From Candidatus Magasanikbacteria bacterium RIFCSPLOWO2_12_FULL_43_12 (lineage in GTDB: Bacteria > Patescibacteriota > Patescibacteriia > Magasanikbacterales > UBA922), in the NCBI GenBank assembly GCA_001783065.1, contig MFQN01000003.1, forward strand, positions 15,314 through 79,313: 64,000 bases of DNA. Reading direction: 5' to 3'. The position numbers and the translations under genes were made by a program. Position 1 is the first letter of the stretch, and the number at the start of each line of letters is the position of its first letter. The notes under the pieces are model-generated. The model searched no databases. It worked only from the letters and a program-made list of their open reading frames with translations, and was not told the origin of the DNA. Of this stretch, positions 1 through 64,000 are shown one piece after another.

Positions 1-327
1 CAAAACATAAATCAAATCCACTTTCGTCTTTCCAAGAGAAAATTTATTCATGTTCGCTCGAAAGAGTCTTGTTTTAATTTCTTTTTCTTTGGCGCGCGCT
101 TCTACAAAGTTCAACATCTCTCTGTTCAAATCCAATCCATAATATTTATAGCCGCGTTTATGCCATTCTTCCAAGTAAGGACTGTTTCCGGAAGCTAATT
201 CAAAAATTTTTCTAACTTTGACTTTAGAAAATTTCTTTATTGCTTTTTCAAAAAAATCAACCTCGTTTGATATATTCCTAAAACTGAAAGCGATTTCGTA
301 ATACTTGGGATTTTTATAAAGATACAT
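1..327 (-). CDS. class I SAM-dependent methyltransferase, N-terminal part (gene continues past the left window edge)
   Basis: Reverse-strand translation from ATG (complement of 325-327) reads MYLYKNPKYYEIAFSFRNISNEVDFFEKAIKKFSKVKVRKIFELASGNSPYLEEWHKRGYKYYGLDLN... with an E-L-A-S-G-N stretch resembling methyltransferase motif I. Open to position 1; absent from the ORF track because it is incomplete. Confidence 0.5.
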   Translation of the reverse strand, partial: MYLYKNPKYYEIAFSFRNISNEVDFFEKAIKKFSKVKVRKIFELASGNSPYLEEWHKRGYKYYGLDLNREMLNFVEARAKEKEIKTRLFRANMNKFSLGKTKVDLIYVL

Positions 328-330
328 AAG

Positions 331-430
331 TGGGCGATAATGGAGTCGAACCATCGACCCGCCTGCATTGACTTGCTGTCAAAGCATGTCGGGCAGGCCT
401 CGTCATTACCGCGCCCGACTTCGCCTTGAC
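331..430 (-). ncRNA. atypical ~95-100 nt tRNA-like element (T-arm ATGG-TTCGACT-CCAT, then 3' acceptor-like TATCGCCC; long internal hairpins); identity unresolved
   Basis: Minus strand reads ...GGTCGATGGTTCGACTCCATTATCGCCCAC, a canonical T-loop followed by an acceptor 3' strand. No convincing 5' acceptor or D-arm could be folded by eye. It lies directly 3' of tRNA-Ile in the same array. Confidence 0.3.
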
Positions 431-459
431 CTCTATATAAGATGATTAAAACTAACGTT

Positions 460-536
460 TGGTGCGCATGCCTGGATTTGAACCAGGGACCTCGTCATTA
501 TCAGTGACGCGCTCTAACCAACTGAGCTACACGCGC
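460..536 (-). tRNA. tRNA-Ile (anticodon GAT), CCA encoded
   Basis: Minus strand GCGCGTG TA GCTC AGTTGGTTA GAGC G CGTCA CTGATAA TGACG AGGTC CCTGG TTCAAAT CCAGG CATGCGC A CCA. All four stems pair (one G-U in the acceptor). Confidence 0.9.
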
Positions 537-560
537 TTATTTTTCTAAAATAAAAACTTG

Positions 561-624
561 CGCTCCCTGCCCCGCACCGACCCGAAGGGTCTGGTGCTGG
601 GGTAACCAATTGAGCTAATCGCCC
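561..624 (-). ncRNA. tRNA 5'-half-like segment (GGGCGAT TA GCTC AATTGGTTA) fused to a conserved 49-nt hairpin module, then GAGC; not a complete tRNA
   Basis: Acceptor-like 7-mer, D-stem 5' strand and D-loop are canonical, but are followed by the hairpin CCCCAGCACCAGACCC TTCG GGGTCGGTGCGGGG and then CAGG GAGC (closing the D-stem). No anticodon or T arm follows. Confidence 0.3.
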
Positions 625-629
625 CCTTG

Positions 630-704
630 TGGGTCTGAGCCGACTTGAACGGCTGGCCTCTTCGATGTCAACGAAGCGCTCTAACCAAACTGAGCTACAG
701 ACCC
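630..704 (-). tRNA. tRNA-Val (anticodon GAC), CCA not encoded
   Basis: Minus strand GGGTCTG TA GCTC AGTTTGGTTA GAGC G CTTCG TTGACAT CGAAG AGGCC AGCCG TTCAAGT CGGCT CAGACCC A; 75 nt, all stems pair. Confidence 0.85.
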
Positions 705-708
705 ATCG

Positions 709-773
709 CGCTCCCTGCCCCGCACCGACCCGAAGGGTCTGGTGCTGGGGTAACCAACTAAGCTACGAGCCCC
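709..773 (-). ncRNA. second tRNA 5'-half-like segment (GGGGCTC GT AGCT TAGTTGGTTA) fused to the identical 49-nt hairpin module
   Basis: Positions 709-757 are identical to 561-609 (49 nt). The upstream 15-16 nt are a different tRNA-like 5' acceptor/D region. It is followed after 4 nt by tRNA-Val. Confidence 0.3.
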
Positions 774-1042
774 TATCGTTTTTTGTAAATATCATGCGAA
801 CCCGCGTCAAGAAGATCAACCGAATCAGAAGCAATAAAATCAAAAAGAACCCGGTACCCGTTCTGTAGCCGAAACACGAAACACTCTTGGAGACGTCCTT
901 TGAGTTTGTGTGTTTTAAGCGAAGGATGATTTGGGTTACGCATGAACACTTTCATTTGCTTATCAAAATCATCTTGAATGCGCGGAGGAAGCTTCTTATA
1001 CGCGCGCTTGAAACGCGGCGAGAAGTTTATATTCATAATCAA
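773..1042 (-). CDS. type II toxin-antitoxin system toxin, RelE/ParE family
   Basis: 89 aa; the pattern ...HPSLKTHKLKGRLQECFVFRL.NGYRVLF... is typical of RelE/ParE mRNA-interferase toxins. It directly follows a small partner ORF, with the upstream stop adjacent to this start. Confidence 0.65.
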   Translation of the reverse strand: MIMNINFSPRFKRAYKKLPPRIQDDFDKQMKVFMRNPNHPSLKTHKLKGRLQECFVFRLQNGYRVLFDFIASDSVDLLDAGSHDIYKKR

Positions 1043-1300
1043 TCACGCGCGCAAAGCGGCGATTAAGCTCTTTGGAGTTTTATGAGTGGAATAATCGCCA
1101 AGAGCGTAATCAAGCCGCGCTTCGTTAATAATCTCATCAATCGTTTTGGCGGCATTAACCCGTTTCAAATCATCGGTTGAAATCTCAACAACGATCTTTT
1201 TTCCACGGGAATACCGAGAGAGATAACGAAACGCAGACAATGGTATTTTTACTATTGCCTCTTTTGTTTTTTGACAAACAACCAAATTTCCATTAGCCAT
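1043..1300 (-). CDS. putative antitoxin partner of the RelE/ParE toxin
   Basis: 85-aa ORF immediately upstream of and abutting the toxin gene; antitoxin-first operon order. Confidence 0.5.
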   Translation of the reverse strand: MANGNLVVCQKTKEAIVKIPLSAFRYLSRYSRGKKIVVEISTDDLKRVNAAKTIDEIINEARLDYALGDYSTHKTPKSLIAALRA

Positions 1301-1388
1301 ATTTTTTGCTAATATACGAAAATTCTATCATAGAACAAAATAAAAAGCAAGTGGCGCTGAAGAATGGCGGCCTACACGAATTATCAGA

Positions 1389-4300
1389 TCAAACATCCTC
1401 CTCCCCAAGCTCCTCTCCATCCTTATACGCCTCCGACTTGGAAATCGTCACAATCCTATCCCAGCGGAAATTCAGAGCGTTGAACACCGCTTCGTTCTTG
1501 ATGTGTCTTTTCACTTGTTTGCTGGAATCAGCCGGATCCGGTTCCAGACGATAAATTTTTGTTGAAGCGGCGTACTTAATCAAAGTATAATTTGGATGAT
1601 GATCGGTATAATTTATTTCTGAACCGGTGATGTATTTATCCAACAGTTTCTTATCAATGTCTTCAACCCAATTCCACGAATACTTAAGTCCGGTAAAAAT
1701 CTCTTCCGCGGTTATCCAATATTTCTCCCCGCCGAGAAGCAGATAAACTTTCGGATCGCTCACGATTTTTACCAGCGCGCCGTATTTCGGATCATATTTC
1801 GGCCCCCATGGCATAAATCCCAAAGTATCCAAAGGAATTTTATCTAATTTTGTTTTCGTTGTCGCGACCACGTCAGACCACGAACTGAAATAAGTAAAAA
1901 AAACATTTGATTTGTTGAACGGCCGCTTGGCGCATTCGTCAGTGATGTAATAGACCGCCGGCGAGCCGCTCAATTTATAAGCGCCATTGATAGTCAACGA
2001 ACATGATACTGGTGTTGGAACCGGTGTTGAGGTGTTTACGGTAAAAGTGAAAGATGACACCGGGCTGGAATTACCTGCCGCGTCTTTAGCAAAAACTTTC
2101 ACCGTATGCGAACCGTCAAACAAACTGGCGACAGTATATGTCTGCGCGCCGCCGATATCTACCAAAGATCCGTTATCCACTTGAACCACATAAGAAGTAA
2201 CACCATTGTTGTCATTGGAAGAATTCCAAGTAAATGTCGGCGTTTTGTCAGAATCATCACTAACTTTTTTCATTCCGCTCGGAGTGGTTGGGGCCGCTGT
2301 ATCAACCACATTCACCGGCGCGGCGCTCACTGAAACTGTAGCCAAAGATCCCAACCCGACATTACCCGCGTCATCCGAACAACGCGCCTGTAAACTGTGG
2401 CTGGCGGTATTAACAAATGTATATTCGCGGCTGGCAGTGCCGGTCTTTGTTCCTGATAAAGTCATCGCGCCTTGATTTGAACTGTCAACATACAGATCGC
2501 AAGAAACCACGCCGACAGCGTCAGAATAAGACGCGGTGAAGGATTGAGAAACAGTAGCCTGCGCGGTAACCGGAGTGATTGCGCCAACTGATGGCGGAGT
2601 AGTGTCAGCCGGCGTCGCGCTAGTGATTATCCATGTGTAAGAATCAGCGGTAGCGTCAACATTGCCCGCGGCATCTACCGCGCGCACTTGAAAAGTATGA
2701 TTGCCGACTGACAAATTGCTGTAGCTCTTCGGACTGTCGCATGAAGAAAATACGCCTGTATCCAATTTACATTCAAAAGTTACCGGTGTGATTGATGATC
2801 CTGTATAGCCAAAAGTAAAATCTCCCATACCGACACTGTTTGAGGATGGTTTGACCATGATTGATGTATCTTGCGCTGTCGTGTCCAAAATAATCGTATC
2901 AATATATTGCGCGCTAGTATTCGCGGCGCTGTCTTTGAATTTTACCGCCACTGTCTTCGCGCCATCGCCGCCGGACAAAGTAACTGTCTTGCTCGCCGCG
3001 TAGCCTTCCAATGATTCTGTGTCAACTGTCCCATCAACCGCGACTGTCATGCGTGTACAACCGACATTATCACTGCAAGTTAAAATTAATGTCGCCGAAT
3101 TGCTGTTGGTATAAGACGCGCCGCTGTTAATCGTGATTGAACCGGTTGGCGGGGTAGTATCCGGCCCAGTAGCGACAGTTACAGTTACGGTAGTGGCCGC
3201 GCCCCAAGTAGTGTTCGTGCCATCACTGCATTTTGCTTTCACCGCGTAAGAACCGGCGGAAGAAAAAGTATATGATTTTGTCGCGGTGCCGGAAGTCGTT
3301 CCTGCCAAAGACATATTGCCTTGAGAAATATCATTCACATATAATTCACAGCTCGTAACGCCAACATTATCAGAATATGAATTTGTAAAAGATTGCGCGC
3401 TGTTAGCGGTGGCGGTAGCCGGTGAAATCGCGCTAACTACAGGCGGAGTTGTGTCAGAAACGGCCGCGGCGCTCACAACAACAGTAATGGCCGCGCCCCA
3501 CGTAGTATTGGTGCCATCAGTACAGTTGGCTTTAACCGCGTAAGAACCGACTGAAGAAAAAGTATATGATTTGGTGGCAGTACCTGAAGCGACGCCGGCC
3601 AAAGACATGGCGCCTTGGGGGATGTCATCTACAAACAACCCGCAACTGGTAACACCGACGCTATCTGAATAAGACGCGGTAAACGATTGCGCGCTATTTA
3701 CGACTGCTGTAGCCGGTGAAATCGCGCTGACTGTTGGGGGGGTGGCGTCAATGGTATAGGTTAATGTGCTAAAAGGTCCGACATTACCCGCGGCATCAAC
3801 AGCCCGCACTTTGAAAGTGTGCGAACCATCAGCGCTATTATCAGGTAAAAATGTGACAGTGTAAGAAAAACCGGCATTAGTAATAGGCCAACTGTCTAAT
3901 TGAAACTCATACTTAGCTATGCCAGTACCAATCGTTCCGCTAACATCATCGCTGGATATACCCCAAGTAAGGGTTGGGTAATTATCATTATCAGGGGAAG
4001 TCTTGATTAAATTGATAGGCGCTGTTGGCGCGGTTTCGTCATAACGGACGATTGTGCCTGAACCGCCAACTGCCCATGCGGTTAGAACCGGACTATATTT
4101 AACTGCCACGCCATAAAGTGTTTGAGAGGTGTTGGAAGTTTCTGCCACCCAAGTCCAACCGCCTCCACTTTGCGTCCCGCGATAAATAAGTCCGGAAGAA
4201 CCAATGGTATAAATGCCGCCACTAGTATAAATGCCGCCGCTAAAAATACCTACTCCTAAAAAACTCTGTGTCATAGCGCCATCTTGAATCGCCGACCAAT

Positions 4301-5021
4301 TGGTGCCGTAGTTATCCGAAAGCAATATTACGCTGTTACCGGATACTCTTAAATTGCTTGTGGAAGATATCCGGCTAATATCAAAAAGCGTCGCGGTCGT
4401 ACCGGAATTTTTCGTTGTCCAGTCCGGTGTATCGCTGGCATTGGCATAACTGGTGTAAACAATTGTGCCATTTGTGCCAACAGCCCAGATACATCTTGTT
4501 GATAATCCACAAGCGCTAAATTCAACCCCGTATAGAACAGCGGCCAAATCCGACTGCAACACTGTCCATGTAACGCCATTGGTCGTTCTTAAAACCACAC
4601 CAGCAGTGCCAACCGCCACTACTTCTAGGCCATTATAAACATTAACATCCTGCAAGGAAAAAGAAGTGCCGGAAACTTGCTCTGTCCAATCTTCTCCACC
4701 ATTTGACGTTTTAAAAATTTTGCCGCTCATGCCAACCACCCAGCCGATTGAACTGTTGTACATATCAATACCGTAAAAATTGTTGCCCGCGCTGGTGTAA
4801 ACAGTACTCCAATTTTTTCCGCCATTAATGGTTTTTAAAATCGTTCCGCCATCACCAACCGCGAAGCCAATATTTTGATCAATCATATTAATATCACGCA
4901 GAATCACTGTAACACCAGAACTCTGCGCCACCCACCCGGCCGCGTAGCTTGACTGCGCCAAAAAAAATCCAATCGCGATGATTAATAAAAAAAATACTTT
5001 TGCTATGTTTTTTCCTAACAT
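1389..5021 (-). CDS. giant secreted surface protein: N-terminal signal peptide, BNR/Ycf48-like beta-propeller repeats, three Ig/PKD-like ~95-aa repeats, unknown C-terminal domain
   Basis: 1210 aa. N-terminus MLGKNIAKVFFLLIIAIGFFLAQSSYAAG. Repeated ...ILKT.NGG.NW.../...IFKTSNGGEDWTEQ blocks. Three copies of TPP.VSAISPATA..NSAQSFT.SYSD.VGVTSC.L.V.D..QGAMSLAG..SGTATKSYTF.S.GSYAVKA.C.DGTNTTWG. Confidence 0.8.
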   Translation of the reverse strand: MLGKNIAKVFFLLIIAIGFFLAQSSYAAGWVAQSSGVTVILRDINMIDQNIGFAVGDGGTILKTINGGKNWSTVYTSAGNNFYGIDMYNSSIGWVVGMSGKIFKTSNGGEDWTEQVSGTSFSLQDVNVYNGLEVVAVGTAGVVLRTTNGVTWTVLQSDLAAVLYGVEFSACGLSTRCIWAVGTNGTIVYTSYANASDTPDWTTKNSGTTATLFDISRISSTSNLRVSGNSVILLSDNYGTNWSAIQDGAMTQSFLGVGIFSGGIYTSGGIYTIGSSGLIYRGTQSGGGWTWVAETSNTSQTLYGVAVKYSPVLTAWAVGGSGTIVRYDETAPTAPINLIKTSPDNDNYPTLTWGISSDDVSGTIGTGIAKYEFQLDSWPITNAGFSYTVTFLPDNSADGSHTFKVRAVDAAGNVGPFSTLTYTIDATPPTVSAISPATAVVNSAQSFTASYSDSVGVTSCGLFVDDIPQGAMSLAGVASGTATKSYTFSSVGSYAVKANCTDGTNTTWGAAITVVVSAAAVSDTTPPVVSAISPATATANSAQSFTNSYSDNVGVTSCELYVNDISQGNMSLAGTTSGTATKSYTFSSAGSYAVKAKCSDGTNTTWGAATTVTVTVATGPDTTPPTGSITINSGASYTNSNSATLILTCSDNVGCTRMTVAVDGTVDTESLEGYAASKTVTLSGGDGAKTVAVKFKDSAANTSAQYIDTIILDTTAQDTSIMVKPSSNSVGMGDFTFGYTGSSITPVTFECKLDTGVFSSCDSPKSYSNLSVGNHTFQVRAVDAAGNVDATADSYTWIITSATPADTTPPSVGAITPVTAQATVSQSFTASYSDAVGVVSCDLYVDSSNQGAMTLSGTKTGTASREYTFVNTASHSLQARCSDDAGNVGLGSLATVSVSAAPVNVVDTAAPTTPSGMKKVSDDSDKTPTFTWNSSNDNNGVTSYVVQVDNGSLVDIGGAQTYTVASLFDGSHTVKVFAKDAAGNSSPVSSFTFTVNTSTPVPTPVSCSLTINGAYKLSGSPAVYYITDECAKRPFNKSNVFFTYFSSWSDVVATTKTKLDKIPLDTLGFMPWGPKYDPKYGALVKIVSDPKVYLLLGGEKYWITAEEIFTGLKYSWNWVEDIDKKLLDKYITGSEINYTDHHPNYTLIKYAASTKIYRLEPDPADSSKQVKRHIKNEAVFNALNFRWDRIVTISKSEAYKDGEELGEEDV
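2260..3700. repeat. three ~300-nt intragenic repeats (approx 2260-2560, 3040-3340, 3340-3700) encoding the Ig-like modules of the surface protein
   Basis: Near-identical peptide modules in the translation; visibly repeated DNA such as gccaaagacat.gcgccttg and gtaacgccgac..t.tc.gaata.ga. Confidence 0.7.
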
Positions 5022-5125
5022 AAAATTTTAATTAAACATTAATTTTTTATCTGTCTATATTATACTTCAATCTAAAAAATAGCGCAACAAAAAAACAGCC
5101 ATACGCTGTCATAAATAATAAAGAA

Positions 5126-5700
5126 TGGGGATCGCGGCGCTCCGATGTACATCGGAGCGCCGCGAGTGAAGAAAGAGGAGAATGATGAGGATTACTGGGG
5201 GTTGCGGAGGCGTGTCGCGACCTCGGAGAACAGCACGCGTTGCGCGCTGTCCGCCGCAGGTTGAACTCCTGGGAGCGGAATGTAGAAAGTGTCAGTGCTG
5301 GAGCTAACCTCCACCACCACCCTCCCGCCTGAAATGGTCATTCCGTGGGCAATCCGCCCGTCAAGAAGCCGCTGGGGAACCGAGAACCTGTGAGTTGTTC
5401 CCATTAGATTATCGCCCCCACGATGGCGTCGAACCTGACCATGACCGCCGGCTTGCGATCGTTGGGACGCGCGTAGCACGCCACTCTTGGCAGTTTGCTA
5501 CCTCGCTTTGGGTCCTTTATGACCACCGCACCGCTCTCAGTGCGATCGACATAGAGCACCCCCTTGCCACTAACCGTAACCCTCTTCCTTGTGCACGGAT
5601 TCAAGATTCTCTCCTTTTCTCTAGTACTGTAACCAGCTTCCGCCAACTTGGCGAAGATCCGGCGCCTGCCGGACTTTTTTCACTGGTATGATGGAAGTGA
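5126..5700. other. GC-rich (~60%) ORF-poor island between recG and the surface-protein gene; candidate structured ncRNA or decayed foreign gene
   Basis: Begins with a perfect 14-bp palindrome GCGGCGCTCCGATG TA CATCGGAGCGCCGC (5129-5158). About 550 nt of high GC in a ~40% GC genome; only short overlapping ORFs in different frames (5192..5479, 5404..5646, 5395..5691). Confidence 0.3.
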
Positions 5701-5744
5701 TTGTATACTAAAAACGGTTGACTGTCAAGGGAGCGACGGTGTAA

Positions 5745-5872
5745 ATTTTTAATTTTTAATTTGTAAACAATTTTTAATGAATTAATTTTCAATTACCAAA
5801 TGGCGGCATTATCACTAATTGAAAATTGGAAAATTGGTCATTGTTTAAAAATTACAAATTACAAATTAAAAA
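5745..5872. repeat. AT-rich palindromic intergenic element (AATTTTTAATTTGTAA ... TTACAAATTACAAATTAAAAATT); family member 1
   Basis: Long imperfect AT-only inverted repeat directly downstream of the recG stop; the same family recurs at 11602-11713 and 16040-16165. Confidence 0.5.
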
Positions 5873-8149
5873 TTATTCTAAATGCACTCTCTCTCCCCAC
5901 TCCTCTACTTTCTCTTTCAGCGCCGGATATTTTCCAAAATCCATCCCCCGCGCTAAATCGCGCGCCAGTTTTATAAGCTGTCCGTCTTTCATGGTAGCCA
6001 ACCGAAAATTTTCCATTCCGCTTTGCGCCGTGCCATAGACTTCGCCGGGGCCGCGGTTTTCCAAATCATATTCCGCGACTTTGAAACCGCTGGTGTTTTG
6101 TTCAAAAAATTTCAAACGCTCCGCGACTTTCGGAGAATCGCTATCCGTGAATAAAAAACAATATGATTGATGCGTGCTCCGGCAAACCCGGCCGCGGAAT
6201 TGATGCAATTGCGCCAAACCAAATCTTTCCGCGCCCTCAATCATCATCACGCTGGCATTAGGCACATTCACGCCAACCTCAATTACTGAAGTTGAAACCA
6301 AGATATTGATTGCTTGCCCAGTAGTGATGCTGAAAGCATCTACTACTGTGGATCCATTGCTAAACTGCTCCATTGTTTCTTGTTTTTCAGTTGATTTTAA
6401 TTTCCCATGCAAAAAACCAATTTTCAAATCCGGAAAAATCGTCTTAGATAACTTTTCGTATTCTACCATCACCGTTTTTCTCTCGTCATTTTGAAATTTG
6501 AAATTTGAAATTTGAAATTTATTTGTATCTTGTATCTTAGTATTTTGGTCAGTCTGAATCAACGGACAAACTACAAACACTTGTCGTCCTTGCTTCACTT
6601 GTTCTCTAATAAACTGATACGCTTTATCCCGATTGCGCGGTTCAACCAATCGCGTTTTAACCGGCTTACGCCCTGGCGGCATCTCGTCAATGATTGACAA
6701 ATCCAAATCGCCAAACACCGTCAACGCGAACGACCGCGGAATCGGTGTCGCCGTCATGCTTAAAAAGTGCGGCGTGGTTATCCCCCTCTCCTTGCCAAGG
6801 AGAGGGGCGGGGGGTGAGGTGGTCTCGCCGAGAGAGAGGTCTCGCTCGCCAACCCGCGTTTTCCCTCTCAACACCTTTCTCTGCTCCACTCCAAACCTAT
6901 GCTGTTCATCCACGATAACCAAACCAAGATTTTTAAATTGCACATCTTCAGACAGCAACGCCTGCGTCCCGACAATAACGCCAACTTCCCCATCTTTTAT
7001 TTTATTCCGCAATTTACTTTTACTATTTATCTCCCTATCTCCATTTATCTCCCTTATCATTCGCTGGCTTCCGGTAAACAATCCCAAACTAACTTTATCT
7101 CCCAGCGCCTCCAACAAAGTCTCAAAGTGCTGTTTAGCCAATATCTCGGTCGGACACATCAGCGCGGTCTGAAACCCATTCAACGCCGCGTTATACATCG
7201 CCATGGCCGCGACAACTGTTTTGCCGGAACCAACGTCGCCTTCAAGCAAACGATTCATTGGCTCGTCTTTTTCCAAATCGCGCAAAATTTCCCAGGCCGC
7301 GATTTTTTGTTTTTTAGTTAATTTAAACGGTAAAGAATCAACAAATTTTTTCGTTTCTTTTTCTTTGAATTCAATTTTCGGCGCGACTGCTTTTTTGATT
7401 TCCTGCCTTATCATCTCGCCGCGCAACTGCAAAATAAAAAGCTCATCAAATTTCAACCGGCGTTCCGCGTGTTTCAATTCGTCCTGCGATTCCGGAAAAT
7501 GAATCGCTTTAATCGCTTCAACCAAACTCATAACATCCGCGCGGTCGCGCAAATTTTCCGGCAACCACTCTTTAATCTGGTTCGCGAGATTAATCACCTG
7601 ACTCAACAAAAACCGCAACTGCTTATTCGTAATCCCGCTCGTTAACGAATACATCGGCACAATTCTGGCAGTGTGAGTAGTGCGCGTCCCCTCTCCTCGT
7701 AGAGCCTGCACTGAGCTCGCCGAAGTGAGAGGGGCAGGGTGAGGTCTCTCGCGTTCGTACGCCGGCCCCACCATCTGCGCCCCAAAAAAATCACCGGTAA
7801 CTTTGCCGGAAAGATAAACCCTATCCCCCGCCTTCAAAATCTTCGCGATAAACGGCTGGCCAAACCACACCACGCGCAACTGACCGGTGTCATCAGCCAC
7901 CACCGCCTCGGTGATAATCGTCCGCTTGCGCGGACTGCGCTTGCTCGCTATCAATTCAACCTTGCCGCGCACGCTCACCTGCATTCCCTCGCGCAAATCT
8001 TTAATCGGAACGACTTGACTATAATCTTCATATCGGAAAGGAAAATAAAACAACAAATCTTTGGCTGTTTCAATACCAAGCTGGCGCAGTTTTTTCTCCA
8101 ACGTCTTGCCAACACGGTTTAAATTTGACACCGGTGTAGATAAATCCAT
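5873..8149 (-). CDS. recG: ATP-dependent DNA helicase RecG (with in-frame insertions)
   Basis: 758 aa; wedge domain, helicase motifs ...GDVGSGKTVVAAMAMY..., ...VIVDEQHRFGVEQR..., ...MTATPIPRS... It carries extra segments not expected in RecG: a KFQISNFKFQ tandem block and two GC-rich palindromic insertions. Confidence 0.9.
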   Translation of the reverse strand: MDLSTPVSNLNRVGKTLEKKLRQLGIETAKDLLFYFPFRYEDYSQVVPIKDLREGMQVSVRGKVELIASKRSPRKRTIITEAVVADDTGQLRVVWFGQPFIAKILKAGDRVYLSGKVTGDFFGAQMVGPAYERERPHPAPLTSASSVQALRGEGTRTTHTARIVPMYSLTSGITNKQLRFLLSQVINLANQIKEWLPENLRDRADVMSLVEAIKAIHFPESQDELKHAERRLKFDELFILQLRGEMIRQEIKKAVAPKIEFKEKETKKFVDSLPFKLTKKQKIAAWEILRDLEKDEPMNRLLEGDVGSGKTVVAAMAMYNAALNGFQTALMCPTEILAKQHFETLLEALGDKVSLGLFTGSQRMIREINGDREINSKSKLRNKIKDGEVGVIVGTQALLSEDVQFKNLGLVIVDEQHRFGVEQRKVLRGKTRVGERDLSLGETTSPPAPLLGKERGITTPHFLSMTATPIPRSFALTVFGDLDLSIIDEMPPGRKPVKTRLVEPRNRDKAYQFIREQVKQGRQVFVVCPLIQTDQNTKIQDTNKFQISNFKFQNDERKTVMVEYEKLSKTIFPDLKIGFLHGKLKSTEKQETMEQFSNGSTVVDAFSITTGQAINILVSTSVIEVGVNVPNASVMMIEGAERFGLAQLHQFRGRVCRSTHQSYCFLFTDSDSPKVAERLKFFEQNTSGFKVAEYDLENRGPGEVYGTAQSGMENFRLATMKDGQLIKLARDLARGMDFGKYPALKEKVEEWGERVHLE
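6489..6520. repeat. tandem heptamer (TTGAAAT)x4 plus (TGTATCT)x2 inside the recG coding sequence, in frame
   Basis: ttgaaatttgaaatttgaaatttgaaattt atttgtatcttgtatct; translates (minus) to ...NKFQISNFKFQND... within RecG. Confidence 0.8.
6781..6850. repeat. GC-rich palindromic element, copy 1 (in frame within recG)
   Basis: CCCCTCTCCTTG C CAAGGAGAGGGG, then CGGGGGGTGAGGTGGTCTCGCCGAGAGAGAGGTCTCGC; encodes ...TTSPPAPLLGKERGITTPH... in RecG. Confidence 0.8.
7683..7762. repeat. GC-rich palindromic element, copy 2 (in frame within recG)
   Basis: CCCCTCTCCTCG..(insert)..TGAGAGGGG then CAGGGTGAGGTCTCTCGCG; same arms and tail as copy 1. Confidence 0.75.
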
Positions 8150-8157
8150 AAGTTAGT

Positions 8158-8200
8158 ATAATTCCCCTCTCCTTGTAGGAGAGGGGCGGGGTCCCAACTT
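8158..8200. repeat. GC-rich palindromic element, copy 3 (intergenic, just upstream of the recG start)
   Basis: CCCCTCTCCTTGTAGGAGAGGGG CGGGGTCCC. Confidence 0.8.
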
Positions 8201-8277
8201 CCATTATACCAAAAACCTGACTAACAAAAAAACCGCTCCGTAAAAATACGAAACGGTTTTTTAATCATTAAATCAAA

Positions 8278-8742
8278 TCACGCAGCCAATCTCACAGTAT
8301 CTTCCTCCTGCGCAGCTTTGGATAATTCATTTATTTTATCCTGAACATCGCCCATGTCTATTTTGGCGGTGTCGCCTTTTTCCATAGCCGATAACGCTTC
8401 CCGCATCCGGCCGTCAATCATCTGCGCCACATTTTTCCAACCCTCTCTCTGTTCTTCTGATAAACCGCGAGTGAGTGTCACGTGATCTTTTATTTGTTCG
8501 GCCGCGCCTCCCCAAAAACCTAATAAATAATGTCTTTCCAAAGCTGGGTCTTTAGGCATGTCTATCATCGGTACGCCGGCAAAAATCTCGCCATCAAATA
8601 AAACCTCGTGTGTTTGTCGCCACCCTGTCTTCTCGCCTTGAAGACGCATCTGACCTTCCTGTCTTTTTCTGCTTTCTTCCGGAGATAACACGCCTTCATC
8701 GCCTTCGTTGGAATATTTTATTGCTCTTAAGAGTTCTGCCAT
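8278..8742 (-). CDS. hypothetical protein (154 aa from MAELLRAIKYSNEG...)
   Basis: The ORF track shows 8278..8967, but its first 75 codons overlap tRNA-Arg (8791-8862). The first ATG clear of the tRNA is at 8740-8742. No recognisable domain. Confidence 0.45.
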   Translation of the reverse strand: MAELLRAIKYSNEGDEGVLSPEESRKRQEGQMRLQGEKTGWRQTHEVLFDGEIFAGVPMIDMPKDPALERHYLLGFWGGAAEQIKDHVTLTRGLSEEQREGWKNVAQMIDGRMREALSAMEKGDTAKIDMGDVQDKINELSKAAQEEDTVRLAA

Positions 8743-8790
8743 ATTTTTGAAATTAAAATAGCTTGCAGGGCGTAATGAAATGAAGCCCTG

Positions 8791-8862
8791 TGCACCCGCG
8801 AAGAATCGAACTTCGATTACAAGATCCGCAATCTTGTGTCCTATCCGTTGAACGACGGGTGC
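8791..8862 (-). tRNA. tRNA-Arg (anticodon GCG as read), CCA not encoded
   Basis: Minus strand GCACCCG TC GTTC AACGGATA GGAC A CAAGA TTGCGGA TCTTG TAAT CGAAG TTCGATT CTTCG CGGGTGC A; all stems pair (one G-U in the D-stem). Confidence 0.75.
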
Positions 8863-8989
8863 GTTTGCTTGCCGTATTTTATCACAAAACCCCGTCTTGT
8901 CAACACAACCCCAACTCTTGCTTGGAACAATCATCCGTCGTCGCTCGTCGCGTGTTCCATGATCCATGTTACGTGGATCCTGAATCGTG

Positions 8990-9490
8990 TCAATGTATTT
9001 TCCAATTTCTCGCCGCCCGATCCGTCAACGGTTCCTCTTTTTCAATATCCTCCGACAGATACTCGCGCAGGCTGTGCTTAACCTCAATCGGATTCATGTC
9101 TAAAAGCGGAATACGCAGTATTGGTTGAAGCGTATTTTTAGTGTCCAAAAATAATGTTTTGACTTCCGGCGGGTTGTAAACAATATAAAAATTCTCAAAT
9201 TCTGCGTAGGGATAAAAACGGGTGCCGACAATTACGCCCAAATCGGTTATCTGAAACGGAATCTGACGCGGTTCTTGATGCGATTGCAAAAATAAAATAA
9301 TCGCCGCCAAGATAACGATTAAAGAAAACAAAAAGTTGCCTGTAAAAACTCCATACAAAACCAATGCCAACCCCAAGACCGCTGCCAAAACATACCACAA
9401 CATCCCGCGGGCATGCTTTTCATATTCTAAAATTGTCCACTCGTGGATAACATCGCCAAGTAATGTTTCTTCGGTGATTTTTTGCGGCAT
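8990..9490 (-). CDS. hypothetical membrane protein (two predicted TM helices)
   Basis: 166 aa; hydrophobic stretches LWYVLAAVLGLALVLYGVF and FLFSLIVILAAIILFL. Confidence 0.55.
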   Translation of the reverse strand: MPQKITEETLLGDVIHEWTILEYEKHARGMLWYVLAAVLGLALVLYGVFTGNFLFSLIVILAAIILFLQSHQEPRQIPFQITDLGVIVGTRFYPYAEFENFYIVYNPPEVKTLFLDTKNTLQPILRIPLLDMNPIEVKHSLREYLSEDIEKEEPLTDRAARNWKIH

Positions 9491-9586
9491 ATTAAATTAA
9501 TTCCGTAGTTATATTGTACCAGATACAAAAAACATTGTAAAACTTCCACAGACCCTTTGCCAAGTCTTGCAACTACGTAAACTATA

Positions 9587-9988
9587 TCAATTTTTTAGAT
9601 TGATAGCCAGTTCCGGATCAGCTGTTTCTTCAAGTCGTTCATAACCGACACGAGCCAACCAGAGCTTGAATGGCTCGGCGTTGGGCGAGGGAATTGATTG
9701 AATGAGACGAAGCATTACTTCAGTATCTGCGGCATCGGTAAGACGCATTTTACCATCCGGCGCAATCATTTTCAAAGCGTGACATTTTGTCACGGTTTCT
9801 CCTCCCCCTTCTTTTAATAATCTTTCTTTAAGTTTCCGCCAATAGGCCGCAGGATCAACACTTTTTGTTAAAACAGCAATGATGTCGGAAACGGAAAAAT
9901 ACCAAAACTCTTTTTCTTCGTCCCAATGACGGCGGATTTGTTGTCCTTCAAAAATGGCAATGACTTTGTTTTTTGATTGTTTTTTCAT
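9587..9988 (-). CDS. Bro-N/antirepressor-like domain protein
   Basis: The pattern ...KVIAIFEGQQIRRHWDEEKEFWYFSVSDIIAVLTKS... resembles Bro-N/KilA-N-type domains. The ORF-track start at 10036 overlaps tRNA-Val; the start is taken as ATG at 9986-9988 (MKKQSKNK...). Confidence 0.5.
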   Translation of the reverse strand: MKKQSKNKVIAIFEGQQIRRHWDEEKEFWYFSVSDIIAVLTKSVDPAAYWRKLKERLLKEGGGETVTKCHALKMIAPDGKMRLTDAADTEVMLRLIQSIPSPNAEPFKLWLARVGYERLEETADPELAINLKN

Positions 9989-9997
9989 AAAAACACA

Positions 9998-10073
9998 TGG
10001 TGGTCGCACCTGGATTCGAACCAGGGACCTTCGCAATGTGAATGCGACGCTCTAACCAGCTGAGCCATGCGAC
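9998..10073 (-). tRNA. tRNA-Val (anticodon CAC), CCA encoded
   Basis: Minus strand GGTCGCA TG GCTC AGCTGGTTA GAGC G TCGCA TTCACAT TGCGA AGGTC CCTGG TTCGAAT CCAGG TGCGACC A CCA. Confidence 0.9.
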
Positions 10074-10164
10074 CATAGCTGAAACCATAATATCACATGA
10101 TAATCAAAAAATCAATGATCTGGCCTTGTCAAATCCTCCAAAAACCGCTATACTATGGCCAGAT

Positions 10165-11601
10165 ATGGAAACCAGACGGATAAATTTTTTATATACCAAC
10201 AATCCGATAGAAATTCCGCCGGAATTGCCGCCGCAAAAATCGCGCAAATGGCCGATTTTTTTGATTGTAATCGCGCTGTTAATTATTATTGGCGGCGTGA
10301 TTAAACTGATGGCAAAAGAAAACGCGCCCGATGATCCTTTGGCGTATGACCCGATAACACTGGAACCAAAAAAACCGGAAGGATTTATCAGCAAAATCAC
10401 GCAAATGGTTTTTTCGCGCGAATACCAGCTGAAAGGATATTCGGATGATAGAATAAATATTCTACTGCTTGGAATCGGCGGCATCGGCCATGACGGTCCG
10501 TTTTTAACTGATACGATAATGATCGCCAGTTTGAAGCCTTCAACCGGAGAAATCGCCACTATTTCCATCCCCCGCGACCTGGGTGTGGAAATCCCCGGGC
10601 AAGGCCTGAATAAAATAAATTATGCCGGCGCTTATGGCGAAGCCAAAGGGAGCGGAACCGGCGGAGCATTTGCCGTGAAAATTATTGAAGAAACTTTTGA
10701 TTTGAAAATTCATTATTACGCCCGCGTTGATTTTAAGGCATTCGCGGAAATTATTGATGAATTGGGTGGAATAACCATTAACGTGGAAAAATCATTTACT
10801 GATGAAATGTACCCGACAAAAAACGGAGGATACGAAACAGTCAGTTTTAAAACCGGAACGCAAACTATGAATGGCGCTACCGCGCTGAAATTCGTCCGCT
10901 CCCGCCACGGCAATAATGGCGAAGGCTCGGATTTCGCCCGCGCCCGGCGCCAGCAAAAAGCGATTTTCGCGCTGAAAGAAAAAGCCTTGGCGTTTTCCAC
11001 GCTGGTGAATCCGATTAAAATCAACAACATCCGCAAGACTTTATCCGACAATATCGCCACCAATTTAGAATTTTCCGATTTGATGTCTTTTTTCAAGTTA
11101 ATGCGTGAATTAAAAGTGCCAAACATCAGCACCACGGTATTGGATGACAGTGTTAATGGAAATTTGCAAAGCGCGACAACCGAATTCGGTTCGTTTATTC
11201 TTATGCCAAAAACCGGAAACTTTTCTGAAATAAACAATTTGATTGAAAATATTTTTGCCAAGACTCCGGTTAAAATTGATGACACTCCGGAACAATCCGC
11301 GATCGCTCTGCCGCCGGCGAAAATAGAGGTCCAAAACGGCACCTGGATTGCCGGCCTCGCCGCGCGCATGGGCAAACGATTGGAAGATAAAAATTTTATA
11401 ATAACGGCTGTCGGCAATACTGAAATTAAACCGATGCCAACCAGCGGAATTTATAAAATCAACGCCAACGCGCCGTTTGAAGTGATGCAAGCATTGCAAA
11501 AAGAACTCCGCATTCCGATTCGACAAACCTTGCCAAGCAACGTCACTGCTACCAGCACCGCTGATATACTGGTGCTGTTGGGGGAAGATATGAGAGAATA
11601 A
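10165..11601 (+). CDS. LytR-CpsA-Psr (LCP) family cell-envelope protein with an N-terminal TM helix
   Basis: The ORF-track start at 10042 lies within the tRNA; the start is taken at METRR (10165). TM WPIFLIVIALLIIIGGVI. LCP core ...INILLLGIGGIGHDGPFLTDTIMIASLKPSTGEIATISIPRDLGVEIPG...YARVDFKAFAEIIDELGGITINV... Confidence 0.85.
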   Translation: METRRINFLYTNNPIEIPPELPPQKSRKWPIFLIVIALLIIIGGVIKLMAKENAPDDPLAYDPITLEPKKPEGFISKITQMVFSREYQLKGYSDDRINILLLGIGGIGHDGPFLTDTIMIASLKPSTGEIATISIPRDLGVEIPGQGLNKINYAGAYGEAKGSGTGGAFAVKIIEETFDLKIHYYARVDFKAFAEIIDELGGITINVEKSFTDEMYPTKNGGYETVSFKTGTQTMNGATALKFVRSRHGNNGEGSDFARARRQQKAIFALKEKALAFSTLVNPIKINNIRKTLSDNIATNLEFSDLMSFFKLMRELKVPNISTTVLDDSVNGNLQSATTEFGSFILMPKTGNFSEINNLIENIFAKTPVKIDDTPEQSAIALPPAKIEVQNGTWIAGLAARMGKRLEDKNFIITAVGNTEIKPMPTSGIYKINANAPFEVMQALQKELRIPIRQTLPSNVTATSTADILVLLGEDMRE

Positions 11602-11713
11602 TTTTCAATTTCTAATTTTTAATTTTCAAACAATTTTCAATGAACTAATTTTCAATTATAAAACTCGGCTCATTAATTGAAAATTAAAAATTGAAAATTG
11701 AAAATTTCTGTGT
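11602..11713. repeat. AT-rich palindromic intergenic element (AATTTTCAATT ... AATTGAAAATT family), member 2
   Basis: aattttcaatttctaatttttaattttcaa...aattgaaaattaaaaattgaaaattgaaaattt; inverted-repeat symmetry. Confidence 0.5.
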
Positions 11714-13123
11714 ATGTCAACACCAGCCACAATCAAGCCTAACAATCTTCCCACCGTCGTCCTCGTCGGCCGAGTTAATGTCGGCAAATCAACTTTGTTT
11801 AATCGACTGACGGAAAAAAATCAAGCGATTGTGTCCGGTATTCCCGGCACTACCCGCACCAATAATGAAGGGCTGGTTTTGTGGCGCGGAAAATATTTCC
11901 GATTGATTGATACCGGCGGACTGACTTTTGACGAAAAAATCCAGCTGGAACCGGATATCATTAAACAAAGCGAAATGGCTGTGGCGGAAGCTGACATTAT
12001 TATTATGGTGGCTGACGCGCAAGACGGCGTCTTGCCGCAAGAAAAAGAGCTGGCAAAACGGATACGCCGAATCGCGAACAAACCGATAATGCTGGTTGCC
12101 AACAAAACCGACAGCGAAAAAATCGCCAAAAATCTGCGCCTGTCAGAATTCATGCGCCTCGGATTAGGCAAACCATTTACGGTTTCCGCCATCAGCGGCA
12201 GAAGCACCGGGGATCTGCTTGAAGAAATTTTAAAAATTCTTAAAAAAATCAAAAAAAATCTCAAAACCAAAATCACGGAAAAAGAAATAATCCAGGTAAG
12301 TTTGGTTGGCAAGCCGAACGTGGGAAAATCTTCGCTGTTCAACAAATTGATCGGCCAAGAAAAAGTGATTGTCAGCCCGATCGCCCACACCACGCGCGAA
12401 CCGCACGATACGCTGATGTCGTATGAAGACCCTTCGGTCATTCGACAAGCTCATGGCTCAGGGCAAGTTCTGATTAATTTTATTGACACTGCCGGCATCC
12501 GCCGCAAAGCCAAGGTGGAAGGCGAGCTGGAACAAAAAGGCATTGGCAAAAGCATCCAAGCGCTGGAAAAATCCGACATCTGCCTATTCGTGATTGATGG
12601 CAAAGAAATAATTTCTTCCCAAGACCAGCAGTTGGGCGGATTTTTGGAAAGGCGCGCCAAAAGCGTAATTATTTTAATCAACAAGTGGGACTTATCGCCT
12701 GATAATAGCGACCGTCAGCGAAATGATGTTAAAAAAATGATCTACGATGAATTCCCACACCTCCAATTCGCGCCGATTATGTTTATCAGCGGCAAAACCG
12801 GTTATCGCGTCCATGATATCTTCCCTCTAATCACACATGCTTGGCGCAGCCGGCACACCATTGTTCCGGAGGATGCCCTACGAGCATTTTTAAAGCAACT
12901 GATAAAAACCCATCGGCCCGCGCGCGGCAAAGGCACACGCCAGCCGGAGATTATCGCCATCCGCCAGATTGCCTCTAATCCGCCGGTTTTGAACACGGTT
13001 ATCAAAGCCAGAACATCTCTGCACCGTTCTTATGTTAATTTTATTGAAAATAAACTCCGCGAGCAGTTTGACTTCTTCGCCACGCCGGTTATAATTAAAC
13101 TATCAAAAAACAAAAAACTATGA
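11714..13123 (+). CDS. der: ribosome-biogenesis GTPase Der (EngA), tandem GTPase domains
   Basis: Two P-loops, GRVNVGKSTLFNRL and GKPNVGKSSLFNKL; DTGG/DTAG motifs; KH-like C-terminus; 469 aa. Confidence 0.9.
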   Translation: MSTPATIKPNNLPTVVLVGRVNVGKSTLFNRLTEKNQAIVSGIPGTTRTNNEGLVLWRGKYFRLIDTGGLTFDEKIQLEPDIIKQSEMAVAEADIIIMVADAQDGVLPQEKELAKRIRRIANKPIMLVANKTDSEKIAKNLRLSEFMRLGLGKPFTVSAISGRSTGDLLEEILKILKKIKKNLKTKITEKEIIQVSLVGKPNVGKSSLFNKLIGQEKVIVSPIAHTTREPHDTLMSYEDPSVIRQAHGSGQVLINFIDTAGIRRKAKVEGELEQKGIGKSIQALEKSDICLFVIDGKEIISSQDQQLGGFLERRAKSVIILINKWDLSPDNSDRQRNDVKKMIYDEFPHLQFAPIMFISGKTGYRVHDIFPLITHAWRSRHTIVPEDALRAFLKQLIKTHRPARGKGTRQPEIIAIRQIASNPPVLNTVIKARTSLHRSYVNFIENKLREQFDFFATPVIIKLSKNKKL

Positions 13124-13665
13124 AGCTGGTTGTCGGGTTAGGAAATCCGGGAAAAATATACGCGAAGACGCGCCACAACGCGGGTTTTATGGTATTGGAT
13201 AAATTGCGCGAGGAGTTTAAAGAAAATAATATTTCCAACTGGGAGTTGAGCAAAAAATTCAATGCCGAAGTCTGCGGCTGTACCATCAGCGGCAATAAAA
13301 TCGTGCTGACCAAGCCAATGACTTTCATGAATGACTCGGGTCAAGCCGTCCAGCTCATCGCGCATTTTTATAAATTAACTCCGGCTGATTTAATCGTGAT
13401 TCATGACGACAAAGACATCAAACTCGGTGAAATAAAAATCCAAACCAACCGCTCTTCCGCCGGCCACAATGGCGCGCAATCCATCATTGACCACATTGGC
13501 ACGCAAAACTTCACCCGCGTCCGCGTCGGTGTCGCGCCGGAAAATCCAAAAAAAATGTCCGACACCGCGAAGTTTGTTTTGAACAGGTTTGGGTTGTTTG
13601 AGAGAAAAAAAATTGAAGGAGCCGTAAAACAAACTGTGAAAGAAGTATTGGGTTTGATTAAATAA
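13120..13665 (+). CDS. pth: peptidyl-tRNA hydrolase
   Basis: MKLVVGLGNPGKIYAKTRHNAGFMVLD... is the canonical Pth N-terminus; 181 aa. Overlaps the der stop by 4 nt. Confidence 0.9.
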   Translation: MKLVVGLGNPGKIYAKTRHNAGFMVLDKLREEFKENNISNWELSKKFNAEVCGCTISGNKIVLTKPMTFMNDSGQAVQLIAHFYKLTPADLIVIHDDKDIKLGEIKIQTNRSSAGHNGAQSIIDHIGTQNFTRVRVGVAPENPKKMSDTAKFVLNRFGLFERKKIEGAVKQTVKEVLGLIK

Positions 13666-13668
13666 ATT

Positions 13669-14556
13669 ATGCGCGAAGAAATCACTAGAAGAAATTTTTT
13701 GAAAAAAACCGGAGCAATTTTAGGTTTGGCCGCTTTGGAACAAATGGGTGTTAGCGAAGCCAATGCCGAACCGAAAATTGACACGGCGACAGGTGGTAAA
13801 GAAAAAGAAAAAAACCAACTGCCGGAGATTGAATACCAAGACAAACAATTAGACGGGTTTGTTTACCAAAACAACCGCGACCGAAGAGGAAAACTAAAGG
13901 TGGAATCTCCGAAAAACGGAAGGATACTTTTTTTTAGGGAGTCGCTATCTCACAAACCAAATACAATATTACGCCAACTTGATCACGAATTGTACCACCA
14001 AAATTTTGATAAAGCCGGATTGGAAAAACAAACGGAAATCGCGCGCTTAATTTTATCAAAGTACAAAATAGAAGACATTTTAAAACAAGTCCTGAATGAA
14101 CCGACTTACGAGACGCAATTTGAACAATTGCGAAAACAATCCGGGCAACCAACCGCGGAAATTTATGCTGTCAATGAGTTTCTGGGCCACGTCATGAGCT
14201 ACGCCGATTACCCGCCGCCGGAAGTAAAAAACCCCAAAGGACATTTCACCAAACAGCAGTGGACGGAATTCTTATCTGAAGAGATAAAAAACGGCGGAAC
14301 GGAAGAAACTCTTATTGAACAATTTAAACAAAATCCGAATCTGATCACGCCCGCCTCTTCCGCCGCGTATGATGTTAGCGATAAATTCTTTTTTGAACTG
14401 CGGCAAAACAACATGTTGCTTCCAAACGATCTTAAAAAAGCGCTGGAAAAGTACGGTTTAACCGCCAATACCGAACGCGCCAAGGTTTTATTGGAGAGAA
14501 TAAAAAATCTAAAACAAAAGACACCAAATAGTCCCGATAGGGACGCCAGATTGTAG
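13669..14556 (+). CDS. hypothetical secreted protein with a twin-arginine (Tat) signal peptide
   Basis: N-terminus MREEITRRNFLKKTGAILGLAALEQMGVSEANA (RRxFLK motif); 295 aa; no recognised domain. Confidence 0.65.
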   Translation: MREEITRRNFLKKTGAILGLAALEQMGVSEANAEPKIDTATGGKEKEKNQLPEIEYQDKQLDGFVYQNNRDRRGKLKVESPKNGRILFFRESLSHKPNTILRQLDHELYHQNFDKAGLEKQTEIARLILSKYKIEDILKQVLNEPTYETQFEQLRKQSGQPTAEIYAVNEFLGHVMSYADYPPPEVKNPKGHFTKQQWTEFLSEEIKNGGTEETLIEQFKQNPNLITPASSAAYDVSDKFFFELRQNNMLLPNDLKKALEKYGLTANTERAKVLLERIKNLKQKTPNSPDRDARL

Positions 14557-14720
14557 CCAGGGCATTTATGCCCTGGAAAAGATTCACATTTAAACAAAAG
14601 TCCCAGAGGGACGGCACAAGTTATATTCAATACTTTCCAAAATATCTATTTTGAGCGATGTGTCGTCCCTCCGGGACTATCCGACATTATTGATCTTTTT
14701 CCAGGGGCTAAAGCCCCTGG
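14557..14720. other. nested dyad-symmetric GC-hairpin element (two CCAGGG-N-CCCTGG hairpins flanking paired GTCCC-N4-GGGAC arms); candidate structured RNA, MITE or terminator array
   Basis: CCAGGGCATTTATGCCCTGG (14557-14576); GTCCCAGAGGGACG (14600-14613) pairs with CGTCCCTCCGGGAC (14664-14677); CCAGGGGCTAAAGCCCCTGG (14701-14720). A third GTCCCGATAGGGAC lies at 14531-14545. No ORF. Confidence 0.35.
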
Positions 14721-14951
14721 CTACTATCTGTCGCCCATGTTGGGGCTCAAAACGATTGGACAATTGAAGTACCTGACTACGACCCTTACGGGACTTAACG
14801 ATATAAAATACATTTTGTAAGCATTAGACTGCCTGCCTATAGATCAATTGTCCATAACGGGATATCTAAAGAGATCATTTGTTGCATTAGATTTTTAAAC
14901 CAAACCCATTAGCAGCATTAGCATAAATTAGTATATTGGCATTATACTCAA

Positions 14952-16031
14952 ATGCGCAAAGAAATCCTCCTCTCCTACTTCCCTAAAATCACCCCCAAAC
15001 GCTACCAGCAAATGCTGGGGCTTTTTGCATCTTTGGATAACGCCTGGCAAGGACAATTTGACGATTACAAAAAAATCGGCTGGGAAGACGATTTGATTAA
15101 TGAATTCCTGAAATGGCGCGACGCGGTTGATGAAGAAAAAATTGAAAAAATTCTGAAGCAGGAAAAAATTCATTGCCTGCTAAAAGACAACGTTGATTAT
15201 CCGCCGCTGTTGAAAGAAATTTACGATCCGCCGTTTTGTTTGTTTGTCCGCGGTGAATTGAAGCCAAACGAATTCACGCTGGCCGTGGTCGGTCCGCGCA
15301 AATTCACTCATTACGGCAAACAAATAACCGAAGAGCTGACGCGCGACCTGGCCGGACAAGGGATTACGATCGTCAGCGGTCTGGCTTTGGGAATTGACAG
15401 CGTCGCGCATCAGGCCGCACTGAACGCGAACGGAATCACGGTCGCCGTGCTTGGAACAGGAATCAATCGCGCGCACATTTACCCGGCCGCCCACAAACAG
15501 CTGGCGGAAAAAATTATTGATAGCGGTGGAGCGGTCATTTCCGAATACCCGCCGGGCACTCTGCCGACCAAATTTACTTTTCCCCGCCGCAACAGAATTA
15601 TTGCCGGCATGTCGCTCGGCACTCTGGTGATTGAAGCCGCGGAAAGCTCGGGCGCGCTGATTACGGCGCAATGCGCGCTTGATTATAATCGCGAAGTTTT
15701 CGCCGTGCCGCAAAATATTACTTCGCCGACAGCGCTGGGGACAAACACTTTAATTAAAAACGGCGCGCATCCGGTAACTGCGGCGCAAGATATTTTTGAC
15801 GCGCTAAATTTGCATGATGTAAAAAAATTCATCGCTAATCGCGAAATTATTCCTGACTCCCCGACCGAAGCGGAAATCCTCAAGCATCTTTCCCGCGAAC
15901 CGGCTCATGTTGACCAGCTCGTCAAACTCTCCGGCCTTGACAGTCCGGCGGTAAATAGTACACTGGTACTTATGGAGATGAAAGGGAAGGTGAGGAATTT
16001 GGGAGGGATGATGTACGTGTTAAGTAAATAA
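14952..16031 (+). CDS. dprA: DNA processing protein DprA (Smf)
   Basis: Rossmann-like core ...LAVVGPRKFTHYGKQITEELTRDLAGQGITIVSGLALGIDSVAHQAALNANGITVAVLGTGI...; C-terminal winged-helix-like tail; 359 aa. Confidence 0.85.
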   Translation: MRKEILLSYFPKITPKRYQQMLGLFASLDNAWQGQFDDYKKIGWEDDLINEFLKWRDAVDEEKIEKILKQEKIHCLLKDNVDYPPLLKEIYDPPFCLFVRGELKPNEFTLAVVGPRKFTHYGKQITEELTRDLAGQGITIVSGLALGIDSVAHQAALNANGITVAVLGTGINRAHIYPAAHKQLAEKIIDSGGAVISEYPPGTLPTKFTFPRRNRIIAGMSLGTLVIEAAESSGALITAQCALDYNREVFAVPQNITSPTALGTNTLIKNGAHPVTAAQDIFDALNLHDVKKFIANREIIPDSPTEAEILKHLSREPAHVDQLVKLSGLDSPAVNSTLVLMEMKGKVRNLGGMMYVLSK

Positions 16032-16039
16032 TAAGTAAA

Positions 16040-16165
16040 TAGAACCCATATGATTTAACTAAAATTACCAATTCTCAATTTTCATAATTTTCAAAAAAAA
16101 TTTAAAATTTTGAATTTCTCCTGAAAATTGAAAATTCGTAAATTGAAAATTTTAATATAATTTCT
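16040..16165. repeat. AT-rich palindromic intergenic element (AATTTTCAATT/AATTGAAAATT family), member 3
   Basis: aattaccaattctcaattttcataattttcaaaaaaaatttaaaattttgaatttctcctgaaaattgaaaattcgtaaattgaaaatttt. Confidence 0.5.
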
Positions 16166-16858
16166 ATGCAAAAACTTAATCTCAAAAAAATCATCTTCCT
16201 CGCCGCCTTCGCTCTCATCGGTCTCGCCGCGATGCAGGTTCCGTTCAGCCAGCTCGTCGGCGCGAAGGGCGTCCGTTTCTCGCTCTTTGACTTCTACGGC
16301 CCGATCGCCGGCGGATTTGTCGGTTCAATCTGGGGTTTGGTGACAGTCGGGATAATGCAACTGGCCAACTGGGCATGGCACGGTTTCGCAACTGACGCCG
16401 GAACGATTATCAGATTTTTCCCAATGTTGTTTGCTTTATTGTATTTTGCTAAAAAAACACGATGGATGTTGTTGGTTCCGGCAATCGCTATGATTGCTTT
16501 CTGGGCGCATCCGGAAGGGAGACAGGCGTGGTATTACGCTCTTTACTGGTTAATTCCGATTGCCGCGTATTTCTTTCATGAAAAATCGATCCTGCTCCGC
16601 GCTCTCGGTACCACTTTCACCGCTCACGCTGTCGGCGGGGCATTGTGGATTTGGATTTTCAATATGAAAGCAATATTGTGGATTGGCTTAATCCCCGTAG
16701 TCTGGAAAGAACGAGGTCTGATGGCGATCGGCATTACTCTCACTTTCATTCTCTTTAATTTTTTGATGAGCGTTATCGCGCAAAAAACAAAAATCCAGTT
16801 GCCGTTCATAAAATTAAATCCGAAATACTCGCTCCAGCAAAATAAAACAACCCTTTAA
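16166..16858 (+). CDS. polytopic integral membrane protein (possibly an ECF-transporter S-component-like protein; sits upstream of folC)
   Basis: 230 aa, at least 5 hydrophobic helices, aromatic-rich (W/F/Y). The functional guess comes only from the small multi-TM architecture and the folC neighbourhood. Confidence 0.5.
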   Translation: MQKLNLKKIIFLAAFALIGLAAMQVPFSQLVGAKGVRFSLFDFYGPIAGGFVGSIWGLVTVGIMQLANWAWHGFATDAGTIIRFFPMLFALLYFAKKTRWMLLVPAIAMIAFWAHPEGRQAWYYALYWLIPIAAYFFHEKSILLRALGTTFTAHAVGGALWIWIFNMKAILWIGLIPVVWKERGLMAIGITLTFILFNFLMSVIAQKTKIQLPFIKLNPKYSLQQNKTTL

Positions 16859-16875
16859 CAGAGTTGCTTTAGCGG

Positions 16876-16963
16876 CGGAGAGCAATGGAGTCGAACCATA
16901 TTCGTCTTGCGACGAACCGACTACTTATCAGGTAACGTTCTGCGCCGGCAGAATTTACTCTCC
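16876..16963 (-). tRNA. atypical long (88 nt) tRNA-like gene: Ser/Sec-like architecture (9-bp acceptor with G discriminator, 6-bp D-stem/4-nt loop, long variable arm, 4-bp T-stem) but an Ile-type anticodon loop CTGATAA (GAT)
   Basis: Minus strand GGAGAGTAA A TTCTGC CGGC GCAGAA CG GTTAC CTGATAA GTAGT CGG TTCGTC GCAA GACGAA T ATGG TTCGACT CCAT TTGCTCTCC G. It shares the identical 15-mer ATGGTTCGACTCCAT with the element at 331-430. Folding was done by eye. Confidence 0.45.
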
Positions 16964-17009
16964 ATGCGCACCGCCAGCGATATTTTATCATAAAACAATA
17001 AAACAAAAC

Positions 17010-17030
17010 ACCCCTTTCGGGGGTTTTGTC
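17010..17030 (+). terminator. rho-independent terminator-like hairpin CCCCTTTCGGGGG + TTTTG
   Basis: cacccctttcgggggttttgtc; GC stem with a T-run on the plus strand, downstream of the membrane-protein gene. Confidence 0.5.
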
Positions 17031-17082
17031 GATTCGCGAAAACGAATACGGTTCGCTACCTGATAAGTACTCCAAATATATC

Positions 17083-18495
17083 ATGCTGCAAGAAATTTGT
17101 CAAGTTTTTTATCCACAACAGAACATGAACTTCAACCAAGCCTACAACTATATTCTTTCTCTTAATAATCTGCCGAGAAAAGAATACATGAGCGATCCGC
17201 GCCATTGCGGATGGTATTTGTTGCGTTTGCAATTCTTTTTAAATCTGATTGGAAATCCGGAACGCAAAATCCCCCACTATATTCACGTAACCGGCACATC
17301 AGGTAAGGGATCGGTAACCGCGTATCTGCATTCAATCCTGCAAGCTTCCGGCAAAACCGTCGGCTCAACCTATTCTCCGCACCCAACGATAATCACTGAA
17401 CGTTGGAAGGTCGGGAAACATTACATGACTAAAAAAGAGTTTGCCGATATCGTGGAATATCTAAAACCAAAACTGGATGAATACATCGCCAAAACGCCTT
17501 ATGATATGCTTTCTTTTTTTGAAGTTACCGAAGCGATCGGCTTGTTATTTTTCGTCCGCAAAAAAGTCAGCTGGGCGGTGATGGAAGTTGCTTGCGGCGG
17601 CCGGACAGACTCCAGCAATATCATTCCTTGGAAAGACGCGGCGATAATCACCAATATCGGCGTGGACCACATCGGCGTGCTTGGCAGAAACAAAGCGGAA
17701 ATCGCGTATGAAAAAGCGGGAATAATTAAGCGAGGCGCGCCAGTATTCACGATGGAGAAGGATGAGAAGATGTTGGAAATCATAAGAAAAGAATGCAAAA
17801 AAAATTCAGCCAAACTTTATCTCTCACATCCTACGCCCTACGCCCTACGCCCAACGACTGACATAGGACATATGGCATATGACGTAGGTAAGATGAAATT
17901 TAGTTATCAAAACGAAAATTATTCTATCCCTTGTCTCGGCGCTCACCAAATTCGTAACGCTATTCTCTGCATTGAGATTGCCCAACATTTAGGAATCAGC
18001 CGACAGTCTATAAAAAAAGGATTAAGCCGGGTTCAACAGCCGTTGCGAATGGAAGTTGTTTCTAAAAATCCGCTAATAATTCTTGATGGAGCGCATAATC
18101 CGGATAAGATGCGGACGACGGTAGATACACTTCATCACTTCATCACTTCATCACTTCATCACAGCGACACGAGACGCAATGTCAATTTACTGGTTGGTTT
18201 TTCCGGCGACAAAAACGTGGCAAAAATGATAAAACAACTTGTTTCCCTAAAACCCAAAACAATCGCGGTGACACGCAACACTACCAACCCGTTCCGCAAA
18301 GTGGCTGACCCGCAATCCACAAGCAAACAATTCAAAAAACTTTTACCGAAAACGAAAATCAAAATTTTTCTTGATCCTAAAACCGCGTTAGCTTGGTCAA
18401 AAAAACAAACAAAAAAAGACGAAATATTGCTCGTTACCGGCTCAATATTTGTAAGCGGAGAACTCCGCCCTCAATTTAAAGTGAAAAAGAAATAA
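17083..18495 (+). CDS. folC: folylpolyglutamate synthase/dihydrofolate synthase FolC (Mur-ligase family)
   Basis: P-loop ...IHVTGTSGKGSVTAYL...; Mur-ligase middle and C-terminal regions. The ORF-track start at 17026 overlaps the terminator hairpin, so an internal ATG (17083 or 17125) is more likely. Carries two in-frame tandem-repeat insertions. Confidence 0.8.
   Translation: MLQEICQVFYPQQNMNFNQAYNYILSLNNLPRKEYMSDPRHCGWYLLRLQFFLNLIGNPERKIPHYIHVTGTSGKGSVTAYLHSILQASGKTVGSTYSPHPTIITERWKVGKHYMTKKEFADIVEYLKPKLDEYIAKTPYDMLSFFEVTEAIGLLFFVRKKVSWAVMEVACGGRTDSSNIIPWKDAAIITNIGVDHIGVLGRNKAEIAYEKAGIIKRGAPVFTMEKDEKMLEIIRKECKKNSAKLYLSHPTPYALRPTTDIGHMAYDVGKMKFSYQNENYSIPCLGAHQIRNAILCIEIAQHLGISRQSIKKGLSRVQQPLRMEVVSKNPLIILDGAHNPDKMRTTVDTLHHFITSSLHHSDTRRNVNLLVGFSGDKNVAKMIKQLVSLKPKTIAVTRNTTNPFRKVADPQSTSKQFKKLLPKTKIKIFLDPKTALAWSKKQTKKDEILLVTGSIFVSGELRPQFKVKKK
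17830..17852. repeat. tandem heptamer (CTACGCC)x3 in frame in folC
   Basis: cctacgccctacgccctacgccc, encoding ...PTPYALRPT... Confidence 0.8.
18129..18161. repeat. tandem octamer (CTTCATCA)x4 in frame in folC
   Basis: cacttcatcacttcatcacttcatcacttcatcaca, encoding ...LHHFITSSLHHS... Confidence 0.8.
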
Positions 18496-18594
18496 AAACG
18501 AATCAATATTTGACACTTTCGTAAATGTTGTATATCATTAAAGACAATTTCGCAGTTCGTAATTTCGTATCCGGTTCGTAAGTTCGCACATATT

Positions 18595-20898
18595 ATGAAA
18601 ACCCTCGTCATCGTAGAATCCCCCACCAAGGCCAAAACCATCACAAAATTTTTAAATAAGGACTTCGTCGTGGAGTCCTCTTTTGGTCATGTGCGCGATC
18701 TGCCGGCGAGTGAGATGGGCGTGAATACGGAAGATGGGAGTTTTGAACCAAAATACATCGTAGCCAGAAAAAAAGCGCCGACCGTAAAAAAACTGAAAGA
18801 ACTGGCGAAAAAAAGTGATGAGATTATCTTTGCTACTGATGAGGATCGCGAAGGTGAGGCTATTTCTTGGCATTTGGCAAAACTGTTAGGCGTCGAACCG
18901 CAAGATGCCAAACGGATCGCGTTTCACGAAATCACCAAACACGCGATTGACGAAGCATTAAAAAATCCTCGCGCCATTGACCAAAAATTAGTTGACGCCC
19001 AGCAAGCGCGCCGAATTTTAGACAGATTGGTCGGTTATGAACTATCCCCTCTCTTGTGGAAAAAAGTCGCTAAGGGCTTGTCCGCCGGCCGCGTCCAATC
19101 AGTCGCAGTGCGCTTAATTGTGGAGCGCGAACGAGAGATAAAAGCGTTTGTCCCGCAGGAATATTGGAGTGTCATTGGTTTATTCGCTCCTACATCCTAT
19201 GTCCTAAGTCCTATATCTGCAGAACTACACTCAATCAACGGCAAAAAATTAGACAAACTTGATCTCAAAACAAAGGAACAAATTGACAATATCCTCGCGG
19301 ATTTGAAAAACGCGGAATATAAAATTTCTGACATTAAAAAATCAGAACAAAAACGCACCCCGCCTCCGCCGTTCACAACTTCAACCTTGCAACAAGCGTC
19401 AAACCAAAAATTAGGATATTCCGCCAAACAAACTATGCGTCTGGCGCAACAGCTTTATGAGGGTGTGGAATTAGGATCCGATGGTTCGGTAGGTTTAATC
19501 ACTTACATGCGCACTGACGCGGTGAATTTGTCGGAAAAATTTTTGACTGAAGCGCGCGCTTTAATCCGAAAAGACTTCGGCGATAAATACTCTCTGCCAA
19601 AACCCAGATTTTATCAAAACAAATCCAAGGGCGCGCAAGAAGCGCACGAAGCAATTCGCCCAGCTGACGCGAGCCGCACGCCGGAATCAGTCGCGTCGCA
19701 TTTAGACCCGCAACAATTAAAACTTTATACTCTGATTTGGAAACGCGCGGTCGCCACGCAAATGAGCGAGGCGAAATTGGATAAGACAACCGTAGACATC
19801 GTCAATCTGAAGTCCGAAGTCCGAAGTCCGAAGTCCGCTTACACCTTCCGCGCTAATGGTCAAACGGTTGCTTTTGACGGCTGGTTAAAACTTTATCCGG
19901 AAAGCGTAAAAGAAGAAATGCTGCCGGAATTAACAATCAACGAACCGATGGACTGCAAAGAATTAAAGCCGGAGCAACATTTTACCGAACCGCCGGCGCG
20001 TTATTCTGACGCGACTTTGGTTAAAATAATGGAAGAATATGGTATCGGCCGACCTTCCACTTACGCGCCGACGATTGCCACGATTGAAGATCGCGGTTAT
20101 GTGGAACGCGATGAAAATAAAAAATTAAAACCCAGCGATATAGCGTTTGTGGTTAATGATTTGCTGGTGGAACATTTTAAAAACATTGTTGATTACCAAT
20201 TCACCGCGGAAATGGAAGAAACGTTGGATAAAATCGCCGAAGGCGCGGTTGAATGGCGGCCGATGATTAAAAATTTCTATGGCCCTTTCCACGAAAGCAT
20301 TGTCGCTAAATCCTCTGAACTGCAAAAATCCGCCACGGTTGGCATGCATGAACTCGGTCATGATCCAACCACCAATCTGCCAATATTCGTGCGCCTCGGA
20401 CGCTTTGGTCCATACGCGCAATTGGGCGAAGGCGGCGGTGATGACAAACCGCGCTTCGCGCCGTTTAGACCGGGTCAAACATTGGACACCATCACCCTGG
20501 AAGACGCGGTGAAACTTTTCACTTTGCCGCGCGACTTAGGGCTGAGTGAAACCGGAGAAAAAATTACTGTCAGCACCGGACGTTATGGACCGTATGTTAA
20601 ATGCGGAGAAAAATTTTATTCGCTTAAAAACATTGACCCGTTTGAAATAACTTTGGAACAAGCGCTGGTAGTGATTAAAGAAAAAAACGAAGCGGAAGCG
20701 AATAAAATTATCAAAACTTTTCCTGATTCTGAAATCCAAATTCTCCACGGGCGGTACGGACCATACATAACTGACGGCAAAAAAAACGGCCGCATTCCAA
20801 AAGATACCGAACCTTCTAGTCTTGAACTATCACAATGCCAAGAAATTCTGGCCAACGCGAAAGAGAAAAGACCGCGGAGAGGCAAAACTAAAAAATAA
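18595..20898 (+). CDS. topA: DNA topoisomerase I
   Basis: Toprim N-terminus MKTLVIVESPTKAKTI...; ...EDREGEAISWHL...; active-site region ...GLITYMRTD...; C-terminal repeats with GRYGPY motifs; 767 aa. Confidence 0.9.
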   Translation: MKTLVIVESPTKAKTITKFLNKDFVVESSFGHVRDLPASEMGVNTEDGSFEPKYIVARKKAPTVKKLKELAKKSDEIIFATDEDREGEAISWHLAKLLGVEPQDAKRIAFHEITKHAIDEALKNPRAIDQKLVDAQQARRILDRLVGYELSPLLWKKVAKGLSAGRVQSVAVRLIVEREREIKAFVPQEYWSVIGLFAPTSYVLSPISAELHSINGKKLDKLDLKTKEQIDNILADLKNAEYKISDIKKSEQKRTPPPPFTTSTLQQASNQKLGYSAKQTMRLAQQLYEGVELGSDGSVGLITYMRTDAVNLSEKFLTEARALIRKDFGDKYSLPKPRFYQNKSKGAQEAHEAIRPADASRTPESVASHLDPQQLKLYTLIWKRAVATQMSEAKLDKTTVDIVNLKSEVRSPKSAYTFRANGQTVAFDGWLKLYPESVKEEMLPELTINEPMDCKELKPEQHFTEPPARYSDATLVKIMEEYGIGRPSTYAPTIATIEDRGYVERDENKKLKPSDIAFVVNDLLVEHFKNIVDYQFTAEMEETLDKIAEGAVEWRPMIKNFYGPFHESIVAKSSELQKSATVGMHELGHDPTTNLPIFVRLGRFGPYAQLGEGGGDDKPRFAPFRPGQTLDTITLEDAVKLFTLPRDLGLSETGEKITVSTGRYGPYVKCGEKFYSLKNIDPFEITLEQALVVIKEKNEAEANKIIKTFPDSEIQILHGRYGPYITDGKKNGRIPKDTEPSSLELSQCQEILANAKEKRPRRGKTKK
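19807..19831. repeat. tandem heptamer (GAAGTCC)x3+ in frame in topA
   Basis: ctgaagtccgaagtccgaagtccgc, encoding ...LKSEVRSPKSA... A second degenerate TCCTAYR repeat lies at 19190-19220. Confidence 0.8.
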
Positions 20899-20902
20899 AC
20901 GA

Positions 20903-20929
20903 AATATCCTCGGTAAAACCGAGGATATT
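20903..20929 (+). terminator. topA terminator hairpin AATATCCTCGG-TAAAA-CCGAGGATATT
   Basis: Perfect 11-bp inverted repeat 5 nt after the topA stop, followed by a T-rich tail. Confidence 0.6.
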
Positions 20930-21217
20930 TATAAAGCTGTTTGATGGGAGCAAGCTCCCAATACTGTATCCAAAAGGGCGTGTCTTAGAAATAAACGAGC
21001 CGAAGCCTGCAATACCCTAGAACACACCCTCCATGCTTGTCTGGATACAGATGGTTATCCGTTTTCAAAAACCGGATGATCATCTAAATCCACAATTTTT
21101 GTTTTAACAACGAATGACATACTATATCACACTTTGACTGTTTTGTCAAGCCCCACCTGTGGAAAACCACAATTTCTTGGCTAAAATAACACAAAAACAG
21201 CTGGGTAATATTAAAAA

Positions 21218-21312
21218 ATCCCCTCCCCTTTTAGGGGAGGGTTAGGGTGGGGTCTCTCGTCTTCACTCAACCACAACAACCCCCTCCTCGCCTCCCCCTA
21301 CAAGGGGGAGGG
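21218..21312. repeat. GC-rich palindromic element, copy 4 (two hairpins); the distal one supplies the C-terminal codons and stop of the VanW-domain gene
   Basis: CCCCTCCCCTTTTAGGGGAGGG TTAGGGTGGGGTCTCTCG ... CCTCCCCCTACAAGGGGGAGG; the latter encodes ...SLPLVGGGEEGVVVVE*. Confidence 0.75.
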
Positions 21313-23239
21313 ATGTGTCAACATTCACCTCATCTGCCTTCTTTTCTTCCACCCCCACCAAACAAATCTTCGGCAAGGCGCGGTAATGGCTTTCAAAAAT
21401 TGTCTCTTCTTTCTTTCGGCCATTGACGAACTCGCGAGTGTAGGTAAAAGAAGCGTCCGCGCCCTTGAACGCGTTCTGACACTCCTTCTCTCCTGGTTTT
21501 AATTTTGTTGTCTCAATTTCTTTCGGCTCACCATAAGGAATCCAACGCTTAACCACTGGTTTGGAATAATATCCCTTCCGGCCATCATTCGTCCCCCACA
21601 GATAAAACCTTAATTCACCGGTGGACGTATCCATTTCCGTTTGAATCAAAACATAATTCGCCGTGTCATTTCGAAAACGGAAATCCGGCTTGGGGTCATA
21701 AAACGTAGCGTCGGTGCCGGGATTCTTATTACTCGGATCATTATAATAACTCACGACTAATGAATGATTACGCCGTTCTACGATTTCCATGCCCGCGTTC
21801 ATCGCCATTCGGAACAGCGTGGTGCCGATCTGACACAACCCGCCGCCGATCTCCGGCTTAATCTCGTCGCCTTTAATCACTTTTTCAGGCAGATACCCGC
21901 CTTCCAAAGTAAAAGGCTGGGTATATTGTATGGCGGAAAAAATTTCTCCGGGTTTTATCAAAATGCCATTCAATTTTTTAACCGCGTTGGCGATATTTTT
22001 AATGCGATTAATCGGACTGCCGGAATAATTTGATATGCCGACGCCTAAAATTTCTTTTATTCCCAAATTATTGACGTCGCCGGTTTTGACATTGGGTTCA
22101 ACTTTTTCCACCACCGCGGCCACGGCAGTGGCCACGCCTTCATCGTGCCGCGTGCGCTCAATCAGCGCCTCGTTGATTGCCAAATAAGTTTTTTCCAAAT
22201 CTAATTTAATTCCGGGACGAGAGCCTTGAAATTCTTCTGTTTTGCCTTCAACACCAATTTTGAATTTAGCGTCTTGCGCTTCAACATTAACGCTCGGTTC
22301 TACTTTTTTGGTTAAAAAATCTACCACTGATTCTCGCTTCAAACCGAAAACAAAACCTTCGTCTGCCGCCTTTTGCGCCTCCACCCAATCGGCAATCTGA
22401 CCCAAACTAATCTGCCAATCATACTTCAAACCAGTATGCGGGTCTTGGTAACTCAAACTGACCGGGCCGTGAGCAAAAACGCTTGACAAACGATTTTCAA
22501 TGCTTTTCACGTCTATTTCAAAAATTTCCGGCTGTCCATTTTTAATGGAAATAGATACTTGTGCCAACTGTAAATTGGACCAAAGCCGATACACCTCGCT
22601 TACAGCGCCGTCATAATCAAAAACAACGCCCGCTTTTGCCGGCAAAATTTCATATTGTAAAGGATCTAATGATTTAATTTTAATTTCCGCGTTACGCGGC
22701 AAAGATTCATAAACGGAAATTTTGTTTTTAATCTTCTCTAATAACCGCGCCTCATCAACGCGCACCGTCTTCAATTCATATCTTGTTTCCCGCAGACCAG
22801 ACAGCAAAGCCGACACTCCCCATGATAGCAAATTGCGATCCTTGCCTATCAGATAATCCGCCTCTTTCTCAACTTCCATCTCTATCACATCCGGCAAAGC
22901 GCTGTCGCCAACCACCTCCGGATAAATCACCGTTGTTTCCTGTCGCCCATCCACTTCGTAACTAAACCACAGACCTTCATTGGCCATCTTGTCATTCATG
23001 TCTGACAAAAAAGCGACGACCTCGTTGCGGTCAAGGCCGGCCAAAGGCGCGTCGCCAATATATACTCCGGGCAAAACTTCACCACGAAAAGATGCTCCGT
23101 AAACAGCCAACGCGGACGCGCCAAGTATTATTATAATCACCGGCAGTCCCAAAACCAATAATAAAAATCTCCGCTTTGATTTCTCTATCGGTTTTTTTTC
23201 TGTTTTTTCTTCCAGAAAGTCCAACGACATATCATTCAT
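21263..23239 (-). CDS. VanW-domain protein with an N-terminal TM anchor
   Basis: C-terminal region ...GGGLCQIGTTLFRMAMNAGMEIVERRNHSLVVSYY... matches the VanW family signature. N-terminal TM helix LLLVLGLPVIIIILGASALAV. 658 aa. Confidence 0.75.
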   Translation of the reverse strand: MNDMSLDFLEEKTEKKPIEKSKRRFLLLVLGLPVIIIILGASALAVYGASFRGEVLPGVYIGDAPLAGLDRNEVVAFLSDMNDKMANEGLWFSYEVDGRQETTVIYPEVVGDSALPDVIEMEVEKEADYLIGKDRNLLSWGVSALLSGLRETRYELKTVRVDEARLLEKIKNKISVYESLPRNAEIKIKSLDPLQYEILPAKAGVVFDYDGAVSEVYRLWSNLQLAQVSISIKNGQPEIFEIDVKSIENRLSSVFAHGPVSLSYQDPHTGLKYDWQISLGQIADWVEAQKAADEGFVFGLKRESVVDFLTKKVEPSVNVEAQDAKFKIGVEGKTEEFQGSRPGIKLDLEKTYLAINEALIERTRHDEGVATAVAAVVEKVEPNVKTGDVNNLGIKEILGVGISNYSGSPINRIKNIANAVKKLNGILIKPGEIFSAIQYTQPFTLEGGYLPEKVIKGDEIKPEIGGGLCQIGTTLFRMAMNAGMEIVERRNHSLVVSYYNDPSNKNPGTDATFYDPKPDFRFRNDTANYVLIQTEMDTSTGELRFYLWGTNDGRKGYYSKPVVKRWIPYGEPKEIETTKLKPGEKECQNAFKGADASFTYTREFVNGRKKEETIFESHYRALPKICLVGVEEKKADEVNVDTSLPLVGGGEEGVVVVE

Positions 23240-23696
23240 CCTCTATCATCACCGGAATTTTTGTGTCAACTCTTTGTTTTAAAAGCCGGATGATTAAAAC
23301 GCCATTGCGGTATTCCGCGCGCGCGGAATCAGGTTTAACATCAACCGGCAAAACAATCGTGCGCGAAAATTTTCCCCAAAAACATTCTTGGTGGAAATAA
23401 TCGGCATCACCGGCTTCAGCCAAAGGCGAAACTCGCTGGCCGCGGATCGTTAACAAATCATTGTGCAAATAAACTTCAATCTTGTCAGTCGCCGCGCCGG
23501 CCATAGTGGAGACGATGATTATTTCTCTTTCGGTTTGAGCGACATCAACTGACAATTGTCCGTCTTGATGCTCTTCATGCCAATTTTCCGGCAACAAAAA
23601 ATCAGACGGCCGCGCGCTGGCCATGGCGTTCTCACCCGCTGTTTTCAAAATCATTTCAAACACCGGATTGGAATATATTTTCTGACCGGTATTCAT
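23232..23696 (-). CDS. Hsp20/alpha-crystallin family small heat-shock protein
   Basis: ...DVAQTEREIIIVSTMAGAATDKIEVYLHNDLLTIRGQR...FSRTIVLPVDVKPDSARAEYRNGVLIIRL... is the typical ACD pattern; 154 aa. Confidence 0.8.
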   Translation of the reverse strand: MNTGQKIYSNPVFEMILKTAGENAMASARPSDFLLPENWHEEHQDGQLSVDVAQTEREIIIVSTMAGAATDKIEVYLHNDLLTIRGQRVSPLAEAGDADYFHQECFWGKFSRTIVLPVDVKPDSARAEYRNGVLIIRLLKQRVDTKIPVMIEDE

Positions 23697-23787
23697 ACCT
23701 AAGTATTATACCAGATTTCTAAAAAGAAAAATACGCCAAGCGTTTCAAAATCTGTGTAATCTGTATAAATCAGTCTAAATCAATGCT

Positions 23788-25035
23788 CTAAAACCTCTCA
23801 ACATTCTCCTCCACATAATTCCACAACTCCCGCGCGACATTACTTGGTTCGCCGGCCAGCGGCTCGTGATGCAAATCAATGAACGGCGTGCCGTTGCACT
23901 CTATAATCCCCCACTTTTGTCCTTGTGGAGGAATAGTAACATCTTTAATAATAAAATCAAAACCCACCAGCGGATCGTCCACGACTGCGGCCGCTTGTTC
24001 CATTACGTTTTTTATCTCCGGATGTGTTTCTTTGATTACTTCGGCGCGGAAACCGCCGTAACTCACGCCGATTTTTTCCAAAAGGTCAATTATTTCTCCG
24101 CCGGTTGGTACACTATTCAATGCCCAGCCTCTGCGACTCAAAAAACTAAGATGTTGATTATCAATTATAACCTCGCTGACAAGATGATGCCGAGTTTTAT
24201 TTTTAATATCAATAAGTTCCGCGATGGTATGAACGCCGTCGCCGACGACTCGCGGCGGATCTCCCCGCAAAAGACCGGCCAGCTTACCGTTAATTAATGT
24301 CGCGCGATAAACGCTTCCCTCCAAATGTTCCTCCATTATCACCCAATGACACAGTTGTTTGGCAATTTTAAACGCTTGCTTTAATTCTTCTACTGTAAAA
24401 ACATTGGTGGTGGTGTGCCGGCCGCGCGAACCCAGTCGCGGTTTTATGATCACCGGTTTATCAAGCTGACGGAACATCTCCAGTATTTTATCCCAGCGAG
24501 AAAATGAACCTCCGCGCGCGACCGGCAAATCTGCTTGTTGTAATTTTTTCTTCAGCAATTCTTTATCATCCAACCACAGCTCTGAACCGCTGTCAGTCCT
24601 TATCGGCCGCGGCAAGCCGTTAAAATAAATCCGCTTGTTGCGAACCACGGCTTGATACACGTCAACCGAACGTCCGCAGACAATAAAATTTCCCATCAAA
24701 ATACCGCGCCTGATCGCTTCCTGCCAAAACACCTTGCCGCGTTCGCAAACAACGCGCGTGATATTAGCATTCGGTTTAGCAACGCCGAAAAGTTTAAGTA
24801 CATAAATACTGCCGATAAAAAATTTGTGAGCCAATCTTGATAATAACGAATAGACCCAGCCGCGGATAATTATTCTATCCAACGGATTCAAAAATACTTG
24901 CGCGGTTTCCGCGAGCCATGCGGGAAAATGCGGAGTCGGATTGTTCCCGCACGCTTGACAGTTTTTTTTAGACAAACAGGGTTGGCTCATAGGAAAATTT
25001 TGGCGGCAAAATATTCGTTGCCTTGCCATAAACAA
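23788..25035 (-). CDS. ATP-grasp domain protein (RimK/cyanophycin-synthetase-like ligase), start uncertain
   Basis: ...KPVIIKPRLGSRGRHTTTNVFTVEELKQAF..., ...GSVYRATLINGKLAGLLRGDPP..., ...WGIIECNGTPFIDLHH... resemble ATP-grasp nucleotide-binding elements. 415 aa; overlaps the upstream ORF by 68 nt. Confidence 0.55.
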   Translation of the reverse strand: MFMARQRIFCRQNFPMSQPCLSKKNCQACGNNPTPHFPAWLAETAQVFLNPLDRIIIRGWVYSLLSRLAHKFFIGSIYVLKLFGVAKPNANITRVVCERGKVFWQEAIRRGILMGNFIVCGRSVDVYQAVVRNKRIYFNGLPRPIRTDSGSELWLDDKELLKKKLQQADLPVARGGSFSRWDKILEMFRQLDKPVIIKPRLGSRGRHTTTNVFTVEELKQAFKIAKQLCHWVIMEEHLEGSVYRATLINGKLAGLLRGDPPRVVGDGVHTIAELIDIKNKTRHHLVSEVIIDNQHLSFLSRRGWALNSVPTGGEIIDLLEKIGVSYGGFRAEVIKETHPEIKNVMEQAAAVVDDPLVGFDFIIKDVTIPPQGQKWGIIECNGTPFIDLHHEPLAGEPSNVARELWNYVEENVERF

Positions 25036-26392
25036 TTTTATATAATTCCGGCATCATCTGGTCAACCGCCTCATTAAGGGAGCGCTTTGACGCGGTATCG
25101 CGCAAACGCTCTGCGGTGTCTCCATTCGCGTAAAGGAGAAAATCAAACGGAGTAGCTGGAACATCCCTCCCCTGATTAGACAACGTGCCAAGAACAAATT
25201 CTCCGCAAAAATAATCGGTGCTAATTGAGGACAGCTGATCAATTTCAATCTGGCCGGCGCCAATCGTTTGCCGTAACGAACGATACGCTTCTTTCATGGC
25301 GGTGAGATAACTAACCTGCAAAAACCCGCCGCCGCAGGACAATCCGTAATAAAAACTCAAAACAATAAAAGTCAAGGCCATGCTCGGCATAATTTCTTTT
25401 TTAAGAATCGCTTCGCGAAGCGCGGTTGGCTCAAGCGCGATTCGGTATTCCCCGTCTTCTGATGCCAGTATTAAACCATCGCGAATCAATCGTTTTCTTC
25501 TGCCGTTCTGAATCGCCCAAAATAATATCGTGCCGCGAGCTGATTCTGAAGAAAATGCGCCGGCAATGCCGTCAAAATATTTTTCAAACGCGCGCAACGC
25601 TGATTCGTCGGTGAGTAAACGGAACAACGCGGTGTCGCGTCCCAAGTGATACGCGAGCAAAAGTTCGTTGACGATATTTTCCTGCTCAAGATAAATAAGA
25701 TTGACCGCCGACTGCCCTGGCATTTTCTTCCAAAGACAATAATTTAGATATGTAATCTGCTCCGAATAAGAACGCGCGGAAAATAATCGCGGCTGTAGAC
25801 AGACATCCCGTGTGATTTCCTTTAATCGCTCTTTGAATCCGATGGAAAAATTTTTATTCTTATCAATCTCCTCAACAATCGCGTCCAAGGTTGATTCCTG
25901 ATAACGCGGCAAAGCAAACACCGGATGCTGGCGATAACGCAGGCTGAAAAAATGCAGACATTCTTTTCCCAAATCGTTATTATGGAAAAAAAATCCGCGC
26001 GGAAAAGAAGAATTATTCAAAGATACTCCGCCAACCGAAAAAACAAAGACGCAATTACGGCCGCGCTGTTCGTTTGCCAACGAACGGACAAAATGGCTGT
26101 TGGAAAAAAACGGATGAGTGAGCGGACCATGATGGTCGGTGGTAGAAGCGCGGTAATTCACGCGCAACTGTTTTATCGCGTCGCCGCTAATCGCTGGATT
26201 AATATATTTATCAATTAAATTTTTCAAAACCGTGAAAAACTCTTCTTGCCGGGCTAATGACACCGGCGGCAATAAACTATCTGCCGTCTCTTTAAAAAAA
26301 TCAAGAAGGGATAGATTTCCCTTCTCATTAAGAATACGTCTAAATATTGGCGTGCGCTGTAAAACTTTATCACGCAGGTCTTTAAAAGTCAT
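24968..26392 (-). CDS. hypothetical protein (475 aa), co-oriented with and overlapping the ATP-grasp gene
   Basis: The ORF-track start at 26464 overlaps tRNA-Ser; the start is taken at MTFKDLRDK (ATG 26390-26392). No recognised domain. Confidence 0.5.
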   Translation of the reverse strand: MTFKDLRDKVLQRTPIFRRILNEKGNLSLLDFFKETADSLLPPVSLARQEEFFTVLKNLIDKYINPAISGDAIKQLRVNYRASTTDHHGPLTHPFFSNSHFVRSLANEQRGRNCVFVFSVGGVSLNNSSFPRGFFFHNNDLGKECLHFFSLRYRQHPVFALPRYQESTLDAIVEEIDKNKNFSIGFKERLKEITRDVCLQPRLFSARSYSEQITYLNYCLWKKMPGQSAVNLIYLEQENIVNELLLAYHLGRDTALFRLLTDESALRAFEKYFDGIAGAFSSESARGTILFWAIQNGRRKRLIRDGLILASEDGEYRIALEPTALREAILKKEIMPSMALTFIVLSFYYGLSCGGGFLQVSYLTAMKEAYRSLRQTIGAGQIEIDQLSSISTDYFCGEFVLGTLSNQGRDVPATPFDFLLYANGDTAERLRDTASKRSLNEAVDQMMPELYKIVYGKATNILPPKFSYEPTLFV

Positions 26393-26414
26393 AATGCGCC
26401 TGGATGTAAAAAAT

Positions 26415-26504
26415 TGGCGGAGAGACAGGGATTCGAACCCTGGGACCCCTTTCGGGGTCAGCACATTAGCAGTGTGCTGCTTTCAGCCGCTCAGCCATCT
26501 CTCC
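26415..26504 (-). tRNA. tRNA-Ser (anticodon GCT), CCA encoded
   Basis: Minus strand GGAGAGA TG GCT GAGCGGCTGAA AGC A GCACA CTGCTAA TGTGC TGACCCCGAAAGGGGTCC CAGGG TTCGAAT CCCTG TCTCTCC G CCA; long variable arm, G73. Confidence 0.9.
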
Positions 26505-26551
26505 GTTGGTCGTTAGTTTATACCAATTTAAACCAAGAGTCAAGACGCTCG

Positions 26552-27256
26552 CTACCCCCTCGCCACGCTAAACCCAATCACTCTTTTAACGCCGGAGGAT
26601 TTCAATACTCGCGCGCATTCTTGCATGGTCGCGCCGGTAGTGAAAACGTCGTCAACTAATAAAACCGCGTTTGCCCGAAAATCGCTATTAACAAACGCGT
26701 GGTGGACATTTAATTGCCGTTCTTCACGAGAAAGCTTGGCTTGCTGTAAAGTATAACGATCTCGCTTTAACAAATCAACCACCGGCCGGCCGATTTTCTG
26801 ACCTAAAATATCTGCCAACAGGCGCGCCTGATTGAATCCTCGTTCCGCAAAACGCCTGCGATGCAGAGGCACCGGAACAATCAAATCTATTTCTGACAAA
26901 ACTCCAAGCTGATGAATTAAAAATCCGTCAATCATTTTCGCGAACACGGCGATAATCTCTTCGGCATAATTATACTTTAGTGCCTTGATTAATTTCCCAA
27001 CCAAGTTCTCTTCTTGATAAACTGCGATCGCCACTGCTCTATCTAAACAAGACTGTGGCTGACAAACAGCGCAACAAGCGCCATTCCCATTCGGCCGATA
27101 ACAAACCGGACAATAAAATACACCGCGCAAATCTATTTTGCCAAAACAATCCGCGCAAACCCATTCTCCCTCCTTATCGCAACCCAGACAAAAAATGGGA
27201 AATAAGCAATCTTTACTTATCTGCAAAATTTTTGAAACAGCAGTCTTTGTCGCCAT
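26552..27256 (-). CDS. comFC: competence protein ComF (phosphoribosyltransferase-type with N-terminal zinc ribbon)
   Basis: Cys pairs C..C...C..C in CLFPIFCLGCDKEGEWVCADCF... and CPVCYRPNGNGACCAVC; PRTase motif ...AVLLVDDVFTTGATMQE...; 234 aa. Confidence 0.8.
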   Translation of the reverse strand: MATKTAVSKILQISKDCLFPIFCLGCDKEGEWVCADCFGKIDLRGVFYCPVCYRPNGNGACCAVCQPQSCLDRAVAIAVYQEENLVGKLIKALKYNYAEEIIAVFAKMIDGFLIHQLGVLSEIDLIVPVPLHRRRFAERGFNQARLLADILGQKIGRPVVDLLKRDRYTLQQAKLSREERQLNVHHAFVNSDFRANAVLLVDDVFTTGATMQECARVLKSSGVKRVIGFSVARG

Positions 27257-27308
27257 ACATACAAAAAGAGGTCGAGCCTCTTTTTAGCAAATATATTCTT
27301 AACAAAAA

Positions 27309-27358
27309 TTAGTATACATTAGTATCATTAGTACTCTATTCGTATATTAGTATTTTAA
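27309..27358. repeat. TAGTAT-rich ~45-nt repeat, copy 1 (CATTAGTATCATTAGTACTCTATTCGTATATTAGTATTTTAATTAGTATCCC)
   Basis: Nearly identical to 28046-28097 and, in reverse complement, to 30008-30052. Confidence 0.75.
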
Positions 27359-27960
27359 TTAGTATCCCAATAAAACCCACCCACCTTCCACTCTCCGCCT
27401 GCATCAACCAAATCAACCGTACCGGACCGATATGCAGTTTCCTGCTTATCAGCGTTGCTTTTAATCTGCTGTGTATCTACTTTGACTGACGCGCTGTTAT
27501 CAGAAATATTTGATAAGCTCGCGGCAATCACTTTCGTTGTTACACCCTGATACTCCGCCGCGGTTTTAATTTTTTGCGTTTCAATCCATTTGCCCATCGG
27601 TGATGTGGCTAAAATCAAAACATCATCAATATGCGTGTTGTCATTCTGGTTTGAAAAAGTGGTAAATCTTTCCACAAATAATCTGGCGATTTGTTTGGCG
27701 TAAATCTCGCGCGACTTTTCCACTGGAACAAAAACCTCCGGCTCTTTCGCGGGCGGTAAAACCGCCCCGCCGCCAGCCGGCGCGGAAGAACCGCCGGGCA
27801 ACGTTGCTGTGGTTTCCGCTGTGGTCTCTCCAGTCAACGGCGCCGCCACTTCTACCGCTTTTTTCTTATTTAAAACAAAATAAAACAGCAGAGTGAAAGC
27901 TAAGATAAAACCTATTCCAAGACTCAAGATAATAAAGATTCTTTTACGAAGGTCTAACAT
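27355..27960 (-). CDS. hypothetical exported/membrane-anchored protein (N-terminal TM, Ala/Gly/Thr-rich linker)
   Basis: 201 aa; IFIILSLGIGFILAFTLLFYFVL then TAETTATLPGGSSAPAGGGAVLPPAKEPE low-complexity segment. Confidence 0.55.
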   Translation of the reverse strand: MLDLRKRIFIILSLGIGFILAFTLLFYFVLNKKKAVEVAAPLTGETTAETTATLPGGSSAPAGGGAVLPPAKEPEVFVPVEKSREIYAKQIARLFVERFTTFSNQNDNTHIDDVLILATSPMGKWIETQKIKTAAEYQGVTTKVIAASLSNISDNSASVKVDTQQIKSNADKQETAYRSGTVDLVDAGGEWKVGGFYWDTN

Positions 27961-28039
27961 ATACCAATATACTAATTTACTAATTATACAAATGCTATAC
28001 CAATGTACTTTGAAGTTTCTTAATATTAAATACTTTCTT

Positions 28040-28097
28040 TATCAAGATTAGTATAGCATTAGTATCATTAGTACTCAATTCGTATATTAGTATTTTA
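28040..28097. repeat. TAGTAT-rich repeat, copy 2 (direct), immediately downstream of virB4
   Basis: ttagtatagcattagtatcattagtactcaattcgtatattagtattttatta. Confidence 0.75.
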
Positions 28098-30002
28098 TTA
28101 CCCTATATCCAAATCTTGGTTGCCGCCCTGCCGTCCGCCCATCTGCGCCTCAAACTCTTTCTTCGCCTTTTCAATAGCCATAAGTTGCGCCGGGTCGGAA
28201 GTAATCAGCTGGTCTTCGGTGTAAGACGCGATGACTTTAATCGCGGCGCGTTTTAGACCGGCAAAGAAAATTCCTTCGCCAACCGCGCTTTCCAACAATA
28301 AATATTTCTCGCCTTCGGTCAGCATAAAAGTTTTTTGGATAATATCAACCGCGGCCGGCAACTGGCGCAAAAGAAGCTGCAAGGCCGAATTGGTGACGAT
28401 TGAATGGCCATATTGCGACTGCAAAAAGTCATTAACATCCTGCGTAATCGTGGTAACGCCCAAATAATACTTGCGGCATCTTTTGACCAACGCGTAAATA
28501 AACTTCGCGCTGTCCTCATGCGTCATCAACCACCACGCTTCATCAATAATCAGCAAACGTTTTTTCCGCTCGCTCCGAACGATATTCCAAACATAATTAA
28601 CCAAACTATAAATCGCCATCGGACGCAACTCATCTTCCAGATCGCGCACGCTGAACACCACCAACTGATTGTTCATGTTAACGTTGGTCGGCGAATTAAA
28701 CAATCCGGAAAAAGTGCCTTCCGTGTATTTTTTAAGCTTCAAAACCATTGTCTGCGCCCCCTCCATTCCTTCCAAAACATCAAGCAAGTCCTGCATTATT
28801 GGCGGTTCAACCGTGGCTAAGTTAGAACTGGGCGTAATATCTTTTTTCGCGTAGGTCTCTCGCAGCGCCTGATCCATCACCGAATCTTCCAGCGCGCTTA
28901 AAGAACCAAACATAATTCTTATCAAGCCCTTTGAAGTAATTATCGCGCTTCTAATCACGTCCTCGGTGGAAATCTGCTGGCCGACCGGCCGCGGCAAATC
29001 AAAAGGATTAACTTTGCTTTCCGATGCCAAAGAAATATTAACATAAGTGCCGCCGACCGCTTCGCATAAGTGCTGATATTCCATTTCCGGGTCTATGATA
29101 ATAATGTCAGTGCCCATCATCAAACTGCGCAAGACTTCCAATTTTACCGCGTATGATTTTCCGGCGCCGGAGGTGGCAAAAACAACCATGTTGGCATTTT
29201 GCAAACTGAATCTGTCAAACAAAATCAGACTGTTATTATGCTGATTAATGCCGTACAAAATGCCATTATCGCTCGTCAATTCCGCGGACATAAACGGAAA
29301 CGACGCGGCAATCGGCGATGAATTCATGTTAAAAGCAATGTTTAATTCGTCAACGCATAAAGGCATGGTGGAGTTAAATCCCTGTTCAGCTTGAAACAAC
29401 ACGTGTTTGCTGTAAATCAATCGCGCGCCAAAAACATTTTCAATATCTTCCGTCATTTTATTCAACTCATCAACCGACTTGGCGTATAAAGTAACATAAA
29501 AAGCGAATTGAAAAAAATGTTCCGTACCCTGCGTTAAATCATCGCGCAGTTGCTCAATGTCGCGCAAAGCGGTTTCGCGCAAAGGATCGCGCGCCGCGCC
29601 TTTTTCCGCGTCCGCGCTAATCTGCGCTTCCAGCACGCCGACTTTCTTTTTTAATTGCTTTAAAATAATCGCCGAATTGATCGGATAAAAAAACATTGAG
29701 GTGTCCATCGTGGCGTTAAAATTCAAAATTGGCGCGCTCCAGCCCACGGCGATATAGCGCGGGTAAGTAATGGCAAAAATCGTGCGCAAAAAAGTCTCGC
29801 CAAGCTGGATGAAATTTGATTCAACCCGAAAGGCGGACGGCGCGATTAGATCGCGGATCGCCACCGTGCCTTCGCGGTAAACGCGCTCTTCTTCCAGAGA
29901 AATCAATTCCTCCCGCACTTCTTTCTTTTTCTTTTCCGCTTCTTCTTGGGACTTCGCGCTGCCGAGAAATTTCTTGTCAATTGTGGTCGGCTTAAATGGC
30001 AT
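28098..30002 (-). CDS. virB4: VirB4/TrbE-family type IV secretion ATPase
   Basis: Walker A ...VVFATSGAGKSYAVKLEV...; Walker B/DE ...LLIIDEAWWL...; 634 aa; overall VirB4/CagE layout. Confidence 0.85.
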   Translation of the reverse strand: MPFKPTTIDKKFLGSAKSQEEAEKKKKEVREELISLEEERVYREGTVAIRDLIAPSAFRVESNFIQLGETFLRTIFAITYPRYIAVGWSAPILNFNATMDTSMFFYPINSAIILKQLKKKVGVLEAQISADAEKGAARDPLRETALRDIEQLRDDLTQGTEHFFQFAFYVTLYAKSVDELNKMTEDIENVFGARLIYSKHVLFQAEQGFNSTMPLCVDELNIAFNMNSSPIAASFPFMSAELTSDNGILYGINQHNNSLILFDRFSLQNANMVVFATSGAGKSYAVKLEVLRSLMMGTDIIIIDPEMEYQHLCEAVGGTYVNISLASESKVNPFDLPRPVGQQISTEDVIRSAIITSKGLIRIMFGSLSALEDSVMDQALRETYAKKDITPSSNLATVEPPIMQDLLDVLEGMEGAQTMVLKLKKYTEGTFSGLFNSPTNVNMNNQLVVFSVRDLEDELRPMAIYSLVNYVWNIVRSERKKRLLIIDEAWWLMTHEDSAKFIYALVKRCRKYYLGVTTITQDVNDFLQSQYGHSIVTNSALQLLLRQLPAAVDIIQKTFMLTEGEKYLLLESAVGEGIFFAGLKRAAIKVIASYTEDQLITSDPAQLMAIEKAKKEFEAQMGGRQGGNQDLDIG

Positions 30003-30003
30003 A

Positions 30004-30120
30004 ATTCATAATACTAATATACGAATAGAGTACTAAATGATACTAATGGATACAAATATTTAGCATCAGAGGGTATTAGTATTCATTAGTATCATTAGTA
30101 AATTAGTATATTGGTATGTT
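30004..30120. repeat. TAGTAT-rich repeat copies 3-4 (inverted relative to copies 1-2), immediately upstream of virB4
   Basis: 30008-30052 is the reverse complement of the 27313-27355 core; 30070-30118 is a degenerate direct copy (tattagtattcattagtatcattagtaaattagtatattggtatg). Confidence 0.7.
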
Positions 30121-30123
30121 AAA

Positions 30124-30804
30124 CTATTCTATTTGCAACTGTTCAATCGGCTGAAGCTGTTCCGCCAATGAGATATCCGGATTGTAGCTGGAATAAAATA
30201 ATTCAATCGCCGCTTGGGTGTCCAACTGAACTACTTCCAACCCCATGCCCTGCAAACCGGAAAACACCTGCCGCAAACGCATATTTAAATCCTCTTGACG
30301 CTGTTTGAACCGCTCTTCTTTTAAACGCACGCTCAAGGCCGGTTTCAACACTTCTTTAAACTTCGTCCAAAAAGATTTTCTCTTGTTGGAAAGCGGGTCA
30401 TACGGCACCACCACATAAAAACGCTTGGTCATTATCTGTCCCATCTGTATCAACTCCTGAATAAACGAACGATAGTCCGCGGTTTGGATGCGCAAAAGCT
30501 CGTTCGGCTGCTCTTTTTCCAGTTGGATTAATTTTTCCACGTATGGCTTAATCTGCAACTTGCGCGATTGTATTACTATTTGCAAAGGAAAATCCAACGA
30601 ATTTAGAAAACTCACATACGAAGAAATCAAAGCGTTCTGCTCATCTTCCGATTTTAACGCAAAATTGATGCTGGAAGTCATCAGCACCGCGCGCAAAGTT
30701 CCGTCTTTCAAAATTATCGCGCCGTCTTTTATTTCCGCGATTGGCAAGTGCGTCTGCGTGGACGGCTTGCCAGACTTTTTCTTTTTTACCTTTTCGTTTT
30801 TCAT
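30124..30804 (-). CDS. hypothetical protein (226 aa, Lys-rich N-terminus), T4SS-cluster component
   Basis: Lies between the PrgI-like gene and virB4 with a 2-nt gap to the upstream gene; no recognisable domain. Confidence 0.5.
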   Translation of the reverse strand: MKNEKVKKKKSGKPSTQTHLPIAEIKDGAIILKDGTLRAVLMTSSINFALKSEDEQNALISSYVSFLNSLDFPLQIVIQSRKLQIKPYVEKLIQLEKEQPNELLRIQTADYRSFIQELIQMGQIMTKRFYVVVPYDPLSNKRKSFWTKFKEVLKPALSVRLKEERFKQRQEDLNMRLRQVFSGLQGMGLEVVQLDTQAAIELFYSSYNPDISLAEQLQPIEQLQIE

Positions 30805-30805
30805 A

Positions 30806-31249
30806 TTACTCCTCCGGCCGATAAAACCCGCCGGTATTCACAATTAAAGCCAAATCCCTGATATGCTCGCTCCGCGCCGCTTTTCTCTCTTCTTTTTCTT
30901 CAATCTCCGGCGGTTCTTGCAAACGCAGATAATTTAATTCGTCTTTATCATAATTTTTCCGCCAAACACGCAAGCCCGGACGGCGGACGGTTTGCAATAA
31001 ATTTAAAATAAAATAATGAAATGTTTGACCGTTAATTTTTACAAAGGCCACGATTAGCGACCCGCCGCCAACCACCGCCAAAGTTGTGATGAATAAAGCG
31101 AAATCAGCGTATTTGAAAGCAAGGAAAACCAACAGTCCGGACGTGAGCAGAATTAAAAACTGCCGCACCGTTATCGGCCCGAAAATCTTGTCTTCCACGT
31201 CAATGAATTGCGGGACTACAAATTGTTGCATAGCCAATTTAACAATCAA
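30806..31249 (-). CDS. PrgI/TcpE-like (VirB3-analogous) small membrane protein
   Basis: 147 aa; ...QFVVPQFIDVEDKIFGPITVRQFLILLTSGLLVFLAF... plus a second TM helix. Both the position upstream of virB4 and the motif are characteristic of Gram-positive-type PrgI. Confidence 0.55.
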   Translation of the reverse strand: MIVKLAMQQFVVPQFIDVEDKIFGPITVRQFLILLTSGLLVFLAFKYADFALFITTLAVVGGGSLIVAFVKINGQTFHYFILNLLQTVRRPGLRVWRKNYDKDELNYLRLQEPPEIEEKEERKAARSEHIRDLALIVNTGGFYRPEE

Positions 31250-32502
31250 ATTGTCTTTCCAACCTCCGCTATTCTTTCAAACTCTTCAAATTTAATTCCA
31301 CTCTCTCCCACAACTTCCGTTAGTTTCCTCCTCTCATTCACCGCGCGCTTAATTAAATTCTGATAATCTTTATACACCGGGCTGCTAAACCACGCATCCA
31401 GCGCCTGAAGATATATTATAACAGATTCTTTCCTTAAAGCCGAGAACTTACCGCGCAAAACCTGAATTGAATCAATCCCGCCGGTCGCCAAACGGCGGAA
31501 ATCTGTCAAAGTCATTGTCGCGATCTCATCAATCGGCCCCAGGGAAACTTTCTCCGCCGGTTCAACTTTCGGCGGCACAACATCTTGAACCAACGGTTTG
31601 GTGTTAATCCCCAACACCTCCCCTGCCCTCCTCCGAGGAGGGAGCTTGTTAGCCACACCATCGGATCCGCCTGCCGGCGATACAGAGAAAGTCTGTGAGT
31701 GTATCCTAACACCTCCATCGCCCTCCTCCGAGGAGGGAATTTTTGAGCTCCCATCTCGGAGAGGGGTAGGCCTTCGAGGCTCTAAGGAGCCCTCAGGCTC
31801 TCGAAGAGGGGGTGTGTTCGCCAAATGCCAAATTTTTTTTATCGCCGCGATCACCGCAGCTGTTTGTTCTTCAGAAAATCCCAACCCGCCTTCCGCCTCG
31901 TTTCTTTGCAAATACCCGCGCATTTGCTCTTCATTCCTCACTCCCTTTACAAAAGACACGACCAACGAATTCAATCTCCCTCTCATTTCATCTTTAACCG
32001 GAAATCTGATTTCTTTTACAAACAAATCATACAAATCACCTCTCTTGTCAGGCAAAACATTTACTGCTTTAATTTTCATCGCTTCATCAGCAGAATCTTC
32101 CAACAACGACTTATTATCCTCTCTCGTCCACGCTTTCACCTCACTATTTTTCTGTTTCTTGTTATCTGTCTCCTGCATTATATCGTCAACTCTTTGGGTT
32201 TTGTTAATTGTGTTTTGTGTTTTGCTCTTCACTGTTCGCACATACTTCGCTTCATCCACAAAAATATCCTTCACCGGCGCCGCCGTCGCTACCGCTTCCT
32301 CGCCAATCTTCGCCGGCAGATTTGACCCCAGCTCTCGGACTTCAGCTTTCGGATTTATGATTTTAGGTTTAGCAATCTCAACACTCGCCGATTGAGTTTT
32401 GTTAATTGTGTTTTGTGTTCTGTACACGCCAAACTCATCCCAACTCATCCTTACGGACGTGCCGTCGGATTTTTTGACGAGGATTGTGGGTTGATTGGGC
32501 AT
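31246..32502 (-). CDS. hypothetical protein (418 aa) carrying in-frame GC-rich palindromic insertions
   Basis: Starts MPNQPTILVKKSDG (shared 5' module). Internal TQNTINKTQ duplication. The segment ...VANKLPPRRRAGEVLG... is encoded by CCTCCTCCGAGGAGGG palindromes. Confidence 0.55.
   Translation of the reverse strand: MPNQPTILVKKSDGTSVRMSWDEFGVYRTQNTINKTQSASVEIAKPKIINPKAEVRELGSNLPAKIGEEAVATAAPVKDIFVDEAKYVRTVKSKTQNTINKTQRVDDIMQETDNKKQKNSEVKAWTREDNKSLLEDSADEAMKIKAVNVLPDKRGDLYDLFVKEIRFPVKDEMRGRLNSLVVSFVKGVRNEEQMRGYLQRNEAEGGLGFSEEQTAAVIAAIKKIWHLANTPPLREPEGSLEPRRPTPLRDGSSKIPSSEEGDGGVRIHSQTFSVSPAGGSDGVANKLPPRRRAGEVLGINTKPLVQDVVPPKVEPAEKVSLGPIDEIATMTLTDFRRLATGGIDSIQVLRGKFSALRKESVIIYLQALDAWFSSPVYKDYQNLIKRAVNERRKLTEVVGESGIKFEEFERIAEVGKTI
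31601..31812. repeat. GC-rich palindromic element cluster, copy 5 (CCCTCCTCCGAGGAGGG x2, CCCATCTCGGAGAGGGG, GGCTCTCGAAGAGGGGG), in frame within the 31246..32502 gene
   Basis: ctcccctgccctcctccgaggagggag ... cgccctcctccgaggagggaa ... cccatctcggagagggg ... ggctctcgaagagggggtg. Confidence 0.7.
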
Positions 32503-32505
32503 AGA
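32463..32505. repeat. conserved ~40-nt 5' module (reverse strand ATGCCCAATCAACCCACAATCCTCGTCAAAAAATCCGAC, encoding MPNQPTILVKKSD), copy 1
   Basis: Also at 33928-33976 and 34563-34610 with 3-5 substitutions. Confidence 0.7.
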
Positions 32506-33744
32506 TTAAAGCTCCCAAGGATAAATGCAGTGTTCATCTTTTTTCTTTCCTTCTAAACCAACCACCTTATAGTCTTTGGCTTTGTATTTCTTGCAAAATG
32601 AATTTACGGCATTGCTTTTAAAATTTCTAAAATTTGTTTTCACCTCTATCGGCAAAAGAGACGCGCGCAAATCTAAAACAAAATCAACTTCCGCGTGCCT
32701 GTGTGTCCGCCAAAAATGTATGCGCTCGCGTCCATATTTTTTTACGAGCTCGGCAAAAACGCTGGTTTCAAACAGATCGCCGCTAATCCTAGCGCTCAGT
32801 TCCTTATAACGCAATACCTGCAACAAACCTGTATCATAAAAAAATATTTTAGGAGCCTTTGACACCTCAACATTGGCGCTATGGCTAAACGGATGGACAA
32901 ATTTTATAATATACGTGTTCTCTAAAATTGATAGATACTGTTCAACTGTCTGCGCCGCCAAACCTATTGTGCTTGCCGTGGCAGATACGCTTAAAAGCTG
33001 TCCGCTCTGTGCCGCCAAAACTTTCAATAAGTTATTAAACTTTTCTATCTCCACAATATTAGCCAAATCTCTTATGTCTTTCCGCACATAAGTGTCAATT
33101 ATAATCTGCAAATATTTTTCTTTTATTTCTATTGAATCTTGCAAAACAATTTTCGGATATCCGCCATAAAAAACATATTCGCGATACATACGGATGACAT
33201 CTTCAAAAATCGGCCCTTTGCCAAGTTTAGACACCTGTTCCAAGTTATAGTTAATGTTTTTAAACCTCAAGAACTCGCTGAACGATAAATTAAAAACTTC
33301 AAAGTTGACTATCCTGCCAACGAGCGAATCACTAAATTTATTCTTAATATCAAAACTGGACGAACCTGACACAATTAGCTTTAGATACTTATGATGATCT
33401 GCCAACAATTTCAAAAAAGACGACGGTTTCTTAAGATTCTGTATCTCATCTATAAAGACAAATAATTTTTTATCCGACCGGCTTAACTCTCCCCAATCAA
33501 ATCCAGCCCCTTCAAGATAAGATAAAAAATTTTCCACGCCAGCGTCAAGGATGTCTGTTTTTCTTGAATCCTCAAGATCAAAAAAGTATGTTTTTTCACC
33601 GGCCGCATTCAGCTGATCTTGCAAATAGAGCATTATGGATGTTTTTCCAACTTGTCTTGCGCCATGTAACACCAAAACATCGTCTATATTGATATACTTC
33701 AAAATTTCATCTAAAATATCACGTTTTATCAAGTTTTTTGTCAT
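32506..33744 (-). CDS. AAA+ ATPase of the COG1373/DUF4143 type
   Basis: P-loop ...LHGARQVGKTSIML...; DEIQ Walker B ...VFIDEIQNL...; 412 aa; C-terminal region typical of DUF4143 ATPases. Confidence 0.75.
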   Translation of the reverse strand: MTKNLIKRDILDEILKYINIDDVLVLHGARQVGKTSIMLYLQDQLNAAGEKTYFFDLEDSRKTDILDAGVENFLSYLEGAGFDWGELSRSDKKLFVFIDEIQNLKKPSSFLKLLADHHKYLKLIVSGSSSFDIKNKFSDSLVGRIVNFEVFNLSFSEFLRFKNINYNLEQVSKLGKGPIFEDVIRMYREYVFYGGYPKIVLQDSIEIKEKYLQIIIDTYVRKDIRDLANIVEIEKFNNLLKVLAAQSGQLLSVSATASTIGLAAQTVEQYLSILENTYIIKFVHPFSHSANVEVSKAPKIFFYDTGLLQVLRYKELSARISGDLFETSVFAELVKKYGRERIHFWRTHRHAEVDFVLDLRASLLPIEVKTNFRNFKSNAVNSFCKKYKAKDYKVVGLEGKKKDEHCIYPWEL

Positions 33745-33927
33745 AAGTGTATGTATTTCTAAACTGCACTTTCATTTTACCATACCTTTATTTCAAAGTC
33801 AAGTTTAACTTTACCTTATGATTTTTTTACACCATACTCCCATTTTATCTGGCCTTTTTCTATCACCACACTGCCATTTAACCGCATTTTTACACCTTTT
33901 GGCTGTGTTAAGCGGAAAATAAGTTGT

Positions 33928-33976
33928 AATTGTTGGATTTTTTACGAGAATTGTGGGTTGGTTTGATGGCATAATG
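33928..33976. repeat. MPxxPTILVK 5' module, copy 2 (intergenic, 190 nt upstream of the ATPase gene)
   Basis: Reverse strand atgccatcaaaccaacccacaattctcgtaaaaaatcc. Confidence 0.65.
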
Positions 33977-34058
33977 TTATCCACTTGACAAATGAATTGA
34001 TCTACTTTATACTTTAGGTAGTATTACTAGAAAAGAGCACTTCTTAATGGTTTCGTCC

Positions 34059-34559
34059 TTAAGCGGTGCTTTTTTTATACTCTAGCTTTCCGCGCAAATT
34101 TTCCATAAAAAATATTTTCTCTTTTGCGTGTTGTCTCAACAGTCCGGAGCACCTTTTGTAATTCGGGCTTAATACTGCCAATAATTTCCTTTTTCCGTAC
34201 AGGTATCTAACCAAAGAATAAAAATCGCCGTCGCTTGTTACTACCAATGCCTTATCAAATTTTTCTAATTCTATCATCACCTGAAGCACCAAATCAGCAT
34301 CAACATTTCCTTTCAAATCACCATTTCCATCAGGAATAGTCGGCTTAAATATTAAAATAAAACCCGCCTCTTGTAATTTATTATACAAGTCTTGATTGCC
34401 GCTGACAAAACCAATAAATAAATACGCTCTCTCAATATGATATTTCTCTTTTAAATATCGTCTGAATCTTTTGTAATCTAATTTCCACCCTAAACTCAAA
34501 ATCCCTAAATGCAGATTCTGACTGTCAATAAACGCGTAATTGTTTCCTATTTTTGGCAT
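34059..34559 (-). CDS. NYN-domain (LabA-like PIN) protein
   Basis: ...NYAFIDSQNLHLGI..., ...AYLFIGFVSGNQDLYNKLQEAGFILIF..., ...NVDADLVLQVMIE...ALVVTSDGDFYSLVRYL...; the start is taken at MPKIGNN because the ORF-track N-terminus is translation of the repeat module in another frame. Confidence 0.7.
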   Translation of the reverse strand: MPKIGNNYAFIDSQNLHLGILSLGWKLDYKRFRRYLKEKYHIERAYLFIGFVSGNQDLYNKLQEAGFILIFKPTIPDGNGDLKGNVDADLVLQVMIELEKFDKALVVTSDGDFYSLVRYLYGKRKLLAVLSPNYKRCSGLLRQHAKEKIFFMENLRGKLEYKKSTA

Positions 34560-34562
34560 ATG

Positions 34563-34610
34563 GTCGGATTTTTGACGAGAATTGTGGGTTTGGTGGGCAT
34601 ACCGGCACAA
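34563..34610. repeat. MPxxPTILVK 5' module, copy 3
   Basis: Reverse strand atgcccaccaaacccacaattctcgtcaaaaatccgac. Confidence 0.65.
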
Positions 34611-34638
34611 TCTTACCGAATTTATTTACTAATCAACC

Positions 34639-36231
34639 TTAATCAAATTCTATATCTGGATTCGTAGATAAATATTTTAATTTCTTCCTCGCTTCCTCTT
34701 CTGCCTGCTTCCAAACACTTTCTTCTATACCAAATCTAAACCACGGAGTGTACCAGCTGTCCGGTAATTTTTTATTAAATTTAACTTTTCCTTCTCGTTC
34801 ATCAAAATATATAATTGGTCCGTAATCAAAAGAAGGGAACACTTCTGAATACAAATCGCTTAGACGCGCCACCCGGCTCAAAAACGGCTCATCTTCCCAC
34901 GGCACAGACTCAAAAGCGGTTATAAGTTTTGCCTTTGTCAACGCCGGCCGATCAAACAATTTAAAATGTTCTCTTAATTCTTCCGTATCTTTGTCGCTAA
35001 TATCTTGCCGCACAATTTTTTTCCAATCATATTTATCCGATAAAATCTGTTCTTCGGTGAGTATCCCGCGATAATCCACGAAATCGCAATCACGCAAATG
35101 GATATATAAATACAATAACTTCTGCAATAACGGCTTCAAACCAAGCGGCCATTTATGCTCGGCAATGGCTTGATTAATATACAAATCATGTTCAGCAACA
35201 TCACGACCATCGCCTTTGGCGAAAGACAAAAATCCCTTAATGAATCCGCCGACTGTTGTTTGGTCTTCACCAACATGAATAAGCTGCGCGCTATAACGCA
35301 AAAGTTCGGAGAAACTACCAGAATTAATAATATAATCAGTTAACAAGGGCCGACCGGCTAAATACTCCTGCAATTCTTTTTCAATCAAGACCCCAAAACA
35401 CAGCGCTTCCCACAGATACCATTCCATGGCTCTGGCCTGCCGCCATTCGTTCAACTCGTTAAAATTACCCAGAGATAAATGCAAAAGTACGATAAACAAC
35501 AGGTGGTCCGCTTCAAACTCAAAAATGTTTTTATCTGCTTGTTTAGCATTAACATATAAAAATTTACCTGCCCAAGTCAATGCTTCTCCATCGTGATTAT
35601 GCACGGCTTGACCCAAAATCCGTAATACCGGCACCCAATCAACAACCGGAACGTCTGGCTCCTTTTCTAAACCAGCAAGTTGTACTGACCCACCCAGCGG
35701 CGAATAATAAAGAAGAGCGGCCGCTATCAACCTAAGCTGTGGTTTTAATTTTTCATATAGCTCCGCCACCACTGTTAGCTGTTGGCTAATTTTTAACTGT
35801 ACCGCGTCCGTTCGACTGAACACTTTGGCAGACATCAATTCTATTCCCTGTTTATCCAATTCCAACAGCGCGCCTAATGCTTTCCATGATTCAATGGTGG
35901 CAGACGCAGTTTGACCGATTACTCCTCTCTGACTACTCTCAAAGACGACTACAGCCTCGTCAATTTTATCACGCAGAATAGCGACTACCTCCCAATTTAT
36001 CTGCTCAAGCATGGCCACAAAAAAAGCATCGCGTTTGTCGGAAACTGGTTGAGAAAAATCAAAACGCGACATCTCTTCTTGTAAATCCGCCAGCCATTGC
36101 CAAACCGATTCGTTTTTCCAAGCAGTGCCAAAAAACTCCTCGGCTGATGATACAGCCAAAATGATACTTCCCAATCTTTTTTGCCACTCAGCTGTCGTGG
36201 CCGGTACAAAATATTGAGGTAACATAGTCAA
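34639..36231 (-). CDS. hypothetical protein (530 aa)
   Basis: Long ORF without recognisable motifs; co-oriented within the T4SS-like cluster. Confidence 0.55.
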   Translation of the reverse strand: MTMLPQYFVPATTAEWQKRLGSIILAVSSAEEFFGTAWKNESVWQWLADLQEEMSRFDFSQPVSDKRDAFFVAMLEQINWEVVAILRDKIDEAVVVFESSQRGVIGQTASATIESWKALGALLELDKQGIELMSAKVFSRTDAVQLKISQQLTVVAELYEKLKPQLRLIAAALLYYSPLGGSVQLAGLEKEPDVPVVDWVPVLRILGQAVHNHDGEALTWAGKFLYVNAKQADKNIFEFEADHLLFIVLLHLSLGNFNELNEWRQARAMEWYLWEALCFGVLIEKELQEYLAGRPLLTDYIINSGSFSELLRYSAQLIHVGEDQTTVGGFIKGFLSFAKGDGRDVAEHDLYINQAIAEHKWPLGLKPLLQKLLYLYIHLRDCDFVDYRGILTEEQILSDKYDWKKIVRQDISDKDTEELREHFKLFDRPALTKAKLITAFESVPWEDEPFLSRVARLSDLYSEVFPSFDYGPIIYFDEREGKVKFNKKLPDSWYTPWFRFGIEESVWKQAEEEARKKLKYLSTNPDIEFD

Positions 36232-36242
36232 TTGCCTAATTA

Positions 36243-39200
36243 TTATTCTCCTCTTCTTTTTCCTTCACTTGCCCTTGCAAGCGAACGCCTTATACGCTCT
36301 GGGTTAAACCGATAGGAAGAATCTTGATTTACCCAAGCCACTAATTCTTCAACATTGTTTATGTTTTCACCGCAAATATTCATATTAAGGTTGCCCTTCA
36401 TACCATCATCAAACGATAAACCGCTTCGCTCGGCAAGTGAACCAAACAGGGCAGCAGGGTTATTCTGTAAAAATGCGGCGTAATTACCACGGAGTCGCTT
36501 TTCGACTTCTTTTTTGCGCTGATCTTTGTCAATAATATGTTTAAAAGTGCTTCTGAAATATGCTGAATCATCGTCGCCTATTTTTGTTCTTCCATTTTCA
36601 TCCTGACGTATTGTCTCTCCAGCGGCCATACCGGCGATGTGATCTTTATTTCTGCCATCAACTTTAGCGAATTCGCGCTGATTAGACAATCCAGCAAATG
36701 TTTCTCTGATTGCGTCATCGCATTCTTCACTCGCTGTATAATCTATTGTTCCAAAATCTTCCTGCATTTGACCTATGCTGTGGGTTTTTAAACGAGATAA
36801 ACGTTGGTCAAGACCCAATTTACGCCACTCGCCCAACACAAACTCCTTGCCTTTGTGGCCCAAGTTACCGCGTAACATTCCTTCATTCATATCATAATAA
36901 GTGTGTCCGCCGTCATCAATGTGGCCAGTGTTCATCGCCAAATTTTTAAAGTCTGCCAACATCTCAAATGCTTCCGTAAATTCATCCATAGACTTCATAA
37001 ATGTCGCAGCGGCCATCTTTGCACCATCCGCCATTCCCGCCACTGGTTCAATAAATTTTTCTGTATAAGCCATAAGTTGTTCAATGCTGGCGTCTACCGC
37101 GGCAGTGGCTCTGACATCACCTTCTCCTGCCTTTTCTATTTGCTCATCTGTTATCATCCCGGCTTCCTTCGCTACCCGCATTCTTGAGAGTTTGTCTGCG
37201 CCAGGACCGACTATGTTTGCATAATTGCTATGTGCTATCTCTGCCAATTGTTTGTTTGCTTCGCCGTAACCTTCGTCTGTACTCTCCATACGCCACAAAA
37301 CAGCTTCTTCAGCTTGCATTTGTTTCCTATCCCCTCCCATGCCAATCAATTTTTGTACTTGCGCGGTTCGATCAGCCCCAGAACGATTATCTTTTGGATC
37401 CCAATGTAACTTGTTAATAAATATTTCTTCCAACGCTTCCGCCTCTTCTCTTTTTTCCCCGGTCAGAGTTTTCTTGCTGGTCGCCATCTTTGCAACCCGA
37501 GCTAATAAATCATCCATCCAGCCATTAGACGTAAGATGTTTGACATGGGCCATCATCTGCGCTTTTTGGTCGGTGGTAATCTCTTTACCTTGTTTTTGCA
37601 ATTTAAAAAATTGACCTAGTGTTCCCATGGCGTTTACCACTGACTGCTCGCGCTCCACCCCCTGCAATCTTTCCGTCTGTTTTTTTACCCAATCTTTAAA
37701 AGCAGAAGCTGGAGTTTTAAAATTATACCTCTCCAATGTGAAAATATCCGTGGCGTGATCAGCCGCTTCAGCTTTATTCGCTCCGGTAATGTCTTTGTTG
37801 TATTCAGCTATCATCTGCGCTTGCGCCATCTTCGCGCCGACATTTGTCAACGACAACGCTTCTAATGACAGTTTTATACCTTTTGCCTGAGCGCCTTCCA
37901 AAGCATCTTTCAATTCTTTCGCTCCTTTTTTGAATAAATCGCCCATTTTTTTATCCTTGATACCGTCAATAAAGGCCTTTGACGCTTCCGCTCCCATCTT
38001 TGAAGCTACCTCGGCTGAGAATAGTGAACCATAACTCTCTAACCCAAGAATAATTTTTTTTGCTTCTGTTTCCGATGCCTCTACTCCGGCACCAACCGCG
38101 GCAGCTTTCTGGGCTGCCTGTAAATAAGCAATGGCAACGTTACTATTCTTGCGTTCTACCTCTTTTCCGTTCGCCATCACCGGTTCGCCATCCTTGCCTA
38201 TCAAGAACCCACTATATAAGTCTTCTTCTATTTCTTCCAGTCGCTTACTAACCTCCGTGTCACGATCGCGTTGGTCCATTATTTCTTTCAATTCCTTACT
38301 AATTGGTGGTTTTTCTTTACTATCACTGTCACGATAATTTTTTATTTCTTTTTCGTCTGCATCCGGTAGTGTACTACCAGCATCCGCCACTACTTTATCC
38401 CAAGCATCACTTGCTTTAATTGTTTTTTCTGTCGCCGCCTTGTAGACATCTCGTTGTTCCGCAATAGTGCGACTGCCGTCTTCCACTCTTTCTGTCTTTT
38501 CTAAATCTGTGGCAATTTGAGCTTTTTTTTCTTCTATGGTCCTTTTTGCGTCTTCAACCGCATTTACCGCCTTCTGCCTTTCGTCTTCCAACTTCTTAGC
38601 TGCCTTTTCCTCCAAAAGTCCTTTGCTGTTGCCTTGAATTTTCACATCCAGATCTTCTATCTTTTTTTCTTCCGCCACCTTCATCTTTCCAAGTTGAGTT
38701 TTGTCCTTGTCAGTCAAAACTCCCTCGGTATCTTTCAACTTTTCACTAATTTTTTCCAATGTTTCTTCCGCTTTATTCTTCTCCTCTTTATCCTCAATCA
38801 TCTCCGTATATTCTCCGCTTTTCTTTAGTATTTTCAATCCTTTTTCCGCAAATTTAATTTCCTCATTTGCTTTATTTAAATTCGTCTGCGCCAATAGCAC
38901 ATCGGTGTCCGTCTTTAATTTTGCGTCAACAACAACCTGTATCTTAGCCTCTGCGGTTCGCAAGATATTTTTTGCGCCAGCCTCTTCTGCCTCTGCCGCT
39001 ACTAAATCACTGCTCTTTCGTCCTTCTCGCGCTTCGTCGCTATCTTTGACAGCTTTCTCCATATCAGGCCTCGCCCTTTCTATAATTTTCTTCCGCTCAC
39101 TGCCTATCAGCGCCTTCCCTTCTTCCTCCCACCTCTGCTGTCTAATCGCAAAACGCGCGGCTTCCCCGGCCAGTGTGGACACCTCTCCTGTGTCTGGATT

Positions 39201-40826
39201 GAAATAGGCTTTGCCGTCTTTATAACGCGGTCCGTGCATTGCTTTTTCTTTTGCCTCTGCCACTCCTTCGGCGTCTCTATGCTTACTCCTTTCCTCATAC
39301 GCTTCTAACTCACCATGTCTGCTGCGAGCGCGATTGCCCCATTGCCCGCTGGATTGCATTTTGCCTAACAAATCTTCTGCATATTCCGCTGTATGTTCCG
39401 CCGCTTTCAGGTGTTTTTTCCTCCTAGCTGTTCCACCAGCCAAAACTCCCACATTCCAACCAAAAAGTTTACGCATACCCCTGCCCATATAATCTTCTTT
39501 AGCCAAGTCACCCTTACCTCCAGCCCCAGTGTACCAGGCATCCTTGGTTCTCGCCCATTTCATCTTTGCGTGTTCGGTCCAAAACTCTCCTCCCAAAGGC
39601 ATGTGCCACAGCGCGCCTTTCCCAGCCAACTTTACTCCGCGTCCTGTCGCCCCAGCCAACCACCTCCCCGCGGCATAACCGGTCGCGATGGTGGCGACTT
39701 TGCCGAAGAAATCTTTAGCCTTGGACGCGACACTGCCGCCGGCAACGTTGAGTTTCTGCACTTCCTGCAAGCCGACGAATAACAATACTATGGCCACCAA
39801 AAAATTCGCCATGTTTTCCCAAGTGGTAACCGCGGATAAAGTTAAAGCGCCGACTGAATCAATGCTCCCTGCCTGCAACATTTGGTCGGTAATGCCGATG
39901 TCGCTACCGAGCGTACCGGAGCCGGCAGTGGCAAAAGCCAGCCACATGAAAAACGAAATTGTTGGCGCGAGCACGACATAATTGGAAAATTCCTTCCACC
40001 ATTCGCCATAGCGATTCGTGGTTTGCGGCAAAGCGATGAATAAAAACGCCAACGGAGATAAAATAATCAAAACCCACAGCACTGTCATCCGCAAAAGCAT
40101 CATTATCGCGTAAGCGCCCATTACCAGCATGGCAAGCAAAGCGAAAAGCATGGCCACAACAGAAGCCACCAGTGTCCGGCCCAACAAATTAAAACTTTCT
40201 CCACCAACGCCAACATCATTTTTCCCGGTGGTGATAGCGTAAATCTTTTCAAAATGAAACATGTTGATCAGATTGCCGCCGGCTGTCGCGGAAATCGCGC
40301 TGGCAAAAGTCAGAGTGAAAACATGCGCCGCGTCAATGAAAAGCTGGCAAATCAAATTACTGAAATTAACAAACACCGCGCTTAAAATAAGTTTGACTAG
40401 AGTCTTATTCCATTGATATTGTTCAATGCCGAGAATGGTGCCAATGGCGATCACCAGCAAAATCACCACAAAAAACATATTGACCACATCGCGTACCATC
40501 AGCCAGCCAAGCTTGACTACCGGAGAATCAATATAGTTGTTGTATTGAGCTAACGCGATAAAAAAGCGCAGGAAAAAAATGCTCATTTTTATAAAAAACT
40601 CACCCAAACCCAGGGCCAGATTCGTAAACATGTCCATTATGCCGCCGGAAATAACCCCCATATCGCCCAAAGCTGGGTTTGCCATTGAAGTGAGCGGGAA
40701 CATCACCGCGCCAATCACCAAAATTACAAACAAAAAACTCAAGCCTGTTTTGCCTTTCCTAAACACAAGCAAACACAAAAATCGTTTCAGGATAAGAAAA
40801 AATTTTCGCTTTAATAAGCTCTTCAT
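36243..40826 (-). CDS. giant VirB6/TrbL-like polytopic membrane protein with a ~1000-aa charged coiled-coil/low-complexity C-terminal extension
   Basis: 1527 aa. The first ~450 aa contain at least 8 hydrophobic helices (FLFVILVIGAVMF, LVAIVLLFVGL, etc.). The remainder is Glu/Lys/Ala-rich and heptad-like (...EEKAAKKLEDERQKAVNAVEDAKRTIEEKKAQIATDLEK...). Confidence 0.65.
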   Translation of the reverse strand: MKSLLKRKFFLILKRFLCLLVFRKGKTGLSFLFVILVIGAVMFPLTSMANPALGDMGVISGGIMDMFTNLALGLGEFFIKMSIFFLRFFIALAQYNNYIDSPVVKLGWLMVRDVVNMFFVVILLVIAIGTILGIEQYQWNKTLVKLILSAVFVNFSNLICQLFIDAAHVFTLTFASAISATAGGNLINMFHFEKIYAITTGKNDVGVGGESFNLLGRTLVASVVAMLFALLAMLVMGAYAIMMLLRMTVLWVLIILSPLAFLFIALPQTTNRYGEWWKEFSNYVVLAPTISFFMWLAFATAGSGTLGSDIGITDQMLQAGSIDSVGALTLSAVTTWENMANFLVAIVLLFVGLQEVQKLNVAGGSVASKAKDFFGKVATIATGYAAGRWLAGATGRGVKLAGKGALWHMPLGGEFWTEHAKMKWARTKDAWYTGAGGKGDLAKEDYMGRGMRKLFGWNVGVLAGGTARRKKHLKAAEHTAEYAEDLLGKMQSSGQWGNRARSRHGELEAYEERSKHRDAEGVAEAKEKAMHGPRYKDGKAYFNPDTGEVSTLAGEAARFAIRQQRWEEEGKALIGSERKKIIERARPDMEKAVKDSDEAREGRKSSDLVAAEAEEAGAKNILRTAEAKIQVVVDAKLKTDTDVLLAQTNLNKANEEIKFAEKGLKILKKSGEYTEMIEDKEEKNKAEETLEKISEKLKDTEGVLTDKDKTQLGKMKVAEEKKIEDLDVKIQGNSKGLLEEKAAKKLEDERQKAVNAVEDAKRTIEEKKAQIATDLEKTERVEDGSRTIAEQRDVYKAATEKTIKASDAWDKVVADAGSTLPDADEKEIKNYRDSDSKEKPPISKELKEIMDQRDRDTEVSKRLEEIEEDLYSGFLIGKDGEPVMANGKEVERKNSNVAIAYLQAAQKAAAVGAGVEASETEAKKIILGLESYGSLFSAEVASKMGAEASKAFIDGIKDKKMGDLFKKGAKELKDALEGAQAKGIKLSLEALSLTNVGAKMAQAQMIAEYNKDITGANKAEAADHATDIFTLERYNFKTPASAFKDWVKKQTERLQGVEREQSVVNAMGTLGQFFKLQKQGKEITTDQKAQMMAHVKHLTSNGWMDDLLARVAKMATSKKTLTGEKREEAEALEEIFINKLHWDPKDNRSGADRTAQVQKLIGMGGDRKQMQAEEAVLWRMESTDEGYGEANKQLAEIAHSNYANIVGPGADKLSRMRVAKEAGMITDEQIEKAGEGDVRATAAVDASIEQLMAYTEKFIEPVAGMADGAKMAAATFMKSMDEFTEAFEMLADFKNLAMNTGHIDDGGHTYYDMNEGMLRGNLGHKGKEFVLGEWRKLGLDQRLSRLKTHSIGQMQEDFGTIDYTASEECDDAIRETFAGLSNQREFAKVDGRNKDHIAGMAAGETIRQDENGRTKIGDDDSAYFRSTFKHIIDKDQRKKEVEKRLRGNYAAFLQNNPAALFGSLAERSGLSFDDGMKGNLNMNICGENINNVEELVAWVNQDSSYRFNPERIRRSLARASEGKRRGE

Positions 40827-40857
40827 GCTGGTTGTTTGAAGACAGCGGTATTATACC

Positions 40858-40965
40858 ATATTTTATGCGCGAAGAGGAGGGGGTGGGGATAACGGCGAGC
40901 AGGATGCAGGATGCACGCAGCATGACACATTTTTGAAAAACAAAAAATCCTCGTTATTATTACGG
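40858..40965. repeat. upstream leader element with GGATGC/GGATAC heptad repeats (gggataacggcgagcaggatgcaggatgcacgcagcatgac...gaaaaacaaaaaa), 5' of the VirB6-like gene
   Basis: Shares ACGGCG.ACAG.ATGCAGGAT.CA and the A-rich tail with 56880-56945 and 58685-58760. Confidence 0.55.
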
Positions 40966-40985
40966 GAATTTTTTTTCTTAAAGTT

Positions 40986-41195
40986 TCACTCTAACCCAGC
41001 CGCGCGTAAAATCGCTTTTAATGTGCCTATCGGCAAATTCTTTGAATGATACGGAACCACAGCTCTTTTCTCTGGTAACGGTTGGTAAAAAACATAATGA
41101 CTGCCTGAAACATGATCCAAAATAAAACCATTTTCTTGCAATAATTTTATTACTTGTTTTGAAGTCAGCCGTGGAGTTTTAGGCATAAGCCACAT
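40986..41195 (-). CDS. hicA: HicA-family toxin
   Basis: 69 aa; ...LTSKQVIKLLQENGFILDHVSGSHYVFY... is the YcfA/HicA signature. Confidence 0.8.
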   Translation of the reverse strand: MWLMPKTPRLTSKQVIKLLQENGFILDHVSGSHYVFYQPLPEKRAVVPYHSKNLPIGTLKAILRAAGLE

Positions 41196-41421
41196 CCAAT
41201 GAGGTAATAAAACTATGTTCGTCGCTTACGACTTCGCCACCATGTTTGCGAACACTCTTAAGATACGAATCAATCGCATCAATCGCCATTTCTTTTGCTT
41301 CAGTCAAAGTGCGGCCGAAAGTAATACAGCCAGCTAAGGCCGGCACAATAACCGTAAAACCGCCCTCAATTTCAGGACGAAAAATTAAATTGTAATGCAA
41401 ATTTTTTTTCATATTTTTCAC
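41179..41421 (-). CDS. hicB: HicB-family antitoxin
   Basis: 80 aa; ...YNLIFRPEIEGGFTVIVPALAGCITFGRTLTEAKEMAIDAI... RNase-H-like HicB fold pattern; overlaps hicA by 17 nt. Confidence 0.8.
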   Translation of the reverse strand: MKNMKKNLHYNLIFRPEIEGGFTVIVPALAGCITFGRTLTEAKEMAIDAIDSYLKSVRKHGGEVVSDEHSFITSLDVAYA

Positions 41422-41479
41422 AATATTATTAACACATATACACTACAGAATTTAATCAAAAAAGTCAATACACACCTTA

Positions 41480-41550
41480 TGCGTCTTATTACACTCCCCC
41501 GTACACCACCACCCAGCTATTCAACACCTGAACGCGAGGAATGATAAAAA
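41480..41550. repeat. ~70-nt duplicated fragment of the 60694..64000 gene (homologous to 60871-60945), intergenic
   Basis: cttatgcgtcttattacactcccccgtacaccaccacccagctattcaacacctgaacgcgagg versus cttatacgtcttatcacactctcccgtacaccacccccaattatccaacacctgaacacgagg. Confidence 0.7.
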
Positions 41551-41672
41551 TAGTATACTAATACTCACTGATGATAATTTGAATAACATTCATATTTTCT
41601 TTTTCTAACAAAAAACCATCTCAATATTAAGACAGTTTTTTGTCTGAAAGAATTTTGTTTGCATAAAATCTT

Positions 41673-41987
41673 TCATTTTAATTTTATCCCCGTTCTTTTA
41701 ATTTCAAAAACCATCGGGTCAGAATCATTTTGAAAATCGCGAACACTAAAGACATGCGCCTCTAATCGCCTGTCAACTGCCATGCCTATTTTTGAATACA
41801 GCGCCAATTTCCTCCAAAAATTAATTTTGCTGTCATCAACAACAACAGCGACGTCTATGTCGCTCCACTTGCCCGCCCGCCCGGAAACACAAGAACCAAA
41901 CAAATAGGCCGCCTTGACTGTCAATCCGTTGTCTTCCAACATTTCCGCGTAATTTTTTACGATCTTTTTTACTTTAGCTTTTGACAT
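41673..41987 (-). CDS. nucleotidyltransferase (MNT-type antitoxin)
   Basis: ...AYLFGSCVSGRAGKWSDIDVAVVVDD... (G-S-x10-D-x-D); 104 aa; overlaps the HEPN partner. Confidence 0.8.
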   Translation of the reverse strand: MSKAKVKKIVKNYAEMLEDNGLTVKAAYLFGSCVSGRAGKWSDIDVAVVVDDSKINFWRKLALYSKIGMAVDRRLEAHVFSVRDFQNDSDPMVFEIKRTGIKLK

Positions 41988-42358
41988 AACATCTCATATA
42001 AGGCGACAATCCGTTTATAATACCCTTCCGTAAAATCTCTCGTGCATACTTGATAAAACTGCAACTTGAAATCGGGATAGCGCGTCGCGATATTAAAATT
42101 GTTCACCTCCTTTAGGAATAATATGTATTCCTCCGACAAATTTAATTTAGCCAAGTCATGCAAACGGACTAGGTCATGAATGCGCGGAGACTGTTTCTTC
42201 GTGATTTTCACGACCAGCGCTTTCAAAATCTTTTCTAAAACTATGTGTCCGAAAAATAAACAGTCTGAATAACGTTTCAACTTTTTTAAACCAAGCATCG
42301 TGTCAAAATCATGCTCAGCTGTCTTTTTCCAATACATGACAACTTCTTTGTAATCCAT
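41969..42358 (-). CDS. HEPN-domain protein (toxin partner)
   Basis: 129 aa all-helical with an Rx4-6H-type motif (...RIHDLVRLHD...); directly upstream of and overlapping the NTase gene. Confidence 0.7.
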   Translation of the reverse strand: MDYKEVVMYWKKTAEHDFDTMLGLKKLKRYSDCLFFGHIVLEKILKALVVKITKKQSPRIHDLVRLHDLAKLNLSEEYILFLKEVNNFNIATRYPDFKLQFYQVCTRDFTEGYYKRIVALYEMLCQKLK

Positions 42359-42366
42359 ATGTTTAC

Positions 42367-42460
42367 ACTATACCAACAAACAACCGTTGTGTCAAAAAAT
42401 CCTGCGCCCTATCCTGTAGCTCGCGCCCACCCTACTTATCCACACCACACCCTTGATAAA
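42367..42460. promoter_or_regulatory. conserved bidirectional promoter module (CTATACCAACAAACAACCGTTGTGTCAAAAAATCC ... CTTATCCACACCNCACCCTTGAYAAAAC), copy 1
   Basis: Both sub-blocks are repeated at 59426-59461 and 59806-59835; they contain a TTGACA/TTGATA -35-like hexamer. Confidence 0.45.
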
Positions 42461-42565
42461 ACTGCGAAAATCGGTCCAAAAAAACCATCAACATGATACA
42501 GACGCTTGCTAAAATCTCAAATATAACATACCATCCCTATAGCTCTTTACAGCGGAAGTTCCGCG

Positions 42566-43090
42566 ATGGATTTTAGAAACTGTCACTTTATGCCAAAAAT
42601 CACTTTGAAAAAAATAAAACCCGCGGATAAAAACCATTTTGCCAAATGGTGGCGGGACAAAACACTGCTTAAACTGACGAGCGGCATTTTAAAACCAATA
42701 TCTGATAAAGAAATAACGAAATATTTTTTTGCTATATTACAAAACAAAAATGACTATCACTTCCTAATCCGCGCGGACAAAAAAGTCATCGGCCACGTCT
42801 CTTTAGTTAAAAGGAATGGCAATCGGTATGAAACTCAAATAATTATTGGCGAAAAAAAATATTGGAATAAAGGCTATGGCGCGAAAGCTATCAAAATCCT
42901 CATGAATAAAGCAAAACGATTGGGTATTCCAAAAATATTTCTTGAAGTCAGACCGACTAACCTGCGGGCTATCAAGGCCTATGAAAAATGCGGCTTTATT
43001 AAATCCGGCGTTAAAAAATATCCAAAAAATAAATTCATGCCGGAAATTTTGAAGATGGAATTTGAAAACACATTGCAAAAAACAAAATAG
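42566..43090 (+). CDS. GNAT-family N-acetyltransferase
   Basis: ...IGHVSLVKRNGNRYETQIIIGEKKYWNKGYGAKAIKILMNKAKRLG...FLEVRPTNLRAIKAYEKCGF... (acetyl-CoA-binding Q/R-x-x-G-x-G/A motif); 174 aa. Confidence 0.85.
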   Translation: MDFRNCHFMPKITLKKIKPADKNHFAKWWRDKTLLKLTSGILKPISDKEITKYFFAILQNKNDYHFLIRADKKVIGHVSLVKRNGNRYETQIIIGEKKYWNKGYGAKAIKILMNKAKRLGIPKIFLEVRPTNLRAIKAYEKCGFIKSGVKKYPKNKFMPEILKMEFENTLQKTK

Positions 43091-43099
43091 TCCTTCTCG

Positions 43100-43400
43100 C
43101 GGTGAACCAGCAATGTTTCAAATTGTGTTTTGCAACCGGCAAAATAAACTGGATCCACACTCATAAACCTCCCAATCTCACTATTGTAATACCTCTGTCC
43201 GGCATAATATAACCCGCTCGCATCAAGCTCATACCCGGTAAACTTCTTATCATTCTCGTAAGCTGTGTATTTATTATCCAACCGGACCGAACCAAACGGG
43301 TAGTAATCCAATACTTCAACCACAAAGCCGTTTTTGTCTGTTTCAACGCTTGAACCGGAGAGGTGGTCGATATGATGGTAGATTAGTTTACCCTATCCGC
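43100..43400 (-). pseudogene. truncated RHS C-terminal-core fragment (orphan remnant)
   Basis: ...VEVLDYYPFGSVRLDNKYTAYENDKKFTGYELDASGLYYAGQRYYNSEIGRFMSVDP is about 90% identical to 48800-49120. Homology ends where it runs into the GNAT gene; no toxin tip or start codon. Confidence 0.6.
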
Positions 43401-43444
43401 TAATGCCTGAGCATGACGATGGCGGGCAAACATCGTCAATTGTA

Positions 43445-44020
43445 TTAAAAACCACCCATCGAACCACTTGACAGTTTTTTCTTTTGTTTATTGAATTCAT
43501 CAAGATCAATAATTTCTTTTTCATAAAGCCAATTGAGTGATCTTAATTTTTCGTCTTGTTCAAATGAATCGCTAACATATTTATTTAAGAAAAAAGATCT
43601 TCTCTTCTCAAAAATTTCTTTAATAAAATTATCCAGTGTTTCTTTATCCGGTCTATTATTAAAGAAAACTAGATTTGCGCTATTCAATCCTTGAATTATT
43701 CTAAAGTCTTTTTTATTAAATAAAAAAATTGCTAAACTTATGATAGCCATACCAATCCAAAATAAAATTGCCCACTTGTCATCAGTTGAATAATAAATTT
43801 GGACAATACCTAATATAATTGAAACAATTAAAAAAACAAAAAAAACAACGAGCCAGCCTCCCTTTTTATTTGTAGAAATAATTTCTTTGTTTAAAATTTC
43901 TTCAAATGAAAGTGCGCATTCAAAATAATTCCACAAGTACCTATCAGAAACCTTCACGCCATTATCTAAAATTTCAAACTTTTTGAAATTTAGACCGTAT
44001 CTTTGATTTAAAGTATTCAT
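43445..44020 (-). CDS. hypothetical membrane protein (2 TM) with a SHOCT-like C-terminal tail
   Basis: 191 aa; WLVVFFVFLIVSIILGIVQIY and ILFWIGMAIISLAIFLF; C-terminus ...LNWLYEKEIIDLDEFNKQKKKL. Confidence 0.5.
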   Translation of the reverse strand: MNTLNQRYGLNFKKFEILDNGVKVSDRYLWNYFECALSFEEILNKEIISTNKKGGWLVVFFVFLIVSIILGIVQIYYSTDDKWAILFWIGMAIISLAIFLFNKKDFRIIQGLNSANLVFFNNRPDKETLDNFIKEIFEKRRSFFLNKYVSDSFEQDEKLRSLNWLYEKEIIDLDEFNKQKKKLSSGSMGGF

Positions 44021-44089
44021 AATAATTTAATTGGCTTTTTTATAATTTCAATTATCAATACCATTTTAAAAAAATCCGGCGGGGAAAAA

Positions 44090-44965
44090 TTACCAACAAA
44101 TTACCGCCTCCCCACCAATCTTTTCTTTTATAAAATTCTTTGCTTCTGTAAAACTACCAATTTCATCTATCAAACCGTTTTCTAATGCCATCTCGCCTGG
44201 CATCGAAGATCCATCAGCCAGCGACTTCACTTTTTCAACATCCAAATTACGACTTGTGGCGATGCTTTTCACAAGATCATCGTGAAGTATCTGTATATCA
44301 CGCATAATTAATTGTTTTTCCTCTTCTGTCAGTTGCTTGTTCGGATTAGCGGAATCTTTGTATTTTCCAGAACTTAGTATATTATACTTTACTCCGTCTT
44401 TTTCGTTCTTTTTTACATTATCGAGATACGACATGGTTACACCAATACTTCCTACATCCGAATTTTTTAATGCAAATATTGTGTCAGCCCCGGTTGCCAC
44501 ATAATATGCCGCTGACAGGCCTTGAGATCTAATCAATGTTATAATCGGTTTATCCAAATGTTTCATTGCTTCCACAATTTCTTCTGCAGCCGCAGTATAC
44601 CCGCCGAACGAATCTATTTCTAATAATACCGCCTTGATATTCTCATGCTTTTTTGCTTCATCCAAATTAAATATAATATTTTCTGAGGCGGTTGAATCTG
44701 AATAAAATTCTTTACTCTTGTCATCAATAGTATTTGGTATATATGTCACTAGATTACCGCGTAAAACAACACCAGCCACGTTACAATCTCCGGCATAACG
44801 CTCCGTACTCTGTACTGATGTGTTGAGTTTAGAAAAATCTATTTTTGTGTAAAAAAAATACGCCACACTAATTACAAAAATTATAAAACTCAATCCTATG
44901 CCTGCCGCCACAAACATAAAAATTCTTTTAATATCATTATTGTTCCCCTGCTTTATTTCTTCCAT
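44090..44965 (-). CDS. sppA: signal peptide peptidase SppA (S49 family, ClpP fold)
   Basis: ...KAVLLEIDSFGGYTAAAEEIVEAMKHL.KPIITLIRSQGLSAAYYVATGADTIFA...; N-terminal TM helix; 291 aa. Confidence 0.75.
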   Translation of the reverse strand: MEEIKQGNNNDIKRIFMFVAAGIGLSFIIFVISVAYFFYTKIDFSKLNTSVQSTERYAGDCNVAGVVLRGNLVTYIPNTIDDKSKEFYSDSTASENIIFNLDEAKKHENIKAVLLEIDSFGGYTAAAEEIVEAMKHLDKPIITLIRSQGLSAAYYVATGADTIFALKNSDVGSIGVTMSYLDNVKKNEKDGVKYNILSSGKYKDSANPNKQLTEEEKQLIMRDIQILHDDLVKSIATSRNLDVEKVKSLADGSSMPGEMALENGLIDEIGSFTEAKNFIKEKIGGEAVICW

Positions 44966-44966
44966 A

Positions 44967-45854
44967 TCATTGTGCGTTAGACTTTTTATTTAGTTTCTTA
45001 GTTTTAATCTCAGTGATTTTTCTTTGTACAGAATCCAATGGCCTTACCAAGTAAATAAGGAAAACAAACTTTAAAATTAACGGCCAAATCATAAGAGGCA
45101 TCCTAAATAATATTAGCGTAACCAGATTTTCTAAAATAAGAATAATCAATATGGCAATAGCAACTTCTAAAGCAAGTTTATTTTTCTTTTTAATTAATTG
45201 TCCTAATGCAAAAAAAATGAAAGCTAATATTATTATTATAATCAAATAAATCTTAGCAAGCAAACCTTCGGATATCTTATTTAAATAAACAATTACAGAA
45301 AAGACACTGGATACAGCCAAAATAAATGCTACATTCGAAGCGACATTCCATATTTTGTCGGAATCAGATAGCACACAATTTTTTGAATCAGCTTGTAAAT
45401 TTAAGTACGCCGACTGTCCAGACACACTATCATTAATATTTCTTTGTACCCGTATAAATGGAAACATTTTACCAACCCGAAAAGCGTAAACATACAAGAC
45501 AGTGAATAGTGGTATAATTAATAATAACCAAAACACATAACCAAAAATTACCGACCATTGAGGTAAATCAGCAGCGGCTACTTTTGGTTGAATTGCGACA
45601 AAAAAATACACCGTATTCCATACTATGGCTACAAAAAAGAAAAACTTCCAAAATATCTTCTCCAATATTTTTTTACTCCAACAAAAACCATACAAACCAA
45701 CTAATGCTGGAATTAATACCACTAAATCAATAAATTTCCAAATACTATCAAATCCTTTGGAATAATCCATGATTGATAGTATCATATAAACCCAAAACAG
45801 TATCTTCCAACCGATATTTTTTGGTTTAATTAGATTCTGTTGAACTTCGTCCAT
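44967..45854 (-). CDS. hypothetical polytopic membrane protein
   Basis: 295 aa, at least 7 hydrophobic helices; 2-nt gap to sppA. Confidence 0.55.
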   Translation of the reverse strand: MDEVQQNLIKPKNIGWKILFWVYMILSIMDYSKGFDSIWKFIDLVVLIPALVGLYGFCWSKKILEKIFWKFFFFVAIVWNTVYFFVAIQPKVAAADLPQWSVIFGYVFWLLLIIPLFTVLYVYAFRVGKMFPFIRVQRNINDSVSGQSAYLNLQADSKNCVLSDSDKIWNVASNVAFILAVSSVFSVIVYLNKISEGLLAKIYLIIIIILAFIFFALGQLIKKKNKLALEVAIAILIILILENLVTLILFRMPLMIWPLILKFVFLIYLVRPLDSVQRKITEIKTKKLNKKSNAQ

Positions 45855-45909
45855 ATTTAAATTAATTTAATTGGTCGTGTCCACATCCTTTCTCAGCGCC
45901 AAAATTGAA

Positions 45910-46275
45910 TTATTGTGAATTAAAATCCTGCTTGATTTTATTAAGCCATTCTCTACCATTTTGATTCAGTAATTTTTCACCAACTTCAAGACCTTTTTTA
46001 GAACCCACTAAAACTTCAAAAACACCAACTTGAGGCAAATTCTGAACGTTTGGATCTTCAGAATCCTGCATTTCGTTTATTAAATCAAAAGATTTTTTGA
46101 TTACCCTATCACCCTGAGACTCAGATTTAATTTTTCCTAACAGAAAGTCACCAAATTTGTCAAAAACTATTGTGGGTTCACTTAGCTCAAATTCATCAAA
46201 CTGGTGATAAGATTTAAGCTCTGGAACCCTATTTAGTAATTCTTGCACTGCATTGTCGTGGGTTATTTTTGTCAT
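45910..46275 (-). CDS. putative immunity protein for orphan RHS toxin cassette 3
   Basis: 121-aa acidic protein immediately downstream (2-nt gap) of the orphan C-terminal toxin ORF. Confidence 0.45.
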   Translation of the reverse strand: MTKITHDNAVQELLNRVPELKSYHQFDEFELSEPTIVFDKFGDFLLGKIKSESQGDRVIKKSFDLINEMQDSEDPNVQNLPQVGVFEVLVGSKKGLEVGEKLLNQNGREWLNKIKQDFNSQ

Positions 46276-46276
46276 A

Positions 46277-47360
46277 TTATTTTTTTACATCAGTCGCCGT
46301 TTTCACAGCATCTTTAAGATTGTTTAATAATGATTGTCCTATTTGTCTATCTTGAGTAGATAAATTATCCTGTCCAAGATACCTCGTTAATTCTGTAATT
46401 CTTCCAGTAGCCTTCTCTATGTGTCCAGACTTAGAGAGTAAATCGCCTGTTTGAGTTTCGTAACGCAATGCATCCGCTGTGCCACCGTCACCTATTTTAG
46501 ATCCTTTTCTATACAATTGTTGTACAATTTCTTTCAGCTTATGGTCAGATACATTGTCTAATAAAACTCCTCTAGTATTTTTACCAGCTTTCGTAATATC
46601 AAATGCATGATTTGCGGCCTTCCCTGCCGCCCCATACCCGCCACCAGGCAATACAACACCGAGCAACATACCGCCGGTCGCGATTCCTTTGTCGCTAAAC
46701 GTTGCATCTTTGTCTGCCAAAGTAGATACCGTATCATACACATCATAAGCTGACATACCAAATTCTGCAACAGCCCACGCGGCTATCAAGATAGGTATTA
46801 TTTCCCCATCCGGATCCGTATATTTCAACGGATTGTTATTCGCGTAAGCGTAACTATTCAAACTTTGAGGATCTGATAAATGAACTTTTAGACTTCTCTC
46901 ATACTTTTGTTCAAACCATGCCGCTCCGATGTCGAGGAAAGATGGATCCTCGCTCAAAAACTGCCCTCTCTAACCATCATAATACCTCGCATTAAGGTAA
47001 GACAGCTCGCTTTCTTCATCAAAATATTGTCCAATGAATTGTTTGCTTGTATTATCAGAACCAACGTCAATTCTCTTTTTTCCGTATGGATAATAGTCAA
47101 ATACATGCGTGGCAGAACCTTGATTGTCCGTGGTTATGTTTGTGCTGCCGAGGTGGTCGGTGTGGATATATTTTACACTGTTATTGTTTTCAATGGTAGC
47201 GACAAGGTTGTTTCCGGCGTAGATATATTTAGATGTTTTATTTCCCTCTTTTTCGTAGTGTTTAAATGGGTATATTGTAGTTGTGCCATTGGTGGTCTTT
47301 TTTGTTCTTTGTCCGGATTCGTCGTACGCGTATGTAACACTGTTGGTAACACATCATGAC
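46277..47360 (-). CDS. orphan RHS C-terminal cassette 3: ~400 nt of RHS-core homology (46958-47360, interrupted by an in-frame TAG) plus core end DPxG...NNNPLKYTDPDGE and a distinct C-terminal toxin domain (ORF 46277..46957)
   Basis: 46958-47360 is about 90% identical to 50340-50740 of the main rhs gene; the translated ORF begins MSEDPSFLDIGAAWFEQKYERSLKVHLSDPQSLNSYAYANNNPLKYTDPDGE, followed by a unique ~170-aa tip. Confidence 0.7.
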
Positions 47361-47367
47361 CTCGTTT

Positions 47368-47688
47368 TTAATGTTCCATCCCAATCCAATCAGTTAAAAT
47401 ACCATAAACTTCTGTAGCTAAATCTTTATATTTTTCAACAAAACCGGCAGTCTCCTCGTCAAATGTTTCGATGAAAACTTTGTGGACGTTTCTGATAAAT
47501 TCGTCAACATTAAAACTTAGATTAAACATTTCCACACTCTTTTTTATTTCGAGATCATATTCATCATGATTGTTTGCATCTGCGTAGTATATCCCAACAG
47601 GATTATACTTGTTAAACACTTTCCTCAACTTTTCAAGAATGACAGAACCTTCGGCCAACTCGATCAATCTACCTTTGTCAACCATCAT
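47368..47688 (-). CDS. hypothetical small acidic protein (possible orphan immunity protein)
   Basis: 106 aa; located between two toxin cassettes; no recognisable motif. Confidence 0.4.
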   Translation of the reverse strand: MMVDKGRLIELAEGSVILEKLRKVFNKYNPVGIYYADANNHDEYDLEIKKSVEMFNLSFNVDEFIRNVHKVFIETFDEETAGFVEKYKDLATEVYGILTDWIGMEH

Positions 47689-47819
47689 AAGCCGCCACCC
47701 CCCTTCTTTTTATTCCATTCTAATGCCATACATTAGATAGTTTAATTTTAAAAAACAACAGGACTATCCTTTTCTCTTGTAACAGCATCGGTTAAATCAT
47801 TCATTTTTAGGGGTTTAAT

Positions 47820-48152
47820 TTATGGTGACCCCTCAAATAATTTAATTAATTCTCGACACGCGATCTTAGCATTATTCATATAATAATCCTCGGTAGTTTT
47901 AATTTCTTTATCCTTTTCAGCAAGTGCATCGTGACTCCACTTCTTTCGCACATCACCAAACGGCAGATGATCTGTCTCTGATGCAACACCTACAAAAAAC
48001 AACAAACTTTTGTTATTTTCTAAATTATACCCAAACTGAAAACCATTCAATTTGCGAGCCCCCTCAATAATGCTAATCTTATTATCCAGAATATCATTTG
48101 CAATTTTGATAATTTTTTCTTTGTAATCCATATTATTTTTTAAAAAAATCAA
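47820..48152 (-). CDS. putative immunity protein for orphan RHS toxin cassette 2
   Basis: 110 aa; overlaps the 3' end of the toxin ORF by 20 nt. Confidence 0.45.
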   Translation of the reverse strand: MIFLKNNMDYKEKIIKIANDILDNKISIIEGARKLNGFQFGYNLENNKSLLFFVGVASETDHLPFGDVRKKWSHDALAEKDKEIKTTEDYYMNNAKIACRELIKLFEGSP

Positions 48153-49173
48153 TTAACACGCTTTTAACTTCCACTATTTTATTATTTGCAACATTCTTGT
48201 AATAATGCGGTTGATAACGGATACCAGTTGGACTCACAAAAATTTCTTTTGTTACATTTTTTACCCAATTTTTTGCTCCGCCACCATATTGTTCAGATAA
48301 TCTTTTTGCCGCTCGTAAAGTTCCTTCTGCCCCGGAAAAAATTGTTTTACTATTTTCAATAACTTCCTTTTTTAACAAACCAGCTTGAGTAAAGGCACTC
48401 CATAATACTGAACCACCTTCCTTAATCCCCTTATTCGCAACTGAACTTCTTCCACCCGTCCCCACATCAAGCGCCATAAAACCAATCGCCAATCCACGCG
48501 TACTGCCCTTTGTGTCCGGGTCAAACACATCCGCCGCGTTGTTTATCATACCACCAATGGTATGGTTCACAAACGCCGCCGAATGACCAACAATACCACC
48601 TTGTGCTTGTGCGTAATCCGCCGAAGCATTAAAGAAATCCCCGACTTTTCTTTGATCGGCGGCCATTTGTCTGCCGATATCGCCGTAAAATTGACCGTCG
48701 GGATCAGTATATCTCAGCGGATTATTCTTAACATACGCATACGAATTCAGGTTTTGCGGATCTGCCAAGAGTTGTGGTAATTTCATTTCCGTAATTTGTT
48801 CTGCTTCGCGTGTACCCATTACTATACTTAGCGGATCCACACTCATAAACCTCCCCACCTCACTATCATAATACCTCTGTCCGGCGTAATACAATCCGCT
48901 CGCGTCAAGCTCATACCCAGTGAACTTCTTATCGTTTTCGTAAGTCGTGTATTTATTATCCAACCGAACCGAGCCGAATGGGTAGTAATCCAATACTTCA
49001 ACCGCATACCCGTCTTTATTGGTTTCAACGCTTGAACCCGAGAGATGATCGGTGTGATGATAGATTATTTTTCCGTCGTCAATCGTGGCGATTGAGCTGT
49101 CTCCGGCAAAGATATGTTTCTTTGCTTTTCCTTGCCCTGAACCAGGCTGAATGGCGGCTTCAATAGTATACAA
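48133..49173 (-). CDS. orphan RHS C-terminal cassette 2 (core end + unique toxin domain)
   Basis: ...IIYHHTDHLSGSSVETNKDGYAVEVLDYYPFGSVRLD...YYAGQRYYDSEVGRFMSVDPL...DPQNLNSYAYVKNNPLRYTDPDGQ, followed by a ~190-aa unique tip. Confidence 0.7.
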   Translation of the reverse strand: MYTIEAAIQPGSGQGKAKKHIFAGDSSIATIDDGKIIYHHTDHLSGSSVETNKDGYAVEVLDYYPFGSVRLDNKYTTYENDKKFTGYELDASGLYYAGQRYYDSEVGRFMSVDPLSIVMGTREAEQITEMKLPQLLADPQNLNSYAYVKNNPLRYTDPDGQFYGDIGRQMAADQRKVGDFFNASADYAQAQGGIVGHSAAFVNHTIGGMINNAADVFDPDTKGSTRGLAIGFMALDVGTGGRSSVANKGIKEGGSVLWSAFTQAGLLKKEVIENSKTIFSGAEGTLRAAKRLSEQYGGGAKNWVKNVTKEIFVSPTGIRYQPHYYKNVANNKIVEVKSVLIDFFKK

Positions 49174-49247
49174 CCTGTTCGGGTAGATTGAAACTTTACC
49201 CTGCGCCCCTGTGGCGCCAGGGTTGGTGTTTTCGGTTTAAATTTTAA

Positions 49248-49601
49248 TTAACTCTTAATCTCATAAGAAAAATCTAATTCGTCATAGCGATTTTCTTTAT
49301 GTGTATTTTTTTCTATAATTTCTTCTAATATTTTTTTGTCTTTTGGATCAATATTATCAAGAGCCTTATAATTTTCGAGAACAAGATGAATGCCGGTTAT
49401 TTTGTCACGATCGGGGTCATCGATGAAGGTTTTAGATTCAGTGTCAAGACTCTGAAAACTATCATCAAACGAATCCCAATTTGCATTTGTTTTCTCGCTA
49501 TCTACTGGCGGATAAGCAAAATCAAATATCTTATTAAAACAATATAAAAGATCTGCTTTACTTTTGACATTAATTAAATTTACAGTATATTTTTTAATCA
49601 T
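49248..49601 (-). CDS. putative barstar-like immunity protein for the main RHS toxin
   Basis: 117 aa, very acidic (D/E-rich), immediately downstream (5-nt gap) of the rhs gene whose tip is barnase-like. Confidence 0.45.
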   Translation of the reverse strand: MIKKYTVNLINVKSKADLLYCFNKIFDFAYPPVDSEKTNANWDSFDDSFQSLDTESKTFIDDPDRDKITGIHLVLENYKALDNIDPKDKKILEEIIEKNTHKENRYDELDFSYEIKS

Positions 49602-49605
49602 AAAT

Positions 49606-52600
49606 TTAATTATTTTTATTAACTTTCAAAAAAGCTGGTCCTTTATTTTTTTGTTCGCCATAATGAGTGTTCGTATAATACATTTCCCCATTTTTTCCTG
49701 TGACGAGTCTTTCGGCCGTTCTGTTGCCTTGGTTTGGAGTTGTGTCCCATTTCTGGTAGTGCCCTTTTTCTTGTTGAGGCAAGTAACCTTCTTTATTTTC
49801 AAACAGCCCTCCTCCTTTATAATTTTGCATTGGACTCTTAAAACCATTCCCCTCCAAGTGTTCTATCACTCCTTGCACATGCGAAGGCAACGCGCCTCTC
49901 CCAATACTTGCCATTTCATTTGCCTTCCTCACCATCCCTCCCGCAACGAATGGAACACCAGCCGCCAATCCGCTGATAGTACGATCTGTCCATGAAAGAG
50001 GGTTGCCTGAGAAAGTGTCTTTTCCTGATATGGCCTCTTTTGCGTCTATGATATCTCCCAGCACGGGGGTTGAACGGATTGAACTTTCCATGGGGCGATT
50101 TGCAAAGGCATTTCCTATCATTCCAATAAGGGCTGATTGGGTGGCGATAAATGTTCCTGCGGCAATTATGGAAGGAGTTGTGTAGGCTATAATAGGTACA
50201 AGAAAGGCAAGCTCTCCGTTTTGGTCTTGATACATGATGGGATTATTCCTAGCGTACGCATAGCTATTAAACGATTGGGGGTCTATCAAATTCTGCCCAC
50301 TCCTCCAAAACACCGGATCTTGTGAAAGGAATTTTCCTCTCACCCCATCATAATATCTCGCGTTAAGGTAAGACAGCTCGCTTTCTTTGTCAAAATATTG
50401 TCCGATGAATTGTTTGTTTGTATTATCAGAACCAGCATCAATTCTCTTTTTTCCGTATGGATAATAGTCAGATACATGGGTGACAAAACCTTGGTTGTCA
50501 GTAGTTACGTTTGTGCTGTCCAGGTGGTCGGTGTGGATATATTTTACACTGTTATTGTTTTCAATGGTAGCGACAAGGTTGTTTCCGGCGTAAATGTATT
50601 TGGTTGTTTTCGTCCCGTCTTTTTCGTAATGTTTGAATGGGTATATTGTAGTTGTGTCATTGGCTGTTTTCTTGGTTCTCTGCCCGGTTTGGTCGTACGC
50701 ATACGTAACTTTGTTGGCGACAGTCGCGGTGGTTGTATTTGTCGACGACTGCGTGTAGGTGACGGTGAGATACGGATCTTGAGTGGTGCCTGTGTATTCT
50801 CCAGAAAAGATGGAAAAATAATTGTACCGTGTGGACGTTGCCGACGAACTGATGAACGCGGAATCAATGACATCATGTCCTTCGCGCAATCCGAGCTTGG
50901 TTGCGCCGGTCTTTGAAACCCAATTCCTACCATTGGCATTAAAATTGAAAGTAAGATACTTGCCAGTGATGATGTTAGTAAGGTCTTTGCGCTCGCTTAA
51001 ATCTATACCTTCAGTTGGATTGTCAATACTTCCGGCCTGATCAAAGTCGTCTATGGAAAGGGCTGCCGCGCTGGCTTGAGAGGCCTGAACTACTGTGATA
51101 AAATCATCGCCGTCATTGTCGTGATTGGTTATTGATTGTGGAAAGACGTTGAGCGAGGCGGAAGTGACTGTTGCGTTGTCGGGAATCTGGGATGTGTCAA
51201 AAGGCAAGAATGAACGATAGATAACATAGCTGGCGGTTGATTTGGCAGGTCCTGTCAGAAGGTAGGAAAATGTCGCGGAAGCGCCTGAACCAGACGTTGC
51301 GTCATGCGCCGTGTCCCAAGAGAAGCTGGATTTGAAGATGGATCCATCCACTGCGGTTGGATAAAAATTCATGGTTGTGGTCGTTGTGGCGGCAGTATTT
51401 ATGGTTGGGGAGGTCGCGGTCTCACCGGAAGACACCAGACGGTTCTGGTAATCCCATTCGTACGTCGTTATACCGTCGCTGACAAGGTTGCCGTTGTTGT
51501 CGTAGGCGAATGTCTTGTTGCCGACTTGAGTTACCGCGTGAGGATTGGTATATCCGGTTTGGGCGTACGCGTAATCCCCGACATCTGATTTGTTTAAGAT
51601 GTTTCCAATCGCGTCATAATTATATGTTTGCGTGTAATTTTGATTGTTTTTGGCGTTGGTTATGGTGGCGGATTTTAATCGGTACAAATCATCGTAAGTA
51701 TAGTTGCTCGTTTTGGCAGTGTCTAAATTTCCCGCGTCAATTATTTGGGTGATGTTGCCGACTGTGTCATAGGCGTAAAAAAGATCTTGCAACGTAACAA
51801 CCGCCGATTTTGAGTCGGATTTGGTTGTTTGCGTATAGGTGACGGTAAGATACGGATCTTGAACGGTGCCGGAGTATTCGCTCGTACGGATGGTCAAAAA
51901 ATTGTATTGTATGGTTGTTGAAGACGAACTCGTAAATGCCGAATCAATCACGTCATGACCTTCGCGCAGACCCAATCGCGTTGCGCCGATCGCGGAAATC
52001 CAACCCAGTCCGGTGGAATTAAGGTTGAAGGCGAGATATTTGCCAACCGCGATATTGGTGATGTCTTTGCGTTCGTTTGAATTAACGCCTTCGGTCGGGT
52101 TATTTATGGCCCCAGTTTGATCAAAATCTTCCTTGGCAAGTATCGTCGTACTCGCCTGGGACGTCTGCACAAGCGTGATAAAGTCATCTCCATCGTTGTC
52201 ATCATTTTTTTTCGCATAGACATACACGTTGAGCGAGGCGGATGTGATCGCGGCGTCGTCAGGAATGGAGGAAGTATCAAAAGGGAGAAAGGTACGATAG
52301 ATGTAATACAACTTTGAAGATTTGATGATTCCCGTAGTGGCTGCTAAAGCGGTATAGTTGCTGGCTATTCCCGCTGTCGCGTCATGCGCCGCGTCCCAAG
52401 AAGGGTTGGAGCTATAGATATACCCGTCTCCGGCTGTTGGATAAAACGTCTGGGTGGTTGTCGTGGTCGTCGCGCCAGATGATTCTTGCTTATACCCGGT
52501 CGTCACTTTATGCTTGAGACGGTGAAGTTGGTTTTCATCGTAGGTGTTTGTCGTGGCTGTGCCATTGCCATTTTCTTGATAAGCAATCTGTCCAAGCGGA

Positions 52601-55600
52601 GAATAATCAAAATCATTTACCACGCTCGCAAAATCTCCGCCAGTGCTTTCTTTTTGGGAAATATTTTCAAGCAGACCCGCGGAATTGTATTGATTTTTTA
52701 CTTCGCTATTATCCGGATAGATTGTTGACTTTACATTGCCGGCTCTATCATAGGTGTATTGAGTAACATAATCTATCGCGTCAATATCCTTTGTCTCCTT
52801 CGCTATTTGTCCCAAGGCATTATAGTCATAGCTCGTATTTGCGCCGCTGTTTTTCACGCCGCACAATCGGCCGATGCCGTTTGCACAGCCGGCATCATAA
52901 GTGTAGGTTACTTCAACTCCGGCCTGCGCCGCGGTGTCTTCGGTGATTTTTCGATTGAGTGAATCATAATTATACGCGACAATTTGATTTTTCGGATCGG
53001 TTTGGTTTTTTAAATTCCCGTTGTTATCATAAGTGTAATTCCAAATCCCAAACGTGAAATCGCCAGGGGCGTGCGAATCTTGGGCAGATAATCTCCTTCC
53101 CAAACCGTCGTAGCCGAAATTTCTTACATTTCCAAGAGCGTCGGTAATTTTCACCAGATTATCATTTCCATCATACCCGTAATACGTGTGATAATTTGCC
53201 AGCGCCGGATTAGTGATTTTTTCCGTTACCTGAATTAAACGTCCAAACGCGTCATTGTAATAGTCTTTGGTATTTCCTTTCGCGTCAATGGTGGAAACTT
53301 TCCAGTTGAAATAATTATTGGCAGTCGTCCCAACCGCGTTGGTGATAGTTTTCACTCGTTTGAGAGCGTCATAAGTATAGGTGGTGTATAAATTTGTGTT
53401 TATTGTCGGCGCGGTTTGCGCGGAGCCGACGGAAAAATATGCCAACGTCTCGGATTCAACCATGCCTAATTTATTATACGCGAAATCTTCCACGGAAAAA
53501 CCGTCTTCCACTTCAGTTCGTTCTTGAATTGTCTTGTCCAAACCGTTTATGTATGAAAAAGAATCAACGGCGTTGGCGTCGTCTAAATATTTTTTTGTCT
53601 GAACCGCGCGCGGATTGGTATTGTCCGTGTAAAAATATTCGGCTGACACGACCAAAGCTGTCGGATTGCTTGCATCCGGTATGCGCTCTTGCTTGACTCG
53701 GCCGAGCGGGTCAAAAGACGTTTCATACGCGTAATTATTCGCGTCTATTATCTGCTTAGGTTTGCCGACAGCATAATCGTATTGGTATTTAACCGTTTGT
53801 CCGAGCGAGTTGGCGATGGCCGCGGGATAAAGATTATTTGCATCATAAATCATCGTCGTCAAATTATTATTGCCGTCGTATGATTTCACCGCCAAACCGA
53901 AATTATTATATGTCTTTTGATTATCCGCGTATTGATTCCCGCTTATCCAATTTTTCTCTTTGGTTTTATTGCCGATACTCGCTTGCCCGAAAGGCAGATT
54001 ATCATAATACGAGATTGTTTCGCGAATTTTTACGCCGCTTGAATCAGTAACGATTTCTTGAGACAACAAGGCGATAATATTCGCGCCGTTTCCAGCGTAA
54101 GAATATGTATGAATTCTGGCGTCCGCGCCGACATCCGCGATCGCGCCGTTATTTGGCGCTGATACTTCGCCCCATTCTGTTTTCTTGGTTAAATTGCCGT
54201 TTGAATTATTATATGCAAAACTTTCCGCGCCGGCTTTTTCCGCGCCGGCGCTATCAAAACTTTTTTTGATAGTTTCCGAATTGAAAACAAAACTGCGATT
54301 ATTACCCAAATCCGCCAAACCAAATTTATTTAATGTTTTTGCTTGCAATTTTCCGCTACCATCCAATATATCCTCGCGGTACATCAGATTAATTTTTGCC
54401 GGATGGTCAACGTACTCACCCAAAGCGCTGTCGGTTTCATCGCCTTGATGAAAATACTGTTTGGTAACATTTCCCAGCGCGTCGGTTTTGGCTACCATCT
54501 GAAATCCGGCAAAACGTTTATCCAGATAATTGTTAAAATAATATTTCCCGCCTTCATATTGATAACTCGTCGTCGCTTTATTGCCCAAACCGTCATCGGT
54601 CGCAATCTTATCCGCCACATACACCATAAAAGGCAGTTTTGGATTGGCTTGCGAGCCGTCAGTCTTTTTGAACATCTGGGCGGTTTGGTATGTTACTTCG
54701 GTAATCGCGCCCTTGCTGTGGTCAACGCGAATGAGCAAATCAGCTTTCGCCCCCTTATTCAAATATACACCATTGCCGCCCTCGCCGCCAAGCCGCAGAA
54801 AATCGCTCAAACCATCTCCATTCACGTCTATTACGCGCCAGCCATTATCCAAATTGTTTCCTCCGCCAGAATCTTTAAGAAAAGATGTGGGGATAGTTTG
54901 AGTAGAATCATACGCCCAGCCGGCGCCATCGCCTTTGTTCATATACACAACCAAGGGGTCGGTGGCTTTTAATCCATTCCCGCGCGCGAAATCCACCAAA
55001 CCGTCGCCGTTAATATCCAAAAAACTGTTAGCGCCGTCGTATGTGCCTGGGATGCCGCCGCCTAAATATGGCGTGTCAAGCGAATAAGAACAATCATAAT
55101 TTTTTCCGCCATCAATATTTAAACAAGTACTTGCCTTCGGCAACACTTGGGTCCCGCTATCGCTAACAGTGACAAACCCGGAATAAACAAAATCTTCCAA
55201 CCCGTCGCCATTAACATCCATAATCACTGTTTCATAAGGGCTGTTCATTTGCGAACACATATAATAGCTCGGCGGAAGAGAATGCTCGCTGCTTGATTCC
55301 CACGCGCCATTTCCTTTATTGATAAAAATTCCTTGAATCCAAGGAGTATATTTTAATATGTCTGCCAAACCATCGCCGTTTATGTCTGCCAAACGCACGC
55401 AATTATCCAAAATACCATTGGTTGGCGATATGTTTATAAAAAGAGCCGGTGAATTATAATTTGCATCCATTACCCAGCTATCTTGTCCGATTTTCTTGAT
55501 AAATACTTTGGTTGGCTGGGCCACATTATCTTGTATTTTTCCATACACAAAATCCAGCATACCGTCGCCATTCACATCGCCAAGACGAACGCCATTATCG

Positions 55601-56778
55601 CCGCCGTTCATGTATATTGGCGTGGGCGACCCGCCGCCACTGATATATCCGCCATTGCCGTTATTTATAAAAGACTTGTTATTTATCATCTTTCCCGTGC
55701 TATCCGTGTCATCGCTGGAAAACAAATCAAGCAAACCATCACCGGTTACGTCGGCAATCCGTTGTCCTTTGTCTTGATACCCCACCCAAGACCCCCAATC
55801 CGGCGCGTAATAACCGTCAAATTTCCAACCCTTTTCTTTTTGTTGGTAGGTGAATGTCGTCGGCGGCAATGTGATGATATTCCCGTTCTTATTTCCGGAT
55901 TCAATTATGCCGCCAAGCAAGGATCGCTTATTATTATCACCGATCACGTAACTGAAATCATATTTCCTCACCCATTCTCCATTAGCCTTTACCGTAATAT
56001 TTGAAATTCTATATTGCGTGCGGATTTTAAAACCGGCATTATACATAACCGCGGTGTCCGCGCGCGCCTCGCGATTGAAAATCACTTCAAAAATGCCGTC
56101 TTCCGTGTTATGCCCGGTATAGACAATCCGCTCCGGATATATTTGTCCGCTGTCTTTAAAATATTCGTATTTAACAAAATTGTCATTAGTGTCGCGAATT
56201 TCCTGCAACAGCCATTTATACGCGTGGCTGGCGTTGTTCGCGTCGTCTTGACGCGCGGCCGCGTCATTGCCGAAAGTATAAACCGCGCCGGTTTTATCCG
56301 TAACCACCCATTTATTATTAATCAACGCGTAATTTAAAAAGTCGCCGGTTTCCACCTTGGCGCCGTATTGCCCGTTGGCGCCATCCGTCAAATTTATTGG
56401 AATGATTTCTCCGGACAAACTGGAATAAAAATAATTTTCCGTATAAAGTTTATCAACTCCTTTTTTGGGTAATCTTTGGATATACGGAATGGAAAAAGAC
56501 CAGCCATACCCAGCGATATTTGACTGGTCTTCGTCTTGGTTGTTATATTGCAGTTTCAAATCCGGCTGCAGCCCGTTTCTGCCGGGCGGAATAACGATAT
56601 CTTGATCAAAAATAAAAGCGCCCGATTGAGCGCCTGCGGTTATCTCCGGCAGTTCTGATTTTATTTCGGTGGAAGCGCGATAAACATACCCGCCATCAGC
56701 CGCTTGAACCATGTTTAAGGGCAAAAATACCAATAGCAAAAATAAAATAATCGGATACGATTTTTTATTCTTCCACAT
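49606..56778 (-). CDS. RHS/YD-repeat polymorphic toxin: signal peptide, FG-GAP-like repeats, YD repeats, two ~230-aa internal duplications, RHS core, C-terminal barnase/RNase-Sa-like ribonuclease domain
   Basis: 2390 aa. Signal peptide MWKNKKSYPIILFLLLVFLPLNMVQA. Repeats DVTGDGLLDLF/DVNGDGMLDFVY/DINGDGLADIL/DVNGDGLEDFVY. YD repeats (YTYDALKRVKTIT..., YGYDGNDNLVKITDALGNVRNFGYDGLGRRLS). Core end ...LNARYYDGVRGKFLSQDP...DPQSFNSYAYARNNPIMYQDQNGE. Tip ...GHYQKWDTTPNQGNRTAERLVTGKNGEMYYTNTHYGEQ resembles the barnase/RNase Sa active-site region. Confidence 0.85.
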   Translation of the reverse strand: MWKNKKSYPIILFLLLVFLPLNMVQAADGGYVYRASTEIKSELPEITAGAQSGAFIFDQDIVIPPGRNGLQPDLKLQYNNQDEDQSNIAGYGWSFSIPYIQRLPKKGVDKLYTENYFYSSLSGEIIPINLTDGANGQYGAKVETGDFLNYALINNKWVVTDKTGAVYTFGNDAAARQDDANNASHAYKWLLQEIRDTNDNFVKYEYFKDSGQIYPERIVYTGHNTEDGIFEVIFNREARADTAVMYNAGFKIRTQYRISNITVKANGEWVRKYDFSYVIGDNNKRSLLGGIIESGNKNGNIITLPPTTFTYQQKEKGWKFDGYYAPDWGSWVGYQDKGQRIADVTGDGLLDLFSSDDTDSTGKMINNKSFINNGNGGYISGGGSPTPIYMNGGDNGVRLGDVNGDGMLDFVYGKIQDNVAQPTKVFIKKIGQDSWVMDANYNSPALFINISPTNGILDNCVRLADINGDGLADILKYTPWIQGIFINKGNGAWESSSEHSLPPSYYMCSQMNSPYETVIMDVNGDGLEDFVYSGFVTVSDSGTQVLPKASTCLNIDGGKNYDCSYSLDTPYLGGGIPGTYDGANSFLDINGDGLVDFARGNGLKATDPLVVYMNKGDGAGWAYDSTQTIPTSFLKDSGGGNNLDNGWRVIDVNGDGLSDFLRLGGEGGNGVYLNKGAKADLLIRVDHSKGAITEVTYQTAQMFKKTDGSQANPKLPFMVYVADKIATDDGLGNKATTSYQYEGGKYYFNNYLDKRFAGFQMVAKTDALGNVTKQYFHQGDETDSALGEYVDHPAKINLMYREDILDGSGKLQAKTLNKFGLADLGNNRSFVFNSETIKKSFDSAGAEKAGAESFAYNNSNGNLTKKTEWGEVSAPNNGAIADVGADARIHTYSYAGNGANIIALLSQEIVTDSSGVKIRETISYYDNLPFGQASIGNKTKEKNWISGNQYADNQKTYNNFGLAVKSYDGNNNLTTMIYDANNLYPAAIANSLGQTVKYQYDYAVGKPKQIIDANNYAYETSFDPLGRVKQERIPDASNPTALVVSAEYFYTDNTNPRAVQTKKYLDDANAVDSFSYINGLDKTIQERTEVEDGFSVEDFAYNKLGMVESETLAYFSVGSAQTAPTINTNLYTTYTYDALKRVKTITNAVGTTANNYFNWKVSTIDAKGNTKDYYNDAFGRLIQVTEKITNPALANYHTYYGYDGNDNLVKITDALGNVRNFGYDGLGRRLSAQDSHAPGDFTFGIWNYTYDNNGNLKNQTDPKNQIVAYNYDSLNRKITEDTAAQAGVEVTYTYDAGCANGIGRLCGVKNSGANTSYDYNALGQIAKETKDIDAIDYVTQYTYDRAGNVKSTIYPDNSEVKNQYNSAGLLENISQKESTGGDFASVVNDFDYSPLGQIAYQENGNGTATTNTYDENQLHRLKHKVTTGYKQESSGATTTTTTQTFYPTAGDGYIYSSNPSWDAAHDATAGIASNYTALAATTGIIKSSKLYYIYRTFLPFDTSSIPDDAAITSASLNVYVYAKKNDDNDGDDFITLVQTSQASTTILAKEDFDQTGAINNPTEGVNSNERKDITNIAVGKYLAFNLNSTGLGWISAIGATRLGLREGHDVIDSAFTSSSSTTIQYNFLTIRTSEYSGTVQDPYLTVTYTQTTKSDSKSAVVTLQDLFYAYDTVGNITQIIDAGNLDTAKTSNYTYDDLYRLKSATITNAKNNQNYTQTYNYDAIGNILNKSDVGDYAYAQTGYTNPHAVTQVGNKTFAYDNNGNLVSDGITTYEWDYQNRLVSSGETATSPTINTAATTTTTMNFYPTAVDGSIFKSSFSWDTAHDATSGSGASATFSYLLTGPAKSTASYVIYRSFLPFDTSQIPDNATVTSASLNVFPQSITNHDNDGDDFITVVQASQASAAALSIDDFDQAGSIDNPTEGIDLSERKDLTNIITGKYLTFNFNANGRNWVSKTGATKLGLREGHDVIDSAFISSSATSTRYNYFSIFSGEYTGTTQDPYLTVTYTQSSTNTTTATVANKVTYAYDQTGQRTKKTANDTTTIYPFKHYEKDGTKTTKYIYAGNNLVATIENNNSVKYIHTDHLDSTNVTTDNQGFVTHVSDYYPYGKKRIDAGSDNTNKQFIGQYFDKESELSYLNARYYDGVRGKFLSQDPVFWRSGQNLIDPQSFNSYAYARNNPIMYQDQNGELAFLVPIIAYTTPSIIAAGTFIATQSALIGMIGNAFANRPMESSIRSTPVLGDIIDAKEAISGKDTFSGNPLSWTDRTISGLAAGVPFVAGGMVRKANEMASIGRGALPSHVQGVIEHLEGNGFKSPMQNYKGGGLFENKEGYLPQQEKGHYQKWDTTPNQGNRTAERLVTGKNGEMYYTNTHYGEQKNKGPAFLKVNKNN
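50750..52520. repeat. two ~690-nt tandem intragenic repeats in rhs (approx 50750-51440 and 51830-52520)
   Basis: Near-identical DNA (gacggtgagatacggatcttgagtggtgcc... versus gacggtaagatacggatcttgaacggtgcc...), encoding TMNFYPTAVDGSIF... and TTQTFYPTAGDGYIY... modules. Confidence 0.75.
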
Positions 56779-56840
56779 AGATTTAGAATCAACAAATCAG
56801 CCGTGAAGTTATTATACAGGTTTTAGAAAAAACGTCAAGT

Positions 56841-56945
56841 GGCTGGCAGGTTTTGTCGGCTGATTGCCGAATTTGGGGCCGACGGCGGACAGGATACGGA
56901 ATACGGATAACATTGCTCATGTGAAAACGAAAAACAAAATAATCC
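56841..56945. repeat. composite upstream element 5' of rhs: ~28 nt homologous to the coding region of the 60694..64000 gene (GATTGCCGAATTTGGGGCCGACGGCG) plus GGATAC/GGAATAC heptad repeats and an A-rich tail
   Basis: Compare 61152-61177, 57700-57725 and 58665-58760. Confidence 0.6.
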
Positions 56946-56946
56946 T

Positions 56947-57276
56947 TCATTTTAATTTCACGCCTGTCTTTTTGATTTCATAAACCAAGGGATCCTCTTC
57001 GCTGGCAAAATCCTTGACGCTGAAAAAGTGTGGTTCTATCCCGCGTTCAACATCAACAATTCTGCGTTTTTTCCACAAAAATCCCCAATCGGCATTCCCG
57101 TTGTTTTTTTTTGAAATTATGCAAACATCAATATCGCTCCATGCTCGAGCGTGATTTTTCGCGTAAGAACCAAAGAGGTAAGCTTTCTCCACTTTTAAAC
57201 CCTTATCTTCCAAATGTCGCACAAAATCCTTGGCAAATTTTTTTACTTGTCTGACGGGGTATTTTTTTTTAACCAT
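56947..57276 (-). CDS. nucleotidyltransferase (MNT-type antitoxin), pair 2
   Basis: ...AYLFGSYAKNHARAWSDIDVCIIS...; 109 aa. Confidence 0.8.
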   Translation of the reverse strand: MVKKKYPVRQVKKFAKDFVRHLEDKGLKVEKAYLFGSYAKNHARAWSDIDVCIISKKNNGNADWGFLWKKRRIVDVERGIEPHFFSVKDFASEEDPLVYEIKKTGVKLK

Positions 57277-57641
57277 AGCATTATCTCGCGTGTTAAACGA
57301 AAATATTTTTGCGTAAATTTCTTGGTTGCTTTTTTGTAAAAAGAAAATTTAAAATCATCATACCGCGCGGCGATATTAAATGTATTAATTACGGCTAAAT
57401 GCTTGGCGTATTTACCGGGTAATTTTATATTTGAGAGAATGGCTAATCTTTCTAAATCATGAGTAATTGGAAAGATTTTTTCCCTGCTTTCTAAATATTT
57501 TCCTTTGAGTAAAAGTTCTAGAACCAAATGGGAGTAAAATAAACAATCAGAATATTTGCCGCTTCCAAACAAAGACTTTGCCGTCTCCCATTTCCTCGTT
57601 GAATTAGTGGCACAATAGTTTTTTAAAGATTCAATATTCAT
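57243..57641 (-). CDS. HEPN-domain protein, pair 2
   Basis: 132 aa helical; overlaps the NTase gene by 34 nt; similar to the 41969..42358 and 58058..58459 products. Confidence 0.7.
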   Translation of the reverse strand: MNIESLKNYCATNSTRKWETAKSLFGSGKYSDCLFYSHLVLELLLKGKYLESREKIFPITHDLERLAILSNIKLPGKYAKHLAVINTFNIAARYDDFKFSFYKKATKKFTQKYFRLTREIMLWLKKNTPSDK

Positions 57642-57680
57642 ACGGGGATATTATACCAAAAAGAAGTAAAAAGTCAATGC

Positions 57681-57760
57681 TGGGCAAGTCTTGCGTGATT
57701 GGTTGCCGAATTTGGGACCGACATCAACGCAATTAGGATATGTTGTTGGACACTCGGTAT
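57681..57760. repeat. short copy of the GGTTGCCGAATTTGGGACCGAC fragment of the 60694..64000 gene
   Basis: gattggttgccgaatttgggaccgacatcaacgc. Confidence 0.55.
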
Positions 57761-57764
57761 TGTT

Positions 57765-58076
57765 TTAAACAATTTTTATCCCACTCTTTCTTGCCTCGCA
57801 AGCCATCTGAGTGCCGCGGGTTTTAAAATCATTTTCATCAATCAGAGTCGGTTCGATTCTGGAATCGGCTCTTGCGGCGAGTTTCCATAGCAACATTTTT
57901 GCGTTTAAATAATCCTTTGTTTTCTTTGAAATAATTGCCACATCAATATCGCTGTTTTTGTCCGCCTTGCCAGACGCATAAGAGCCAAACAAATAAATAT
58001 TTGAAAACAAAAAACCACTATCTCTTAAAACTTGAGCATAATTCTTAATAATTTTTTTTACTTCATTAACAGACAT
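57765..58076 (-). CDS. nucleotidyltransferase (MNT-type antitoxin), pair 3
   Basis: ...IYLFGSYASGKADKNSDIDVAIIS...; 103 aa. Confidence 0.8.
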   Translation of the reverse strand: MSVNEVKKIIKNYAQVLRDSGFLFSNIYLFGSYASGKADKNSDIDVAIISKKTKDYLNAKMLLWKLAARADSRIEPTLIDENDFKTRGTQMACEARKSGIKIV

Positions 58077-58459
58077 AATCTTTTGTGCATTTTTTTAATT
58101 TTTGGTAAAAATTTATCCGCGTATGTTTTGTTGCACAGCTTATAAAAATCGAATTTTTCTTCTGGGTACCGGCCGGCCATATTAAATTCATTGACTATGG
58201 ATAAAAAATCTAATTCGTCCGGACTAAGCGTAATTCTAGCCAGCTCGGCAAGCCGGCGCAAGTTATGAATTCTCGGAGCGTAATCCTTAGTTTTTTCAAT
58301 AACTAACGCTTTGAGCGCTTTTTCCAAGACAAGATACCCAAAAAACAGACACGCCGAATATCGTTTGCTTTTACACAAACTTAACATTGTCTTGTAATCA
58401 TATGCCATTCCGTTTTTCCAGAAGACGATGGATTTCCTAACTGAAGATTGATTAATCAT
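58058..58459 (-). CDS. HEPN-domain protein, pair 3
   Basis: 133 aa; overlaps the NTase gene by 19 nt. Confidence 0.7.
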   Translation of the reverse strand: MINQSSVRKSIVFWKNGMAYDYKTMLSLCKSKRYSACLFFGYLVLEKALKALVIEKTKDYAPRIHNLRRLAELARITLSPDELDFLSIVNEFNMAGRYPEEKFDFYKLCNKTYADKFLPKIKKMHKRLCLLMK

Positions 58460-58499
58460 AGTCGCAATATATTAAATATACCCTGATTCCCTCTAAAAG

Positions 58500-58760
58500 T
58501 CAAATCAATGTATCAATCAATGTTTTATCTTTGAATTTCTCAACTTTCACTGCCGAACCATTGTCAACGTCGCAAGTATAATTAAATATGCGAACGACCG
58601 GAGTGTCTTTGCCCGTCCGCCATCCGGCTTGAGCCGTCAGGCGATTGCCGTGCGGACAGGTTTTGTTGGGCTGGTTGCCGAATTTGGGACCGACGGCGAA
58701 CAGAATGCAGGATACAGATAACAGGATACATTTTGGAGAAATAAAAAACAAAAAACTACT
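58500..58760 (-). pseudogene. duplicated 3'-fragment of the large Cys-rich protein gene (alternative C-terminal piece ...VGPKFGNQPNKTC...RIFNYTCDVDNG...) followed by the GGATAC-repeat leader
   Basis: 58560-58690 is homologous to 61020-61177 with a 45-nt GC-rich insertion; the ORF has no 5' part or start context. Confidence 0.65.
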
Positions 58761-58778
58761 TATTGATAGTAGTTTTTT
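58751..58778. terminator. bidirectional terminator hairpin AAAAACTACT-TATTGAT-AGTAGTTTTT
   Basis: Downstream of the hepT stop; T-runs on both sides; similar to the 60634-60667 hairpin. Confidence 0.55.
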
Positions 58779-58796
58779 GTCTTAAAGAATTTTGTC

Positions 58797-59138
58797 CTAT
58801 CCGATCTCTTCCAGCACTTTCGTAATCTGTTTTTTTAATTGCGGAATATCTTTTCGCACCACTTCCCAGACTAAATGCAAATCCACGATAAAATATTCAT
58901 AAATCAATTTATTCCTCATGCCGGAGATTTCCTGCCAAGAAACTTTAGGAAAAGCGCGGCGCACATCATCAGGAATTTGACTTACCGCTTCGCCGATTAC
59001 CTCCAATCTGCGAATAAAAGCGTCCTGCAGAAGCTCTGACTCCAAAAAATCTTTTTTTGTTTTGCCGGCCAAATAGTCTTCAACATTGGCAATGGATTCC
59101 AAAATGTGCAATAAAAAAATTTTAGGATCTTTCTTCAT
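58797..59138 (-). CDS. hepT: HepT-like (DUF86) HEPN toxin
   Basis: 113 aa; ...RRLEVIGEAVSQIPDDVRRAFPKVSWQEISGMRNKLIYEYF... Confidence 0.75.
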   Translation of the reverse strand: MKKDPKIFLLHILESIANVEDYLAGKTKKDFLESELLQDAFIRRLEVIGEAVSQIPDDVRRAFPKVSWQEISGMRNKLIYEYFIVDLHLVWEVVRKDIPQLKKQITKVLEEIG

Positions 59139-59416
59139 AAAATACGAACCTGATCTTTTTCAACATAAGATTTTAAAAGCGGATGAACGGAACGGAATGT
59201 CACCACATCAACATCAATGCCGAGCTTGCTTCTTAAATCTTCCTCCAGTCCGACCAAACCTAACAAAGACATACCTTTGGGCGGTTTTATTAATAAATCC
59301 AAATCGCTCCCATGCTTCTGTTCATTGCGAGCGTAAGAACCAAAAATCGCCGCTTTTTGTATCTTGTGCTGTTTTAACACAGGTTTAATCTTTCTTGTGA
59401 TTGCGGTTAGTGTCAT
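59135..59416 (-). CDS. mntA: MntA-like nucleotidyltransferase antitoxin
   Basis: 93 aa; ...AAIFGSYARNEQKHGSDLDLLI...; overlaps hepT by 4 nt. Confidence 0.8.
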   Translation of the reverse strand: MTLTAITRKIKPVLKQHKIQKAAIFGSYARNEQKHGSDLDLLIKPPKGMSLLGLVGLEEDLRSKLGIDVDVVTFRSVHPLLKSYVEKDQVRIL

Positions 59417-59521
59417 ATAAATAGACTATACCAACAAACAACCGTTGTGTCAAAAAATCCCTCCTCATATAGTTGAATAAATTTTTTTATTTCCGAGACG
59501 GCTAACTCGCTAAAACGGATT

Positions 59522-59752
59522 TCAAACATAAGATGGTTTTTTTGACGCGGTGTATTGTTTTTTCCACGCAATCAAAAATTTTTTCTGGAGCTGCTCAGTG
59601 GATTCATCAATATATTTATCAAGAACATCTTTTGCCTCCGCGATTGAATACCCGTTTTTTATTGATTTTTTTTGTTTCCTTGTAGCCATATAATTTGTGA
59701 TTAATTCTAATAATATTGTACATAATTGAAAACGAAAAGTCAAACCAACCAA
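59522..59752 (-). CDS. small hypothetical protein (start probably the internal MATRKQKK)
   Basis: 76-aa ORF, Lys-rich; weak. Confidence 0.3.
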   Translation of the reverse strand: MVGLTFRFQLCTILLELITNYMATRKQKKSIKNGYSIAEAKDVLDKYIDESTEQLQKKFLIAWKKQYTASKKPSYV

Positions 59753-60006
59753 ACATCTCGCATATGTTATATTATCCGTGTCCTGTATTCTGTCGCGAAC
59801 TTATCCACACCCCACCCTTGACAAAACCAGTCAAGTTAGCATAAATCACAAAACCCGCTTGACAATCATCATTTTTTATGGTCTAATTAAATTGGATAAG
59901 TGTGTTTGTTCTTTAAATCGTTTCCCTCGTTCGCGGCTAAATGCCTTGAGCTGGGGAACAAATATTGGTTGGCTTAAAACAATCCGCATGTCTGCGGTGA
60001 GGAGTG

Positions 60007-60062
60007 TAGTTTTTCTTTCGTCCCTCCCCCTCGTAGGGGGAGGCAGGAGGGGGTCTCAACGA
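60007..60062. repeat. GC-rich palindromic element, copy 6 (intergenic)
   Basis: CCCTCCCCCTCGTAGGGGGAGG CAGGAGGGGGTCTCAACGAG. Confidence 0.75.
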
Positions 60063-60159
60063 GTGTTATCACACTAAAAGAAAAAACTCTACTCCCCGCC
60101 GCAGACTAAGTTAGTCCGCACGCGGGTCGCGTCCCATTTCGGGACAAAGGAGGTGCGCC

Positions 60160-60570
60160 ATGGTGCGTTTCAACTGGCTGCTCGCCGCTCTTGCGTGCGC
60201 CATTCTCGGCGCAACTCTCCTCGCGTCCTGCGATTCCGAGGGCGTTATCGCGCCCGACCCCACCTGTCAGGACCCGGCGTCCTGTCCTTACTCGCTCAAC
60301 TCGAGCAAGGATATCGTGTCCTCCACGGACACGGAACAGGAGGGCTCCCAGCCCGACATCGAGCAACCCGCTCCCCCGCCCGCCCCGGACTACACAGGGG
60401 AACCTTGTCCCAACATTGGGTGTGTACTCACCAAGGCACCCCCAGACGAACCTAACGAATGGGACTGTGGCGAACCGCCTGACTTCCCGCCTGACTCCAT
60501 GATCATCACAGGCATTCCCACCGCCTGGGTGCCGGCCAAATGCGGCATCCCCGAGCCAACCAACGAGTAG
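60160..60570 (+). CDS. small Pro/Cys-rich lipoprotein encoded in a GC-rich (>60%) islet
   Basis: Strong SD (AAAGGAGGTGCGCC ATG). Signal peptide plus lipobox MVRFNWLLAALACAILGATLLASC. 136 aa. The antisense ORF 60106..60582 was rejected. Confidence 0.6.
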   Translation: MVRFNWLLAALACAILGATLLASCDSEGVIAPDPTCQDPASCPYSLNSSKDIVSSTDTEQEGSQPDIEQPAPPPAPDYTGEPCPNIGCVLTKAPPDEPNEWDCGEPPDFPPDSMIITGIPTAWVPAKCGIPEPTNE

Positions 60571-60633
60571 CCTGCGCTCCATCTTCCAGCAGGCATCTCA
60601 AAAGAATTTTGTAAAAACAAAATTCTTTAAGAC

Positions 60634-60667
60634 AAAAAACTACCATTTATTGAGGTAGTTTTTTGTT
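60634..60667. terminator. bidirectional terminator hairpin AAAAAACTACC-ATTTATTGA-GGTAGTTTTTT
   Basis: Between the convergent lipoprotein gene and the large minus-strand gene. Confidence 0.6.
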
Positions 60668-60693
60668 TTTTATCCCCCATTTCCATTTATCTC

Positions 60694-63600
60694 TCAATCT
60701 CCTGGTGCCACCACAATAATATTATCAAAATTTACCCATTGATAAATTCCTACTTGTTTATTTTCCAAAGCACACTGATCATTTGTTTCTGATAAATCTG
60801 TTGTATTCCACGGATACTCATTATAACACCCAGTGGACTTTTTGCTTACAGACGGTAACTGCAAATCCTTATACGTCTTATCACACTCTCCCGTACACCA
60901 CCCCCAATTATCCAACACCTGAACACGAGGCTGAAAGACGCAGACCAAATCATCATTTTCGTAGCCTTTGTCAATTAAGAAGTTGTACCATTTCTTACCT
61001 AAACTTTCGTCTATGGATATGCCGGCAAGGTTTATGGAGTTATTAGTGACTGTTTTGAAATCTTTAACTGCCACTGCCTGGCCATTGTCAACATCGCAAG
61101 TATAATTAAATATGCGAATGACCGGAGAATCTTTGCAGGTTTTGTTGGGTTGGTTGCCGAATTTGGGGCCGACGTCTTCACATTCGTACCATTCAACAAA
61201 ATTGTCTAAATTAATTTTTGATGACGGACATTCATTCTCATTATTACATGTTTGACCTGGATAAATCTCCAAAGCCGTGCCATCTTTATAGTAATTCACA
61301 CACTCTTTTGCCTTTCCACTATTGTCACCGCAATACGGTTTGTAATTTGTGTAATAACCCTGCGAAATGCCGGAGATTGTGTTATCCGGCTTGCCGTAGC
61401 CTTTCTCTTGCCAATCAACCATAATCCGGCGCAAAGGCATTTGGTTGTGGTCGGCCCAGGCGAAGAATTGGACTTGCGCCATTTTTGTCTTAATGCCGAA
61501 TAGTTTGTCATCAACTTTGTTCTTGATGATGCCATTTACGGAAAATCCCTGTTCTTTGCTATCTAATTTACATTTTTGTCCAACACAATCAACCGCCGGA
61601 TAAATTTTGGGTGGGGTGCCATTGACTGAAGCATAATCGCCAAATAACATTTGATTTTCAGCGTTCTTGGTAAACGGCTCTTGAGCAATACCCCACCCAT
61701 AAGGATTATACGTTTTAGCGCTGGTGAGCATCCTGTATGCCCGTTCGTATATAGTAGCAAACAGCCAATTCAAGATATCATGTTTGGGTTCAATAATTTC
61801 AGGCGAATTATCTTCAGTCCAATCGTCCTGTACTTCTTCATCTCGATTATAACCGGAACTTTTACCTAACCAATCCTCACTTAAGGTACACCAACCATTA
61901 AACTTGACTTTGGCTGTTGACTCAAATGATTGCAAGCACTGCCATGGCGTGCCGGCATGCAAAATGTCGTTGGTTGGATTGGGATATAAATAACACCATG
62001 GATTGTCCGCATCGCAATTGTCAAGATTATTAAATCGTGCAGAGCCAAACGGAGCGGCATCGGCGCCATAATCAACATTATTCACTTTTTGTTTTGCCGC
62101 GAATTTTCCGTACGGCCAGACATTATCCGTGTAAGCTTTATTTTTACCATCCAAATCAACAACTTTTACCGCTTCCACGCACATCGGCTTAAGAGTGAAA
62201 ATAACCGCCATTGCATAACCGAACTCATCGCCATCATCAGCATCCAGCTCTTCGCAATTACGTGAACGGTAACCGATAAATTTTCCCGTCTCTTTATCAA
62301 ATAAAATTTCCACCGCGATAAAATGATTATCATCTTCTTTGCCTGTCTTACAATCAACATCTGATTTCCCACTCTTGCTTGCCAATGGATCAACTAAATA
62401 AGTGTTCGCGTTCACATATTCTTCTATGGCAGACGAGTCTCCGGTTGTCGGATCCTCGCCATACAACGGATCCATAGCCATCCATTGTAAGAGGTATCCT
62501 TCTACTGGGTTATTATTATTCAATTTATCGGTTTTGTGCTCCGTCTTCATCGTCCAATATTTGCAAAAACTGCAATTTCCCATTGCCGCGCTTTTTTTCA
62601 TATCAAGGTTAACTGATTCGCCCAAAACATTCGGGTAATCCTTGTCTAAATAAATCGTCAGCGGCATGCCCATGCCGGGCACCACCGGATCGTCCACACC
62701 ATCATCACCGTTTTCACTCAACCACAGCGGCACAAAAGAAACCGCGTAAATCATGTCTTTTGTTAAAAGTGTTTCTGCTTTGTTTGGCCCGTGACGTAAA
62801 ATTCCGCTATCATGGTCCTCCACAGCCACGGTCTCAATCTTAAACCCATCGTTATTTTGATACACCACCGCTTTAGATGGCGTAAAATAATCATTGTTAC
62901 CCGGCGGCCACTCCACATCAGGAAATAAAGCGGCGTATGGTTTTGTTTTTTCAGGCTCTTTCGGACTATAGCCGCCTGTCGCCATTGCGGTGGCAAAATA
63001 GATGGAATTTTTCTTTAACAATTGCCCTAAGGTGTTATCCTCATAACCGTAATTATCGTCCCATTTGCCGCCCGCCCTATCCCACATCCAATCATTTTCA
63101 GCTGAATCAGGAAGGTAACTCCAGCCGCTATTATCCGGAATAGTGCCATAGCCGTTATCCTTGGCCGGCGTTACTGCCACATCCACACGACTTATGTAAT
63201 GGTATGTCCCTACGGAATTAAATCCATCGGTAGTAAAACCATTAAGACTGCCGGATAATAATCCTATCATCTGCCAGGCACTTTGTTGAATTTTTTCAAA
63301 ACCAAAAGATTCTGGTGATAAATTATAAACACCGCCTCCGCTGAAATTTCCATTATCGCACAGATTGTAACCCAACTTGTCATTACTTGACCATTTCTTC
63401 GTTAAATCGCAATCAAACTCCAAATCCGGACTCAATCCTCCCACCCCCAGCATCTCGGTGCAATACGCCCGTCCCGGACTGCCCTTGCCGGTCGGCGGAA
63501 CATAACCGATTGATGGATCGCTGTAATAAATATCAAACAAACCCGGAACATAATCCAGAGGCAGCCAAGTCAGACAGGCGAAAGCGTCCGGCGCGTCGTC

Positions 63601-64000
63601 AATCCGGCCGTTGATGTGACGGCTTAAGTCGCGCTCTAAACAGTAGCCGTTCCAGCCGATGCGCGTGTTGCGTTTTATCTGGCGAATGCAAGCGCCGCTA
63701 TTCACTTCATCATCTTTATCAGCGCAATCTTTATTTGAACTGCACGACTTGCCGTCATTCGGGCCGTCTTGGCAAATGCCGCCTTTTTGCAAATCCTGAT
63801 GCAATACGCCGCCAAGCTCGTAATATTTCGTTTCTTCCGCGGAATTATTACTGCCATATTCAACTTTAATATAATTGCAGTCGCAATTTTCTCCCTCGGC
63901 GCAAAAACTGGCATTGGTTAAAAATGACTGTGTGAATTGCGACACATCGTCTAATTTTCCTTTGAACGGACTGGCCTGTTCCGGATAACCGCGGCATTCT
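60694..64000 (-). CDS. large cysteine-rich secreted/surface protein (>1100 aa; 5' end beyond the window)
   Basis: The frame stays open from the ORF-track GTG start (63945) to the window edge, so the gene is partial. Many Cys pairs (CDCNY, CSSNKDC, CTGECDK, etc.) and Asn/Asp/Gly/Trp-rich. Its 3' region is the source of the dispersed fragments at 41480, 56867, 57700 and 58500. Confidence 0.75.
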   Translation of the reverse strand, partial: ECRGYPEQASPFKGKLDDVSQFTQSFLTNASFCAEGENCDCNYIKVEYGSNNSAEETKYYELGGVLHQDLQKGGICQDGPNDGKSCSSNKDCADKDDEVNSGACIRQIKRNTRIGWNGYCLERDLSRHINGRIDDAPDAFACLTWLPLDYVPGLFDIYYSDPSIGYVPPTGKGSPGRAYCTEMLGVGGLSPDLEFDCDLTKKWSSNDKLGYNLCDNGNFSGGGVYNLSPESFGFEKIQQSAWQMIGLLSGSLNGFTTDGFNSVGTYHYISRVDVAVTPAKDNGYGTIPDNSGWSYLPDSAENDWMWDRAGGKWDDNYGYEDNTLGQLLKKNSIYFATAMATGGYSPKEPEKTKPYAALFPDVEWPPGNNDYFTPSKAVVYQNNDGFKIETVAVEDHDSGILRHGPNKAETLLTKDMIYAVSFVPLWLSENGDDGVDDPVVPGMGMPLTIYLDKDYPNVLGESVNLDMKKSAAMGNCSFCKYWTMKTEHKTDKLNNNNPVEGYLLQWMAMDPLYGEDPTTGDSSAIEEYVNANTYLVDPLASKSGKSDVDCKTGKEDDNHFIAVEILFDKETGKFIGYRSRNCEELDADDGDEFGYAMAVIFTLKPMCVEAVKVVDLDGKNKAYTDNVWPYGKFAAKQKVNNVDYGADAAPFGSARFNNLDNCDADNPWCYLYPNPTNDILHAGTPWQCLQSFESTAKVKFNGWCTLSEDWLGKSSGYNRDEEVQDDWTEDNSPEIIEPKHDILNWLFATIYERAYRMLTSAKTYNPYGWGIAQEPFTKNAENQMLFGDYASVNGTPPKIYPAVDCVGQKCKLDSKEQGFSVNGIIKNKVDDKLFGIKTKMAQVQFFAWADHNQMPLRRIMVDWQEKGYGKPDNTISGISQGYYTNYKPYCGDNSGKAKECVNYYKDGTALEIYPGQTCNNENECPSSKINLDNFVEWYECEDVGPKFGNQPNKTCKDSPVIRIFNYTCDVDNGQAVAVKDFKTVTNNSINLAGISIDESLGKKWYNFLIDKGYENDDLVCVFQPRVQVLDNWGWCTGECDKTYKDLQLPSVSKKSTGCYNEYPWNTTDLSETNDQCALENKQVGIYQWVNFDNIIVVAPGD

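What the first reader, a model, noticed from the sequence alone, without database searches (positions are those of the whole stretch)
16876..16963. Long tRNA-like gene with Ser/Sec-type architecture but an Ile-type anticodon loop (GAT); shares an identical T-arm 15-mer with the element at 331-430
Folded by eye: 9-bp acceptor GGAGAGTAA/TTGCTCTCC with G discriminator (a Ser/Sec identity feature), 6-bp D-stem with 4-nt loop (TTCTGC CGGC GCAGAA, Sec-like), and a 6-bp variable-arm hairpin (TTCGTC GCAA GACGAA). The anticodon stem-loop GTTAC CTGATAA GTAGT has the same CUGAUAA loop as the bona fide tRNA-Ile at 460-536. If functional it could be a mis-incorporating, serylated tRNA reading Ile codons, a novel tRNA class, or a tRNA-derived regulatory RNA. 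The T-arm ATGGTTCGACTCCAT is identical in the 331-430 element, suggesting a small family.
Basis: partly seen in the sequence, partly recalled or inferred. Interest (0 to 1): 0.65.

Follow-up and report, generated by a model that had tools for sequence, protein, structure and literature searches.

The report
Mis-matched tRNA with its own antisense RNA
This is a real, conserved gene for an odd-shaped "allo" tRNA that looks like a serine tRNA but carries an isoleucine anticodon. Right next to it sits a previously unnoticed small RNA gene built to base-pair with that tRNA and apparently keep it switched off.

Summary
Window 16876-16963 (minus strand) encodes an 88-nt tRNA with an 8-bp acceptor stem, a 4-bp T stem, a 6-bp D stem with a tetraloop, a long variable arm, discriminator G73 and the loop CUGAUAA (anticodon GAU). 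This is the known 8/4 "allo-tRNA" architecture (Mukai 2017), not a new tRNA class. The host is a Candidatus Magasanikbacteria (CPR) genome.

Relatives occur in many CPR lineages and other phyla, and covariation strongly supports the cloverleaf. In an anticodon-blind scan, 17 of 20 allo-type hits on low-GC contigs carry UGAUA.

The new part is an adjacent gene. Just upstream on the same strand is a separate unit with a TTGACA-17-TATATT promoter, a ~70-nt sRNA and a terminator. The 5' end of the sRNA is antisense to the anticodon arm, and its next segments are antisense to the variable and T arms. This partner is present in 38 of 44 CPR-type loci. The pairing is cognate-specific, keeps itself through compensatory changes, and uses G·U rather than A·C at non-Watson-Crick positions.

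Among allo-type tRNAs, such a partner was found for 29 of 40 with non-serine anticodons and for 0 of 19 with Ser or Sec anticodons.

Best reading: a potentially toxic Ser-for-Ile mistranslating tRNA is held in check by a dedicated antisense RNA. Charging and decoding are inferred, not shown.

The element at 331-430 shares the 15-mer but is not a family member.

The parts
16876..16963 (-). 8/4 allo-tRNA with anticodon GAU. G1 is at 16963, the anticodon at 16927-16929, and discriminator G73 at 16876, followed by CCG rather than CCA.
   Evidence: ARAGORN. Rfam tRNA-Sec 42.7 bits. MFE cloverleaf. Family model R1 88.8 bits. Covariation in 29 relatives: 92.9% of cells paired, score 0.706 against 0.210 for shuffles.
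16969..16976 (-). Leader segment UGGCGGUG, at or near the 5' end of the primary tRNA transcript. It is complementary to the end of the 3' acceptor strand plus the discriminator and trailer (CGCCGCUA). It acts as an alternative partner for the 3' end, or a second lock.
   Evidence: In 43 loci the leader pairs 8.2 nt with the cognate 3' end against 6.8 nt with non-cognate ends (0 of 10000 permutations reach this). In most CPR relatives the leader is a near copy of the 5' acceptor strand (UGCGGAGGUU pairing with GGCCUCCGCR).
16982..16990 (-). Extended -10 promoter element (TGATAAAAT) for the tRNA unit. No -35 element is present.
   Evidence: Read from the sequence. TGnTAnnnT lies at this position in 32 of 37 related loci.
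16843..16871 (-). Intrinsic terminator of the tRNA unit (T2).
   Evidence: Terminator scan. The same trailer and terminator occur in ortholog L099.
17075..17103 (-). Sigma-70 promoter P1 (TTGACA-17 nt-TATATT, preceded by TG) for the antisense sRNA.
   Evidence: Promoter scan, 11 of 12 matches. TTGACN-16..18-TANNNT lies in the same place in 36 of 37 related loci, with the -10 ending about 9 nt before UAUCA.
16996..17068 (-). Antisense "anti-tRNA" sRNA, about 70 nt (ends inferred). Sequence: ACUUAUCAGGUAGCGAACCGUAUUCGUUUUCGCGAAUCGACAAAACCCCCGAAAGGGGUGUUUUGUUUU.
   Evidence: Bounded by P1 and terminator T1. No Rfam family matches. Cofolding with the tRNA gives ddG -10.3 kcal/mol, against 0.0 for shuffles and -2.2 with the canonical tRNA-Ile.
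17054..17072 (-). sRNA segment 1, complementary to the whole anticodon arm of the allo-tRNA (19 nt; 18 of 19 pair when G·U is allowed). The first few bases may lie upstream of the transcription start.
   Evidence: Inverted repeat I1. Intermolecular covariation over 38 loci: score 0.450 against 0.190, with 0 of 500 shuffles reaching it. Cognate 15.2 nt against non-cognate 8.8 nt. G·U 27 against A·C 3.
17039..17055 (-). sRNA segment 2, complementary to the 3' strand of the variable arm plus the 5' strand of the T stem and the start of the T loop (17 of 17 with two G·U).
   Evidence: Inverted repeat I2. Found at the same relative place in most related loci. Cognate 11.5 nt against non-cognate 8.1 nt.
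17028..17037 (-). sRNA segment 3, complementary to tRNA nt 43-52 (end of the anticodon stem, junction, and 5' strand of the variable arm).
   Evidence: 10-nt run in the window; a comparable third segment occurs in many relatives.
17010..17024 (-). Terminator hairpin T1 of the sRNA, followed by the U-run UUUUGUUUUAUUGUUUU. It lies immediately upstream of the tRNA promoter.
   Evidence: Terminator scan. A T-run between the sRNA and the tRNA is present in 31 of 37 related loci.

Best explanation
SHOWN. 16876-16963 (minus strand) is a conserved gene for an (8/4) allo-tRNA with a GAU anticodon in a Candidatus Magasanikbacteria genome. It is one half of a compact two-RNA module on one strand. The order is: strong promoter, ~70-nt sRNA, terminator, extended -10 promoter, 12-nt leader, tRNA, terminator.

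The 5' end of the sRNA is antisense to the anticodon loop and the 5' strand of the anticodon stem. Its following segments are antisense to the variable arm and the T stem. This complementarity is specific to the neighbouring tRNA and is maintained by compensatory substitutions.

INFERRED. The tRNA has G73, a 6-7 bp variable arm, and an acceptor stem like the host's tRNA-Ser. It also has a 12-bp acceptor/T branch, U33, A37 and the GG/T-loop tertiary motifs. It would therefore be serylated by SerRS, accepted by EF-Tu, and read AUC/AUU as serine. That would be a proteome-wide, highly toxic substitution.

The abundantly transcribed sRNA would seed on the 7-nt anticodon loop and invade the deliberately weak anticodon stem. 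It would then zip through the variable and T arms. This blocks decoding and removes the SerRS identity element, and may create an RNase III substrate.

The leader is a copy of the 5' acceptor strand that can mask the 3' end, so it would act as a second lock.

Functionally this is an RNA-only, toxin-antitoxin-like or regulated-mistranslation switch. The tRNA becomes active only when the sRNA is depleted, for example on transcription shut-off, stress or infection.
For: tRNA reality and class:
- Searches identify and fold it.
- One search shows covariation: all 6 D-stem pairs, the 8th acceptor pair and the T stem covary; 92.9% of cells are paired against 68.3% for shuffles.
- Searches give the family model and its hits.
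- The definition of the class comes from PMC5389517.

Distribution:
About 95 of the hits are allo-type, from many CPR lineages, Solirubrobacterales, Acidobacteriota, Chloroflexota and Planctomycetota.
- In an anticodon-blind metagenome scan, 17 of 20 allo-type hits on low-GC contigs have a YUGAUAH loop.

Transcription units:
-. P1 is present in 36 of 37 loci.

Antisense partner:
-. It is present in 38 of 44 CPR-type loci.
- Ortholog L099 keeps the pairing through changes on both sides. At tRNA positions 31 and 39 and in the variable arm these are full compensatory changes. In the T stem a G·U pair becomes G-C.
- Cognate against non-cognate: 15.2 against 8.8 nt, with 0 of 10000 permutations reaching this.
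- The pair-count tool gives covariation 0.450 against 0.190, with 0 of 500 shuffles reaching it.
- tRNA positions 31 and 39 are mismatched inside the tRNA in 24 of 29 sequences. With the sRNA they are paired in 37 of 37 and 36 of 37.
- G·U 27 against A·C 3, p = 8e-6. This shows RNA-RNA pairing of transcripts from this strand.
- Cofold ddG is -10.3 kcal/mol, against 0 for shuffled sRNA and -2.2 with the canonical tRNA-Ile.

Link to mistranslation:
- A partner of at least 13 nt is found for 29 of 40 allo-type tRNAs with non-Ser anticodons (GAU, GAC, GCC, GUC). It is found for 0 of 19 with Ser or Sec anticodons. Fisher p = 5e-8. The opposite-strand control gives 2 of 59.
- Allo-tRNAs with Leu anticodons insert Ser and kill E. 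coli (PMC5389517).
- tRNA-Ser(GAU) is lethal in yeast through Ser insertion at AUC/AUU (PMC6125640).
- A canonical tRNA-Ile(GAU) coexists in the window and in L065, so the allo-tRNA is not needed for normal decoding.

Patchy, accessory-like distribution:
- The module is absent from the syntenic site in five related Magasanikbacteria lineages. It is present at that site in L099.
- No conserved protein neighbour was found.
Against: - No expression, processing, aminoacylation or decoding data exist for any member.
- The 3' end is GCCG, not GCCA. However, 2 of the 5 canonical tRNAs in the window also lack an encoded CCA.
- Most CPR relatives have a mismatched 31-39 pair, effectively a 9-nt loop. 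This could impair decoding. Mukai et al. found that six allo-tRNA(UAU) variants were inactive in E. coli.
- The invariant UGAUA loop could reflect recognition by a protein such as IleRS or the t6A enzymes rather than codon reading.
- A tandem group of U73 allo-tRNAs in Solirubrobacterales (GAU and GAC anticodons) has no partner within 400 nt. So do 11 of the 40 non-Ser-anticodon allo-tRNAs in the metagenome scan, though two of those 11 are probably Ser-anticodon tRNAs by my own parse and some have truncated flanks.
- The condition that would release the tRNA is unknown.
- Both search patterns fixed GGAG...CTCC acceptor ends, so Ser-like acceptor conservation cannot be judged from these hits.
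Confidence: 0.5

Rival explanations
1. A non-decoding tRNA-like RNA. The allo-tRNA is not used on the ribosome. It acts as a decoy or regulator recognised through its tRNA-Ile-like anticodon loop (for example by IleRS, t6A enzymes or an anticodon nuclease), or it serves as a sponge for the sRNA. The sRNA-tRNA pair would then be a regulatory circuit unrelated to mistranslation.
For: UGAUA is invariant while the flanking stem is weak or mismatched, giving an effective 9-nt loop in most relatives. Some natural allo-tRNAs were translationally inactive in E. coli, and Mukai et al. proposed regulatory non-coding roles. The leader can mask the 3' end. The 3' end is not CCA.
Against: All features needed for translation are kept: the 12-bp acceptor/T branch, the GG D loop and UUCGA T loop, U33, A37, G73 and the long variable arm. 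Partners are found only for anticodons that would mistranslate, including GAC, GCC and GUC, and not for Ser or Sec anticodons. A tRNA-Ile-specific protein decoy would not explain that. The whole sRNA is devoted to this one tRNA.
Confidence: 0.2
2. A genuine but regulated isoleucine isoacceptor. IleRS charges it through the GAU anticodon and A37, so it reads AUY correctly. The sRNA merely tunes its level.
For: The anticodon loop is identical to that of the canonical tRNA-Ile. The GAU anticodon is strongly conserved in CPR.
Against: It has G73 rather than the A73 of the window's tRNA-Ile. The body is Sec/Ser-like with a long variable arm. A canonical tRNA-Ile(GAU) is already present. An elaborate neutralising antisense is hard to justify for a harmless isoacceptor. 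The same partner architecture occurs with GAC, GCC and GUC anticodons.
Confidence: 0.1
3. A dedicated aminoacyl donor for a non-ribosomal reaction (for example tRNA-dependent cell-wall or lipid aminoacylation, or tRNA-dependent amino-acid conversion as with tRNA-Sec). The anticodon would serve as a handle for the enzyme.
For: The Sec-like D arm and 8-bp acceptor recall a tRNA used for on-tRNA chemistry. Established precedent: non-proteinogenic tRNA-Gly in staphylococcal peptidoglycan synthesis (from my own knowledge).
Against: No conserved neighbouring enzyme gene was found in 44 loci. The 12-bp branch is EF-Tu compatible, unlike the 13-bp branch of tRNA-Sec. This reading does not explain the restriction of partners to mismatched anticodons.
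Confidence: 0.07
4. A decaying pseudogene, a chance tRNA-like fold, or an aberrant tRNA-Sec.
For: It falls below the Rfam gathering scores. It is absent from the syntenic site in several relatives.
Against: Strong covariation in every stem. It has its own promoter and terminator. The locus is identical in 10 contigs. Relatives occur across phyla. The anticodon is GAU, not UCA, and the branch is 8/4, not 8/5.
Confidence: 0.02

Closest known systems
(8/4) allo-tRNAs (Mukai et al., NAR 2017, PMC5389517)
   Same: The 12-bp acceptor/T branch is split 8/4. The D stem is long with a tetraloop, the variable arm is long, and the discriminator is G73. The anticodon is a non-serine sense anticodon. It resembles the tRNA-Sec model. 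The published text suspects a link to toxin-antitoxin biology and mistranslation.
   Different: The published hosts were Clostridia, Proteobacteria and Acidobacteria. Here the host is CPR, and many CPR lineages plus Solirubrobacterales and others carry relatives. The text I could read does not mention GAU; UAU, GCG and GUC were said to predominate. The anticodon stem is short and weak rather than long. The dedicated antisense sRNA partner and the acceptor-mimicking leader are not mentioned in the papers I could read. Their supplements were not available.
Bacterial tRNA-Sec (Rfam RF01852)
   Same: 8-bp acceptor stem, 6-bp D stem with a 4-nt loop, long variable arm, and serylation-type identity. 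It is the best Rfam match (42.7 bits).
   Different: The T stem has 4 bp, not 5, giving a 12-bp rather than a 13-bp branch. The anticodon is GAU, not UCA. The score is below the gathering threshold. None of the 13 true tRNA-Sec genes sampled has an antisense partner.
Type I toxin-antitoxin systems (antisense RNA antitoxin, e.g. hok/sok; from my own knowledge)
   Same: A small, strongly promoted antisense RNA is encoded next to the gene whose toxic product it neutralises. The module is compact and autonomous, and its distribution is patchy.
   Different: The target here is a tRNA, not a toxin mRNA, and no protein is encoded. The two genes are in tandem on one strand rather than overlapping. Toxicity and differential stability are untested.
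Engineered mistranslating tRNA-Ser variants (yeast tS-I(GAU), PMC6125640; allo-tRNA expression in E. coli, PMC5389517)
   Same: A Ser-identity body carries a GAU or Leu anticodon. Accumulation is lethal, so such tRNAs must be kept conditional.
   Different: Those are laboratory constructs controlled by decay pathways or inducible promoters. This is a natural gene with a natural RNA-based control.
T-box riboswitch-tRNA pairing (from my own knowledge)
   Same: An RNA reads a tRNA through base-pairing with its anticodon, and a second contact involves the acceptor end.
   Different: A T-box pairs 3 nt of anticodon plus NCCA and leaves the tRNA folded. Here 15-19 nt plus 12-17 nt duplexes must unfold the anticodon, variable and T arms. 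No downstream gene is regulated.

Membership tests
(8/4) allo-tRNA | [quoted passage not shown] | tested here: met
   Window: GGAGAGUA/UGCUCUCC plus AUGG/CCAU. In the family, the 8th pair is GC 17 and AU 12, and the T stem is 100% paired.
(8/4) allo-tRNA | Sec-like D arm: a long stem with a tetraloop. | tested here: met
   UUCUGC-CGGC-GCAGAA. All 6 pairs covary and 98.9% of cells are paired.
(8/4) allo-tRNA | Long variable arm and a G73 or U73 discriminator (Ser identity set). | tested here: met
   UUCGUC-GCAA-GACGAA, with G73. The variable-arm pairs covary.
(8/4) allo-tRNA | Anticodon stem longer than in canonical tRNAs. | tested here: not met
   The window has 5 bp, two of them G·U. In 24 of 29 relatives the loop-closing pair is mismatched, leaving 3-4 bp. 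The paper describes this as a tendency of the group rather than as a criterion.
(8/4) allo-tRNA | [quoted passage not shown] | tested here: met
   RF01852 scores 42.7 bits against a gathering score of 47. The anticodon is GAU.
(8/4) allo-tRNA | Serylation by SerRS and activity on the ribosome. | not testable with these tools
   Only the identity elements can be read from the sequence. Experiments were done for other members in E. coli.
tRNA-Sec | UCA anticodon (or a recoded variant), a 13-bp branch (8/5), and SelA/SelB/SelD in the genome. | tested here: not met
   The anticodon is GAU and the branch is 8/4. The sel genes were not searched beyond this window.
Canonical bacterial tRNA-Ile(GAU) | 7/5 cloverleaf, short variable loop, A73, GAU anticodon. 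| tested here: not met
   Only the anticodon loop matches. The true tRNA-Ile is at 460-536, with 74.5 bits and A73.
Type I toxin-antitoxin system | The toxin is a small protein whose mRNA is bound by an antisense RNA. | tested here: not met
   No conserved ORF lies in the ~300-bp module, and the target is a tRNA. The resemblance is functional only.
Type I toxin-antitoxin system | An adjacent antisense RNA with extended complementarity to its target, maintained by selection. | tested here: met

The most novel reading that the evidence does not exclude
Natural missense-suppressor allo-tRNAs in several bacterial phyla are the toxic half of an RNA-only toxin-antitoxin or abortive-infection-type module. 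In CPR this is nearly always Ser-tRNA(GAU). A dedicated, strongly expressed sRNA unfolds the tRNA by pairing with its anticodon, variable and T arms. Loss of the sRNA would unleash proteome-wide Ile-to-Ser mistranslation.
Probability: 0.35. Interest if true: 0.92.

Novelty: new variant of a known kind. Interest (0 to 1): 0.8.

Why it matters
The function of allo-tRNAs has been an open question since 2017. It has been unclear why genomes would keep tRNAs that should mistranslate.

This locus suggests an answer that can be tested directly. The tRNAs whose anticodon does not match their serine identity usually come with their own antisense RNA, and the harmless ones do not. If the proposed mechanism holds, several things follow:

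- A tRNA would be shown acting as a controlled toxin.
- A new, protein-free kind of toxin-antitoxin or regulated-mistranslation module would be defined.
- A compact natural tool for switching a suppressor tRNA on and off would be available.
- A conserved non-coding gene pair would be added to the very small genomes of CPR bacteria.

Even if the mechanism is wrong, two things remain. The co-evolving sRNA-tRNA pair is a new class of RNA-RNA interaction. It also shows that annotation pipelines mislabel or miss these genes.

Tried and rejected
- Syntenic loci of relatives, fetched through the neighbouring membrane protein. Only the same species and L099 carry the tRNA there, so they gave no covariation. 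I switched to pattern scans.
- Anticodon-free pattern GGAG-N13-GG...GGTTCGANTCC on viral contigs. It returned almost only canonical tRNA-Ser and was not allo-specific. I replaced it with a pattern fixing the CGG D loop.
- GAU pattern on viral contigs. There were 11 hits and none was a CPR-type module, so there is no sign that the module is phage-borne.
- Search for a conserved protein partner within 4 kb on either side in 44 loci. None was found.
- Rfam at a permissive E-value over 16800-17100. Nothing matched the sRNA.
- RNAduplex on long flanks. It was too noisy, so I replaced it with ungapped-run and permutation tests.
- The idea that the upstream copy is a DNA-level inverted duplication or an opposite-strand mimic of the anticodon arm. 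I rejected it for three reasons. The segment order is permuted and conserved. The promoters and terminators are on the tRNA strand. G·U outnumbers A·C by 27 to 3.
- The idea that GGAGG in the leader is a Shine-Dalgarno sequence. There is no consistent start codon.
- The 331-430 element as a second family member. Rejected.
- Literature searches for a prior description of the antisense partner or of allo-tRNAs in CPR. None was found. The supplement of the 2017 paper was not available.
Full report
**1. The observation**

ARAGORN reports six tRNAs in the window. One is a 90-nt "tRNA-Ile (gat)" at 16874-16963 on the minus strand. Read on that strand, the sequence is GGAGAGUA AA UUCUGC CGGC GCAGAA C GUUAC CUGAUAA GUAGU CGG UUCGUC GCAA GACGAA U AUGG UUCGACU CCAU UGCUCUCC G, followed by CCGC.

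The minimum-energy fold is exactly this cloverleaf, at -32.6 kcal/mol with z = -3.4. The general Rfam tRNA model does not reach threshold here. The best Rfam family is tRNA-Sec, at 42.7 bits against a gathering score of 47, with local E = 1.6e-7.

The anticodon loop equals that of the canonical tRNA-Ile at 460-536. The 15-mer ATGGTTCGACTCCAT occurs at 340 and 16885 only.

**2. Host and local context**

The flanking membrane protein is found on GCA_001784235.1 (MFPZ01000037) and nine other contigs. Its homologues are named Magasanikbacteria or Patescibacteria. The 281-bp locus is identical in all ten contigs.

In five related lineages, where the neighbour protein is 68-80% identical, the same intergenic site holds no tRNA. 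One other Magasanikbacteria genome (L099) has it at the same site. The distribution is therefore patchy.

**3. Which kind of tRNA**

The architecture matches the published (8/4) allo-tRNAs. These have an 8-bp acceptor stem plus a 4-bp T stem, a long D stem with a tetraloop, a long variable arm, G73 or U73, and mostly non-serine anticodons. They were found as false positives of the tRNA-Sec model (PMC5389517; review PMC7609411).

About 95 of 122 matches are allo-type. The hosts include:
- many CPR lineages (Kuenen-, Staskawicz-, Gribaldo-, Doudna-, Roizman- and Magasanikbacteria, Saccharibacteria, WWE3 and Paceibacterota);
- Solirubrobacterales, Acidobacteriota, Chloroflexota and Planctomycetota.

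On an alignment of 29 CPR-type sequences, 92.9% of cells pair, against 68.3% for shuffles. The covariation score is 0.706 against 0.210. All six D-stem pairs covary. The eighth acceptor pair is GC 17 and AU 12, and the first T-stem pair is GC 25 and AU 4. The family is therefore 8/4, even though this one sequence could also be drawn 9/3.

The family model scores the window at 88.8 bits. It scores the window's true tRNA-Ser at 35.7 bits.

**4. Is the GAU anticodon selected?**

The first scan fixed the loop, so I ran an anticodon-blind, allo-specific pattern on the metagenome collection. Of 63 allo-type hits, 26 carry GAU and 12 are true tRNA-Sec. The rest are GAC, Ser anticodons and singletons.

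On low-GC (CPR-like) contigs, 17 of 20 have a YUGAUAH loop. In CPR the family is thus essentially a GAU family, and the loop is invariant while the stems vary.

A canonical tRNA-Ile(GAU) coexists in the window and in L065.

**5. The neighbouring gene**

Two inverted repeats link the tRNA to the sequence upstream of it. On the tRNA strand that upstream region is a transcription unit of its own. It has the promoter TTGACA-17-TATATT (11 of 12 matches), about 70 nt of RNA, a terminator hairpin and a long U-run. Then come an extended -10 element, a 12-nt leader, the tRNA and a second terminator.

The sRNA begins about 2 nt before UUAUCAGG. It has three antisense segments:
- Segment 1 is antisense to the whole anticodon arm.
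- Segment 2 is antisense to the 3' strand of the variable arm plus the 5' strand of the T stem.
- Segment 3 is antisense to the 5' strand of the variable arm.

The same layout is present in 38 of 44 CPR-type loci. Of the 37 loci checked for signals, P1 is present in 36, a T-run in 31, and the extended -10 in 32.

**6. Is the complementarity selected?**

- *Ortholog L099.* Many tRNA stem positions differ from the window, yet the pairing is kept by changes on both sides. Position 31 goes C to A while the sRNA goes G to U. Position 39 goes G to C while the sRNA goes C to G. A variable-arm A goes to U while the sRNA goes U to A. In the T stem a G·U pair becomes G-C.
- *Cognate specificity.* Across 39 loci, the longest uninterrupted pairing of each sRNA with its own tRNA averages 15.2 nt, against 8.8 nt with other loci's tRNAs. 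For segments 2 and 3 the figures are 11.5 and 8.1 nt. None of 10000 permutations reaches either value.
- *Covariation.* The pair-count tool, run on an ungapped sRNA plus anticodon-arm alignment, gives a covariation score of 0.450 against 0.190 (0 of 500 shuffles). Up to four pair types occur per position.
- *Positions 31 and 39.* These are mismatched with each other in 24 of 29 tRNAs. With the sRNA they are paired in 37 of 37 and 36 of 37. The anticodon stem looks weakened in favour of the intermolecular duplex.
- *Strand test.* Non-Watson-Crick positions are G·U 27 times and A·C 3 times, p = 8e-6. This is expected only for RNA-RNA pairing of transcripts from this strand.
- *Energetics.* Cofolding gives ddG -10.3 kcal/mol, against 0 for shuffled sRNA and -2.2 with the canonical tRNA-Ile.

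**7. Beyond CPR, and the link to mismatched identity**

In high-GC phyla the anti-anticodon-arm RNA lies downstream of the tRNA instead, at +58 to +130. It again has its own TTGACA/-10 promoter and terminator.

In the anticodon-blind set, a same-strand partner of at least 13 nt exists for 29 of 40 allo-type tRNAs with non-Ser anticodons (GAU, GAC, GCC, GUC). It exists for 0 of 19 with Ser or Sec anticodons. Fisher p = 5e-8, and the opposite-strand control gives 2 of 59. Two of the eleven "other" tRNAs without a partner are probably Ser-anticodon allo-tRNAs by my own parse, which would make the contrast slightly stronger.

There are exceptions. A tandem group of U73 allo-tRNAs in Solirubrobacterales (GAU and GAC) lacks a partner.

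**8. The leader**

The 12-nt leader carries a near copy of the 5' acceptor strand. It can pair 8-11 nt with the 3' acceptor strand plus the discriminator and 2-3 trailer bases. In the window the pairing is UGGCGGUG with CGCCGCUA, and in most CPR relatives it is UGCGGAGGUU with GGCCUCCGCR. Cognate pairing averages 8.2 nt against 6.8 nt for non-cognate, with 0 of 10000 permutations reaching this. I read this as a second, cis-acting lock on the acceptor end. That reading is inference.

**9. Mechanism**

Shown: the gene, its class, its conservation, the two transcription-unit signals, and the co-evolving antisense complementarity.

Inferred: serylation, from G73, the long variable arm, and an acceptor stem whose first 6 bp equal the window's tRNA-Ser. 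Also inferred are delivery by EF-Tu (12-bp branch) and reading of AUC/AUU as Ser.

Published experiments make the predicted toxicity credible. Allo-tRNAs with Leu anticodons insert Ser and kill E. coli. A tRNA-Ser with a GAU anticodon is lethal in yeast through Ser insertion at AUC/AUU.

The strongly promoted sRNA would seed on the anticodon loop and invade the weak stem. It would then sequester the variable arm, which is the SerRS identity element, and the T stem. The module would behave like an RNA-only toxin-antitoxin or regulated-mistranslation switch. No conserved protein neighbour exists.

I give the whole chain 0.5. The tRNA class gets about 0.9, a functional sRNA-tRNA pairing about 0.8, and mistranslating-toxin logic about 0.4.

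**10. Rivals**

- A non-decoding decoy or regulator (0.2).
- A regulated true Ile isoacceptor (0.1).
- An aminoacyl donor for a non-ribosomal reaction (0.07).
- A pseudogene, a chance fold or an aberrant tRNA-Sec (0.02).

The evidence for and against each is given in the rivals section.

**11. Novelty**

The tRNA is a member of a known class, so it is not a new tRNA class. I found no description of allo-tRNAs in CPR, of a GAU-dominated subfamily, of the antisense partner or of the leader lock. This covers the main text of the 2017 paper (which has no occurrence of "antisense", "complementary" or "GAU"), later papers and full-text searches. The 2017 supplement could not be read, so prior mention there cannot be excluded.

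**12. The 331-430 element**

It shares the T-arm 15-mer. However, the family model does not hit it, the tRNA-Sec model gives 19.6 bits, and it has no anticodon arm.

Its 3' AUCGCCC is perfectly complementary to the first bases of a 66-nt repeat (X2, 560-626). That repeat begins like a tRNA 5' part and lies on the other side of the tRNA-Ile gene. This is unexplained and is recorded separately.

Noticed in passing
window 331-430, 560-626 and 708-774 (all minus strand): The tRNA cluster reads X1 | tRNA-Val(GAC) | X2 | tRNA-Ile(GAU) | Y. X1 and X2 are 66-nt repeats, 92% identical with a 40-nt identical core. Each starts like a tRNA (acceptor 5' strand, U8 A9, D stem GCUC, D loop). A 33-nt GC hairpin is then inserted before GAGC closes the D stem. 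X2's GGGCGAU is perfectly complementary to Y's 3' AUCGCCC. Y has a T arm but no anticodon arm. This may be a split, interrupted or decayed tRNA, or a two-piece tRNA-like RNA.
   Followed up: partly
L026, L028, L032, L043, L060 (5270-5819), L091 (858-4845), L105 and others: Solirubrobacterales genomes carry tandem arrays of near-identical 8/4 allo-tRNAs with U73. Their anticodons are GAU or GAC (loops UUGAUAA, UUGACAC, CUGACAA) and the flanks are conserved (ccttatagaggt ... cacgacttgc). No antisense partner lies within 400 nt.
   Followed up: partly
L095, L107, L122, L128 (one Dehalococcoidia genome); L036, L044, L066, L081; viral L388, L389, L391, L392: These are canonical 7/5 class-II (Ser/Leu-like) tRNAs with a GAU anticodon loop. 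There are four near-identical copies in one Dehalococcoidia genome, and others on high-GC phage contigs. No anti-anticodon partner was detected.
   Followed up: no
L072, L029, L059, L098, L077 (about 90-110 nt downstream of the tRNA): The partner sRNAs of high-GC phyla share a conserved hairpin with a GGGUGGUUCCC or GGGUAGCUCCC motif after the anti-anticodon segment. It may be a protein-binding or structural module.
   Followed up: no
L374 (metagenome contig, GC 0.40): This is a CPR-type allo-tRNA body in which the anticodon arm is replaced by a short stem with a UGCC tetraloop. The upstream RNA still has 18 nt of uninterrupted complementarity to that arm.
   Followed up: no
L014 4738-6162: In a related Magasanikbacteria genome, the intergenic site that holds the tRNA module in the window is occupied by a diversity-generating-retroelement-like cassette (reverse transcriptase plus two bAvd genes).
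   Followed up: no
L051, L052, L055, L033, L103: These contigs are labelled "uncultured Gammaproteobacteria" in their records. They carry the complete CPR-type module (promoter, sRNA, leader, tRNA) and have low GC. The bin taxonomy may be wrong, or the module may have been transferred.
   Followed up: no
window 629-704 and 8790-8862: Two of the five canonical tRNA genes in the window (Val-GAC and Arg-GCG) do not encode CCA, while Ile, Val-CAC and Ser do. The genome therefore depends on a CCA-adding enzyme.
   Followed up: yes

Follow-up and report, generated by a model that had tools for sequence, protein, structure and literature searches.

Triplex motifs and related bacterial repeats

Short, GC-rich repeats with three arms have been described in Escherichia coli and cyanobacteria under successive names, first BoxC, later PIT elements and later TM_ECO, for one and the same architecture (Hoyne et al. 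2000, as cited in PMC4666352). The TM_ECO pattern, CCCTCNCCC-N3-6-GGGNGAGGG-N3-GGGNGAGGG, belongs to class II (Holder et al. 2015, PMC4666352), and its definition comprises a third arm compatible with antiparallel pairing, 6 to 15 triplets and at most 1 mismatch. The second loop is TTA (type A) or CCG (type B), and inverted pairs always associate one A with one B. An oligonucleotide of the E. coli motif adopts a triplex in vitro, as observed by CD and NMR; a stable triplex was unseen in vivo. The E. coli motifs are associated with local genome instability, and no link with a mobile-element gene was found for them (PMC4666352). Promoter or terminator activity is absent from the E. coli PIT elements according to Holder et al., who cite Maher's group on this point (PMC4666352).

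Two other groups of repeats offer points of comparison. REP, BIME and REPIN sequences are GC-rich palindromes of 20-40 nt, often arranged as inverted doublets, usually located 3' of genes and sometimes inside repair genes (PMC3733652). HPG1 and HPG2 are apparently the same E. coli elements as TM_ECO, approached from the G-quadruplex (G4) side (PMC5100583).

The locus analyzed here is located in a 64-kb stretch of DNA, hereafter the window, from a genome of Candidatus Magasanikbacteria (Patescibacteria/CPR), whereas the host of TM_ECO is E. coli. The element family is already known, and the locus reveals no new kind of system. We consider it likely that the locus is an inverted pair of intrastrand triplex motifs of the BoxC/PIT/TM type, inserted around the native stop codon of a VanW-family gene.

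Two inverted 33-nt units at the end of a VanW-family gene

The VanW-family gene (21263..23239, minus strand) encodes PG_binding_4 and VanW domains and is followed by a convergent topA. The ORF cited by the first-pass annotation is real, with a C-terminus reading ...SLPLVGGGEEGVVVVE*. An identical protein is called on 10 contigs (JGI/Logan/ENA) as well as on two further NCBI assemblies, and therefore its end is not an assembly artefact. No indel was found at the locus in the two other assemblies, which are 99.95-99.99% identical. Both the VanW protein and the RecG of the window are identical to proteins of Rifle aquifer MAGs.

The two hairpins that had been noticed at the 3' end of this gene are located where they were said to be: CCTCCCCCTACAAGGGGGAGG at 21291-21311, within the 3' end of the ORF, and CCCTCCCCTTTTAGGGGAGGG followed by GGGTGGGGTCTCTCG at 21221-21259, 3 nt past the stop codon (21263-21265). 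Two features had been overlooked: the hairpin within the ORF has its own tail, CGA-GGAGGGGGT, and the tail is by nature a third strand. The stretch 21221-21311 is therefore formed of two inverted copies of one GC-rich, 33-nt unit, arranged tail to tail. Each unit opens with a C-rich arm, continues with a G-rich arm, both of them followed by a loop of 3 nt, and closes with a G-rich tail that mirrors the G-rich arm.

Unit A (21221..21253, plus strand) is a class II purine-motif intrastrand triplex motif with a 9-bp stem and 9 triplets, located 3' of the VanW stop and antisense to VanW. Its Y arm CCCTCCCCT (21221-21229) is followed by loop 1, TTT, its R arm AGGGGAGGG (21233-21241) by loop 2, TTA, and the unit is terminated by the reverse-Hoogsteen arm GGGTGGGGT (21245-21253). 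What had been described as the GGGTGGGGTCTCTCG tail is thus this third arm together with a lineage-specific CTCTCG. This 3' extension (21254..21259, plus strand) occurs as CTCTCG, CTCAACGAG or CTCGACGAG in Magasanikbacteria copies; it is absent from unit B, as seen in the window and L006 copies compared, and is not conserved in the 136 matches listed from other phyla.

Unit B (21279..21311, minus strand) belongs to the same motif class, also with a 9-bp stem and 9 triplets, and is inserted in sense orientation inside VanW, where its 33 nt amount to 11 codons. It assembles a Y arm CCTCCCCCT (21311-21303), loop 1 TGT, an R arm AGGGGGAGG (21299-21291), loop 2 CGA and the reverse-Hoogsteen arm GGAGGGGGT (21287-21279). 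A 19-nt spacer (21260..21278, minus strand), encoding Val-Val-Val-Glu and the TGA stop (21265-21263), lies between the two units and is most likely native gene sequence.

In both units, 9 Watson-Crick pairs are accompanied by 9/9 purine-motif triplets (G.GC, T.AT and A.AT). The structure-defined edge of each unit falls exactly at the last triplet, which places the edge of unit B at GGGGGT. The third arm repeats the purine arm in mirror order, T or A standing opposite A, so that one strand of DNA could fold into a 9-bp hairpin whose major groove is filled by the third arm, lying antiparallel on the purine arm. Units A and B are triplex-compatible, i.e., a purine-motif triplex with 9 triplets could form on a single strand of each. 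The loops of paired copies fall into type I (TTA or TTG) and type II (CA or CGA), both present in the window as well as in locus L006: the window associates a TTA-loop unit A with a CGA-loop unit B, and the L006 pair a TTG-loop with a CA-loop unit. A search of the whole window against Rfam at gathering score returned tRNAs only, and over 20900-21500, with E values up to 10, it returned only sub-threshold miRNA noise.

A dispersed family with a covarying third arm

Unit A shares 81-83% identity over 40-42 nt with BoxC/TM_ECO copies of E. coli. These copies occur in 4147 of 5426 E. coli genomes and occupy unannotated intergenic positions, the yhjE-yhjG spacer being one example. The resemblance extends to the class II order, the 9-nt stems, the 3-nt loops, the G.GC, T.AT and A.AT triplets, the TTA second loop of unit A, the inverted pairs mixing two loop types and the local sequence instability around the motifs. 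Compared to the published TM_ECO pattern, unit A agrees at 8/9 triplet positions, its end triplet being T-A.T and not C-G.G, while unit B is shifted by one position; both are variants, and neither matches the pattern exactly. Unlike those of TM_ECO, the stems here are variants of asymmetric sequence, CCCTCCCCT and CCTCCCCCT, with T-A.T as the closing triplet. The core of the TM_ECO pattern, CTCTCC/GAGAGG/GTGAGG, is harbored by two further copies of the window, located in recG and starting at 6783 and 7688.

Other differences with the E. coli elements concern loops and layout. The type B loop is CCG in E. coli but C(G)A here. The pair is tail to tail with a 19-nt spacer, whereas the yhjE-yhjG pair, the one E. 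coli locus compared, is head to head with ~60 nt in between. E. coli K-12 copies are reported to be always intergenic, whereas 4/6 copies of the window are located in ORFs, in frame; location is not part of the structural definition.

The spread of the family was assessed by a scan of one genome per GTDB species, in which the variable stem and tail positions were left free, and which returned at least 120 loci. Those listed belong to Cyanobacteria, Bacteroidota, Chloroflexota, Proteobacteria, Planctomycetota, Acidobacteriota, Deinococcus, Verrucomicrobiota, CPR and others. The search pattern did not impose covariation between stem and tail, yet covariation is observed in the 135 distinct matches listed: CCTCCCC stems are accompanied by GGGTGGGGT tails in 30/38 cases, CCTCCCCC stems by GGAGGGGGT tails in 17/22, and CCTCTCC stems by GGGTGAGGT tails in 63/75. 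Over the same matches, mirror triplets average 8.6 on stems of 9.4 bp, against 6.9 under a direct-repeat model. At least 7 mirror triplets are kept by all window copies and by all 136 genome matches listed. Comparison across phyla, in which the tail covaries with the stem in mirror fashion, strongly supports the conservation of a three-armed, triplex-compatible architecture and not of a plain hairpin or G-quadruplex. On sequence grounds, the units belong to the BoxC/PIT/TM_ECO family, which is dispersed in this genome, in many phyla and in phages. Beyond the published picture, the genomes of CPR bacteria and of bona fide phages also carry the motifs.

It could be argued that the relevant fold is a switch between G-quadruplex, hairpin and duplex rather than a triplex. 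A canonical G4 motif with four tracts, GGGG-A-GGG-TTA-GGG-T-GGGG, is present in unit A, which in this respect fits HPG1/HPG2. Kaplan et al. 2016 (PMC5100583) report CD evidence of a hairpin and of a G4 form for E. coli elements that appear to be the same, their 16 + 7 intergenic HPG1/HPG2 members equalling the 23 TM_ECO copies. The rule of four G3 tracts holds, however, for 1/6 window copies, namely unit A, and for 49/136 genome matches listed; unit B and the four other window copies lack four G3 tracts and fail the canonical test (four tracts of G3 or more, loops of 1-7 nt). A G4-based switch also leaves unexplained the conserved C-rich arm and the covariation of stem and tail, and we regard it as improbable. 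As the mirror arm is kept by all copies and the four G3 tracts by a minority, the three-armed design is therefore the conserved feature.

A second proposal would make the units REP/REPIN palindromes, i.e., inverted doublets mobilized by a RAYT (an HUH tyrosine transposase), with a G-rich tail that is incidental. The doublet does fold into one long hairpin, as a REPIN would, several copies have GTAG in loop 1 (TTGTAG in unit B, TCGTAG in c3), and the REPs reported in genes, notably those of replication and repair (PMC3733652), parallel the copies in recG and in a UvrA-like gene (locus L095). But REP families carry GTAG where the stem begins, at its 5' foot, whereas here it is confined to the loop, and neither unit A (TTTTAG) nor the copy at 6783 possesses it. 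The mirror covariation of the tail with the stem across phyla is not predicted by such an origin, and no link with mobile-element genes had been found in E. coli (PMC4666352). The units hence differ from REP, BIME and REPIN sequences by the lack of GTAG/CGTC at the stem foot, the lack of a known RAYT and the covarying third arm, and a REP origin has little chance of being correct. Membership of the REP family was also assessed through its GTAG/CGTC tag, which is not found at the palindrome end; GTAG occurs only within loop 1 of some copies.

Origin of the C-terminus and stop codon of VanW

In the VanW protein of the window, the conserved core runs up to ...HYRALPKICLVGVEE, beyond which the tail is acidic and hypervariable. 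Among VanW homologues, the common core ends ...HYRxLPxICLVGVEE, and the acidic tail beyond it ranges from 12 to 60 residues with a median of 33. It had been claimed that the palindromic element supplies both the C-terminal codons and the stop codon of the gene. The first half of this claim applies in part: of the final 16 residues, unit B contributes 11, (S)LPLVGGGEEG. The second half is not supported: the last four codons and the stop, GTT GTG GTT GAG TGA, are located at 21277-21263, in the spacer and outside both 33-nt units.

Unit B runs from the third base of a Ser codon to the second of a Val codon, (S)LPLVGGGEEG(V). As it is exactly 33 nt (11 codons) long, the native frame downstream is kept, and its removal leaves a VanW ending ...DTSVVVE*, with a tail of 18 residues that lies inside the 12-60 range of the homologues. 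Among 119 VanW homologues without the element, 57 end with Glu and 28 with hydrophobic-hydrophobic-x-Glu; the VVVVE* of the window VanW is the commonest native type of terminus in this set. The VVVE* ending matches the commonest native VanW ending, so the element is most likely not the supplier of the stop. The stop codon and the VVVE ending are, most likely, the gene's own.

The comparison of C-termini between orthologues had been suggested at the outset as a check. The nearest element-free orthologues, L003 (86% identical) and L006 (83%), possess GAA or GAG followed by a stop at the same column; the tail of the nearest one, L003, aligns unconvincingly. The tail without unit B would be ~13 codons shorter than that of the nearest orthologues, so extra deletions have to be assumed. 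A homology between unit B and the L003 tail was considered and rejected: MAFFT aligns the two without gaps, yet identity is ~36% by eye in a G-rich sequence.

In an alternative reading, the whole pair, spacer included, would have been inserted as one unit, replacing the native VanW end and supplying the last 16 codons and the stop. The window is merely 23 nt longer than the orthologues over the stretch although the pair measures 91 nt, so native sequence was lost somewhere, as such a replacement would entail. The motifs often occur as A+B inverted pairs (E. coli; L006 101-208; L128), and in two relatives, L128 and L129, the element does give the final Pro-Ser-Pro codons and the stop. This alternative is nevertheless opposed by the spacers of three pairs, which share nothing beyond the short CTC..CG extension; by the spacer itself, whose in-frame hydrophobic run, Glu and stop are improbable for 19 unrelated nucleotides; and by the edge of unit B, which falls exactly at GGGGGT after exactly 11 codons. 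Insertion of the pair as one piece is therefore judged unlikely, and insertion of the two units around a native stop is preferred.

That the family remodels gene termini, as was also claimed, is borne out by the two relatives. In loci L128 (1954-2062) and L129 (2115-2143), a type III pair is located at the end of VanW orthologues 73-77% identical to the VanW of the window. In these proteins (P0004/P0003), an independent motif provides Pro-Ser-Pro and a TGA stop: the Y arm encodes Pro-Ser-Pro, and the TGA is composed of the last T of the Y arm and the GA of the loop. The second motif of the L128/L129 pair harbors a 12-nt hairpin in loop 2 and is followed by TTTT. With one pair in the window and an independent one in L128/L129, the 3' end of VanW has thus served as a landing site more than once. 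The 11 residues added in the window are probably neutral in the disordered VanW tail.

A putative terminator downstream of VanW

Rho-independent terminators resemble unit A in that, on the VanW strand, its GC-rich stem precedes a U run. They differ in that the hairpin here possesses an additional arm and belongs to a dispersed repeat, most copies of which have no U run. On this strand, the terminator scan gives unit A 9 pairs, 7 of them GC, and the tail GATTTTTTAA; beyond the hairpin the sequence reads GAUUUUUU (ATTTTTT). A U6 tract directly follows the hairpin (21213..21218, minus strand) and makes a terminator-like site for VanW. Unit A thus has the two components of an intrinsic terminator, a GC-rich stem-loop and a U tract directly next to it. 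The whole B:A pair is also predicted to fold as one long hairpin (-59.4 kcal/mol, z -4.6) that ends just before the U tract.

The terminator of the orthologues is a small hairpin (GCCCCTGTAGAGGGG + TTTTT; GCCCCTGTAGAGGGGTTTTT) that precedes a conserved downstream promoter block. Its position corresponds in the window to ACCCAGCTGTTTTTGTG (21190..21206, minus strand), where, according to the alignment, the small hairpin is absent and the T run alone is left. Unit A is probably the VanW terminator, replacing the hairpin of the orthologues. Set against the negative assays of E. coli PIT elements, this role is plausible and its case lies entirely in the flanking U tract; the elements used in those assays need not have had U tracts.

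Could both hairpins be ordinary terminators that arose in place, outside any dispersed family? Unit A with its U tract scores as a terminator and is located between convergent genes. Unit B, on the other hand, is inside an ORF, the copies in recG and in ORF 31246..32502 have no T run, and the occurrence of the same 33-nt architecture in E. coli, cyanobacteria, phages and other groups contradicts an origin in place, which is hardly credible.

Copies within genes

The arms CCTCCCC-N2-8-GGGGAGG match 3 times in the window against 0.00 expected. A structure-based scan for full motifs, i.e., a hairpin and a mirror tail, identified 6 in the 64-kb window and 0 in each of 30 shuffles. As the first-pass annotation had stated, the element family is found inside genes and not just at their ends: 4/6 copies are in ORFs, two of them in recG and one in ORF 31246..32502. 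Both recG copies are of type III, antisense and in frame; the first (6783..6820, plus strand) is TM_ECO-like (CCTCTCC/GGAGAGG/GGTGAGG) and encodes TSPPAPLLGKERG, and the second (7688..7743, plus strand) has a 31-nt loop 1. The copy of ORF 31246..32502 (31616..31642, minus strand) is short, with a 7-bp stem and 7 triplets, and encodes LPPRRRAGEV in frame and in sense orientation. The sixth copy (60023..60054, plus strand) is an intergenic type II motif near-identical to unit B; further near-identical type II copies of unit B are found at L130 10438-10406 and L006 101-157.

RecG orthologues illustrate how the same positions are used. The two loop positions are empty in many Magasanikbacteria; other orthologues fill the same two loops with motif-encoded peptides such as PLLQGEG, SPLRGER, PSPYKGEG and TPLLGKERG. 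The 82% identical relative has motifs at the same two sites of recG, but of different subtypes. Elsewhere, the motif occurs in frame in a UvrA-like gene (L095), a type ISP restriction enzyme, a T9SS-secreted protein and a Nomurabacteria Dus gene. In-frame copies in recG, VanW, UvrA-like, type ISP restriction enzyme, Dus and phage terminase genes go beyond what has been published on the family. They also have a bearing on annotation, as they account for a recurrent class of odd peptides (PLLxGEG, PSPxxGEG and LPLVGGG) and for unusual gene ends among proteins derived from metagenomes.

Among the genome matches listed, a length divisible by 3 is not enriched in copies spanned by an ORF (20/50 vs 32/76). 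The exact 33 nt of unit B may therefore reflect selection and not a property of the mobile unit.

Rickettsia palindromic elements (RPEs) are alike in being short palindromic repeats that add peptides in frame. RPEs are inserted in frame into protein-coding genes, where they provide peptide segments at tolerated surface positions. They are ~100-150 bp long, AT-richer, not known outside Rickettsia and devoid of a mirror-repeat third arm.

Some motifs contain nested inserts (window 7697-7727, L006 119-143, L128 2021-2032, L130 at recG site 2). One type is 23-26 nt long, is located in loop 1 and has a small palindrome of its own (GAGCTC / GAGCGCTC); the other, CTGCC(C)GAAGGCAG, forms a mini-hairpin within loop 2. 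As these inserts recur at different loci, they may represent either a further small element or variant forms of the motif itself. Tandem arrays also contain the triplex motif: three exact 78-nt units occur at L022 62-252, in a Bacteroidales MAG, and partial tandem duplications in L048 and L102. The three L022 matches, with their 78-nt spacing, were considered as a CRISPR array; as whole 78-nt units repeat, this is a tandem repeat.

Insertion, spread and phages

By the preferred reading, two units would have entered the sole permissive DNA around the VanW stop. Unit B would have been inserted as an exact 11-codon, in-frame piece into the acidic tail, four codons before the native stop, and unit A a few bases past that stop. 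In the VanW mRNA a triplex would be impossible, but unit A alone could pair as a Watson-Crick hairpin, or B and A together as one long hairpin, with U6 next to it. Either hairpin would now act as the intrinsic terminator, instead of the small hairpin that the orthologues have 20-30 nt further on.

The pre-insertion VanW allele was not found: the nearest element-free orthologue is 86% identical, no homologue was found between 86% and 100% identity, and the 90% cluster of VanW consists of start-codon variants, apart from a single protein truncated within the hairpin. The separate insertion of B and A is hence something that we infer and did not see.

Spread would proceed by copy-and-insert mobility or by recombination at structure-stalled forks. 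The near-identical copies within genomes and the repeated strikes on the same protein loops argue for one or the other. The motif is frequent in viral contigs of IMG/VR, among the matches listed; phage contigs thus carry copies, whereas the E. coli report says that there is no phage link.

One phage example is IMG/VR contig 3300048592_001291 (L138), a 7.3-kb Mu-like head module encoding the terminase large subunit, a Mu portal, Mu F and a virion morphogenesis protein. Between 1894 and 7238, it harbors five triplex motifs on the coding strand that are near-identical, loops included, and 3/5 are inside ORFs, that of the terminase among them. Such near-identity within one genome, loops included, points to recent copying.

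As a broader and tentative proposal, to which we give somewhat less than an even chance, the triplex motifs may be mobile DNA that routinely colonizes coding sequence in frame, in bacteria and phages, with an RPE-like remodelling of proteins and gene ends driven by a triplex-forming repeat. If so, the motifs of gene-dense CPR genomes would strike the same tolerant loops and gene ends repeatedly, as at the two recG loops and at the VanW tail in two independent lineages, and they would add or replace peptides, create stop codons (L128) and donate terminators.

Neighboring features

The VanW-topA interval harbors a near-consensus promoter, TTGACA-17-TATAGT with TG, at 21149..21121, within 20899-21150 (minus strand). 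The ~215-nt block that follows the promoter is almost invariant in five Magasanikbacteria loci, contains predicted helices and ends at a bidirectional terminator (20930..20902). The block is found at L003 12070-12366, L006 9640-9932, L007 2760-3117 and L128 2140-2520, with an extra ~94 nt in its first hairpin loop in L007 and L128. No Rfam match to the conserved block was found. It is probably an undescribed small RNA gene, with a sparse covariation of 1 compensatory pair. A small ORF at the start of this non-coding block was rejected, as its frame, by eye, is not kept in L007.

Several RecG homologues (P0131, P0163, P0165, P0175, P0198 and P0200) are 877-903 residues long and have an embedded PF13366 domain (GxxExxY / PDDEXK_3). 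These long RecGs originate from Magasanikbacteria/Patescibacteria, and one of them is named 'GxxExxY protein'. The presence of PF13366 in RecG suggests an inserted nuclease-like module.

Genes resembling bAvd / 23S-rRNA-IVP and a GIY-YIG gene are located at L003 403-759 and 5365-5640 and at L006 15326-15685. The gene calls of L001/L002, two loci nearly identical to the window, have no counterpart at these positions, which suggests that small mobile or DGR-related insertions differ between close relatives. A DGR target-site hairpin was considered for the motif and rejected: although relatives have bAvd genes, the motif is dispersed and VanW is not targeted by a DGR.

Two similar AT-rich hairpins, AAAACAAAAAACTACT..AGTAGTTTTTTGTCTT and AAGACAAAAAACTACC..GGTAGTTTTTTGTTTT, are located at 58745-58783 and 60629-60669. 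The 1.9 kb between them contain a lipoprotein-like ORF of higher GC content (60160..60570) as well as the intergenic motif at 60023. The hairpins could serve as bidirectional terminators or mark the two ends of an inserted segment. The GC content is 0.32-0.40 at 40000-50000 against ~0.45 elsewhere in the window, and this stretch may be a foreign or specialized region.

Follow-up and report, generated by a model that had tools for sequence, protein, structure and literature searches.

The 64,000-nucleotide stretch of the genome of Candidatus Magasanikbacteria bacterium RIFCSPLOWO2_12_FULL_43_12 analyzed here (the window) very probably carries a chromosomal type IV secretion system (T4SS)-like cluster typical of Magasanikbacteria (Patescibacteria, class ABY1), without a relaxase or a coupling protein (T4CP). 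In all likelihood the region is the ABY1/Magasanikbacteria form of a vertically inherited ‘Patescibacteria-clade’ T4SS that derives from monoderm (MPF-FATA-like) conjugation machinery. T4SS clusters of this kind were already described between 2023 and 2025 and the present locus is another example, matching the Patescibacteria T4SS published in 2025 (PMC12102498), including the comF/recG neighbourhood of ABY1.

Organization and conservation of the cluster

The nine minus-strand ORFs recognized in the initial annotation have the coordinates assigned to them there. The conserved gene order is VirB6ext–p530–p418–PrgI–TrsD–VirB4–VirB8-like–ComF, which is present in 45 related loci from separate species-level genomes, mostly of Candidatus Magasanikbacteria (65–97% identity in VirB4), and is also seen in locus L047. 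These 45 closest loci are all from Patescibacteria MAGs or mislabelled metagenome bins and share the same architecture. The block genes are all on one strand, and in the relatives they are tightly spaced in an operon-like manner, with median gaps of 6–27 nt and frequent overlaps; in this strain the operon-like block is broken up by two unrelated inserted genes (DUF4143 and NYN). The left flank (comF, HSP20, and VanW) is syntenic with the block across dozens of species-level genomes, and the G+C of the core genes (0.43–0.47) is that of the housekeeping flanks.

The closest known system is the Patescibacteria-clade T4SS of ABY1 (Quinonero-Coronel et al. 2025, Microb Genom, PMC12102498). That survey reports TrsD, VirB4, PrgI and VirB6, a few VirB8 proteins that are mostly in ABY1, and no relaxase; the present locus, itself from a Magasanikbacterium (ABY1), shares the TrsD gene beside VirB4, PrgI/VirB3, VirB6, and a putative VirB8-like gene, as well as the missing relaxase, the chromosomal location, and comF and recG nearby. 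There is no fundamental difference between the two. The details added here are that all of the VirB6 proteins are extended (858–1668 aa) with an orphan C-terminal domain in the long forms, that there are p530 and p418 families, that comF is immediately adjacent and often overlapping as the last gene, and that this strain has DUF4143 and NYN insertions and hairpin elements.

Predicted components of the secretion machinery

Profile searches support VirB4 and PrgI directly, and VirB6 through its homologues and its predicted fold. The 634-aa ORF initially called VirB4 (28098–30002, minus strand) corresponds to the C-terminal two-thirds of the ATPase and bears out that assignment, matching the NCBIfam CD1110-family VirB4 model (8.2e-103, 345.1 bits; cut-off 325) and the Pfam TraG P-loop (1.8e-28); both Walker motifs, A (GAGKS) and B (LLIIDEAW), are intact in the translation. 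Cross-matches of its P-loop to T4CP models are sub-threshold (T4SS-DNA_transf, 0.015; CD1115, 0.027). The adjoining 226-aa ORF (30124–30804, minus strand) had been listed without a function; the ORF stands and its identity can be refined, as it matches the N-terminal parts of four NCBIfam VirB4 models as well as TrsD, and is a TrsD-like VirB4 N-terminal domain in an ORF of its own. The two ORFs jointly span VirB4 model positions 11–117 and 177–728, and by these profiles VirB4 is split into the 226-aa TrsD-like N-domain and a 634-aa CD1110-type catalytic part. The TrsD-like gene is a separate ORF adjoining VirB4 in 42 loci (median gap 7.5 nt), and one homologue carries Pfam PF26593 (TraC-like). 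The PrgI/VirB3-like designation of the 147-aa ORF (30806–31249, minus strand) also holds, with a Pfam PrgI match of 1.5e-7 (32.3 bits, where the cut-off is 27); this small membrane protein has a hydrophobic stretch at residues 26–70 and is conserved in 42 loci.

The first and largest gene encodes the 1527-aa extended VirB6-like protein (36243–40826, minus strand), described initially as a polytopic VirB6/TrbL-like domain fused to a charged coiled coil of ~1000 aa. The first part of this description is upheld. The N-terminal part has a signal/anchor and about seven hydrophobic spans (residues 29–357), and although this domain itself has no significant Pfam match, TrbL/VirB6 (PF04610) is matched by 11 of 41 homologues; precomputed PF04610/PF19590 annotations are present on several of these, and NCBI calls one of them a ‘type IV secretion system protein’. 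In an AF2 model (pLDDT 78.5) the six best Foldseek PDB matches are all R388 stalk-complex chains, four of them described as the TrwJ/VirB5–TrwI/VirB6 stalk complex, but the fold match is weak (probability 0.92–1.00, E from 3e-3, and TM only 0.29–0.40); a sequence profile of the family recovered no VirB6 among solved structures. The homologues and the modelled fold together indicate, indirectly, that the N-terminal ~400 aa are VirB6-like.

The single long coiled coil is not borne out by the sequence. The middle of the protein (~420–900) is a charged, non-conserved linker, in which only residues ~500–900 are highly charged (42–47% KRED) and heptad periodicity is patchy, with z>3 only near residues 750–890. 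Residues 915–1504 form a conserved, non-repetitive orphan domain of ~600 aa with an invariant H-x-DD-x-GH motif and no match in Pfam or the PDB. A hand-made positive-inside count predicts this domain to be cytoplasmic, provided that residues 215–265 form two spans; AF2 draws one long helix there. The initial annotation regarded so large a VirB6 fusion as unusual. However, the complete homologues are all 858–1668 aa, the long forms carry the conserved orphan C-terminal domain, and such proteins form a recognized category, ‘extended VirB6’ (PMC12857230), so that a giant VirB6 is no oddity of the present locus. Known extended VirB6 proteins (Alvarez-Martinez and Christie 2009; reviewed in PMC12857230) similarly have a polytopic VirB6 domain with a large hydrophilic C-terminal extension, whereas the extension here (a charged linker and a 600-aa H-x-DD-x-GH domain) is without detectable similarity to Pfam families or solved structures.

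At the other end of the block, the 201-aa product p201 (27355–27960, minus strand) was initially taken as a secreted protein. The ORF is sound, but AF2 and Foldseek indicate a membrane-anchored rather than a secreted product, with an N-terminal TM helix, a variable disordered linker, and an NTF2-like alpha3-beta4 domain (pLDDT 78.5). Foldseek matches include TrwG/VirB8, Bartonella and Brucella VirB8, CagV, TcpC, PrgL and OrfG, together with generic NTF2 proteins, and the fold is itself generic, with bile-acid dehydratases and CaMKII hubs scoring equally well; a sequence profile of the family found no VirB8 among solved structures. The modelled structure fits a membrane-anchored NTF2-fold VirB8-like protein, an assignment that is supported by its position, because the homologues in 44 loci are all in the same place, adjoining VirB4.

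Two further conserved families of the block can be recognized from sequence comparisons, and both are predicted to be soluble. The clade-specific p530 (34639–36231, minus strand) occupies a slot between VirB6ext and p418 that in other genomes holds one or two paralogues of 320–520 aa; an iterated HMM collected 20 members at this position, with no predicted TM segment and no Pfam, NCBIfam, PADLOC or PDB match. Alignment of the locus homologues shows p418 (31246–32502, minus strand) to have three modules: an N-terminal one with a hairpin-like PTIxVKKxDG motif, a central one with RxxSLxxSRxKxVR...GGLGL, and a C-terminal helical domain with GPxxEL..FTLxDFRRL. It is present in nearly every related locus (42 members), and a search of 1.84 billion representatives gave 1527 clusters for the family at E<=1e-3, with no match to Pfam or the PDB.

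The composition resembles that of Gram-positive MPF-FATA systems (the CTn2 CD1110 family, pCF10 Prg/Pcf, and pGO1 Trs) in its CD1110-passing VirB4, PrgI-type VirB3, separate TrsD-like N-domain as in pGO1, polytopic VirB6-like protein, and putative NTF2-type VirB8-like subunit. It differs in being without a T4CP (PcfC/VirD4), relaxase/oriT, cell-wall hydrolase (PrgK/TrsG), or adhesin, and in being chromosomal and vertically inherited, whereas the Gram-positive systems are on a plasmid or ICE.

Repeats, and the absence of a conjugative element from the window

Among ~60 ORFs (at least 100 aa) scanned across the 64 kb there are no relaxase, T4CP or integrase domains, and no pilin was found in the 64 kb, in line with the initial annotation, to which no relaxase, coupling protein or pilin was evident; a T4CP gene of its own is likewise missing both from the window and from the conserved block of the 45 loci, and VirB2, VirB7, VirB9, VirB10 and the Ced pilins have no matches in the cluster. 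These absences refer to the 64 kb only, and VirD4 homologues are far from virB4 in many Patescibacteria (PMC12102498). A contiguous full conjugative element is thus not found in the window, and the conserved synteny, the G+C equal to the flanks, and the lack of relaxase, T4CP and integrase argue, in agreement with the initial annotation, for a T4SS-like apparatus rather than an ordinary conjugative element.

The cluster had been described as repeat-bounded. The repeats are real, with 15 ATACTAAT sites observed compared to 1.8 expected, but they are in three internal intergenic spacers (comF/p201, p201/VirB4, and VirB4/TrsD) and not at the cluster ends. A TACTAAT/ATTAGTA palindromic hairpin element in the TrsD–VirB4 spacer (30003–30123, minus strand) has a predicted RNA fold of -27.8 kcal/mol (z -5.7), and a TACTAAT palindromic hairpin element in the spacer that separates VirB4 from the VirB8-like gene (27961–28097, minus strand) one of -41.1 kcal/mol (z -7.35). 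A repeat search located half an element 3′ of the VirB8-like stop codon (27304–27354, minus strand); the predicted fold of the comF/p201 spacer lacks significance (z -1.45). L002 and L003 have the TrsD–VirB4 element and L001 does not, its gap being 1 nt, and hairpin elements of this type are missing from one 97%-identical relative. On these comparisons the TACTAAT hairpins are strain-variable intergenic elements and no part of the machine.

These observations bear on whether the region could be a decayed or integrated conjugative element, an ICE remnant bounded by repeats and inserted beside tRNA-Ser and comF. The VirB4 is of the CD1110 family, a type found on Gram-positive ICEs, a tRNA-Ser gene (26418–26504) adjoins comF, there are repeats in the region, and the upstream toxin/antitoxin region is variable and low in G+C. 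However, the synteny of the block and its left flank, the core-gene G+C, the internal placement and patchy occurrence of the hairpins, and the missing integrase, relaxase and T4CP (in the 64 kb) largely refute such an origin, and we consider it very unlikely. Direct repeats that look like junctions are found only around the DUF4143 and NYN cassettes and not around the cluster.

Insertions at the 5′ end of p418

The initial annotation counted a DUF4143 AAA ATPase and an NYN nuclease among the genes of the cluster. Both domain assignments stand, but membership of the system does not. The first gene encodes a 412-aa product with Pfam AAA_14 and DUF4143 domains (32506–33744, minus strand) and together with its leader forms a cassette of ~1450 nt (32505–33954, minus strand); a promoter scan places a promoter-like site in the leader (33802–33774, minus strand). 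The ATPase matches PADLOC PDC-S01 over almost its full length (1e-77, 259.7 bits), which makes it a candidate for this single-gene defence system. The second is a 183-aa ORF with a Pfam NYN match of 1.3e-11 (34059–34559, minus strand), the true start of which is likely the ATG at 34559.

Across the related loci the NYN gene is confined to the window, L002 and, in truncated form, L001, and the two genes as a pair are restricted to these three closest genomes, in varying order, being absent from 42 of the 45 loci; this refutes them as a general feature of the system. Confined to the closest relatives and differing in order, they are insertions and not machine parts. The DUF4143 cassette is 93.7% identical to L002 5336–6785, where it is differently placed relative to NYN, compared to only 74% identity for the neighbouring p418, and G+C dips to 0.376 at the cassette. 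Remnant copies of the p418 5′ end mark the upstream junctions, one (MPTKPTILVKN..., direct repeat family D6) at that of the NYN insertion (34569–34601, minus strand) and a second (MPSNQPTILVKN...) at that of the DUF4143 cassette (33938–33970, minus strand). Sequence comparison points to a mobile or defence-type insertion for the cassette and a lineage-specific one for NYN, both outside the T4SS and both apparently later arrivals in a hot spot at the p418 5′ end. Their position inside the cluster and on the same strand, and the plausibility of an ATPase and a nuclease as a DNA-processing pair, might suggest functional subunits, for example a substrate-processing pair replacing the relaxase and T4CP. 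This seems extremely unlikely given the absence from most loci and the varying order, the cassette's own promoter-like site, defence-candidate match, unequal divergence and low G+C, and the p418-start remnants at the junctions.

The comF linkage and possible functions

The competence gene comF was correctly noted as being nearby, at 26552–27256 (minus strand), and the linkage is conserved. Its product is a probable ComFC-type protein with a zinc ribbon (DZR_2) and a phosphoribosyltransferase fold (Pribosyltran) by Pfam; the best match is full-length to TIGR00201 comF (1.5e-29, 103 bits against a cut-off of 233), with a further match to GntX (4.3e-28) that is also below the cut-off. Its place at the end of the block is conserved: in 34 of 38 loci, and also in L047, it comes directly after the VirB8-like gene, with a median gap of 27 nt; 21 of 35 pairs overlap or are within 30 nt, and eight are abutting or overlapping. 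In this strain, a weak terminator-like hairpin between the two genes (27285–27263), ending 7 nt before the comF start, counts against the interpretation given here. The window also contains recG (5873–8149), which is a few kb downstream in eight more distant loci, and dprA (14952–16031). The latter had been listed beside comF as a nearby competence gene; it is present but is not a conserved neighbour, as none of the related loci has dprA within 10 kb (recG: 8). The association of comF and recG with ABY1 T4SS loci, in a comF/recG/radA neighbourhood, is already published (PMC12102498). The linkage to comF favours DNA handling without proving it, and for the ABY1 form we tentatively rank nucleic-acid handling, in concert with ComFC (and RecG), above any other single function.

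As to how such a machine might work, PrgI and TrsD would anchor a hexamer of VirB4 to a platform in the membrane, made up of the VirB6 and VirB8-like subunits, and ATP hydrolysis by VirB4 would drive the substrate through the single membrane. The VirB6 C-terminal domain, p530 and p418 could provide the substrate docking that is the role of the T4CP elsewhere, although these roles are guesses, as none of the three has detectable homology.

One specific form of DNA handling is a dedicated uptake (competence) machine, in which import across the single membrane through the T4SS-derived channel, powered by VirB4, would pass ssDNA to ComFC and on to DprA/RecA/RecG, analogous to H. pylori ComB or archaeal Ced (CedA/A1/A2/CedB). 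Those are VirB4-family ATPase machines that work without a relaxase or T4CP, as here, and H. pylori transformation also needs ComFC. The persistence of the comF link in distant loci where the other flanks are different, the position of recG, and the VirB4 match to CedB (2e-11) are consistent with uptake. However, the CedB score is only 43.2 bits, where 700 is the cut-off (CedD: 22 bits, cut-off 600), and so reflects general VirB4/HerA similarity only; ComB has the diderm parts VirB7, VirB9 and VirB10 plus VirB2, and Ced its own pilins and CedA, and neither these VirB proteins nor Ced pilins have a match in the cluster. The usual partner of ComFC is ComEC, and ComEC and type IV pili are general in Patescibacteria. 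In Southlakia, transformation needs ComEC (PMC10633639, PMC12857230), and the T4SS is essential there, unlike comEC, comF and dprA, which are dispensable (PMC10633639); this argues against an obligatory coupling of T4SS and competence. Adjacency within one class may be inherited synteny, and dprA is outside the conserved neighbourhood. A dedicated uptake machine is possible but on the unlikely side.

T4SS essentiality has been reported in Saccharibacteria (PMC10633639), and the homologous T4SS of Southlakia epibionticum (SEML1_0006–0019; Wang et al. 2023, Cell, PMC10633639), essential for epibiotic growth, is proposed to deliver DNA or proteins. Like the present cluster, it is monoderm-type, without a recognizable relaxase or coupling protein, and nearest in composition to Gram-positive conjugative systems. 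A Magasanikbacterium with an epibiotic lifestyle could similarly use the machine for protein export, attachment or nutrient exchange with a bacterial host, the comF gene being incidental. The missing DNA-processing parts of conjugation, and the fast evolution of the VirB6ext linker and C-terminal parts and the p418 linkers, as expected of interaction surfaces, are in keeping with this. However, an effector, an adhesin, a VirB2 pilin array and a VirB1-type hydrolase are all missing from the conserved block; the Southlakia locus, in contrast, has an essential VirB2-like pilin array, as Saccharibacterial loci do, and peptidase/lysozyme genes beside virB4, and VirB8 went undetected in it, where the present locus has a VirB8-like gene and also comF. 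The conserved and often translationally coupled comF would also be left unexplained. We regard a host-directed contact system of this type as doubtful, and host-directed protein export, somewhat improbable in itself, ranks behind nucleic-acid handling with ComFC.

A more speculative version of nucleic-acid handling, which we think rather improbable, is that the ABY1 T4SS without relaxase and T4CP (VirB6ext, p530, p418, and an operonic ComFC) is a conjugation-derived importer of a monoderm bacterium, for DNA or nucleotide scavenging. If true, this would give bacteria an equivalent of archaeal Ced, in which the conserved VirB6 C-terminal domain (H-x-DD-x-GH), predicted to be cytoplasmic, and p418 would receive the incoming strand or process it ahead of ComFC and RecG.

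Probable transcription start of the block

An extended -10 promoter-like box, TGGTATAAT, can be read 24 nt before the start codon of the VirB6-like gene (40850–40858, minus strand), and was missed in a consensus scan because there is no -35 match. A terminator-like hairpin of HicA is located just upstream of it, at about 40950–40966, and the box probably marks the start of the operon.

A chromosomal type IV secretion locus

Between 26.5 and 40.9 kb the window contains one row of closely packed ORFs on the minus strand, coding for an extended VirB6-like protein of 1527 aa (VirB6ext; 36243–40826), a 530-aa protein (p530; 34639–36231), an NYN-domain protein of 183 aa (34059–34610), a DUF4143 ATPase of 412 aa (32506–33744), a 418-aa protein (p418; 31246–32502), the VirB3-like protein PrgI (147 aa; 30806–31249), a TrsD-like VirB4 N-domain of 226 aa (30124–30804), the VirB4 ATPase (634 aa; 28098–30002), a VirB8-like protein of 201 aa (27355–27960) and ComF (234 aa; 26552–27256). 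An extended -10 box, TGGTATAAT, read from the sequence at 40858–40850 after a terminator-like hairpin 3′ of hicA, likely marks the start of the operon. The initial annotation described a non-conjugative apparatus resembling a type IV secretion system (T4SS) beside comF, with no relaxase, coupling protein or pilin, and this core reading is right: searches across the 64 kb found neither a relaxase nor a coupling protein, and no integrase or VirB2-like pilin either, which leaves no full conjugative element within this stretch. Because of its composition, its synteny, its host-like G+C and the absence of mobility genes, the cluster is a chromosomal Patescibacteria-type T4SS.

In such systems VirB4 is related to those of the monoderm MPF-FATA systems, TrsD is the commonest partner, PrgI-type VirB3 and VirB6 are also present, relaxases are nearly absent, and VirB8 homologues are almost confined to the class ABY1, whose T4SS loci commonly include comF, recG and radA (Quinonero-Coronel et al. 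2025, PMC12102498); the set present in the window is exactly the one described there. Both the T4SS and its association with comF are therefore already published, and the locus is no new kind of system. What is added here is an eight-gene ABY1 block, three conserved parts with no detectable relatives, and a quantified coupling to comF. In the only system examined so far, the Patescibacteria T4SS proved essential.

The 634-aa protein matches the Pfam TraG P-loop (1.8e-28) and AAA_10 (4.1e-11) domains and the NCBIfam model 'VirB4-like conjugal transfer ATPase, CD1110 family' (8.2e-103; 345 bits vs a curated cut-off of 325), and its translation has both Walker motifs intact (A, GAGKS; B, LLIIDEAW). 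Its coverage of the CD1110 model begins at position 177, and the 226-aa ORF matches the N-terminal part of four NCBIfam VirB4 models (e.g. CD1110 11–117 and TIGR00929 5–179) as well as the TrsD/TraD model; this ORF is the VirB4 N-terminal domain, separately encoded. A frameshift or pseudogene can be rejected as the origin of the split, which is ancestral because 42 related loci likewise encode TrsD and VirB4 as distinct ORFs (median gap 7.5 nt). PrgI passes its Pfam cut-off (32.3 vs 27 bits), and Pfam also matches AAA_14 plus DUF4143 and NYN in the other two proteins, so that the domain calls of the initial annotation for VirB4, PrgI, the DUF4143 ATPase and NYN all stand.

The 201-aa protein had been described as a secreted protein and is instead best read as VirB8-like. 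In its AF2 model (pLDDT 78.5) a TM helix at the N-terminus is joined by a variable, disordered linker to an NTF2-like domain of alpha3-beta4 type, and Foldseek matches include R388 TrwG/VirB8, Bartonella and Brucella VirB8, CagV, TcpC, OrfG and PrgL. The fold alone is not decisive since generic NTF2 enzymes score equally, and a family profile returned nothing relevant from the PDB; it is the bitopic architecture and the fixed place beside VirB4 in 44 loci that favor the VirB8-like assignment. A 99%-identical copy is present in a RIFCSPLOWO2 Magasanikbacteria MAG. By analogy with characterised T4SSs, PrgI and TrsD would tether a VirB4 hexamer to a membrane platform of the VirB6 and VirB8-like proteins, with VirB4 providing the energy.

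Gene order in related genomes

A scan with the VirB4 protein against one genome per species yielded 45 loci (65–97% VirB4 identity), most of them labelled Candidatus Magasanikbacteria or other Patescibacteria; many are titled 'uncultured Gammaproteobacteria' and are evidently mislabelled bins. Gene order was derived by tblastn, ORF calling and iterated HMMs, and this comparison with T4SS-like loci of Patescibacteria, proposed in the initial annotation, gives a single conserved order across the 45 loci: extended VirB6, one or two p530-family genes, the p418 family, PrgI, TrsD, VirB4, the VirB8-like gene and ComF. VirB6 is 858–1668 aa long in all complete related loci. The same order recurs in a more distant contig found via a VirB6 homologue (L047), where it is followed by recG. 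The flanks beyond the block vary between lineages, and the conserved unit is therefore the segment from VirB6 to comF. The comparison, over more than 45 genomes, sharpens the composition of the ABY1 form to a fixed eight-gene block with comF last.

The extended VirB6, p530 and p418

Residues 1–360 of the 1527-aa protein contain a signal or anchor and about seven hydrophobic spans. The protein itself has no Pfam match, and PDB profile searches with two alignments of this domain gave nothing relevant, one of them returning only coiled-coil noise from charged linkers. A search with the N-terminal 491 aa recovered 41 homologues, one of which NCBI names 'type IV secretion system protein', and several with precomputed PF04610/PF19590 (TrbL/VirB6) matches; scanned one by one, 11 of the 41 match Pfam TrbL (best 1.6e-6). 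In the AF2 model of residues 1–420 (pLDDT 78.5, pTM 0.72), the six best PDB matches are R388 T4SS stalk-entry chains, four of them from entries whose description names the TrwJ/VirB5-TrwI/VirB6 stalk complex (E 3e-3 to 0.11, probability 0.92–1.00, with TM-scores of just 0.21–0.40). We accept the N-terminal domain as 'VirB6-like' on these grounds, in agreement with the initial annotation. Extended VirB6 proteins are an already established class (PMC12857230). A different setting for the same VirB6-like family is seen in a distant Patescibacteria contig (L046, 10001–16539), where a 786-aa VirB6/TrbL-like protein sits beside the pilin (N_methyl) and platform (T2SSF) genes of type IV pili, and VirB4 is absent within 10 kb.

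The remainder had been described as a charged coiled coil of about 1000 aa, and a single coiled coil over the C-terminal 1100 aa is ruled out. High charge (42–47%) is confined to residues ~500–900; heptad periodicity is patchy in residues 421–900, which have no homologue in related proteins, and the 3.5-residue hydrophobic periodicity gives no continuous signal across 420–900. Beyond this lies a conserved domain, residues 915–1504, which is present in 16 related ORFs and is a separate ORF in two genomes (L014 and L044). This domain of ~600 aa (36243–38100), conserved among long VirB6 forms, has invariant positions (P, W, DD, H, G, K, H, R, G, N) that include an H-x-DD-x-GH motif, and it could be catalytic or metal-binding. 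A sequence profile found no PDB relative, Pfam scans of every member gave scattered chance matches only, and a word-indexed homologue search returned a single protein. A K/R-rich segment (8 K/R in 60 aa) precedes the C-terminal extension and no K/R occurs in the loops placed outside, for which reason the extension is probably cytoplasmic, as is the C-terminus of Agrobacterium VirB6, provided that residues 215–265, one long helix in the AF2 model, form two spans.

Profiles of the p418 and p530 families likewise found nothing relevant in the PDB, and Pfam scans of every p418 member gave scattered chance matches only. No Pfam or NCBIfam model exists for p418, large as the family is (1527 clusters at E<=1e-3 and 485 at 1e-10 among 1.84 billion representatives). 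The linkers of the p418 gene hold internal direct repeats (31610–31653/31705–31748 and 32194–32224/32392–32422). By these searches p530, p418 and the VirB6 C-terminal domain are three conserved parts with no detectable relatives, and the missing substrate-recruitment function is most obviously to be sought among them; if the VirB6 extension is cytoplasmic, it would, together with p530 and p418, be a natural candidate for substrate docking without a coupling protein. For structure prediction and biochemical work all three are concrete targets.

Insertions and intergenic palindromes

The DUF4143 and NYN genes had been counted as cluster members, and we reject them as T4SS subunits, which removes a false lead. 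Apart from the window, only its two nearest relatives, L001 and L002, have these genes, and their order differs: p530-NYN-DUF4143-p418 in the window, p530-DUF4143-NYN-p418 in L002, and p530-paralogue-truncated NYN-DUF4143-p418 in L001. The 1450-nt DUF4143 unit (33954–32505) has its own promoter-like site and a G+C down to 0.376, and is 93.7% identical to the differently placed L002 copy, whereas the adjacent p418 genes are just 74% identical. Its product resembles the single-gene phage-defence candidate PDC-S01 (PADLOC, 1e-77). An 'MPxxPTILVK module' noted earlier consists of the true p418 start plus two short remnants, one at the junction upstream of the NYN cassette (34569–34601) and one likewise for DUF4143 (33938–33970). 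These remnants and a TTCTCGTCAAAAA-like core common to all junctions of the insertions mark the 5′ end of p418 as an insertion hot spot (32505–34601), where insertion would be either site-specific or homology-driven; no recombinase was found near it.

A second kind of variation in this otherwise rigid operon is in the spacers. The sequence ATACTAAT occurs at 15 sites (1.8 expected), 13 of them in the comF|VirB8-like, VirB8-like|VirB4 and VirB4|TrsD spacers, where palindromic elements rich in TACTAAT/ATTAGTA, with arms periodic at roughly 10 nt, lie between the stop and start codons of neighbouring T4SS genes (27304–27365, 27961–28097 and 30003–30123). In two of the three spacers the RNA forms a strong, long, AT-rich hairpin (-27.8 and -41.1 kcal/mol; z -5.7 and -7.4), and no Rfam family matches the elements. 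L002 and L003 carry the elements at the junctions seen in the window, and L005 carries them after VirB4. L001, with a VirB4 that is just as close (97%), lacks them; it has a TrsD-VirB4 gap of 1 nt and, separating the VirB8-like gene from comF, a palindrome of another, GCGAAAT type. The cluster had been called repeat-bounded, and a repeat-bounded mobile element is rejected: the repeats are in internal spacers and are missing from L001. They are strain-variable intergenic palindromic elements, and the hairpins may affect mRNA processing or stability. Lone ATACTAAT sites occur just upstream of dprA (14927) and hicB (41555).

ComF and the possible substrate

ComF has a zinc ribbon and a PRTase fold (best NCBIfam match TIGR00201 comF, 1.5e-29, below the model's cut-off). 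In 34 of the 38 loci reaching far enough, comF comes next after the VirB8-like gene, in the same orientation. The gap from the VirB8-like gene has a median of 27 nt, is <=30 nt in 21 of 35 loci, and in eight the genes abut or overlap. In eight of the more distant loci recG is a few kb past comF. The initial annotation placed both comF and dprA correctly and took them as nearby competence genes, of which only the comF association is retained: dprA is 11 kb away in the window, with topA among the genes intervening before comF, and was never found within the 10-kb flanks of related loci. Adjacency of dprA and topA is common in bacteria.

The sole locus-specific clue to the substrate is the conserved comF, often apparently translationally coupled, with recG nearby, and it points to nucleic-acid handling. 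DNA-importing T4SS relatives with neither relaxase nor coupling protein are known (H. pylori ComB and archaeal Ced), although the similarity of VirB4 to CedB is far under threshold and the cluster lacks all accessory parts of ComB and Ced. Moreover, ComFC normally works with ComEC, and in Saccharibacteria epibiotic growth requires the T4SS counterpart but none of comEC, comF and dprA (Wang et al. 2023, PMC10633639), separating T4SS essentiality from competence. We regard DNA handling as a tentative candidate role, less likely than not, and host-directed protein export or contact as about equally or slightly less likely; the remaining probability is assigned to neither.

Flanking genes

Left of the cluster are housekeeping genes (recG, der, pth, dprA, a Mur ligase, topA, VanW, HSP20, an ATP-grasp enzyme and tRNA-Ser). 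A 90-nt ARAGORN 'tRNA-Ile' at 16874–16963 has no Rfam confirmation, and a 498-aa ORF (24968–26464) overlaps the confirmed tRNA-Ser (26418–26504), so its true start is further downstream. To the right is a variable low-G+C region with HicAB, several HEPN/MNT pairs, GNAT, an S49 peptidase and an RHS/SpvB polymorphic toxin region carrying an RNase tip, barstar and orphan tips. Toxin-antitoxin modules are dense at 40986–42358 and 56947–59138 (HicA/HicB, three HEPN/MNT pairs, a HepT-like RNase). The RHS/SpvB/FG-GAP toxin (49606–56778; 2390 aa) ends in the C-terminal RNase tip and adjoins a barstar-like immunity gene (49248–49601); orphan RHS-core tips are at 48133–49173 and 46277–46957, and a 242-nt repeat (43151–43392 vs 48833–49074) is 86% identical. 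We interpret 43151–56778 as a toxin-tip cassette array. The HSP20-VanW pair (PG_binding_4 plus VanW; 21263–23696) is a conserved feature of most Magasanikbacteria loci (L009–L027), where it lies a few kb past comF on the downstream side.
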